Assembly (NCBI GenBank): GCA_027460535.1
Contig: JAPZAR010000020.1
Location: 30,001-62,000, forward strand
Reading direction: 5' to 3'
Length of the DNA: 32,000 nucleotides
From: Candidatus Methanoperedens sp.
GTDB taxonomy: Archaea > Halobacteriota > Methanosarcinia > Methanosarcinales > Methanoperedenaceae
The notes under the pieces are model-generated. The model was given only the letters and a program-made list of their open reading frames with translations, was not told where the DNA came from and did no database searches. Shown here one piece after another: positions 1 to 32,000 of this stretch (positions are counted from its first letter, which is position 1; each line of letters starts with the position of its first letter). Made by a program: the position numbers and the translations under genes.

Positions 1-1363
1 TTTAATATCATTAATAAATTCATTACGTGCAGCATTCTCACAGTATTATCTAATAGGATATGCTGATGATATTGCCCTGACTTTATGGGGTAAAGTTCAT
101 GGGATATCAATATCAATTCTGATAGACCAGACTGGAACGGGGTATAGACCAATAAGAAATCTTATGTTTGCTATTGGATACACGCTATGGGGTTCTAATA
201 CTTTCATGTATTATCTGCTTAACGGCATACTATTTGCAGGAGCAATGATATTTTTATATCTAATAGTGAAAATGTTCAGTAATAAATTCGGAGGGGTATG
301 TGCAGTTCTCCTTTACATTTTCTTAGACGCAAGTTTTATTTTGGTATGGAAAATAAATTTTGTGGTGACTCTGTCTGAGTTATTTTTCATGATGGCAAGT
401 TTATATTATTCATTTCGGTTCTATGAAAGTCATAACCGCAATCATTTGCTATTATCTTTCGTAATTGGAATCCTTGCATTCATGTCAAAAGAACCGTCTA
501 TTATCATAATACCAATAGTAAACTTGCTATATCTGATTAGTAAATCAGAACATGTGAACAAACCACATAGAAACATAATCATCGGTTTTTATATTCTAAT
601 TCCTTTCATATTTTTAGTAATAATGCTGGTCAAAGCTCCTGAAGTCGGAGGGCATCCTACAATCGATATGTTTAAAGAAAAATTATTTTTCTATATCGAC
701 CAAGAAGCAACATGGCAATTAAAGAATATTTATTTATTTGGGTTTGTTTTATTATTTAGTCTAATAAAAATAAAGGATGTTCGATATCAGATAGGATTGA
801 TATGGGTTGCAATTGGGATTACTTTAAATTCACTATCTACTCAAATTGTGCAACCAACCTATTTAGCTGAAGCAAATCTTGGATTTGTTTTTTTGTTTGG
901 AATAATCATTAGCAGTATAAGGGCAGAACATAAATTGGTTCAAATCATCTTTGCGGCAATAATAATATTACAACTTGTTGCGATTCCCCAAGAAATAGCC
1001 AATACAAATAATTATCAAGAGAATGCAGCATCTTCGCAAACAGTCGTAAAAGAAATTGTAGTGTATTTAAAATCTAATATGAAAGAAAATGCAACTATAT
1101 TTTATATTCCGTCTGATGTTAGAAGTAAATACGGTGAACAAATAGATGCAATATACTTCCAAGACTTATTGTGCCTTGAGAATAGATGTGACATTAATGT
1201 GAAGTTATTATCCAATAATACTAATAACGGTTACATTGTTTTGATAAGTAATCTGGACGTATATGTGTTTGTAAATGAATATAAAGAAATTATTTCGAGA
1301 AAAATATCCTCTCAGAAAGAATTTAAAATAGGACAAAATGTAGGATATGTATTACAAATATGA
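1..1363 (+). CDS. Polytopic membrane protein, GT-C fold (ArnT/PMT, GT39-like) glycosyltransferase candidate; 5' end lies outside the window
   Basis: The frame of the 164..1363 ORF stays open back to nt 2 (LISLINSLRAAFSQYYLIGYADDIALTLWGKVHG...), so the gene starts upstream of the window. It has many hydrophobic helices followed by a roughly 130 aa soluble C-terminal domain, the usual GT39/ArnT-like layout. The family assignment rests on architecture only. Confidence 0.4.
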   Translation, partial: LISLINSLRAAFSQYYLIGYADDIALTLWGKVHGISISILIDQTGTGYRPIRNLMFAIGYTLWGSNTFMYYLLNGILFAGAMIFLYLIVKMFSNKFGGVCAVLLYIFLDASFILVWKINFVVTLSELFFMMASLYYSFRFYESHNRNHLLLSFVIGILAFMSKEPSIIIIPIVNLLYLISKSEHVNKPHRNIIIGFYILIPFIFLVIMLVKAPEVGGHPTIDMFKEKLFFYIDQEATWQLKNIYLFGFVLLFSLIKIKDVRYQIGLIWVAIGITLNSLSTQIVQPTYLAEANLGFVFLFGIIISSIRAEHKLVQIIFAAIIILQLVAIPQEIANTNNYQENAASSQTVVKEIVVYLKSNMKENATIFYIPSDVRSKYGEQIDAIYFQDLLCLENRCDINVKLLSNNTNNGYIVLISNLDVYVFVNEYKEIISRKISSQKEFKIGQNVGYVLQI

Positions 1364-1404
1364 TTCTACCTTGGAAACGAAGTTATTAAAATCCATCTCC
1401 CGAT

Positions 1405-1540
1405 ATTGGCGGCCGCCCAGAGGGTTCGGGCATAGCCCGAATCTGCCTGCAGGCGGACGGCGTCCTTAGTGCGTGGGTTGGGCGACAGTCCCTGCGCTGC
1501 GCGCTTCCTGCCGTCCAGTGCTCGCTGCGGTGGTGACCTG
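1405..1540. other. GC-rich hairpin-dense non-coding island E1 (candidate structured RNA or REP/MITE-like element) in a convergent intergenic gap
   Basis: GC rises abruptly against an AT-rich background. Palindrome ggcggccgcc at 1409-1418. Perfect hairpin ttcgggc/ata/gcccgaa at 1425-1441, extendable with G-U pairs. Long-range complement ggacggc (1455-1461) with gccgtcc (1510-1516). The ORFs across it have unnatural Arg/Pro/Ala-rich composition. Confidence 0.5.
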
Positions 1541-2500
1541 AAAATCAATACAGATATTATATTGATACGGCGCGTAAGGTCTTACAATCCTCCTATCAAG
1601 AGGTGTGATAAGCAAATTTAATTGTCGGGCAATGTCCTCAATTTTTTTCAGTATCCCATCGAACAGGTCGTCTTCATGCGAGATCGCATAGAAATGAATG
1701 ATCCCGCCGTTTTTTATTGCCTGGAGCGCAGCCTCCAGGAACTCAAGTCCGCTGTGAGGCAGGTTCATAATGATATGATCGGAACCGGAAATCCCTTTAA
1801 CGGCCTCTTTCGCCTCACCTTCTCTTATTTCAACATTCCCGATTTTGTTAAGTTTAATGTTTTTTTTTAGATATTTGATCGCATCAGGATTTTTATCAAT
1901 TGCGATAACATGCGAGGCTGGGTTTCTTTTCGCGATCAGGATACTGAATGGCCCGACACCGGCGAACATATCCACGACCAGATCTCCGTCCTTTACCTGG
2001 TTTGCAATCCTCATCCGTTCTGTTGAAAGGCGCGGTGTGAAGTAAACCCGTGCAAGGTCTATCGAGTATCTGCACCCGTTTTCACTGTACAGCGTTTCGG
2101 TCCTCTTTTCCCCGGCAAGTATCGATAGCTCACGCGTCCTGAATTCTCCACTTACTGAAGTTTCCGCCACAACGACCGTTTTTATTTTCTTTTGCTTTAT
2201 CAGCGCATCTGCAATTTGCTGCGCCTCGGGCTCGTGCCTGTCTATGACCACAATGTCCCCTATCTGCTCGTATGATGGTGAAAATCCCAGAATATCTGCT
2301 ACGGTTTCCTCTTTCTCAAAAACTTCGAAATCCTCTTTTTCCATATCCCCAAATCCTGTGATCTGCCTGGTTACAGGCAACAAAAGCGTATCACCATCCG
2401 GCTTTATCTTCAGGTTCTTATCGAGAGCGCCGAGGGCGATGAGTTCAAGTCTTGTCTTCTCGCCATCCTTTTTGGGGACCCTGATGCAAAAAGATTCCAT
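1466..2500 (-). CDS. trm5: Trm5-type tRNA (guanine37-N1)-methyltransferase (Trm5/Tyw2 family, class I SAM MTase)
   Basis: SAM-binding motif VVDMFAGVGPFSI, catalytic-region NLP motif, N-terminal D1-like domain, and a family-typical C-terminal ...YAPYQYNICIDFQV. The last roughly 22 aa (TTAASTGRQEARSAGTVAQPTH) are encoded by GC island E1 and look like a non-native extension. Confidence 0.85.
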   Translation of the reverse strand: MESFCIRVPKKDGEKTRLELIALGALDKNLKIKPDGDTLLLPVTRQITGFGDMEKEDFEVFEKEETVADILGFSPSYEQIGDIVVIDRHEPEAQQIADALIKQKKIKTVVVAETSVSGEFRTRELSILAGEKRTETLYSENGCRYSIDLARVYFTPRLSTERMRIANQVKDGDLVVDMFAGVGPFSILIAKRNPASHVIAIDKNPDAIKYLKKNIKLNKIGNVEIREGEAKEAVKGISGSDHIIMNLPHSGLEFLEAALQAIKNGGIIHFYAISHEDDLFDGILKKIEDIARQLNLLITPLDRRIVRPYAPYQYNICIDFQVTTAASTGRQEARSAGTVAQPTH

Positions 2501-2524
2501 GTATCTTGAAAAGTCCAGGCGTTA

Positions 2525-2650
2525 TTATCCAAAAAAAATTGTTCTTAGCAGCAAGATTGTCATTATTATGCCGGTCAAGATAGCTATGTATCCAAGAACA
2601 CTGCCAATAATGATACCAAAGGATTTCAATTTTTCTTGATTTATTTCCAT
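2525..2650 (-). CDS. Small single-pass membrane protein (hypothetical)
   Basis: The ORF 2525..2722 contains one clear TM helix (FGIIIGSVLGYIAILTGIIMTILLL). The internal start MEINQEK at 2650 is preferred because the 2722 start would leave only 5 nt before the divergent dph5. No similarity recognised. Confidence 0.25.
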   Translation of the reverse strand: MEINQEKLKSFGIIIGSVLGYIAILTGIIMTILLLRTIFFG

Positions 2651-2727
2651 ACTTTGATGTATATTCCCTTTATGTTTATAATTTTCCATGGTAAGGCTTA
2701 CGGTCTTAATAGACAATATCATTAGCT

Positions 2728-3516
2728 ATGATAACTTTTATTGGACTTGGGTTATACGATGAGAAAGATGTCACAATAAAGGGTTTGGAAGCTGTCAAGA
2801 ATGCTGATATCGTTTTTGTCGAATTCTATACTTCGCATCTTGTCGGTACGACCATTGAAAAAATGGAAAAGTTATATGGCAGGAAATTGGCAGTTCTCAC
2901 CAGGGAAGAGGTGGAACAGAATCCTTCATGGCTTTCCCAGGCCAAAGACAAAAATGTGGTGTTCTTATCAGGAGGGGACGCCATGGTCGCGACAACGCAT
3001 ATCGACCTTCGCCTACGCGCCATGGATATGGGTATTGATACTGCCATTATCCATGCCCCATCGATATCCTCTGCTGTCTCGGGCCTGACAGGATTGCAGA
3101 ATTACAGGTTCGGCAAATCCACAACCATCCCTTTCCCATACACGCGCAGAGAAAAAACGGTCATTTCGGAAGCGCCGTACGATACAATCAAAATGAACAA
3201 GAGGAACGACCTTCATACACTTGTTTTTCTTGATATCGATAGGGAAAAAGGATTTATGGAAATAGGAAAAGCCATATCTATACTGCTGGAAATGGAAGAG
3301 AGGCGGGGAGAAGGGATACTATCGAATACCATTGCTGTGGGTGTAGCAAGGGCAGGGTCGGAATCCCCGACCATTCACGCCGACTACATCGAGAGATTAC
3401 GGGATTATGATTTTGGAGCAGCGCTGCATGCACTGGTCATACCGGCAAGCCTTCATTTTATCGAGGCCGAAGCTCTTGTGAAATTGTGCGGGGCACCACC
3501 AGAGATTATGAAGTAA
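2728..3516 (+). CDS. dph5: Diphthine synthase (EF-2 diphthamide biosynthesis methyltransferase)
   Basis: N-terminus MITFIGLGLYDEKDVTIKGLEAVKNADIVFVEFYTS, then GGDAMVATTH and NYRFGKSTTIPF. This is the characteristic tetrapyrrole-methylase-fold diphthine synthase pattern at the typical length of 262 aa. Confidence 0.93.
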   Translation: MITFIGLGLYDEKDVTIKGLEAVKNADIVFVEFYTSHLVGTTIEKMEKLYGRKLAVLTREEVEQNPSWLSQAKDKNVVFLSGGDAMVATTHIDLRLRAMDMGIDTAIIHAPSISSAVSGLTGLQNYRFGKSTTIPFPYTRREKTVISEAPYDTIKMNKRNDLHTLVFLDIDREKGFMEIGKAISILLEMEERRGEGILSNTIAVGVARAGSESPTIHADYIERLRDYDFGAALHALVIPASLHFIEAEALVKLCGAPPEIMK

Positions 3517-3530
3517 GATAATTATTTCAG

Positions 3531-3560
3531 CTTTCTTTTTTCTTTGGCAAGCTTTTTTTT
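3531..3560 (+). terminator. Oligo-T tracts, candidate archaeal intrinsic terminator for dph5
   Basis: A T6 run (3536-3541) and a T8 run (3553-3560) lie 20-45 nt after the dph5 stop. Archaeal RNA polymerase terminates at oligo-T tracts. Confidence 0.4.
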
Positions 3561-3825
3561 AGCTTCGCCGCTTCCTGACGCCGCCATTTTTTCAAGCTCT
3601 GCTATTTTCTCCTTGCGGTCGCGCTCTTTTCTTTCCATGATCTTCTTCGACATTGCCATTAATATTCACTGTCCTTTCATCTTCGACAAAGTTCATTTCT
3701 TCCATTGTCCTTTTCAGACATGTCCTTATTCTATTTTCTGAAAGTATTTAAAATGATGGAATGAAATAGATCAGTTCTGCGCACAGCTATCCACAGGCCA
3801 AGACCAGGGAAGCTGATTCTGTCGA

Positions 3826-3981
3826 TTATTTTATGCCAAACTTTTTCCTTCTTCTTTCTATCGAATCCTTCAGCCTGTCATGGTCGCTGCGGGGCATGTT
3901 GGCTTCAGGAAGCTTCTCTTCCGGCTTCTTGGGTGGTTTGCGTTTTCTGCTTTCCCATACATCATCATATACTTCCGACAT
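3826..3981 (-). CDS. Small highly basic protein (51 aa, hypothetical)
   Basis: The ATG at 3981 is preceded by AGGTGA at about 8 nt spacing (caggtgaatttagaATG). Product MSEVYDDVWESRKRKPPKKPEEKL...RRRKKFGIK. No recognised family. Confidence 0.3.
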   Translation of the reverse strand: MSEVYDDVWESRKRKPPKKPEEKLPEANMPRSDHDRLKDSIERRRKKFGIK

Positions 3982-4054
3982 TCTAAATTCACCTGACGAT
4001 AATTTGAAGCCCAATTATTAATTTCATTCTTAATAAAGAGTAGTGCTGAAAAGA

Positions 4055-4795
4055 TCAATTCTGTGTCACCACTCTATTTTTCAAGGTTCCGATATTCTGA
4101 ATCTCGATCTCGACTTCATCCCCAACCCGCAGTTCGCCCACGCCTGGCGGGGTACCAGTGGCAATAACATCTCCCTGTTCCAGAGTCATTATGGCAGAAA
4201 TAAACTCTACCAAATGCGGGACATCAAAGATAAGGTTTGATGTGCTTGAATCCTGCCTCAGTTCCCCGTTAACTCGTGTTTTGATGTAAAGGTTCGATAC
4301 ATCCAGCTTCTGATCCGCTATATAAGGACCGATGGGCGCAAAAGTATCAAAACACTTCGCCCTGGTCCACTGTGTATCTTTTTTCTGGAGATCTCTTGCC
4401 GTGACGTCATTAAAACACGTATACCCCATTATAACTTTTTTTGCATCTGCAGCCCGGATGTTCTTGCAACGCTTGCCGATCAATACAGCAAGTTCTCCTT
4501 CATAATCCATATGGCTGGTACTGCGTGGATATACAATATTTCCAAGGTGTCCTATCACCGCTGACTGGGGCTTTAAGAAAAGTATTGGATTGGGCGGCAC
4601 TGGCATGTTCAACTCCTTTGCATGGTCGCGATAATTGAGACCCACGCAAATTATTTTGCTGGGCTGGGTTGGAGGCAATAATTCAAGGTCAGAAATCAAA
4701 AAGGTGTCACTGTACAGACCTTTATTCGCAACCACATTTTCTCCCCTCACTTCTCCGTAAAATATCTCATCGCCGTATTTGAATCTGCCAATCAT
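4055..4795 (-). CDS. Fumarylacetoacetate hydrolase (FAH) family protein (2-keto-4-pentenoate hydratase / oxaloacetate decarboxylase-like)
   Basis: KIICVGLNYRDHAKE, YEGELAVLIGK, GYTCFNDVTARD and TGTPPGVG match the canonical FAH-family C-terminal domain. Length 246 aa. Confidence 0.88.
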   Translation of the reverse strand: MIGRFKYGDEIFYGEVRGENVVANKGLYSDTFLISDLELLPPTQPSKIICVGLNYRDHAKELNMPVPPNPILFLKPQSAVIGHLGNIVYPRSTSHMDYEGELAVLIGKRCKNIRAADAKKVIMGYTCFNDVTARDLQKKDTQWTRAKCFDTFAPIGPYIADQKLDVSNLYIKTRVNGELRQDSSTSNLIFDVPHLVEFISAIMTLEQGDVIATGTPPGVGELRVGDEVEIEIQNIGTLKNRVVTQN

Positions 4796-5006
4796 TATAT
4801 ATCCTCATTTCCTTTGTGTTAGAGTCATACCCTGTTCAAACATTAATGGTTACAAAACCTTTCGCCTGTACTCTATGCGGGTCATACCTATTAATATTTT
4901 CATACAACGAAAATCCTCCAATTAGCTCTAATCGAAAGCTTTATACATTATTACTCTCATTATTATCATTATGGTGTGTCTACTATTATATGGAGGAAAT
5001 GACGTA

Positions 5007-5144
5007 ATGAAGATAGTCCACGTACAATCGGTGCTTCCACAGGAAGATGTAGTTGCATTGAAGCAAAAGACCGGTGAATCCTCCATTAAAGAAGCTATTT
5101 CAAAAGCAGTATATCATTATCTGAAATGTGACGATGAGGAATAA
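5007..5144 (+). CDS. Small ribbon-helix-helix-like protein (45 aa)
   Basis: Hand-translated: MKIVHVQSVLPQEDVVALKQKTGESSIKEAISKAVYHYLKCDDEE. The short beta strand followed by two helices fits the CopG/RHH pattern. It is below the 60 aa cutoff of the ORF track. Confidence 0.35.
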   Translation: MKIVHVQSVLPQEDVVALKQKTGESSIKEAISKAVYHYLKCDDEE

Positions 5145-5150
5145 TATACG

Positions 5151-5405
5151 ATGCAAATTCTAAAGTATATCACATCTTTCCAGATTCAAAGCCAGGAGAC
5201 AAAACATATCAATATTTCTCTTGGTTTCGAAAGAAATGGATCGATAGGATTATATTTCCAGGATACTGCTGAACTTGGACAGGATTCCAACTACATCAAT
5301 GAAACATCGTTTCCAAACAGCGGTTTGCTGGCAAGTGGAAAGTATTCATTGTGGCTTTCCATGTTCTCAAGGCATGTGAAAATGTCCTTTGAAGATGATG
5401 AATAA
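5151..5405 (+). CDS. Hypothetical 84 aa protein immediately downstream of the RHH-like ORF
   Basis: Starts 6 nt after the preceding stop, suggesting co-transcription. No motif recognised. A competing antisense ORF at 5291..5488 cannot be excluded. Confidence 0.25.
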   Translation: MQILKYITSFQIQSQETKHINISLGFERNGSIGLYFQDTAELGQDSNYINETSFPNSGLLASGKYSLWLSMFSRHVKMSFEDDE

Positions 5406-5534
5406 AACGAAGGAAGCTGAAAATTGGGGGATCGGTCATCCCCCCACCTCTTTATATAACTCTTACTTTCAGATTTTTCATATATCAAGTTTAGATTAAA
5501 AAAGATTTTATGGTTTATTGACCTTTAATGGACT

Positions 5535-5921
5535 ATGGTAACAGTAGCAATATTGATTGGGTCGGAATCAGACAGGCATATAGGAGATCGTGCATCGGAA
5601 ATTCTCACTAAAGCCGGAGTGGAGCATGAGATAACCGTTCTTTCCGCCCATAGAAATCCTCATGAACTTGATATTTATGTTACGGGGAGCGACGCAGAGA
5701 TATTCATAGCTATCGCCGGGTTGTCTGCAGCGCTGCCTGGGATGATCGCCTCACGCACAAGAAAACCTGTCATAGGCGTACCTGTTAGCTCAAAACTTGG
5801 AGGTCTGGATGCTCTTTTATCCATAGCTCAGATGCCGCGAGGGGTGCCTGTGGCGTGTGTGGGAATTGATAACGGTGAAAATGCAGCACATCTTGCACTC
5901 AGGATACTCGGGAAGACCTGA
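5535..5921 (+). CDS. purE: Phosphoribosylaminoimidazole carboxylase catalytic subunit / N5-CAIR mutase (PurE)
   Basis: [40 protein letters not shown] and [16 protein letters not shown] are the classic PurE motifs. Confidence 0.9.
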
Positions 5922-6903
5922 CCGCAGTTTCTATCTCGGATTTCCAGGTTTTTGCATCTTCTACCGCAAGTTCTTTGGATTCAATGCTTTCTCCGGTTAT
6001 AAAAAGGACGAGCTTTGAATTACTAAAGATCAGTCCATTTTTAACGTCCACCCCACTTATGCGATAAAGAGGCATCTGCCAGATATTCCCATTTTCCCTA
6101 AAAAAAAGGCGCCTGTTAGTCAGTATGGTGGTTCGTGCTCCACTTCTTGAATACTTAATGAATTTTTCAACCTGCCCTGGCAACAGGGGCTTCACCCGAT
6201 CAAGAATATCCATTATCCTCCCGTTGCCTTTGACAAGGTATGTCTTGATATTTTCCCCGCCTATGAACAAAAGTATGCCGTCCTTTTCTTGCTTAGCCCC
6301 AATTATTTTTGATATCGCTATTTTATGCTTCAATGAAGAGTTTTTGCTAAGGAAGCCAATCTCTTTGAGAAACATATTCCTATTGCTCAGGACGAGTTCA
6401 AACCTGGTTCCTTTGATGCTGACCGGCTCTCGCAGCAGTATCTCCTCGTTGTCATGCAGCAGGAGGTCGGTTTTGCTACCGTTCACATTTATTTCCCGGC
6501 CGGATTCGTTATTCTCAGGAGGAAGGGCTAAAAGATACCTGTTGAGCATTCCGACCAAAACATCCCCGCATATCAGTTTGACGTTATACTGATCTGCTTC
6601 ATCAATGGCATCCTGCGTGAAATAGCCTGTTGTTACGATTATCACCCCGTCCACACGGTCACGCATTCTCAGGCTGCCATATTCCCGTACCTCACGCACG
6701 CCTACACTGCCGTTATATTTCTTTGCCTGCACAATCCATGAATGGGATATTCCAAAATGCTCAAGTTTTATCAAAATATCCACTCCATAGTCCCGGGAAC
6801 GCTGTGTCACCTGGGTTGCATACCCCATTGCTTCGAAAAGGTCGCCTAAGAGAAGCTCAAAATCGTAGGGATCCATTTTCTTTAGGCTGTCAAGTGACCA
6901 CAT
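5899..6903 (-). CDS. Mrr-type (PD-(D/E)xK) restriction endonuclease domain fused to two PH-like (bacterial PH / YokE-like) domains
   Basis: N-terminal [18 protein letters not shown]...DYGVDILIK...IVQAKKY...[10 protein letters not shown] matches the Mrr_cat signature. The C-terminal roughly 200 aa holds two repeats of a ...LSNRNMFL... / ...[10 protein letters not shown]... module typical of PH-like domains. Its 3' end overlaps purE by 23 nt in convergent orientation. Confidence 0.7.
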
Positions 6904-7417
6904 TTATACAGTCCTTAATGCAGGCGAGACTGCTCTCGTGGCGGCTTTAAGATAATGATATCCGGTCCTGCCCAGCTGGGTCCGAGTTCTTTTTTTCATT
7001 GCTCCTTTACCTCGTCTTAATAGGTAAATTTCTACATAATATCAATGCGCTTATTGATATATCCTCTTCATAACCATGTACAGAGAAATATTGCTTTACT
7101 GCTTTTTTTGTCCCGGACCTAATCCAGCTCCCGCAGGTCGGAGACAGATATGCTATACTTGACTGACTTCGGCTGGATATTGGACTGGAAAGAAGTTATA
7201 ACTCCAAATGTTCATGTCACTCTTAAAATCAGACTTAAGCCGTGGGTCATCGGGGATGACTGTGCGGCTCGGATAGGGAATTAAAATTTTATTTTCTGGT
7301 GACACTATATTCATCATTGAACTCGTTATTTTCCTTAAAATTTGCGAAATAAAAGCATTTTAACTTTTTCAGGCCGATCCGTACTGGTTTTATCCTTCTG
7401 CCGGCACATTCGAGAGG

Positions 7418-9334
7418 TTATCTAATGCTCACATTTGCAATATTTTGCGAGACGAACATGTATATGGACGCATTTGTTGAGTTGTAGTCCAGGAGCATGG
7501 TGGAATCGGACGACGGCTGCCTGCCTGCCGCGTAAGCCTGAAAGAAAGACACATCTCCATCCGGTGCCATTATCTGGATGTAGTGCTGGGTAATCTCAGA
7601 AAGACTTCTGTTTGTATCATAATTGAGCGTGATAGTTGGATTGTCCCATCTGACATCGAGTACGCCCTTTCCACCCGCTTCCTGGTTGGTTAAATTTGCA
7701 GCTAATAACAAACCATAATTGCCCGTGATATTAAAATATGTTACATCTATAGGACTATTGGAAATGTTATTCCATATCAGTGGAGTCGTCTCGTTAAATG
7801 GTGTCGTTTGGTATATCTGTTTTATAGTCCCGTTAGGATCTATGAGGAATACACTGTAATTATTTAATTCACTGTAAGTCCAGCTGCCTCCAGCTCCAGT
7901 GAACCGCGCAACCTTAAAGCTGAAGTTTAGAACAGCAGAAACAGGGGTTCTATTGCTCGTGAAATTAGGTGAACGCCAGGTGGTTCTTGAAGTTACTAAA
8001 TTTGGTGGAGACACTAAACTCATGTTGGAAGAAAGCGAGCCAAGAGGGGCACCCACACCATCTGTAGTTATATTGGTGCCTACTACAGTCCCGCTAGCAC
8101 CAATGGCGGTATTTGAAAAAACCCAGGACTCATTGCTTTTATTGAAGAACCATTTATACGGCGGGGGATTGCTAGGCCACGAAAAATTGGAACCATTAAA
8201 ATATTTTCCCGGAATTTTAACAGTTCCTGTGCCGACATCTTTCTTATTATAACTTAAATTAAGACTAGTGCTCAATAAATCCACGTCAAGGTAGACGTTT
8301 CCAGTTTGCCCCTGCACCACAAGCTTGCCAGTACCATCCCAGGTCTCAGCTGGTAGTAAATATCCAGAACCATCGTCCTCATAACCAGCAAATATATCAA
8401 TTTTGTTCCCAGGATTGGTACCTCCCTTAATATGGAATATCAATGTCTTTGTCCCTGAAGAAAAGTATATATCCCAATCAAGGATGCCACCGTAAGGCAC
8501 TAACCTGAAGCTGAAATCATTTACCGGAGTGGGATTGCTGGGATCAAGCCCCCTTAAAGTAATGGGGTTGGTTATTGGATTATTAGATCCAAATACAGGC
8601 ACAGTTGAAAGTTTTATGCTGGCTGTACGGGTTGTTGAATTTGTGCTGACTGTTGCATATTTTAGACTTCTGGCATATTCGGCCCATGCATCATAGAAAT
8701 CGCTTGTAACATTCACATAAACTGCTCCGCTGCTGCTCTGGACCGGATTTGTCATGTTCGGAACGCTTGCATTTGGGTACAGTATCAGAGGGTTATCCTT
8801 TTTAAAGAAAACAGAAGCAATCCCCTTCCCACCAGCCGAGCCATTACCTCTAATATTGATATCTGCAATGGTTAAAGTAACACCATTATAATCAAATTTT
8901 GGAGGAGATTGCATCGCAGAAGCAGATGAGTGGTATTTCGACCACACTCCACCTCCTTCGTAAGCTACTATCCAGTCTCCATTGCGATAAGTTACCTTTC
9001 CCATGGGTATTGTAACAATATCATTTATTTTCTCTCGTTTTATTGTTATGTAACTTTCTCTGCCTGTACTATTGGGTTCAACTGTAACGGCTCCTCCTCC
9101 AAGATTCATATTAACTATCTGGCTCGGCGATTGCCCAATTATTGCCTGGGTTGCATACATGTTAAATATATTAAAGGTCTGCTCAGCATTCTTAGTACTT
9201 AACATATCCTGCAGGTTGTAGATCGTAGACATGCTGAGCACTGTTATCATGCCCACCCCTATGAGAGTCAAGCTCAGTATTAATAAATGACCTGTAACCT
9301 CAGACTCTCCATTTTCAGATCTTAGGAACATCAT
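7418..9334 (-). CDS. Large archaeal type-IV-pilin-like (class III signal peptide, DUF7289-like) surface protein with a sequon-rich C-terminal extension
   Basis: The start is moved to the ATG at 9334, which makes an ATGA overlap with the upstream stop. The N-terminus ...ENGESEVTGHLLILSLTLIGVGMITVL is a hydrophobic pilin-like helix. The first roughly 200 aa align with the upstream paralog (GQSPSQ, GGGAVTV, VAYEGGGVWSKY, GNGSAGGKGI). I hand-counted about 26 N-X-S/T sequons. Confidence 0.7.
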   Translation of the reverse strand: MMFLRSENGESEVTGHLLILSLTLIGVGMITVLSMSTIYNLQDMLSTKNAEQTFNIFNMYATQAIIGQSPSQIVNMNLGGGAVTVEPNSTGRESYITIKREKINDIVTIPMGKVTYRNGDWIVAYEGGGVWSKYHSSASAMQSPPKFDYNGVTLTIADINIRGNGSAGGKGIASVFFKKDNPLILYPNASVPNMTNPVQSSSGAVYVNVTSDFYDAWAEYARSLKYATVSTNSTTRTASIKLSTVPVFGSNNPITNPITLRGLDPSNPTPVNDFSFRLVPYGGILDWDIYFSSGTKTLIFHIKGGTNPGNKIDIFAGYEDDGSGYLLPAETWDGTGKLVVQGQTGNVYLDVDLLSTSLNLSYNKKDVGTGTVKIPGKYFNGSNFSWPSNPPPYKWFFNKSNESWVFSNTAIGASGTVVGTNITTDGVGAPLGSLSSNMSLVSPPNLVTSRTTWRSPNFTSNRTPVSAVLNFSFKVARFTGAGGSWTYSELNNYSVFLIDPNGTIKQIYQTTPFNETTPLIWNNISNSPIDVTYFNITGNYGLLLAANLTNQEAGGKGVLDVRWDNPTITLNYDTNRSLSEITQHYIQIMAPDGDVSFFQAYAAGRQPSSDSTMLLDYNSTNASIYMFVSQNIANVSIR

Positions 9335-10095
9335 TCGATCACCGTGTCCATCTGGATGTTCAGTATATAGACGTCCACATTGGGTGTATTGAGTCGAGCG
9401 GTACATTCATTGGGGTTACAGCTATCCCATTTAAGTTTGCTTATGAAGTAATCCTTCCAGGCGTCTGAGTAGCTGCTAGCGATTGTGACCGTGATATTGC
9501 TCATATTACCATAAAAAGCGATACTCTGCACCCCTTTAACTTTAACATTTATTATACCGCTGCCTCCTGCAGATGAATCTCCGCTTACATATACAACTGG
9601 CACAAAAAGGATATTGTCCTGTCTGGCTAAAAGAGGCTCATAAAAATTGAGTACGGCACCGTCTGGATATTTTGCCCATGCCCCAGTTCCCTCATAAGCA
9701 ATAACAGTATCCTCTGTTGAACTTTGAATGCTGCGCATTTGCTGATCAACCAGCGTTATTGTTTGGCCGGTTGAGTTTTTCGCTGTTATATTGATCGTAC
9801 TGTTGCCTGTAACACTGACCGTTCCTCCGTCCACCTTTAATTCCATGCTCTGCGAAGGTGCCTGTCCGAGCACTATTTTATTGATATTAGCTGCAAGTAG
9901 AATAAAGCTCTGCTTGGTGTTTTCTATAAGTATGTTCTTCTGGGTATTTTTTAATACTGGATAGCCTGCAATTCCTATAATGCTTAAAGAGAGTATGAGA
10001 ATTCCAGCAAATATGACAAAATCCATCACCTCAGATACCGCATCCTGGGATTTTAGAAAGTAAATTATCCTGGAGAGAATTTTCGTGAAACTCAT
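9331..10095 (-). CDS. Archaeal type-IV-pilin-like protein (class III signal peptide, DUF7289-like)
   Basis: The N-terminus ...SQDAVSEVMDFVIFAGILILSLSIIGIAG is an AVSEV-type pilin-like leader plus hydrophobic helix. Conserved GQAPSQ, GGTVSV, IAYEGTGAWAKY and GDSSAGGSGI are shared with the downstream gene. Five N-X-S/T sequons. Confidence 0.7.
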   Translation of the reverse strand: MSFTKILSRIIYFLKSQDAVSEVMDFVIFAGILILSLSIIGIAGYPVLKNTQKNILIENTKQSFILLAANINKIVLGQAPSQSMELKVDGGTVSVTGNSTINITAKNSTGQTITLVDQQMRSIQSSTEDTVIAYEGTGAWAKYPDGAVLNFYEPLLARQDNILFVPVVYVSGDSSAGGSGIINVKVKGVQSIAFYGNMSNITVTIASSYSDAWKDYFISKLKWDSCNPNECTARLNTPNVDVYILNIQMDTVIE

Positions 10096-10288
10096 ACCTA
10101 ATCAAAAGTATTGTATGTATACTATTTAAAATCTATCATTACAATTATCATAATTATATGATTATTATTATTATCATAGACAAACATTGTCTGGAATCTA
10201 ATTTGTGGAACGCTCATTTTAAGAAAAAATAGCTAAGGTTGAAGAATAATTTTTGGCCTACTGAATGGAAGGGTAATTCTCTCGAATA

Positions 10289-10822
10289 CTAATTGAATTC
10301 GTTCCTAATGACCTCATTTTCCGGAAGAGGCGACCCGCACCTGCCGCAATACTTATTCGATCCTGGATTTTCCCAGCCGCAGGAACATCTTTTCTTTTCC
10401 TCGGCTATGATATACTCCATAAGGTCTGAAAATCTGCCCCTTTTTTTATATAAGATATTCCAGAGGGAATAAACCGGAACCAGTGCCAGAATGAAAAAAA
10501 TAATATTATATGCACCATGCGGCAGAAGGCCTGAGAAGGGTGTGAACATCCCGAAAAGAGTGAGTACAACGAGTAGAAAAACGAGCCCGGATACTGCCGA
10601 CCTGGTTTCAGGGTACCCCGGCAAAGCTATACTCAGCTGGTGATTGAAATCCTTCCTGAATCTCAACAGAACGACGATCACCAAAAGGGAAAGGATAAAA
10701 TCCAGAGCCAGATAAATTGTCCCAACATCCTTGAGAGTGAGGAGTGCAACGAGCTTAACAACCACGATCAAAATAAAAGCGGCTATGGCGTCCATCACAG
10801 GTCTGTATAATTCCCTATTCAT
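10289..10822 (-). CDS. Membrane protein (about 4 TM) with C-terminal zinc-ribbon
   Basis: Four hydrophobic segments followed by CSCGWENPGSNKYCGRCGSPL, a CxC...CxxC zinc ribbon. Confidence 0.6.
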   Translation of the reverse strand: MNRELYRPVMDAIAAFILIVVVKLVALLTLKDVGTIYLALDFILSLLVIVVLLRFRKDFNHQLSIALPGYPETRSAVSGLVFLLVVLTLFGMFTPFSGLLPHGAYNIIFFILALVPVYSLWNILYKKRGRFSDLMEYIIAEEKKRCSCGWENPGSNKYCGRCGSPLPENEVIRNEFN

Positions 10823-10834
10823 GCCTTCGCTCTC

Positions 10835-11053
10835 TTAATCTCCTGCATGATTGATATAGGCATCCGTCAATCCGAAGCAGCCGGTGAGCATCATATCCCC
10901 AAAAGGCGCTGCAAACCTGAAGGGAATCTGTGTCTGGGAAGGCAGTACCATCTTGACACAGTTCTCGATATTTCTTTCGCTGTCGAATAGCAGTATGTCC
11001 TGTGTTCCCATTCCAACATCAACGGCAAGAAATCTCATTATAAATACATTCAT
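10835..11053 (-). pseudogene. Truncated N-terminal fragment of a DUF1786-like (ASKHA-fold-like) protein
   Basis: MRFLAVDVGMGTQDILLFDSERNIENCVKMVLPS resembles, from memory, the N-terminus of the roughly 300+ aa DUF1786 family of methanogens. Here the frame ends after 72 aa and the next gene starts 13 nt later. Confidence 0.35.
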
Positions 11054-11079
11054 ATATCCTTCAGGATATAAGAACCCTT

Positions 11080-11613
11080 ATGGACATACCGCGGCTTCAC
11101 AGAGAAAATTCGCAAAGGCCTTACAAATGTGCAATATTAACTATAAGCACCTCACGGTACGAGAAATATGGTAACGTTGACCGGCCGGAACGAGCCGAGG
11201 ATGCTTCAGGAAAACTTATCTGGGGAATGGTCGAGGTACAGGGGAGCGAGGTGGTGCATTACGAGCTGCTCCCTGATAATATTGATATGATCCGGGAAGC
11301 ATTGAAGAGGGGCCTTTATTCGGAAGCCGATGTGATATTATCGACCGGAGGAACAGGTCTCTCCCCCGCAGATGTGACCATAGAAGCCGTGATGTCATTT
11401 TTTGAAAAAGAGATGCCCGGTTTCGGGGAACTGTTCAGGCAGAAAAGCATAGAACAGATAGGAAACGCAGTGATGCTATCCAGGGCAATTGCAGGCGTAT
11501 CCCGCCAGAAGGCGATATTTTGCCTTCCAGGCTCGCCAAATGCGGTTAAGCTTGCCCTTGAACTTGTTCTGCCCGAGATGGGGCATATCCTTAAACATGT
11601 GAAGGGACTGTGA
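11080..11613 (+). CDS. moaB: Molybdenum cofactor biosynthesis protein B (MoaB/MogA family)
   Basis: CAILTISTSRY, LSTGGTGLSPADVT, FGELFRQKS and FCLPGSPNAV match the MoaB/MogA fold. Confidence 0.88.
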   Translation: MDIPRLHRENSQRPYKCAILTISTSRYEKYGNVDRPERAEDASGKLIWGMVEVQGSEVVHYELLPDNIDMIREALKRGLYSEADVILSTGGTGLSPADVTIEAVMSFFEKEMPGFGELFRQKSIEQIGNAVMLSRAIAGVSRQKAIFCLPGSPNAVKLALELVLPEMGHILKHVKGL

Positions 11614-12981
11614 ATGGAATACAAGTGGAAAGCGATGTTCACTATCTGGATAGGCATTTTTATGGCCACACTGGATACGAGCATCGTGAACGTGGCTCTT
11701 CCCACGCTCACTGAATACTTCAAGACCAATATAACAACTATCGAATGGGTAGTCATGGCATACCTGCTGACGATCACAAGCCTTCTCCTCAGCCTCGGAA
11801 GGATTTCTGATATGGTCGGAAGAAAAACGATATTTGCTGGTGGAATTGCCCTTTTTACGATAGGGTCAGGATTGTGCGCGGTTTCAGCAACTGAAAACCA
11901 GTTGATATTCTACAGGATAGTACAGGGCATAGGGGCTGCTATGCTGATGGCTACCGGGGTTGCGATAATCACGCATGCATTCCCTCCAAGGGAGAGAGGC
12001 AAGGCAATGGGTCTGATAGGAACAGTAGTCGCCATAGGTTCAATGGCCGGGCCTGTAGCAGGCGGGTTTCTGATAGAGCATGTGGGCTGGCAGTCAATTT
12101 TTTATATCAATATACCTATCGGGATTTTCGGTACGGCGATGGCAGTCCGAATTCTCCGGGAGGAAGAAACCACGCAGGGGCAAACCTTTGATGCGGCGGG
12201 CGCTCTTACCCTTTTTATAAGTCTCATCTTGTTATTGCTCGCTTTGAGCCAGGGCCAGGAATTCGGCTGGAGTTCATATTATATTACTTCGCTTTTCATC
12301 CTCTCGTTCGTATTTTTTGTGTTATTTATTATTGTTGAGAACAAAGCCAGGCATCCCATGATGGAACTGCGGCATTTCAGGAACAGGCCGTTCGCAGCCG
12401 CCAATATCAGTGCGCTTATAAGTTTTATGGCAATGTTCAGCGTCATCCTTATGATGCCTTTCTTCCTGGAAAAAGAACTTGGATACTCACCGGAGGACGT
12501 AGGTATTGTGTTCCTGGCAGTGCCGCTTGTGATGTCTGTTATATCCCCGGTGAGCGGCTGGCTTTCGGACAGGACGAGCTCGTATGTGCTGAGTTCAATC
12601 GGAATAGGGATATCAAGCTTATCCATACTGTGGCTAAGTTCCATGGAATCGTCAGCGGGTTTTATCGACGTCACGTCGCGTCTTGCCCTTCTCGGCCTCG
12701 GACTGGGATTGTTCCAGGCGCCGAATAACAGCATAATAATGGGTTCGCTCCCAAAGGAACAGCTGGGTATTGCAGCAGGTACACTGGGAACCATGAGGAA
12801 TATGGGCATGGTTATAGGCATAGCGGTTTCTGGGGCAGTATTTTCTAACAGGTATGTCTATTATGGAAATGTTGACGGTTCTTTCCTTCCGGCATTCCAT
12901 GATACGTACGTCGTTTCTGCGGTCATATGCGGGATCGCGGTGGTGACATCGCTTGTCAGGAGCAACCCTAAAAGCTCATAA
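11614..12981 (+). CDS. MFS transporter, DHA2 (EmrB/QacA-like, about 14 TMS) family
   Basis: 455 aa. LDTSIVNVALP (DHA2 motif), GRISDMVGRK (MFS motif A-like) and about 14 hydrophobic segments. The start codon directly abuts the moaB stop (TGAATG). Confidence 0.8.
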   Translation: MEYKWKAMFTIWIGIFMATLDTSIVNVALPTLTEYFKTNITTIEWVVMAYLLTITSLLLSLGRISDMVGRKTIFAGGIALFTIGSGLCAVSATENQLIFYRIVQGIGAAMLMATGVAIITHAFPPRERGKAMGLIGTVVAIGSMAGPVAGGFLIEHVGWQSIFYINIPIGIFGTAMAVRILREEETTQGQTFDAAGALTLFISLILLLLALSQGQEFGWSSYYITSLFILSFVFFVLFIIVENKARHPMMELRHFRNRPFAAANISALISFMAMFSVILMMPFFLEKELGYSPEDVGIVFLAVPLVMSVISPVSGWLSDRTSSYVLSSIGIGISSLSILWLSSMESSAGFIDVTSRLALLGLGLGLFQAPNNSIIMGSLPKEQLGIAAGTLGTMRNMGMVIGIAVSGAVFSNRYVYYGNVDGSFLPAFHDTYVVSAVICGIAVVTSLVRSNPKSS

Positions 12982-12993
12982 GACAAATTATTT

Positions 12994-13473
12994 ATGAAAT
13001 TTATAATGGACAGGATGCTTGGTAGGCTTTCGCGATGGCTTCGCCTTCTGGGATACGACACTCTTGGGATCGGGAAGCAGGAGAACGAGGATGAATTTCT
13101 TTTCAGGCTGGCAGAAACTGAGGGGAGGGTCCTGGTTTCCAGGGACAGGCTTCTCATCAGGAAGGCCATGAAAAAGGGGATTACCTCGTATCTGATACGG
13201 TCTTCCGAGATCACTGAGCAGCTCAAGGAGATGCACGATGAATTCAATATCAGATTCGAACCAGAGATGGACAGGTGTACATTATGCAATTCAGCTATCA
13301 GAAAGATAAAGCCCGGTGAGATGTCGCTTGTTGAAAAGAAAGATTATGTATACCAGTTGAGGCTTGAGAGCGGGACAGAGTTCTGGATATGCGATAATTG
13401 CGGGCAGGTTTACTGGCAGGGAAAACACTGGAAGAATATTATGGAGACAGTGGAGAAGTTAAAGGTCAAATGA
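12994..13473 (+). CDS. Mut7-C RNase domain protein (PIN-like nuclease with C-terminal zinc ribbon)
   Basis: MLGRLSRWLRLLGYDT at the N-terminus and a C-terminal CTLCN...CDNCGQVYWQGKHW, as in the Mut7-C (PF01927-type) family. Confidence 0.75.
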   Translation: MKFIMDRMLGRLSRWLRLLGYDTLGIGKQENEDEFLFRLAETEGRVLVSRDRLLIRKAMKKGITSYLIRSSEITEQLKEMHDEFNIRFEPEMDRCTLCNSAIRKIKPGEMSLVEKKDYVYQLRLESGTEFWICDNCGQVYWQGKHWKNIMETVEKLKVK

Positions 13474-13489
13474 TTTGATTCTGGTTGTT

Positions 13490-14710
13490 TCAGATTATTA
13501 GCTCTTCCATTTCAACATCCCTGTTGCGCAGCGAAAGTCTGGATACCTTGAACCTTGTCCCATCCGCAAGCATTGCCTCTTCATGTCCCTGTAATCCTGC
13601 GGCCGCGATCCGCCCAATGGCATCGGCTTTCATTATGCCGCTCCCGGAAGTTCCGCTCACCCATGTCAGATTGGACACGGATTCGATAACCGGGGTCATG
13701 TCAGGCCAATGATAGTCATAGTATCCTGCCCATTTGAGAGACAGCGTGTACCCCAGAAGCTCGGGGAAATAGTGATTTAAAACCGGCTCAATTGCCATGT
13801 GAAAATAGAGAGGATCCGGCTCGAGATCGGACATCAGGAATGGCTGGCCAAGGTCGTCTGCGCAGCCAATAATCAGCAGATTTCTATCAAGTATAGGTTT
13901 GATATAAACGCCTCCCGCAGGCAGGATAATAGCAGGTGAAGAATTCTTGTTGACCAGGAGTTGGGCCGGATCCGTAATACTCAGTGCGAAGAGCTGGCGC
14001 TTTTTGGGAAGTATGCCTGAGGCGATACCGATCGGAGCGAGTAGATCATGCGTCCATGCCCCGGTAGCAATAACAAATCGCGTGGCCTGATAGGTATCGC
14101 CATTCTGATCCATGATCCCGCTGACTTTAACTCCATCCCATGGAGCGTAGCGGCTGTTCTGACCTGTCAGAATGAAGCTTTTAATATCGGTATTGAAACG
14201 GACATGTCCACCTAATGATTCAAACCCGGAAGCATAATGCTTTGCAAGAGCCATCGCGGAGATGGAGCCGCACAGATGGCAGTATATCCCTTTATGAACA
14301 TCGGGGAAAAAGCCTTTTGCTTCGGTATTCAGCCTGAGAATATCAAATAATCCTGTTCTGTCCAGTACTTCGAATCGGTCATTTTTCGGATCAAGGGGCC
14401 GTATGGCTTTTTGGGATTTTTTCCATTGCTCTTCGGAAAATAGCCAGAGATAACCTATTGGGTCTATCTGGACCTTATCGCCAAGTTCCAGATAATACTT
14501 GATGGAACTGCCTGCAAGAATCCTGCTTATGGAAGATGAGAAAAAGTTCCGGTAAAGAGCTGCGCTCTTTGCCGTATTCCCTGCACCTGCGGTACGGTTC
14601 TTATCAATGAGCAATATCTTGCTCTCAGGTTGTGCACCTTTCAAATGATAGGCAGTAGAGCTTCCTACGACCCCTGCACCCACAATAATGTAGTCATAGT
14701 TCATGTGCAC
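13490..14710 (-). CDS. FAD-dependent oxidoreductase (DAO / glycine-sarcosine oxidase-like family)
   Basis: N-terminal dinucleotide-binding YDYIIVGAGVVGSSTAYHL, 406 aa, and a C-terminal GTSGSGIM motif typical of the DAO family. Substrate unknown. Confidence 0.75.
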   Translation of the reverse strand: MHMNYDYIIVGAGVVGSSTAYHLKGAQPESKILLIDKNRTAGAGNTAKSAALYRNFFSSSISRILAGSSIKYYLELGDKVQIDPIGYLWLFSEEQWKKSQKAIRPLDPKNDRFEVLDRTGLFDILRLNTEAKGFFPDVHKGIYCHLCGSISAMALAKHYASGFESLGGHVRFNTDIKSFILTGQNSRYAPWDGVKVSGIMDQNGDTYQATRFVIATGAWTHDLLAPIGIASGILPKKRQLFALSITDPAQLLVNKNSSPAIILPAGGVYIKPILDRNLLIIGCADDLGQPFLMSDLEPDPLYFHMAIEPVLNHYFPELLGYTLSLKWAGYYDYHWPDMTPVIESVSNLTWVSGTSGSGIMKADAIGRIAAAGLQGHEEAMLADGTRFKVSRLSLRNRDVEMEELII

Positions 14711-14890
14711 TCGCAGTACTATCCCAGAATGACAGTAAGGATTAAGTATTTTTCTTTTTCACCCTGCAATACGACTTCAGTTTTTGGCATTGGCGGGAAT
14801 GAGCTTGAATTCTGATGAATGCCGATGGCATTCAGTCGCGATTGAAGAATAATTACCATAGAGTTGGTTCTTGCCAATACTGTCAATATT

Positions 14891-15640
14891 TTATATTTCA
14901 AATTGCATATCATCAAGTGTGGTAATCGTATTATGGAATATTTCTCTCGCTTTCTCCTCGGCTTCTTTCCTCTGCCGTAATGTCTGGTAGATATTTGCAT
15001 CGAAGTGCAATAGAACCATTTTTTTTGCTTTTGCCTCTTTTGCTATCCGCGCTGCCCCTTCAGGATTCAAATGCGGCCAATTGTCATTATTATATCCACT
15101 CTTAAATGAACATTCTGTAATCAGGAGATCAGAATTTCGCGATAATTCTTTTGCATTTTCACAAATACCGGTATCAGCGCAATAAGCTATTATTTTATCA
15201 TCCAGTTCAAATCGATATCCCATACATTTTGCAGAATGAAACAGGAATCGACATTCTACTGAAAATGGAACTTCATGGCGCCCTTCAGGAAGATCATGAA
15301 TATCAACTTTGAAAGGCAATTTTGAAAACGGAACCGTGTAAGGCGTATTGATTATTCTGTCAAGTATATCTTTTGTACCCTCCTGTCCATAAATGTGCAG
15401 TCCCTGCCGGAAATTGAATTTATTCAGAATGTGCAGGCCGATGATGTGGTCAAGATGGAAGTGGCTGAGAAAAAGGTATATCGGTTTCCTGCTGGTGTTG
15501 ACAATATACCGGTCTATTTTATAAAATCCATTGCCAGCATCAAGAATAATAAAGTGGCTATTGGTTTCTATGAGGGTGCATATAGTGTTTCCAGTATCTG
15601 TATCATACCATCCATTAGTTCCGAGAAAGCTAATTTTCAT
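14891..15640 (-). CDS. MBL-fold metallo-hydrolase (RNase Z/BN-like)
   Basis: The start is moved to MKISFLGTNGW (ATG at 15640). HFHLDHIIGL is the HxHxDH metallo-beta-lactamase motif, with a later LLHF. Confidence 0.8.
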   Translation of the reverse strand: MKISFLGTNGWYDTDTGNTICTLIETNSHFIILDAGNGFYKIDRYIVNTSRKPIYLFLSHFHLDHIIGLHILNKFNFRQGLHIYGQEGTKDILDRIINTPYTVPFSKLPFKVDIHDLPEGRHEVPFSVECRFLFHSAKCMGYRFELDDKIIAYCADTGICENAKELSRNSDLLITECSFKSGYNNDNWPHLNPEGAARIAKEAKAKKMVLLHFDANIYQTLRQRKEAEEKAREIFHNTITTLDDMQFEI

Positions 15641-16264
15641 ATCATCCCTATTTGCACAAACATTTAGAACGCCATCCTTATCATGAGAGCTGTCACTATG
15701 AGCGTAACTCTTCCTCATTCGTTAAAATTCTGGGTATGTTTTCTTAAAGTCTATCTTCTCCAATTATTTCAATAACATATTGAATTAAAGCTAATTCTCT
15801 AAGGATTTTTCAAGTTCTATTTTTTTTATAGCTGTTTCATGTACAATACTGAACTGGCTTTTCCTTTCGTTCCATGTGTGTTCGGATGCTCTGTTAACAA
15901 GACCGCTCCAGAATAAATCCATATATGTCACCTCAATTAAGAATTGTTCGGTAATTATAAAGGGAATATCCAAGCGGGGTGAAACTAATCATGACCCAAG
16001 GGTTCATAGATACTGTATAAAAAATGTAATTCCAATCGAAGTAATACAGCTTGGAATGATTTCGGATTTGCATATTGATTCATTCAATTTTACATGAATC
16101 AAACTAATCTTTTTCAAATAGTGCATTTAGGATTCTTCTGATCTCTTCAGCAGTTCCCTCTAACAAATAATAATAGAAATTTTATCAATCTTTATAAAAC
16201 TATTTTCTGTAATTTCTGCTTTTTTTGAGGTGAATATTAGTGAGTAAAAGATAACGTATCGAAA

Positions 16265-16279
16265 GATTAATATAATAAC
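16265..16279 (+). promoter_or_regulatory. Candidate TATA box for the winged-helix regulator gene
   Basis: gattaatataataac lies about 40-50 nt upstream of the ATG at 16318, in an AT-rich gap. Confidence 0.3.
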
Positions 16280-16317
16280 AGTATGACTTATTGCAAGAAC
16301 TAATATGGGAAATCATT

Positions 16318-16701
16318 ATGGAAAAACGCAATATTAAACAACTCGATGATAAGCACGAGGAAATTGCCGATGCACTTATTGCAATTGGTATGAGCAGGAA
16401 TATTGCCAGAACTCTGAGCTATCTTCAGAATGTGGATAATGCTACATCGGTAGACCTGGAAAGAGTGGCCAGATTGTATCAGCCCGAAGTAAGCATTGCA
16501 ATAAAGCAGCTAAAGGAGCGGGAATGGATAAATGAGCGTGAAGAGAAAAAGGTGGGTAAGGGAAGACCTTATAAGATATACTCGCTTAAAATCGGCTTCA
16601 ATGATATAATCTCTCAGCTTGAAAACCAGCAGAGGGAAGCGGTTAATGGAACGCTGGAAAAGATTGAGAAATTGAAGGAATTGAGGAAAGATCAAAGATA
16701 G
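16318..16701 (+). CDS. Winged-helix (ArsR/TrmB-like) transcriptional regulator with C-terminal coiled coil
   Basis: EIADALIAIGMSRNIARTLSYLQNVDNATSVDLERVARLYQPEVSIAIKQLKEREWI...GRPYKIYSL shows the HTH plus wing pattern. The ATG at 16318 is preferred over the TTG at 16291. Confidence 0.65.
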   Translation: MEKRNIKQLDDKHEEIADALIAIGMSRNIARTLSYLQNVDNATSVDLERVARLYQPEVSIAIKQLKEREWINEREEKKVGKGRPYKIYSLKIGFNDIISQLENQQREAVNGTLEKIEKLKELRKDQR

Positions 16702-16852
16702 CTTTTTTCTGTCGCCTGACCGGATTGGAATTTCATTTTCATATTTTCTGGGGATCCTATAATCATGGGTCCTCATTATAGCACTTCCAGGTATGAGCAA
16801 GATATAGAGTGAAAATCACGCCCAACTCCCAAAATAAATGTGAACTCAAGAA

Positions 16853-17998
16853 TTACAGCAGCCCTATATTCGTCTTCCTGACAACTTCATCGTAATTCTT
16901 GTATCCGAGTACTTTTTCTATCATATCGGAGTGTTTTCCCTTGATCTTATTCAATTCGGATGAGGTATAATCCGTGATACCCTTAGCAAATACCAGCCCA
17001 TCGCTTTCCATCTCGATAATATCACCTCTGTCAAACGGGCCGGTGACATCGATGATCCCGGAAGGTAAAAGCCCTCTCTTGTTCCTTATCGCCTTTTCCG
17101 CACCTTTATCCACGATAAGCTTTCCAGAAGGTTTCGAGAGGATTATCCAGCGCGTTCTGTTCTTGTATTTCCCATCCTTTGCAAGGAAGAGCGTTCCGAT
17201 GTTTTCTCCCTCCACGATCTTCATTACCCCATCATCAAAGTTGCTGTTGGCTATAACCATGTGGCATCCAGCTATGGATGTTATCTTGGCAGCCTCTATC
17301 TTGGTCCTCATGCCCCCAACGCCTTTCAAACTTGTAGGACTCCCGCCGTAGCTCTCGATTTCAGGCGTTATCTTTTCTATTACGCTTATTAGCTGCGCAT
17401 CTTCATTTTTCTTGGGGTTCTTATTGTACAAACCATCTATATCGGATAACAGTATCAGAAGCTCTGCCTCGACCTTGCTTGCCACCATTGCAGAGAGCTT
17501 GTCATTATCCCCGAAGGTCGCTTCTATCTCATGCACGCATATCGGGTCGTTCTCATTGATTATAGGAACTACACCGGCTTCCAGGAGAGCCGAGATGGAA
17601 TTCCGAAGATTAAGATAGGTCATACGGTTCGAGAAGGCTTCATAGGTCAGCAGTATCTGTGCCACCTTGAGGTCGTATTTATTGAAGGCTGCCATCCATT
17701 CCTGCATCAGGATGTTCTGGCCTACAGCAGCGGCGGCCTGCCTGAGCGGGATTTCCCGCAGGGGCGCTTTCATCTTCAGTTCCTCGCATCCTATCCCTAT
17801 GGCACCTGAACTTACTACGATCAACGTTTTTCCTTTCTCCCTGAGTTTTGCCACCTGGCGGGCGATATTTTCTGTCAGCCTGCGGTTGAAAGTTCCATTT
17901 TCGCTGCTCAGAGATGACGTTCCGATCTTAATGACGATCCGTTTGATGTCCTTAAAAAGCTCTCTTCTATCAACCTTACTTTCAGGAACCGTTTTCAT
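16853..17998 (-). CDS. proB: Glutamate 5-kinase with PUA domain
   Basis: VIKIGTSSL, VSSGAIGIG, FGDNDKLSA, GGMRTKIEAA and a C-terminal PUA-like domain. ATGA overlap with proA. Confidence 0.93.
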   Translation of the reverse strand: MKTVPESKVDRRELFKDIKRIVIKIGTSSLSSENGTFNRRLTENIARQVAKLREKGKTLIVVSSGAIGIGCEELKMKAPLREIPLRQAAAAVGQNILMQEWMAAFNKYDLKVAQILLTYEAFSNRMTYLNLRNSISALLEAGVVPIINENDPICVHEIEATFGDNDKLSAMVASKVEAELLILLSDIDGLYNKNPKKNEDAQLISVIEKITPEIESYGGSPTSLKGVGGMRTKIEAAKITSIAGCHMVIANSNFDDGVMKIVEGENIGTLFLAKDGKYKNRTRWIILSKPSGKLIVDKGAEKAIRNKRGLLPSGIIDVTGPFDRGDIIEMESDGLVFAKGITDYTSSELNKIKGKHSDMIEKVLGYKNYDEVVRKTNIGLL

Positions 17999-19350
17999 AC
18001 TCTGCTCATTTTATCTGAAAGTCTTAAATTTAACTTCTTATGGGTATATTTACGGGCTTCCTTGCCGACATAATCAGCAACCTTGTTGCCATTCCCAAGC
18101 AGCACATATTTGTAGATCAAAAGCCCTTCCATCCCAACAGGGCCTCGGGCATGGATTTTGTTCGTGCTGATACCTACTTCTGCACCTTTTCCGTATCTAT
18201 AACCATCTGAAAAACGTGTGGAGGCGTTCCACATGACACTGGATGAATCTACAAGCTCGATGAACCTGGCAGCATTACTTTTATCTTCTGTGACAATGGC
18301 ATCGGTATGATGAGAACCATATTTATTGATATGCTCAATTCCTTCATCCAGTGAATCCACTATCCTGATGGAAAGGATCAGGTCGTTGTACTCGGTTCTC
18401 CAGTCTTTTTCTGTGGCATGAAGCACGGCCTTCAGGAACCCCATTTTCGATAGGATTTCGAATGACCCATTATCGCACCGCAGTTCCACCCCTGCGCCGT
18501 TGTAACGCTTTCCCATCTCAGGCAGGAACTTTTCGGCGATATCCCTGTGCACAAGCAGTGTTTCCATGGCATTGCAGACTGCTGGATATTGGACCTTTGC
18601 ATCATAGCATACGTCGTAAGCTTTAGTCAGGTCCGCGATGCTGTCAACGTATACATGACATATACCTGCGGAATGACCGAGCACAGGAATCCTCGTGTTA
18701 TCCTGAATGTATTTGACGAATTCATTCGAGCCCCTTGGAATTATGAGGTTGACGTACTCATCGAGTTTCAGCATTTCGTTGACCTCTTCCCTGGTTTCCA
18801 TGAGCGCAAAAGCACTTCTCGGCATGCCTTCCACATTTTCGATCGCATCCACAAGCAAATCAAAGATAGTCCTGTTGGAATTTGAGGCTTCGCTTCCGCC
18901 TTTGAAGATGGTGGCGTTCCCACTCTTAAGGCAAAGCGACATTATCTGCGGCACTACATCCGGGCGTGATTCGAAGATGACCCCTATCAATCCAATCGGG
19001 CAGCTGACCTGGAAAAGCTCAAGACCTCTGTCAAGCTCAAGGGCTGAAAGGGTCTTTCCAACCGGATCTTCAAATTTGATTACATCGTTTATCCCCGCGA
19101 TCATCTCGTCCAGTTTGGGATCGTCCACTTTCAGCCTTTTGATAAGAGCCTCTGAAAGTTTATCGGCCTCAGCAAGTTTTTCAGCTGCAGCAATGTCTTT
19201 CTTATTAGCTGAGATTATTTTTTCTCTGTTCGAGTCAAGGGCTTTTGACATTCCGGCAAGGGCTTTGTTCTTTATATGAGAGGGGACGCTTGCAAGCTGG
19301 ATGGAGGCGTTTTTTGCGAGTTTTACTTTTGTCAGGATGTCTTTCGTCAT
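17995..19350 (-). CDS. proA: Glutamate-5-semialdehyde dehydrogenase (gamma-glutamyl phosphate reductase)
   Basis: IFESRPDV, LIIPRGSNEFV, HSAGICHVYVD, CNAMETLLVH and GAEVGISTNKIHARGPVGMEGL. Confidence 0.93.
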   Translation of the reverse strand: MTKDILTKVKLAKNASIQLASVPSHIKNKALAGMSKALDSNREKIISANKKDIAAAEKLAEADKLSEALIKRLKVDDPKLDEMIAGINDVIKFEDPVGKTLSALELDRGLELFQVSCPIGLIGVIFESRPDVVPQIMSLCLKSGNATIFKGGSEASNSNRTIFDLLVDAIENVEGMPRSAFALMETREEVNEMLKLDEYVNLIIPRGSNEFVKYIQDNTRIPVLGHSAGICHVYVDSIADLTKAYDVCYDAKVQYPAVCNAMETLLVHRDIAEKFLPEMGKRYNGAGVELRCDNGSFEILSKMGFLKAVLHATEKDWRTEYNDLILSIRIVDSLDEGIEHINKYGSHHTDAIVTEDKSNAARFIELVDSSSVMWNASTRFSDGYRYGKGAEVGISTNKIHARGPVGMEGLLIYKYVLLGNGNKVADYVGKEARKYTHKKLNLRLSDKMSRV

Positions 19351-19605
19351 ATTGATAACTGCTGAATATATTCGGGTTACTTTTACATCATTTTAATTCA
19401 TATAGATATTGTTTCATGATACAGGTTTGAGATGACATCGATTTCGATTCATAATATTCACTATGCATTGGCTCTCTGTCCAAAATACGGAATAACACCA
19501 AAAGTTATATATATAGATTAACAAATTGTGTTGGTAAAAAATGGATAGGTCTAATAAGGAAGACATATATTAAAACGAATCACGAAAACGGGTAGGTCTG
19601 AAAAA

Positions 19606-20559
19606 ATGCAAGTAAAATTTAGTACAATAACTTTTTTAGTATTAACGGGAATCCTGTTCTTGATCCCACAGGCTGTGGCTTCTGAAAATTCATGCATCGA
19701 TTGCCATAAAACATTATCTCCATTCCTTGAAGTACAGAAACAGTTTAACCAGATAAGGATAGAGCATCTTGAGAGAAACGTTTCCTGTTCACTCGAATGC
19801 CATGAAGACAGGGTAAGGCAGCTTGCTACCGCAAATTATCAGCAGTGGTCAGAGTCACTTCACGGTCTGAAGGGAATAACATGTGAAATGTGCCACGGGG
19901 GAGATCCAAAGCAAGCCTCAAAAGATCAAGCGCATGTTGGTATCAAGAAACCTACCGATCCTGAAAGCCCGGTGTATTATACCAACGTCCCCCAAACGTG
20001 CGGTAAATGCCATTCAAGAGAATTGGATAATTTCCAGACCAGCAAACATTATCAGAAGCTGGAGGCATTACAAACCGCCCCGACGTGTACCACTTGCCAT
20101 GCACCTCATACTTTCAAGGTATTGAATCCGGAAGAGTTCAGGAATTTCTGTGGTACCTGCCATTCAATTTACAAAAAGGTCGCACCATACGACATTCCTG
20201 CCCAGGCAGACTACCTGCTTGGGAAAGTGAACAAGTTAAAATTCAATATCGATATGACCCAGCAGGATATCTTCTTTGCCAAGAAGAATGGGACTGACGT
20301 AACACAGGCGCAGATGCATACAGATAATGCGATCAATATGGTTCAAGCTCTTGCGCCCATGTGGCATGAGTTCAATCTCACGCATTTTGAAGATCAGGTG
20401 GATTTGGCCAACAAGGAAATAAATCAGGCCGAAGATATTGTCAAACCGACACCAGGTCCATCAATAACAGAGACTCCCAAGGCCCCTGGGTTTGTGGGAT
20501 TAGCAGGAGTTATCTCATTGCTGGCTGTACTGTATATATTAAGAAAGAACAGGGAATAA
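19606..20559 (+). CDS. Exported multiheme c-type cytochrome (5 CXXCH + 1 CX3CH) with PGF-CTERM-like C-terminal anchor
   Basis: Sec signal ending AVA/SE. CIDCH, CSLECH, CEMCH, CGKCH, CTTCH, CGTCH. Helical C-terminal half. The tail KPTPGPSITETPKAPGFVGLAGVISLLAVLYILRKNRE has a Thr/Pro linker, PGF, a TM segment and basic residues. Confidence 0.85.
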   Translation: MQVKFSTITFLVLTGILFLIPQAVASENSCIDCHKTLSPFLEVQKQFNQIRIEHLERNVSCSLECHEDRVRQLATANYQQWSESLHGLKGITCEMCHGGDPKQASKDQAHVGIKKPTDPESPVYYTNVPQTCGKCHSRELDNFQTSKHYQKLEALQTAPTCTTCHAPHTFKVLNPEEFRNFCGTCHSIYKKVAPYDIPAQADYLLGKVNKLKFNIDMTQQDIFFAKKNGTDVTQAQMHTDNAINMVQALAPMWHEFNLTHFEDQVDLANKEINQAEDIVKPTPGPSITETPKAPGFVGLAGVISLLAVLYILRKNRE

Positions 20560-20604
20560 AAACTTGATAAAAACGATATTCGGTCACATATACAGGTGAA
20601 ATTA

Positions 20605-21054
20605 ATGCAGCCACACTTGAAACGGGCTTTTATGCTGTTGTTCATTGCAATAATCGGGTTTATATTCGTAAGATCCCTGATAGTTCCCGAAACCTTCGGT
20701 CAGTACGGGTGGTACAGGGGTAACTCTGTTAATGATCTCAGAAATCTACCCGTAGAACATGCAGGCTCTGCAAGTTGTGGTGAAGAAAGTTGCCATACGA
20801 CTATCTATTCGATCTGGAGCACCTCAGGGCATAAAACAGTCAATTGTGAAACCTGCCATGGAGCTTCGGAGAACCATGTCAGTAATGTAAGGATAATGCC
20901 TACGCCGGCAAACGCTTCAAGGGATTTCTGCGGCCTGTGTCACTTTAAGCGGATATCACGACCCTCTGATTTCCCGCAGATAGATCCGGAATCCCACGGT
21001 GAAAATTTACAATGTACTTACTGCCATAACCCGCACAAACCGTGGTTCGTATAA
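20605..21054 (+). CDS. Membrane-anchored small multiheme cytochrome c (c3/DsrJ/ActA-like; 3 CXXCH + 1 CX4CH)
   Basis: The ATG at 20605 is preceded by AGGTGA. N-terminal TM helix AFMLLFIAIIGFIF. Motifs CGEESCH, CETCH, CGLCH, CTYCH. Confidence 0.8.
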   Translation: MQPHLKRAFMLLFIAIIGFIFVRSLIVPETFGQYGWYRGNSVNDLRNLPVEHAGSASCGEESCHTTIYSIWSTSGHKTVNCETCHGASENHVSNVRIMPTPANASRDFCGLCHFKRISRPSDFPQIDPESHGENLQCTYCHNPHKPWFV

Positions 21055-21057
21055 GGG

Positions 21058-21837
21058 ATGATTAACATGAGCTTATCAAGACGAGAATTCACGAAATTCG
21101 GATGCAGGGTTATCATAGGGGCAGTAGCGGGCAGTGCTGTTGTAGAATCGATTGTAACAAACGGCAGTGCAGCCAAGGATCCCCCCCCTGCTGAATATGA
21201 TTGGAACAAGCATTACTGGGGCTATGTCATCGATACCCGAAAATGCATAGGATGCGGCAGGTGCGCGAGAGCATGCAAGCTTGAGAACCATGTCCCTTTT
21301 GACGAACCCGTTTACAGGACATGGGTTGAAAGATACAGGGTCCTGAAAGAGGGGGAAGTCAAAATAGATTCACCCAATGGAAGCATAGATGGGTTTACGG
21401 ATGATATCCCGGACGATGAAATCAAAAAAGCCTTTTATGTTCCCAAGATATGCAACCATTGCGACAGCCCACCCTGTGTTCAGGTCTGTCCCGTTGGGGC
21501 CACATATGAGACAAAGGATGGGGTCGTGCTTGTAGATTATGATTACTGTATCGGCTGCCGCTACTGTATCCAGGGGTGCCCTTATGGTGCCAGATATTTT
21601 AACTCTGAAAGGAAGACAGCTGACAAATGTACCTGGTGCTATCACAGGATCACAAAGGGTCTTCTGCCCGCCTGCGTACAGGCATGTCCGGTGGGCGCCA
21701 GGATATTTGGGGATTTGAGAGATCCAGACAGCGCGGTCAATAAGATCCTGGATAAGGAAAGGATCAGTGTTCTTAAAATTGACCTGGGAACGAAACCCAA
21801 GGTATATTATGTTGGATTGGACATGGATGTGAAATGA
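21058..21837 (+). CDS. Tat-exported 4x[4Fe-4S] ferredoxin-like subunit (NrfC/PsrB/DsrO/HybA/ActB-type)
   Basis: Twin-arginine leader SRREFTKFG. Four cluster motifs: CIGCGRCARAC, CNHCDSPPCVQVCP, CIGCRYCIQGCP and CTWC...CVQACP. Confidence 0.88.
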   Translation: MINMSLSRREFTKFGCRVIIGAVAGSAVVESIVTNGSAAKDPPPAEYDWNKHYWGYVIDTRKCIGCGRCARACKLENHVPFDEPVYRTWVERYRVLKEGEVKIDSPNGSIDGFTDDIPDDEIKKAFYVPKICNHCDSPPCVQVCPVGATYETKDGVVLVDYDYCIGCRYCIQGCPYGARYFNSERKTADKCTWCYHRITKGLLPACVQACPVGARIFGDLRDPDSAVNKILDKERISVLKIDLGTKPKVYYVGLDMDVK

Positions 21838-23006
21838 TGGAGAGTTTGATCTGGGGATACATATACCCAAATGAAGCTGAAATACAATGGAGCGTACTGA
21901 TCGTATTATATCCATATATAACCGGGCTCGTAGCGGGAGCTTTTATCGCATCATCGCTGTATCATGTTTTTGGAAAAAAAGAGATAAGGCCTGTTGCCAG
22001 ATTCGCGCTACTTACGGCACTCTCTTTCCTGTTAGTCGCGACAATGCCGTTGCTTACACATCTTGGGCATCCAGAGCGAGGGATCGAGATCATGTTCACC
22101 CCTCATCTTACCTCCGCAATGTCGGGATTTGGATATATATATTCGTTTTATCTGATTGTGGTCGTGCTTGAAATCTGGTTATCCTTCAGAGAGGACATAG
22201 TCAAGATGGCCCATAATTCCAGGGGATGGAAAGAACTATTATACTCGGCGCTGGCTCTTTTCTCATACGATATTTCAGAAAAGGCCTTGCATCAGGATGA
22301 AAAACTCGCCAAAAGGCTTGCAATAATAGGAATTCCTTCCGCAGCTTTCCTTCATGGATATGTGGGTTTCATATTTGGTGGGATCAAGGCGAATCCCTGG
22401 TGGTCTACCCCGCTTATGCCTCTCATATTCCTGATGTCAGCCATTGTATCGGGGATAGCTCTTCTGATCCTGCTGTATATTGCGGCCATGAAGATACGAA
22501 AACATGCTATAGACCACAAATGCCTTCATTCACTGGCACATTACCTGTGGATTTTCCTGATATTGGACTTCACACTGGAAATGCTTGAGATCATCAGCAT
22601 GAAATATGAGTCGCTTGAGCGGATCGATATAATCAACAGGCTTCTTTCCGATAAGATCGCCACTACTTTCTACGGTGTTCAACTTGGATTGGGTATTTTC
22701 ATCCCGTTCATTCTTATTCTTCTGGTGGGTATGATGAAGAATCGTGAAACGCTGAAGATGATAATGATCGCGATTTCATCCATTTTTGTCGTGATAGGCG
22801 TGTTCGCGATGAGATGGAATGTTGTAATTGGAGGGCAGGAGATCTCAAAGAGCCTCAGCGGAACCCTTACCTATGTTCCGGTTTTCTTCAGCCAGGAAGG
22901 TGTGCTGCCAGCGATTATAATAATGATAATTCCTTTCATCATCCTTTTAGTTGTAACGTACATACTTCCACCATGGAAAGATATGGATGAAGAGGTTGCG
23001 GAATAA
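21834..23006 (+). CDS. NrfD/PsrC/DsrP-type integral membrane quinone-interacting subunit
   Basis: 390 aa and about 10 TM segments. The N-terminal WSVLIVLYPYITGLVAGAF...HLGHPERG matches the NrfD-family DLGxPxR-type motif. ATGA overlap with the FeS gene. Confidence 0.82.
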   Translation: MMESLIWGYIYPNEAEIQWSVLIVLYPYITGLVAGAFIASSLYHVFGKKEIRPVARFALLTALSFLLVATMPLLTHLGHPERGIEIMFTPHLTSAMSGFGYIYSFYLIVVVLEIWLSFREDIVKMAHNSRGWKELLYSALALFSYDISEKALHQDEKLAKRLAIIGIPSAAFLHGYVGFIFGGIKANPWWSTPLMPLIFLMSAIVSGIALLILLYIAAMKIRKHAIDHKCLHSLAHYLWIFLILDFTLEMLEIISMKYESLERIDIINRLLSDKIATTFYGVQLGLGIFIPFILILLVGMMKNRETLKMIMIAISSIFVVIGVFAMRWNVVIGGQEISKSLSGTLTYVPVFFSQEGVLPAIIIMIIPFIILLVVTYILPPWKDMDEEVAE

Positions 23007-23123
23007 ATTTTAAAAGACAAAAAAATTCACTAATCGTAAGGTATTTATTGTATTAGATCGTCAGATTATTAAAATTTGCCAGATTGAAAAACGGGTACTA
23101 GGTTTTGGCTTATAGGAATTACT

Positions 23124-23177
23124 TGAAGATAGGATATTTAATGGAAGATATGAATATTTAGGAAGATAGGATATTTA
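23124..23177 (+). promoter_or_regulatory. Three tandem 18-19 bp direct repeats (GGAAGATAGGATATTTA-type), candidate tandem BRE/TATA modules or operator array
   Basis: tgaagataggatattta (23124-23140), ggaagatatgaatattta (23143-23160) and ggaagataggatattta (23161-23177). The last copy begins 44 nt upstream of the ATG at 23205. A related GGAAGACATATATTA sits 48 nt upstream of the paralog start at 19606. Confidence 0.55.
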
Positions 23178-23204
23178 TCATCACAATAACGGTGGAAGCG
23201 AAAA

Positions 23205-24170
23205 ATGTTTTTGAAAACAAGAAGACAAAAAAATACATGCATACGGATTTCCCTTTGCTGCTTATTCCTTGTATATTTCGTGGGTTCTGCAGGGGCATCA
23301 CATTTAGACGTTCTCAATAACTCATGCGTTGACTGCCATAAGGCTTTGTCTCCTTTTACAGATGAGCAGAAACGATTTAACGAAATAAGAATTAATCATA
23401 CCGAAAGGAACATATCATGCTCTCTTGAATGCCATGAGGATGTCATTAGGAAAAGAGCTTCGGATAATTTTCAGCAGTGGTCAGATTCCACCCATTCAAT
23501 ATATTATGTCACATGTGACAAATGCCATGGCGGGGATGCGCGCGCGAACACAGAATCGGGAGCCCATGCCTCAATGAAAAATATAACCGACCCGAATAGC
23601 ACCATTTATTTTAAGAACATCCCGGAAACATGCGGGAAATGCCATACTGCAGAACTTGACCATTTCAAGAACACCATGCATTACCAGAGATTGAGATCCA
23701 CATCACAAGGTCCATCCTGTACAACCTGCCATCAACCTCACAGTTTCAAGGTGCTCAAATCCTCGGAGCTGACCAATCTGTGCAGTGCTTGCCATAATTC
23801 AGTAGATCAGATAGCAACAGCGAGCGTTCCGCAGGATGCAAAAAAGGCTCTCGAAAAGGCGGGTGAATTCCAGGCAGAGGTAATGAAAGCGAAAAATGCC
23901 ATTGCCGATGCCAAAGCAAAGGGAAATGATATATCTTCAGCACAGATGAATCTGGACAAGGCAAATGCAGTACTGGATGAGATTCCTTCCCTGTGGCATG
24001 GATTTGATCTGAAGAACTTTGACGAGCAAATCCAAAGCGGAGTGGATTGGGCCAAAAAGGCGGAATACGAGGCTTCGGGCGCAGAACCCACGGTGCCGCG
24101 AGCTTCATGGCCAGGGATAGTCCTGTTGTTCGGGATTTTTGCGATAATATATTTGATAAAGAAACGGTGA
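23205..24170 (+). CDS. Exported multiheme c-type cytochrome (5 CXXCH + 1 CX3CH), paralog of 19606..20559, with variant PGF-CTERM-like tail
   Basis: Signal peptide. CVDCH, CSLECH, CDKCH, CGKCH, CTTCH, CSACH in the same order and spacing as the paralog. Tail EPTVPRASWPGIVLLFGIFAIIYLIKKR. Confidence 0.85.
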   Translation: MFLKTRRQKNTCIRISLCCLFLVYFVGSAGASHLDVLNNSCVDCHKALSPFTDEQKRFNEIRINHTERNISCSLECHEDVIRKRASDNFQQWSDSTHSIYYVTCDKCHGGDARANTESGAHASMKNITDPNSTIYFKNIPETCGKCHTAELDHFKNTMHYQRLRSTSQGPSCTTCHQPHSFKVLKSSELTNLCSACHNSVDQIATASVPQDAKKALEKAGEFQAEVMKAKNAIADAKAKGNDISSAQMNLDKANAVLDEIPSLWHGFDLKNFDEQIQSGVDWAKKAEYEASGAEPTVPRASWPGIVLLFGIFAIIYLIKKR

Positions 24171-24182
24171 AAGGTACATTCA

Positions 24183-25283
24183 ATGGATAAAATATCATCT
24201 ACAACAATCATAAAGAATTGGATTTCAGCAAATAAGGTTCCAATAATTATAATATTAGTAGTCATGTTCTCAGCAGTGGTAGTAGTTTCTGAGAAAATGC
24301 TTGAAATAACCGAGAATCCTGCTTTCTGCGGGAAGAACTGCCATATTATGAGGCCTTACTATGACTCATGGCGAACTTCCTCGCATAATGATGTTCGATG
24401 TGTGGAATGCCATTATGAACCCGGGTTAATCGGGCATATCAAAGGCAAGATCAATGGACTAATGCAATTCTACAGCTATGAGACGACAGTTGATGAATAT
24501 TCAGGCCAATTATATGCTAAGGTCATGGACAAAAACTGCCTTGCCTGCCATGAGAAGCATATCTTTTCTTCAGATATCGGTTACATGGGCGTGAACTTCA
24601 GCCATAAAAATCACCTGCTCGAATCCAAAAGAGGAATATCACTAACATGCACGAGCTGCCACTCCATGCTTGTAATAGGGATGAGAGAACATCAGTCAGT
24701 AACAGATCCTACATGCATGCAGTGCCATCCTAATATGGCGAGCAACGATGTCGGGCATATCGTGGTCACGAATTCAACATGCTTTACATGTCACTTCAGG
24801 GATGTGGCGGGCAATACGTCAATATCCGGCTGCCCCTCCTGCCACGGTCCACCGAAGGAAATGACGCACAGCAATTATACGAACTTCAATCATACAAGTC
24901 ATTTGAGCCGGGGATTTGAATGCCTGACCTGCCATACCAATATATCAAGCAATGCTAATGACATTGTTCCGAAAGAGAAATGCTTCTCCTGCCACAATGT
25001 CAAGGAGAGAGTTGACAAGTACGATGATTTCAGCTTAGTGCACAATACCCATGTCACGAACAATAAGATCGCATGCTACAACTGTCACTCCAATGTTCTG
25101 CATTCACCGGAAATAAAAAAGGACCTGTGTGCCAATTGTCACGGCAATGAACATCCGAGCGATTGGTTAAAAACACATAAGACGCAGGTTTTGATTGGTA
25201 AAGTTTGCAGTGACTGTCATCAGCCCAAGTTCTGCGCAGACTGTCATGCCACCGGAGTAGCAAATGGGAAAATAGCAAAATAA
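24183..25283 (+). CDS. NapC/NirT/NrfH-like membrane-anchored multiheme cytochrome, expanded (12 CXXCH + 1 CX3CH)
   Basis: N-terminal TM helix VPIIIILVVMFSAVVVV. FCGKNCHIMRPYYDSWRTSSHNDVRCVECH parallels the NapC/NirT N-terminal FCxSCHxM...S.H...C.DCH pattern. Twelve further CXXCH motifs were counted by hand. Confidence 0.85.
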   Translation: MDKISSTTIIKNWISANKVPIIIILVVMFSAVVVVSEKMLEITENPAFCGKNCHIMRPYYDSWRTSSHNDVRCVECHYEPGLIGHIKGKINGLMQFYSYETTVDEYSGQLYAKVMDKNCLACHEKHIFSSDIGYMGVNFSHKNHLLESKRGISLTCTSCHSMLVIGMREHQSVTDPTCMQCHPNMASNDVGHIVVTNSTCFTCHFRDVAGNTSISGCPSCHGPPKEMTHSNYTNFNHTSHLSRGFECLTCHTNISSNANDIVPKEKCFSCHNVKERVDKYDDFSLVHNTHVTNNKIACYNCHSNVLHSPEIKKDLCANCHGNEHPSDWLKTHKTQVLIGKVCSDCHQPKFCADCHATGVANGKIAK

Positions 25284-25329
25284 GGCTTTTCCCCACTTTT
25301 CTATTTCCTGAAATGTATCAGGCCTCCCA

Positions 25330-25911
25330 ATGAAGATTTCATATAAGAATACTACAGTAAAAATTGCACCAAATGTATATGAACCTTCGGAAGATTCATT
25401 CATGCTTGCTGATGCGGCATTGTCGGAAATAAGAGAATCGGAAACCGTTTTAGAAGTCGGATGTGGAAGCGGGATAATATCACGGGTTATAAAAGAACAT
25501 TCAAAAGCCAGTGTTATCGGTATCGATATTAACCCACATGCAGTAAAGACCACAAAAGAAAACGGGGTAGAGGTCATAAGAGGAGATCTCTTGCATTGCC
25601 TTAAAGGAAAATTTGACATGATAATCTTCAATCCACCATACCTGCCAACCGGAGAAGGCGAAAGGACAAAGGATTGGATGAACACGGCTCTGGATGGGGG
25701 ATACGATGGAAGGAGGGTGATCTACAGTTTTCTTGAGAATGCAGGTGATCGCCTTGTTGAAAAGGGCAGGATTCTGATGGTCTTATCCTCTCTTACGGGG
25801 ATAGAACAGGTAAAAGAGATGATGGAATCATTGGGTTATACGGTAACAAATAAGGCTGTGGAAAGATTCAGCTTTGAACAGCTCACGGTTATACTTGCCG
25901 CGAAGATATGA
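25330..25911 (+). CDS. HemK/Mtq2-family protein (glutamine-N5) methyltransferase
   Basis: VLEVGCGSGIIS (SAM motif I) and IIFNPPYLP (NPPY catalytic motif). 193 aa, as in the archaeal HemK-related enzymes. Confidence 0.85.
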   Translation: MKISYKNTTVKIAPNVYEPSEDSFMLADAALSEIRESETVLEVGCGSGIISRVIKEHSKASVIGIDINPHAVKTTKENGVEVIRGDLLHCLKGKFDMIIFNPPYLPTGEGERTKDWMNTALDGGYDGRRVIYSFLENAGDRLVEKGRILMVLSSLTGIEQVKEMMESLGYTVTNKAVERFSFEQLTVILAAKI

Positions 25912-25928
25912 GATGTAAATCTCCATCA

Positions 25929-26210
25929 CTAAACATCGATCTCCGCAAATCTATCGATATCAGTCCTGTGACCCCAGATATCCCCAACAACCAATTTCAC
26001 ATTTCTCATTTTTAAAAACATCTTTGTGGTATTTGAAATCGTCTTGTGGTATGACGAAGGCAATTGTATTCTTTTCAGCCTCGGGCATTTATTCACCACT
26101 TCAAAAATGTTTTTTTCAGAAGGCCTGAAACAGAAATGTACGTTCTCTTCATTGTCACTTACATCGGCAAGGTCGTCCTCAGAGCCGATAATTCTAAAAA
26201 CAACTTTCAT
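25929..26210 (-). CDS. Conserved-looking small archaeal protein (possibly DUF1699-like), function unknown
   Basis: The 93 aa product MKVVFRIIGSEDD...VHFCFRPSEKNIFEVVNKCPRLKRIQLPSSYHKT...GDIWGHRTDI resembles, from memory, a Methanosarcinales-restricted family. Unverified. Confidence 0.4.
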   Translation of the reverse strand: MKVVFRIIGSEDDLADVSDNEENVHFCFRPSEKNIFEVVNKCPRLKRIQLPSSYHKTISNTTKMFLKMRNVKLVVGDIWGHRTDIDRFAEIDV

Positions 26211-26373
26211 AATATTCTATCTTGCAATACTACTATTTATATTTTTTTACTTATTGATGCGATTTCTAGTCTAGAGCCCGAAATCTTCACAAATGATTAA
26301 ATTTAAGTAATGAAACGGCTACATCTGGAAAATACTTTTCTATTCAAGAAAAACATATGACAGAACAAAACGT

Positions 26374-27333
26374 ATGAATATCGGAAAATTGAGATTGAAC
26401 GGATGTCTCCTCCTTGCCCCCATGTCCGGAGTCACCAACTTGCCAATGAGGCTTCTCTGCAAAAAACATGGTGCCTCCCTTGTGTACTCTGAAATGGCCT
26501 GTTCTGAGGGAATCGTAAGAAAGAACCCGAAGAGTATCGCAAGGGGCGTTACCTGCATGGATGAGCGGCCTTTTGGTATCCAGTTACTTGGTTCCAGTGC
26601 CGACGCCCTGGTGAGATCAGCCTCCATCCTTCAAGAAATCCACATGCCTGAACTTATAGATATGAATTTTGGCTGTCCTTCCCAGTGTGTTCTTAGAAAT
26701 GGGTTCGGGTCGGCGCTTTTAAAAAAGCCGGAGGAGGTCGAAGATATAATAAAAAAATTATCGGGATCTCTTGATGTGCCTGTGACTGCAAAGATAAGAG
26801 TGTTGAATAGCCATGAAGAAACACTGAAAATAGCACGTATCATTGAAAAATCAGGGGCAAGCGCGATAACAGTTCACGGGAGGACACCAAAACAGCAGTA
26901 CTCAGGAAAATCAAACCTTGAGATAATCAGGAAAATAAAAAACGAGCTTTCGATCCCAGTGATTGCAAACGGGGATATCTCTGATGAAAAGCAAGCCGAG
27001 CTTGTGCTGAAATACACGCAGTGCGATGGGATAATGATAGGAAGGGCTGCCATCGGTAATCCATATATCTTCCGCAGGATCGCACATTATCTCGATACGG
27101 GGGAACTATTACAGCCACGAACGTTCGGGGACCAGATAGGAGAATTTTTTGAGTATGCAGCTTTATGCAGCAAATATGATATGATGGCTTATAGTGATTT
27201 GAAGCTTAAAGCCCAGTGGTTCCTGAAAAAAAGGGAAAATATAAGATCCGAGCGCAAAAAGATAAACGAAGCGAAGGATATCGATATGATATTGAAAATC
27301 ATGAGTGGATTGAGGGAGGAATCTTCGGGGTAG
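26374..27333 (+). CDS. dus: tRNA-dihydrouridine synthase (Dus family, FMN TIM barrel)
   Basis: LAPMSGVTNLPMRLLC, DMNFGCP, VTAKIR, ITVHGRT, PVIANGDI and GIMIGRAAIGNPYIF. Confidence 0.9.
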   Translation: MNIGKLRLNGCLLLAPMSGVTNLPMRLLCKKHGASLVYSEMACSEGIVRKNPKSIARGVTCMDERPFGIQLLGSSADALVRSASILQEIHMPELIDMNFGCPSQCVLRNGFGSALLKKPEEVEDIIKKLSGSLDVPVTAKIRVLNSHEETLKIARIIEKSGASAITVHGRTPKQQYSGKSNLEIIRKIKNELSIPVIANGDISDEKQAELVLKYTQCDGIMIGRAAIGNPYIFRRIAHYLDTGELLQPRTFGDQIGEFFEYAALCSKYDMMAYSDLKLKAQWFLKKRENIRSERKKINEAKDIDMILKIMSGLREESSG

Positions 27334-27380
27334 TTTCGCTCACACATATCTTTAATACAAAAAAACATATTCTAAATCAT

Positions 27381-29090
27381 ATGAAAGGCTGGGCAGGCAG
27401 GATCATAGAGATAGATCTGACTGATGAGAAGATCACAGAAACAAAGAGTGATTTAAGTACACTTCATTACTTTATCGGAGGGAGAGGGCTGGGAGTTAAG
27501 CTGTATTATGATGCTGTGAGCACCGATATCGACCCCTTGGGCCCGGAAAATTTCCTTATATTCGCGACTGGCCCTCTTACCGGAACGGGGGCTCCCATGT
27601 CGGGCAGGCACGCTATGGTATCAAAATCCCCACTTACAGGAACGATATTTGGTTCCAGCAGCGGGGGTTTTTTCGGGAAAGAGCTAAAGTTCGCAGGGAT
27701 AGATGCGCTTTTGATAAAAGGGGCTTCAGAGGAGCCATCTTATATTTCTATCGAGAACGAAAAAATTGAGATACATCACGCAGAACAATTATGGGGAGAG
27801 AACGTCAGGGCATGCACGGATAAACTCTTATCTAAAGGGCGCGTTGCATGCATCGGGCGGGCGGGGGAGAGGCTTGTTCCCATTGCAAATGTCATGAATG
27901 ATTACTTTCATGCCGCAGGGCGCGGAGGTCTGGGTGCGGTAATGGGTTCAAAGAAGCTCAAGGCGATCGTGGTGAAAGGGGACAGGAGACCATCGATTGC
28001 GGATGAAGCGGGGTTTGAGGAAGCCTGCCAGGATGCGCTCCGTCTTTTGAAATCAGGATCTTCAAAAGGTCTGTCCACATACGGGACTTCAGCTATGGCG
28101 AGCCTGATGAATTATACGAAAATATTGCCCACGGGGAACTTTCAGAGAAGTGAATTTAGCGGTATGGATAAAATTTCAGGCGAATTCATCAAAGAAAATT
28201 ATGATATTAAAGGACATGCGTGTTATAATTGCGTTGTGGCGTGCAAGCACATAATTAAAAGCGGAGCAATGGAAGGATACGAAGTCCCGGAATACGAAAC
28301 CCTCTGGGCCTACGGGCCTGATAATAACAACGCGGATATGGATATGATAATCAGGGCCAACCGCTTCTGCAATGATTATGGGATAGATACTATATCCTCC
28401 GGTTCTACCATTGCGGCGTATGCCGAGATAATGGGCGAGGATATGAAAGAGTTATCCGGGCTTGTAAAAAAAATCGGCGAGAATGAAGGTATCGGCAAAG
28501 ACCTTGGAAAGGGTTCAAAGACATTTGCGCAATCGCGTGGAAAAGATGTCGCGATGCATGTAAAAGGGCTTGAGATCCCGGGATACGACCCAAGAGGAGT
28601 GCTGGGCATGGCGATTGCCTATGCCACTTCCAATCGAGGAGGATGCCATCTGAGGGCATATACGGTGGCGCCAGAAGTCCTCGGCAGGCCGGAAAAGGTA
28701 GACAGGCTGACGTTTTCAGGAAAAGCAGGACTTGTGCAGGTATTACAGAATGCCTCTGCGTCCCTGGACTCACTGGTGCTGTGCAAGTTCGTATCATTTG
28801 CGATCTCGGAAAGAGAATTAGCAAATCTTCTAAGTACTGCAACCGGTGTGGATTATTCCACAGAAAAATTCTTGAAATGTGGCGAGAGGATATGGAACCT
28901 TGAAAGGCTGTTCAATAATAAAGCGGGGTTCTCGCGAAAGGACGATTGCCTTCCTGAGCGATTCTTCGGGAATGAGGGAATAAACAGGGCGGAATTTGAA
29001 AAAGCGCTGGATGAGTATTATCAATTAAGGGGCTGGGATAAGAATGGGGTACCGACACAGGAGAAGTTGAAAGAATTGAATCTTGCGTAG
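27381..29090 (+). CDS. aor: Aldehyde:ferredoxin oxidoreductase (tungsto/molybdopterin AOR family)
   Basis: The start is moved to MKGWAGRIIEIDLT (ATG at 27381; TATA-like tttaatac about 30 nt upstream, after the dus stop). FIGGRGLG, FATGPLTGT, CYNCVVACKH (4Fe-4S ligands), SNRGGCHLR and the C-terminal YYQLRGWD. Confidence 0.9.
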   Translation: MKGWAGRIIEIDLTDEKITETKSDLSTLHYFIGGRGLGVKLYYDAVSTDIDPLGPENFLIFATGPLTGTGAPMSGRHAMVSKSPLTGTIFGSSSGGFFGKELKFAGIDALLIKGASEEPSYISIENEKIEIHHAEQLWGENVRACTDKLLSKGRVACIGRAGERLVPIANVMNDYFHAAGRGGLGAVMGSKKLKAIVVKGDRRPSIADEAGFEEACQDALRLLKSGSSKGLSTYGTSAMASLMNYTKILPTGNFQRSEFSGMDKISGEFIKENYDIKGHACYNCVVACKHIIKSGAMEGYEVPEYETLWAYGPDNNNADMDMIIRANRFCNDYGIDTISSGSTIAAYAEIMGEDMKELSGLVKKIGENEGIGKDLGKGSKTFAQSRGKDVAMHVKGLEIPGYDPRGVLGMAIAYATSNRGGCHLRAYTVAPEVLGRPEKVDRLTFSGKAGLVQVLQNASASLDSLVLCKFVSFAISERELANLLSTATGVDYSTEKFLKCGERIWNLERLFNNKAGFSRKDDCLPERFFGNEGINRAEFEKALDEYYQLRGWDKNGVPTQEKLKELNLA

Positions 29091-29109
29091 CTACTTTTTC
29101 AATTTATTT

Positions 29110-29385
29110 AACCGCAGATAAAAGCGCCCAGAGTCACGGGCCTCCCGAGTTGCGCCTTAGGAGGGCGCGTTCACGTCAACCGTCACGTCAGTTGACGCCG
29201 TGCACACGTATGCCAGCGTACTGGCATACGTGGACGCGTCCTCAAGGGGCGCAACCCTTGACGTATGGCTTCGCCATACGTGGAGTTACGTGTCTTTGCA
29301 TTGCGGTGGGCATGACGCCGATAAACGCAGATTTGTTGCTAAGCATCTGCATTTTCTGCGTTCATTTGCTGGCTATTTTTCAAAT
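29110..29385. other. GC-rich hairpin-dense non-coding island E2 (candidate structured RNA or REP/MITE-like element) in a convergent intergenic gap
   Basis: Perfect stems: 12 bp at 29205-29232 (cacgtatgccag/cgta/ctggcatacgtg), 9 bp at 29261-29281 (acgtatggc/ttc/gccatacgt), 7 bp at 29174-29197 (cgtcaac...gttgacg), and gcgcc/ggcgc at 29152-29168. An alternative long-range pairing links gttgcgcc (29149-29156) with ggcgcaac (29248-29255). A terminal pair of competing hairpins (gcagat/atctgc versus aacgcaga/tctgcgtt, 29324-29362) is followed by T-rich sequence. Confidence 0.55.
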
Positions 29386-29480
29386 AAATCATAATTCTTG
29401 AGGCACATCTGTCATTAAGAAATCGATTTAATATGAATGCATGGTTGCTTGCACATATTCCCAGGCGAACTTCATTAACA

Positions 29481-30314
29481 TCATTCACAAACAGGAAATA
29501 TTTTATCTTTCAAGTTTGTTTCCAGATCCTGTTTCATTGTTTCAATAACATTGTTAATAATGCCCTCGACTTCTTTCTTTAATACGTCGTCATTTTTGAA
29601 AAAATCATCGTCTGTTTTTGCATTATATTGTGCGCCATGAGTTCTATATACAAAACCGAACGGAGCAAGAACATACCCCATTTGCTGAAAATAAATAAAA
29701 ATGTCCAATGCCGTTTTCATTCCTCCATCCTCATGGCCATTGACTAAAATCCCAACAACTTTTCCAGTAGTTAAGCCTTCTTTTTTCAGTAAATAAAGAT
29801 TTTGAAGGCATGTCAGCCTGTCCAGAAAATCCTTTAATCGCGCAGAAATATTATTCCAATTTATAGGAGAAGCCACGATCACTGCTTTGGAATCAACTAT
29901 CATCTCATGGAGTGCAGGCGCATCATCCAGCTGGTTCCTGCATGGGTATGTGCATGCAGAATCCCTCATACTGTAGCAGCACCAGCAGTGTTGAATATCC
30001 AATTCGTTCAAATTAAACAGTCTATAACTCACGCCTGTTCTTTTAAGAGCTTTTTCTGCCAAACTTACTAAAACTCCAGTATTATGACCTCTGTGAGAAC
30101 TTCCATTAATCAATAAAACATCAAATTTTTCCCCATCGTATCTGAGTTTTTGCTTATCATTTAGTTCCGAATATTCTTTAGAAGAACTACTGCATTGGGG
30201 ACATTCTTCCGGAGGCTCATTTCCCTTATGGATATACCCGCACACGCTGCATTTCCAGGCTTTACTTTTTTGCAAGCTGATCTTTTTCGTTTCCGCGGAT
30301 GCAGTAGTAAACAT
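29481..30314 (-). CDS. Rubredoxin-like zinc/iron ribbon fused to an iron-sulfur-flavoprotein-like (NADPH-dependent FMN reductase / flavodoxin-fold) domain
   Basis: WKCSVCGYIH...CPQCSS is a rubredoxin-type CxxC...CxxC. LLINGSSHRGHNTG, the Cys cluster HCWCCYS...ACTYPC and VIVASPINWNNISARLKDFLDR indicate an Isf/FMN-reductase fold. The start is uncertain: ATG at 30314 overlaps the upstream ORF by 52 nt, and TTG at 30275 is an alternative. Confidence 0.7.
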   Translation of the reverse strand: MFTTASAETKKISLQKSKAWKCSVCGYIHKGNEPPEECPQCSSSSKEYSELNDKQKLRYDGEKFDVLLINGSSHRGHNTGVLVSLAEKALKRTGVSYRLFNLNELDIQHCWCCYSMRDSACTYPCRNQLDDAPALHEMIVDSKAVIVASPINWNNISARLKDFLDRLTCLQNLYLLKKEGLTTGKVVGILVNGHEDGGMKTALDIFIYFQQMGYVLAPFGFVYRTHGAQYNAKTDDDFFKNDDVLKKEVEGIINNVIETMKQDLETNLKDKIFPVCE

Positions 30315-30489
30315 GTCTAAACCCCATTTTTTCGTGAACCGGACAGCCCGGGCACAAACATCCTTTTTCCTCTTTAATGCATTTGCTTTTTCCAATTGTC
30401 GAAAGACAAAATGCTATTTCTTCCCTGCATTCGATATATGTGGGACAAAGCCCGCATATGCATAACTTAATGGCTTCTTTTTTATCCAT
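30262..30489 (-). CDS. Small Cys-rich protein (DUF2769-like)
   Basis: CICGLCPTYIEC...FC...CIKEEKGCLCPGCPV...YYC. The cysteine pattern resembles the DUF2769 family from memory. 75 aa. Confidence 0.5.
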   Translation of the reverse strand: MDKKEAIKLCICGLCPTYIECREEIAFCLSTIGKSKCIKEEKGCLCPGCPVHEKMGFRHVYYCIRGNEKDQLAKK

Positions 30490-30681
30490 ATTATCTCCTA
30501 TAACCGCAATATATTGATTTTATTGATTATGTATTTTAGCTATTCGGATTAATTAGATATACTGATAAAGAAAATCCTCTCTCCAATATAATTACCCTTG
30601 CCCTGATCTGCTATAGATGAACTTAATTATATTTACGATGCGTGATCAGTAGAAAGTGTAGGTTGCCTGCCATATTTCATT

Positions 30682-32000
30682 TCAGAACACTGATACGGAT
30701 TTGATGTTCATGAATTCATAGAGCCCGAATTTAGAAAGCTCCCGTCCAATACCGCTTTTCTTAATCCCTCCAAAAGGCAGGCGTGGATCGGATTTAACAA
30801 GGGAATTTATGACTACAACTCCTGATTCAAGTTCCCTTGACAAATGAATACCTTTATTAGTGTCCTTTGTCCATAAACTTGCACCAAGACCCAGCTCTGA
30901 ATCATTAGCAATCCTTATCGCTTCTGCTTCATCTTTAACTGGAATTACTGGTGCTACCGGGGCAAATGTTTCCTCATTTATAACTTTCATTTCTTTTGTT
31001 ACATCAGTAAGGATAACAGGGGAATAAAAATACCCATTTCCAGGAAGTCTTCCTCCTCCGAGTAACACTTTTGCACCCTTTGATAACGAATCCTTCACCT
31101 GATCCTCAATGATCTGGATCTGTTCTTTTCTTACAAGGGGACCCATGTCAGTATCTGGATTCATTGGATCTCCGACCTTGAGTTTCGAAGCAATTTCCAC
31201 GAACTTTGAGGTGAACTCTTCAGCAATACTTTGTATAACGATGAACCGTTTCGCAGCGATACAGCTCTGACCAGCATCCTGGAACCTGCTCAAAACCGCG
31301 ATCTTTGCAGCCTGTTCAATATCAGCATCTTCAAGTACGATGAAAGGATCACTTCCACCAAGTTCGAGAACGAACTTTTTCATGTTCTGTCCGCAAACTT
31401 CTGCCACCTTTTCTCCTGCAGAAACGCTCCCTGTCAATGATACTGCATCTATCTCTTTTCTCTCGATAAGCGACGATGCTGTTGGCCCATCAATAAGCAG
31501 CGTCTGGAAAACCCCTTCGGGAAATCCAGCATCTGAAAATACTTTTTCAATTTCAAGTGCACATAATGGGACGTAGCTTGAATGTTTAAGAAGAACAACA
31601 TTTCCCCCAGAAAGAGCAGGAGCAGCAAAACGCAGTGCCTGCCAGAAAGGAAAGTTCCATGGCATGATGCACAGTATTGTCCCCCGCGGTTCAAATGAGA
31701 CATACGCTTTCTTCGCGTCCGTTTCCACAATCTGGGGTTCTAAAAATTTCTTTGCATTCTCTGCAAAATACTCAAGAGCCCAGGCACATTTTTCAATCTC
31801 TGGTATTGATTCTCTTATGGGTTTACCCATTTCCGTAGTGATGATTTCGCCAAGTTCCACCTTTCTTCTTCGTAATACTTTTGCGGCGTTAATGAGATGT
31901 TTTCCTCTCTCAGATACGTCAAGCCTTTTCCAGTCCGAAAATGCATCTTTTGATCTCTTAATCGATTCATTTATCCTTTCTTGCGAATAAAACTCAAATT
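30682..32000 (-). CDS. NAD(P)+-dependent aldehyde dehydrogenase (succinate-semialdehyde dehydrogenase-like); 5' end outside the window
   Basis: The frame remains open to nt 32000 (FEFYSQERINESIKRSKDAFSDWKRLDVSERGKHLINAAKVLRRRKVELGEI...). PWNFPFWQ, LELGGSDP (catalytic Glu), GQSCIAAKR (catalytic Cys), EETFAPV and PFGGIKKSGIGRE. Confidence 0.9.
   Translation of the reverse strand, partial: FEFYSQERINESIKRSKDAFSDWKRLDVSERGKHLINAAKVLRRRKVELGEIITTEMGKPIRESIPEIEKCAWALEYFAENAKKFLEPQIVETDAKKAYVSFEPRGTILCIMPWNFPFWQALRFAAPALSGGNVVLLKHSSYVPLCALEIEKVFSDAGFPEGVFQTLLIDGPTASSLIERKEIDAVSLTGSVSAGEKVAEVCGQNMKKFVLELGGSDPFIVLEDADIEQAAKIAVLSRFQDAGQSCIAAKRFIVIQSIAEEFTSKFVEIASKLKVGDPMNPDTDMGPLVRKEQIQIIEDQVKDSLSKGAKVLLGGGRLPGNGYFYSPVILTDVTKEMKVINEETFAPVAPVIPVKDEAEAIRIANDSELGLGASLWTKDTNKGIHLSRELESGVVVINSLVKSDPRLPFGGIKKSGIGRELSKFGLYEFMNIKSVSVF

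Follow-up and report, generated by a model that had tools for sequence, protein, structure and literature searches.

The closest described relative of the locus considered here is a gene cluster of M. nitroreducens, catalogued in Data Set S1A of Leu et al. (2020, mBio) as the orthologous cluster M.Nitro_00590-00595, which corresponds to ANME2D_00599-00604 and to MPEBLZ_03194/03195/04299/04300 of Arshad et al. (2015). It encodes an NrfD protein, a 4Fe-4S protein and cytochromes described as '3-haem', 6-haem, 13-haem and 6-haem, and has been hypothesized to be a menaquinol (MK):cytochrome c oxidoreductase whose acceptor cytochromes lie outside the membrane (Leu et al. 2020). In strain BLZ1 on nitrate, the four cytochromes of the cluster are among the top-transcribed c-type cytochromes, with RPKM values of 767–1073 (Arshad et al. 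2015), and Ca. M. manganicus shows high expression of an operon for NrfD, FeS and 3- and 6-haem proteins when it oxidizes methane with Mn(IV). The cluster is an already catalogued predicted system, real and conserved; its function is a hypothesis in these papers too, and no biochemical characterization of it was found in the literature searched.

Other systems share parts of this architecture. Alternative complex III (ACIII, ActABCDEF; PDB 6btm, 6f0k, 6lod and 8k9e) is a quinol:cytochrome c oxidoreductase, and DsrMKJOP/Hme of sulfate reducers and Archaeoglobus contains a triad of outer-side cytochrome c, Tat-exported FeS protein (DsrO) and NrfD protein (DsrP). Geobacter Cbc4 (CbcSTU), which is implicated in EET, can be likened to the block by description, as it comprises a c-type cytochrome, an FeS protein and an integral membrane subunit, the last of which, CbcU, has been named a b-type cytochrome and compared with an NrfD gene (PMC11434368). 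In Shewanella, the NrfCD-type SirCD, an FeS plus NrfD quinol dehydrogenase, can replace the NapC/NirT-type CymA, the two being interchangeable within one cytochrome network (PMC11434368), which sets a precedent for two alternative quinol-oxidizing modules serving a single network. Neither Geobacter nor Shewanella appeared among the best 80 loci of the genome scan.

In the window, that is, the whole 32-kb stretch of Ca. Methanoperedens DNA that was analysed, the orthologous cluster lies at 19606–25283 as six plus-strand ORFs (g1–g6), and nothing essential separates it from that of M. nitroreducens. The initial annotation had described six co-oriented, tightly spaced genes with about 29 haem motifs. 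An ORF check of the window returned the same positions, with gaps from g1 to g6 of 36, 3, −4 (an ATGA overlap of g3 and g4), 198 and 12 nt, and the motif count across g1, g2, g5 and g6 gave 25 CxxCH and 4 CX3-4CH, 29 in all, against a chance expectation in residue-shuffled versions of the same proteins of 0.02–0.13 CxxCH per protein on average (maximum 3). The novelty that had been implied does not hold, because the cluster was already catalogued with the same proposed function (Leu et al. 2020). What the present analysis adds to the cluster papers is the two-unit structure, the bacterial spread, the ActC fold, the NapC/NirT fusion in g6 and the PGF-CTERM/PG tails; the texts searched of those papers make no mention of a NapC/NirT nature of the 13-haem protein, an ActC-like fold, PGF-type anchors or two units.

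The first four genes encode an NrfD-centred set. The protein g1 (19606–20559; 317 aa; MPEBLZ_03194/ANME2D_00599/M.Nitro_00590) has 5 CxxCH and 1 CxxxCH motif (CSLECH), an N-terminal signal peptide and a C-terminal tail of APGF, a hydrophobic helix and RKNRE. The lipid-anchor-type tail noticed earlier is real in the sense that PGF, helix and basic end are kept in 6/6 distinct orthologues compared, with the TIGR04126 PGF_CTERM profile at 14.1 bits, below its cut-off of 24.5, and g1 is proposed to be a lipid-anchored electron acceptor or shuttle for the NrfD module. The next gene, g2 (20596–21054; 152 aa from a GTG), probably starts in truth at the ATG at 20605, giving the 149 aa annotated in public assemblies. 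It is a tetrahaem cytochrome c with an uncleaved N-terminal membrane helix and 3 CxxCH plus 1 CxxxxCH (CGEESCH), the papers having counted only CxxCH in calling it '3-haem'; when it is aligned with bacterial homologues, the helix and the four haem sites prove to be conserved, as does an FG..YGxYR motif. Of the earlier description as a 'c3-like' cytochrome with four motifs, the motif number survives and the c3 part is weak, since Cytochrome_C554 is the sole Pfam family above cut-off and c3_2 and c7 fall below.

The Tat signal and 4x[4Fe-4S] content ascribed to g3 (21058–21837; 259 aa) are borne out by an SRREF motif, by the distribution of all 16 Cys over four ferredoxin-type Cys4 motifs and by a Fer4_11 match of 2.5e-28. 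With the NCBIfam models, g3 reaches 206.6 bits for DsrO (cut-off 200) and 228.9 for TtrB (cut-off 416), and the PDB sequences PsrB (2vpw_B) and ActB match at 5.4e-47 and 6.4e-26, respectively. (S/T)RRxF occurs in every archaeal orthologue and an RR motif in 42/50 bacterial homologues, and g3 is predicted to be a Tat-exported, ferredoxin-like subunit of the NrfC/PsrB/DsrO/ActB2 type. Profile comparison likewise places the 390-aa integral membrane protein g4 (21834–23006) in the NrfD family, as had been claimed: it scores 160.8 bits with PF03916 (7.9e-47), for which the cut-off is 25.8. It has 9–10 hydrophobic or helical segments, no Cys or haem motifs, and 78–94% identity to full-length Ca. Methanoperedens matches. 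Its AF2 model (pLDDT 78.9, pTM 0.83) found ActC, the quinol-oxidizing subunit of ACIII, as the top Foldseek hits (8k9e_C and 6btm_C, TMq 0.79), compared with 0.38 for PsrC (2vpw_C). We read g4 as a quinol/quinone-interacting NrfD subunit with a predicted ActC-like fold.

The resemblance to ACIII goes further, in that both combine a cofactor-less NrfD-type subunit with an outer-face four-cluster FeS subunit, a tethered multihaem cytochrome and an exit cytochrome with a lipid anchor. Superposition of the g4 model on ActC gives TMq 0.77–0.79, the match between g3 and the FeS half of ActB is at ~1e-25, and residues 234–347 of g6 match ActA (6lod_A). However, the block lacks the molybdopterin-like ActB1 domain (g3 has just 259 aa), a second NrfD subunit (ActF), ActD and ActE; no sequence similarity could be detected between tetrahaem g2 and pentahaem ActA, g3 has the full 16 Cys in four Cys4 motifs, and g4 is ~60 residues shorter than ActC. 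The cytochromes and g3 would all face outward, because g3 carries a Tat motif, the four cytochromes have signal peptides or N-terminal anchors, and PGF-type tails are present.

The remaining two genes encode a second set. The exported hexahaem cytochrome g5 (23205–24170; 321 aa; 5 CxxCH and 1 expanded motif; MPEBLZ_04299/ANME2D_00603/M.Nitro_00594) is a paralogue of g1, with 41% identity over the full length, and ends in WPGI, a helix and KKR, a PG(I)-type variant of the PGF tail. Its neighbour g6 (24183–25283; 366 aa; 12 CxxCH and 1 expanded motif) had been called a NapC/NirT-like cytochrome with 13 motifs, and the profiles agree: residues 1–172 score 40.2 bits with PF03264 (3.7e-10; cut-off 24.1), and the whole NrfH profile TIGR03153 is matched at 6.4e-20 (positions 4–134 of 138; 71.6 against an equivalog cut-off of 134.2), with NrfH 2j7a_C, a quinol dehydrogenase of known structure, aligning to residues 40–185. 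Judged from sequence, g6 is a membrane-anchored protein that joins a quinol dehydrogenase of the NapC/NirT type to a haem wire, and in which an N-terminal membrane helix leads into a NapC/NirT/NrfH-type tetrahaem domain at ~20–165 and a 9-haem extension occupies ~170–366; the AF2 model (pLDDT 56) is too poor to judge the fold. The F-C-x-x-C-H-x-M-x-P signature is recognizable around the first haem motif, CGKNCHIM (CX3CHxM), and the columns P46 F48 C49 C53 H54 M56 P58 ... K89 are invariant in an alignment of archaeal and bacterial homologues, at least 90% of homologues having CHxM and a Lys in the position of NrfH K82. In contrast to NapC/NirT/NrfH, the first motif of g6 has a one-residue insertion in all aligned Methanoperedens sequences, short paralogues included, NrfH Asp89 is replaced by Gln95 (Gln or Glu in most homologues, from a reading of the alignment), nine extra haem motifs follow, and no NrfA, Nap or Tor partner lies near g6. 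Since the first motifs of both g2 (CX4CH) and g6 (CX3CH) are expanded relative to bacterial homologues, haem attachment there is assumed.

Taken together, the most probable reading, to which we assign a probability of about 0.7, is that the block forms two adjacent, separable electron-export modules that drain menaquinol onto outer-face c-type cytochromes. Menaquinol would be supplied by the F420H2 dehydrogenase and HdrDE. In module A (g1–g4), its oxidation site would lie within g4, the ActC-like subunit that has no cofactors, with protons released outside, and electrons would pass to the four [4Fe-4S] clusters of Tat-exported g3, which we infer to be seated on g4, then to membrane-tethered g2 and finally to the archaeosortase-anchored hexahaem g1. 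In module B, the NapC/NirT/NrfH-type domain of g6 would oxidize menaquinol directly at the first haem and hand electrons along its 13 haems to hexahaem g5. The two hexahaems could then reduce whichever acceptor system is expressed, possibly pseudoperiplasmic nitrate/nitrite reductases or larger S-layer/extracellular cytochromes serving metal oxides or electrodes.

The 32-kb window contains no gene for a catalytic reductase, be it a molybdopterin subunit or NrfA, and none for HdrD or cytochrome b; the initial annotation had made this point for the block. None of these lies beside the orthologous clusters compared either, the flanks of which vary by genome. From this absence and from the combination of two quinol-coupling modules with about 29 haem motifs, a pure electron wire from quinol to a cell-surface or extracellular acceptor, or the reverse, had been proposed. 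The quinol-to-cytochrome part is reasonable and matches the published hypothesis, but a conduit dedicated to EET, with Fe(III), Mn(IV), electrodes or partner cells at its far end, is on balance unlikely. The lack of a periplasmic reductase gene nearby speaks in its favour, as do the Mn(IV) expression in Ca. M. manganicus and the very large multihaem proteins that sometimes adjoin bacterial relatives of the module (L005, L022 and L045). Against it, g1–g6 contain no S-layer-spanning domain (the largest cytochrome has 366 aa), and the NrfD cluster induced on electrodes belongs to the other NrfD group, in which an Fdh-like cytochrome b accompanies 7-haem cytochromes (Ouboter et al. 2024). An EET-only role is not supported, because the four cytochromes are so highly transcribed under nitrate-dependent methane oxidation; for this reason and for want of an S-layer-crossing part, a general menaquinol:cytochrome c oxidoreductase is a better reading of the block than a conduit reserved for EET.

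Synteny bears on whether the two quinol modules, which are both present and adjacent as had been pointed out, work as one. The g1–g6 order is the same in M. nitroreducens (69–85% protein identity) and two more Methanoperedenaceae MAGs, at least four Methanoperedens genomes have the six genes adjacent and in this order, and the locus tags of several MAGs in Leu et al. suggest a contiguous cluster there as well. These observations, the similar RPKM of the four cytochromes, and the finding that 6/68 bacterial loci have a NapC-type multihaem cytochrome resembling g6 no more than six genes away from NrfD would fit a single six-subunit supercomplex in which the NapC-type domain of g6 cooperates with g4. 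Such an assembly is nonetheless improbable, for L007 and L009 have no g5–g6 pair next to NrfD, and L003/L004 lack g6. Moreover, Mn-1 and Mn-2 carry the pair at a different locus, and CMD-1 and CMD-2 have it but not the NrfD module (Leu et al. 2020). The block is two separable units, g1–g4 and g5–g6. Between them, and likewise weighing against one assembly, the 198-nt spacer (23007–23204; 153–240 nt across relatives) carries three tandem ~18-nt repeats at 23125–23177, GGAAGATA(G/T)GA(A)TATTTA, each with a TATA-like ATATTTA inside, which are partly mirrored in the M. nitroreducens spacer and are a candidate internal promoter or operator for g5–g6; in two relatives (L008 and L010), a terminator-like hairpin with a T-run opens the spacer directly 3' of g4.

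The direction of electron flow is not readable from sequence, and homologous NrfD/FeS/cytochrome complexes such as Qrc, Hmc and Nhc presumably deliver electrons to quinone. In a reverse operation modelled on these complexes in sulfate reducers, cytochrome c:menaquinone reductases would carry electrons from Fe(II), a cathode or, via periplasmic enzymes, H2/formate into the quinone pool. A multihaem cytochrome, a four-cluster FeS protein and NrfD with no cytoplasmic subunit are indeed the architecture of presumed quinone reducers, and the HmcB, HmcC and QrcC profiles match g3 and g4 weakly. This direction is very doubtful, however: every Qrc/Hmc score is far under cut-off, NapC/NirT-type proteins such as g6 are characterized as quinol dehydrogenases, and the catabolism of the organism yields, in the published metabolic model, reduced quinone that needs an outlet.

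As a module, the tetrahaem-FeS-NrfD core is widespread among bacteria, with no fewer than 595 loci in the genome scan. In close relatives of module A from Thermodesulfobacteriota (L015, L021 and L027), the triad is directly followed by a NarI-like + Fer4 + 2xCCG (DsrM-DsrK-like) fusion, and the ancestral module can therefore pair with a cytoplasmic partner. That g2–g4 form a Dsr/Hme-like transmembrane complex, linking cytochromes on the outer face to thiol/disulfide chemistry in the cytoplasm (CoM-S-S-CoB) through a membrane cytochrome b/HdrD-type (CCG) module encoded elsewhere, is suggested by these loci and by the narrow pass of g3 over the DsrO equivalog cut-off but is highly improbable, as no CCG/cytochrome b or DsrM/DsrK-type gene occurs in the window or beside the Methanoperedenaceae clusters compared, g4 scores 40.9 against a DsrP cut-off of 350, and the CCG protein is missing from most bacterial triad loci. 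DsrJ also has three haem motifs to the four of g2.

Upstream of g1, the A/T-rich intergenic region that separates it from the divergent proA (19351–19605, + strand) contains TTATATATATA at about 19505–19517 and is a candidate archaeal promoter.

By what route Methanoperedens passes the eight electrons of methane out of its membrane is the central unsolved question in anaerobic methane oxidation with nitrate, metals or electrodes. Five menaquinol outlets have been predicted, and the six-gene cluster at 19606-25283 (forward strand), which is highly transcribed, is among them. The cluster is real, conserved and correctly annotated, and it is the orthologue of a predicted system that has already been described. 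Leu et al. (2020) tabulate exactly this gene set as M.Nitro_00590-00595, and their group 1 of MK:cytochrome c oxidoreductases combines NrfD, a 4Fe-4S protein, a small cytochrome (3 CxxCH), two 6-haem cytochromes and a 13-haem cytochrome at one locus, as does the window, whose genes are orthologous to and collinear with those of the M. nitroreducens cluster. Their table records NrfD in 11 of its 15 displayed MAG columns, and the cluster was hypothesized to pass menaquinol electrons to cytochromes outside the membrane. The wiring diagram of the initial annotation, which led from membrane quinol to an extracellular acceptor, is essentially this hypothesis; its emphasis on ‘extracellular’ and its ‘combined modules’ fared less well. 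Because the gene set and the role have been published, the cluster is a target for biochemistry, not a discovery, and the refinements that narrow the experiments are two separable units, a predicted ActC-like fold, a NapC/NirT-type head, putative PGF-type anchors, transcription under nitrate and the bacterial spread of the core.

Every one of the six open reading frames claimed was found on the forward strand with its coordinates unchanged, namely the exported hexahaem cytochromes g1 (19606-20559) and g5 (23205-24170), the tetrahaem cytochrome g2 (20596-21054), the Tat FeS protein g3 (21058-21837), the NrfD-family protein g4 (21834-23006) and the 13-motif cytochrome g6 (24183-25283). The total of 29 haem motifs also stood, with five CxxCH and one CxxxCH in g1, three CxxCH and one CxxxxCH in g2, and 5 + 1 and 12 + 1 canonical and expanded motifs in g5 and g6, respectively; residue shuffles of the same proteins gave a mean of only 0.02-0.13 CxxCH per protein. 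From g1 to g6, the intergenic spacings are 36, 3, -4, 198 and 12 nt, the negative value being the 4 nt overlap of g3 and g4. The g2 frame opens with GTG at 20596, and an ATG at 20605 would give 149 aa, the length found in public gene calls and orthologues.

The two hexahaem cytochromes are paralogues, 41% identical across their full length, and both carry putative PGF-type anchors. The C-terminus of g1 scores 14.1 bits against TIGR04126 (PGF-CTERM), below the cut-off of 24.5, and g5 gave no match in this profile search; by inspection, all g1 orthologues show PGF followed by a hydrophobic helix and an R/K tail, and most g5 orthologues carry the tail variant PGI or PG-x-G. Matches of g1 and g2 to NrfA-type and octahaem nitrite reductases in the PDB were marginal (E 0.002-0.006) and were not used for function. 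In g2, the expanded first motif is CGEESCH (CX4CH, 20776-20796); archaeal orthologues have CGEE(S/N)CH or CGKEDCH at this site, and every aligned bacterial homologue has CxxCH. The first motif of g6, CGKNCH (24327-24344), likewise contains a one-residue insertion in all aligned Methanoperedens sequences, a short version of 217-243 aa among them, and in the aligned bacterial homologues it is always CxxCH. In these alignments, the expansions are thus insertions specific to the lineage, and the two cytochromes of the cluster that carry them are unrelated.

The earlier assignment of g3 as a Tat-signal 4x[4Fe-4S] protein is borne out by its twin-arginine signal SRREF (window sequence MINMSLSRREFTKFG), four Cys4 motifs and a match to Fer4_11 at 2.5e-28; it is a four-cluster ferredoxin. 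The signal has the form S/T-R-R-x-F-x-K before a hydrophobic stretch expected of Tat substrates, and it is kept in all eight archaeal orthologous loci (8/8), while an RR motif occurs in 42 of 50 bacterial homologues; among solved structures, the nearest by sequence are PsrB, ArrB and the FeS half of ActB. Membership of g4 in the NrfD family was confirmed by PF03916 (7.9e-47; 160.8 bits versus a gathering score of 25.8; profile positions 8-309 of 313), and, as is typical of NrfD/PsrC proteins, it is polytopic, with 9-10 helices, and has a Tat-exported four-cluster ferredoxin as its neighbour. No PDB sequence matched g4 at E up to 1, whether the query was the protein itself or a profile of 20 sequences, and its structural likeness was therefore taken from an AF2 model (pLDDT 78.9, pTM 0.83) and Foldseek. 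The best matches were ActC chains 8k9e_C, 6btm_C and 6f0k_C at TMq 0.77-0.79 (8k9e_C, E 6.1e-9, TMq 0.79; 6btm_C, TMq 0.79), with ActF weaker at ~0.54 and the 8-helix PsrC poor at 0.38; the predicted fold of g4 is thus ActC-like.

That g6 is of NapC/NirT type, as had been proposed, is upheld by its N-terminal 172 residues, which when scanned alone reach 40.2 bits against PF03264 (gathering score 24.1; profile positions 11-167 of 174), a match absent from the full-length scan at E up to 0.01. This head comprises an N-terminal anchor and four haem sites (C49, C73, C119 and C156), the first of which, CGKNCHIM, is CX3CHxM instead of the family’s CxxCHxM. Residues 40-185 align with the NrfH structure 2j7a_C (FCgkNCHIMrP versus FCt-SCHIMnP) and residues 234-347 with ActA, the pentahaem subunit of alternative complex III. 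Across g6 and its archaeal and bacterial homologues, P-x-F-C...C-H-x-M-x-P is invariant and the NapC-type domain has four haem sites; Lys89, which matches NrfH Lys82, is near-invariant, and the position of NrfH Asp89 is occupied by Gln or Glu. For g6, AF2 modelling from 24 aligned sequences, without haems, reached only pLDDT 56 and pTM 0.40, too poor for a fold search; its NapC/NirT membership rests on sequence profiles. In the literature searched, the 13-haem protein is nowhere described as NapC/NirT-type. Some Methanoperedens also have a short paralogue or variant of g6 of 217-243 aa (P0189, P0195, P0199; L087 723-1454), in which the NapC/NirT-type domain and the final three haem motifs are retained and the middle ~150 residues, with six haem motifs, are missing. 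The L087 copy has a PTS_2-RNA gene in its vicinity, and such a gene is also found downstream of the full-length version in M. nitroreducens.

In M. nitroreducens (L001), the six genes occur in the same order as in the window, with identities of 71% (g1), 77% (g2), 76% (g3), 85% (g4), 69% (g5) and 76% (g6); the upstream neighbours differ, and a downstream methyltransferase is the only flanking gene in common. All six genes are also present in two further Methanoperedenaceae MAGs (L008 and L010). The initial annotation had treated two quinol-coupling modules as combined; their adjacency holds in at least four loci, but elsewhere the parts are separable. L007 and L009 have g1/g2-g4 with g5-g6 not adjoining, and the more distant L003/L004 (65% NrfD identity) have five genes, without g6. 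In the table of Leu et al., Mn-1 and Mn-2 have the 13-haem/6-haem pair at another locus, and CMD-1 and CMD-2 have it without the NrfD module. The g4-g5 spacer measures 153-240 nt in the six-gene loci, and directly after the NrfD gene in L008 (11195-11250) and L010 (11195-11260) it contains a perfect hairpin (CACAGAG...CTCTGTG) followed by a T-run, which looks like a terminator between two units; hairpin and T-run are absent from the window’s own g4-g5 spacer. At 23125-23177, 28-80 nt upstream of the g5 start, the window instead has three tandem copies of ~18 nt, GGAAGATA(G/T)GA(A)TATTTA, each holding a TATA-like ATATTTA, and the M. nitroreducens spacer contains a partial echo, GGATAGGATACCAGGATATTTAAAAATA; these repeats may serve as an archaeal promoter or operator inside the cluster. 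Scans of 19300-25450 gave 23 sigma-70 promoter-like sites versus 15.5 +/- 4.1 in shuffles and 6 intrinsic-terminator-like sites versus 5.4 +/- 2.3; neither count differs clearly from the shuffles, and such a scan is in any case unsuited to an archaeon. Because g1 and g5 are paralogous, the parts are split elsewhere and the spacers carry these features, we read the block as two adjacent units, module A (g1-g4) and module B (g5-g6), each probably with its own hexahaem partner.

As had been claimed, a molybdopterin reductase, NrfA, an HdrD-type protein and cytochrome b are absent from the whole 32 kb. A catalytic partner of these kinds (molybdopterin enzyme, NrfA, HdrD or cytochrome b) was likewise not found in the orthologous loci, and a reductase constantly syntenic just outside the block, which was to count against a pure electron wire, was seen neither there nor in the window.

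The g4 model has the ActC-type NrfD fold of alternative complex III, but g3 (259 aa) consists only of Fer4 domains and lacks the molybdopterin-like domain of ActB, and the block has a single NrfD gene and no ActF, ActD or ActE. With regard to NrfH proper, g6 reaches 6.4e-20 and 71.6 bits against the whole profile TIGR03153, below the equivalog cut-off of 134.2; NrfA is not in the window, and a genuine nrfHA operon of Methanoperedens lies at another locus. For DsrMKJOP, g3 just passes as DsrO (206.6 versus 200), but g4 falls far short as DsrP (40.9 versus 350), and DsrM (NarI-like cytochrome b) and DsrK (CCG/HdrD-like) are absent from the window and the Methanoperedenaceae loci. For NrfBCD, both equivalog scores are below the cut-offs (NrfC at 164.8 versus 377.6, NrfD at 66.9 versus 347.6), and the window has no NrfA.

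The core of module A, the triad of small tetrahaem cytochrome, FeS protein and NrfD (g2-g4), extends well beyond the archaea. A pattern scan of species-representative genomes recovered at least 595 loci with g4 relatives, and the best bacterial ones, 48-57% identical, come from Acidobacteriota, Chloroflexota, Bacillota, Bacteroidota, Thermodesulfobacteriota, Myxococcota and other phyla. Among the 68 bacterial loci in which the ORF caller found the NrfD gene, an FeS gene lies directly upstream in 50 and the full triad is present in 32, with a g6-like cytochrome nearby in 6 and a g1-like one in 9; these counts are minimum values, since the caller breaks down in high-GC DNA, where ~10 loci, including Anaeromyxobacter, were not called. 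The triad, being so widespread, is therefore seen as an old and mobile module, in agreement with the conclusion of Leu et al. that the Methanoperedenaceae NrfD genes were laterally acquired from Dehalococcoidales-like donors. In Thermodesulfobacteriota MAGs, the triad is followed by a 637-682 aa protein (L015 11252-13300, L021 7292-9232, L027 11239-13152) and then by a 7-haem cytochrome. The domain scan, made on L015, revealed a NarI-like membrane domain, a Fer4 domain and two CCG domains, the composition of a predicted DsrM-DsrK-like fusion, and L021 and L027 are alike by sequence. In Acidobacteriota, a conserved polytopic membrane protein of ~550-600 aa follows instead, which begins with a coiled coil and matches no Pfam family (L036 11216-12943; equivalents in L034, L038, L051, L053, L062 and L072). 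Neither gene occurs in the archaeal clusters. The protein at the corresponding position in a Bacteroidia locus (L070 5411-7063) likewise matches no Pfam family. In a Chloroflexi MAG (L005 5275-15044), the NrfD triad is part of a larger block that also codes for a 7-haem cytochrome, a cytochrome b of Ni_hydr_CYTB type, a multihaem cytochrome of NapC/NirT type (514 aa), a 15-haem protein of 447 aa and a cytochrome of 801 aa in which CarboxypepD_reg domains occur; the block could be a system for extracellular electron transfer (EET) in a bacterium with probably a single membrane.

Transcription places the cluster under more than one acceptor. When Ca. M. manganicus oxidizes methane with Mn(IV), the NrfD/FeS/3- and 6-haem operon is highly expressed (Leu et al. 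2020, ISME J, PMC7082337). In nitrate-dependent growth, MPEBLZ_03194, 03195, 04299 and 04300, homologues of ANME2D_00599, 00600, 00603 and 00604, were among the top-transcribed cytochromes, with RPKM of 1073, 767, 993 and 907 (Arshad et al. 2015, PMC4683180, Table 2). The CxxCH counts of these genes (5, 3, 5 and 12) match g1, g2, g5 and g6, and the agreement extends to the extra CxxxCH/CxxxxCH motifs and to the helices at the N-termini of 04299 and 04300. The NrfD cluster induced on electrodes belongs to the other NrfD group, in which 7-haem cytochromes are accompanied by an Fdh-like cytochrome b (Ouboter et al. 2024). An EET-only role is disfavoured because of the transcription under nitrate, and the small sizes of the proteins also speak against the earlier emphasis on ‘extracellular’.

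The function is most likely menaquinol:cytochrome c oxidoreduction by two parallel modules, for which we infer the direction of electron flow, the subunit contacts and any proton pumping; biochemical characterization of the cluster was not found in the literature searched. Module A would be a stripped-down analogue of alternative complex III, in which an ActC-like quinol site, a four-cluster wire and a tethered tetrahaem cytochrome lead to a lipid-anchored exit cytochrome, and module B would pair a quinol dehydrogenase of CymA/NrfH type, to which a nine-haem extension is fused, with an exit cytochrome of its own. Such redundancy has a precedent, since in Shewanella CymA can be replaced by SirCD (FeS + NrfD). 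A bolder reading, to which roughly one chance in five is given, takes module A as a minimal alternative complex III, a widespread, unnamed three-gene menaquinol:cytochrome c oxidoreductase, and g6 of module B as a ‘CymA with built-in wire’, both being kept for a choice of quinol outlet. If so, module A would be a possibly proton-translocating device common to bacteria and archaea (at least 595 NrfD loci, ~50% NrfD identity across phyla), each module would have its own archaeosortase-anchored hexahaem partner, and Methanoperedens would choose, depending on the potential of the acceptor, between a quinol outlet that conserves energy and one that does not.

A g4-identical protein is present in NCBI assembly GCA_027460495.1 (54.7 kb contig), and the closest full-length relatives of g4 are 78-94% identical, the named ones being Ca. 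Methanoperedens. Upstream are the housekeeping genes proB and proA on the opposite strand, and the downstream genes encode a small methyltransferase, a dihydrouridine synthase and an aldehyde:ferredoxin oxidoreductase; a Borg or plasmid location was rejected in view of the housekeeping flanks (proBA, Dus, Trm5) and a GC of ~0.43. The aldehyde:ferredoxin oxidoreductase (AFOR_N + AFOR_C, 27216-29090, ~2 kb downstream) was rejected as a partner, being a cytoplasmic tungsto/molybdopterin enzyme beyond two unrelated genes and without synteny elsewhere; its ORF overlaps the Dus gene and starts too early, the true start being probably near 27390. GC falls to 0.32 at 1-1000 and to 0.36-0.37 at 15001-17000, against ~0.43 elsewhere in the window, and a 136 aa ORF inside the latter stretch (16291-16701) has no Pfam match. 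On the reverse strand, 5899-6903 encodes a 334 aa protein with an Mrr-type restriction endonuclease domain, and 7418-10095 holds two adjoining DUF7289 genes, the larger of which (662 aa) also contains DUF7308.
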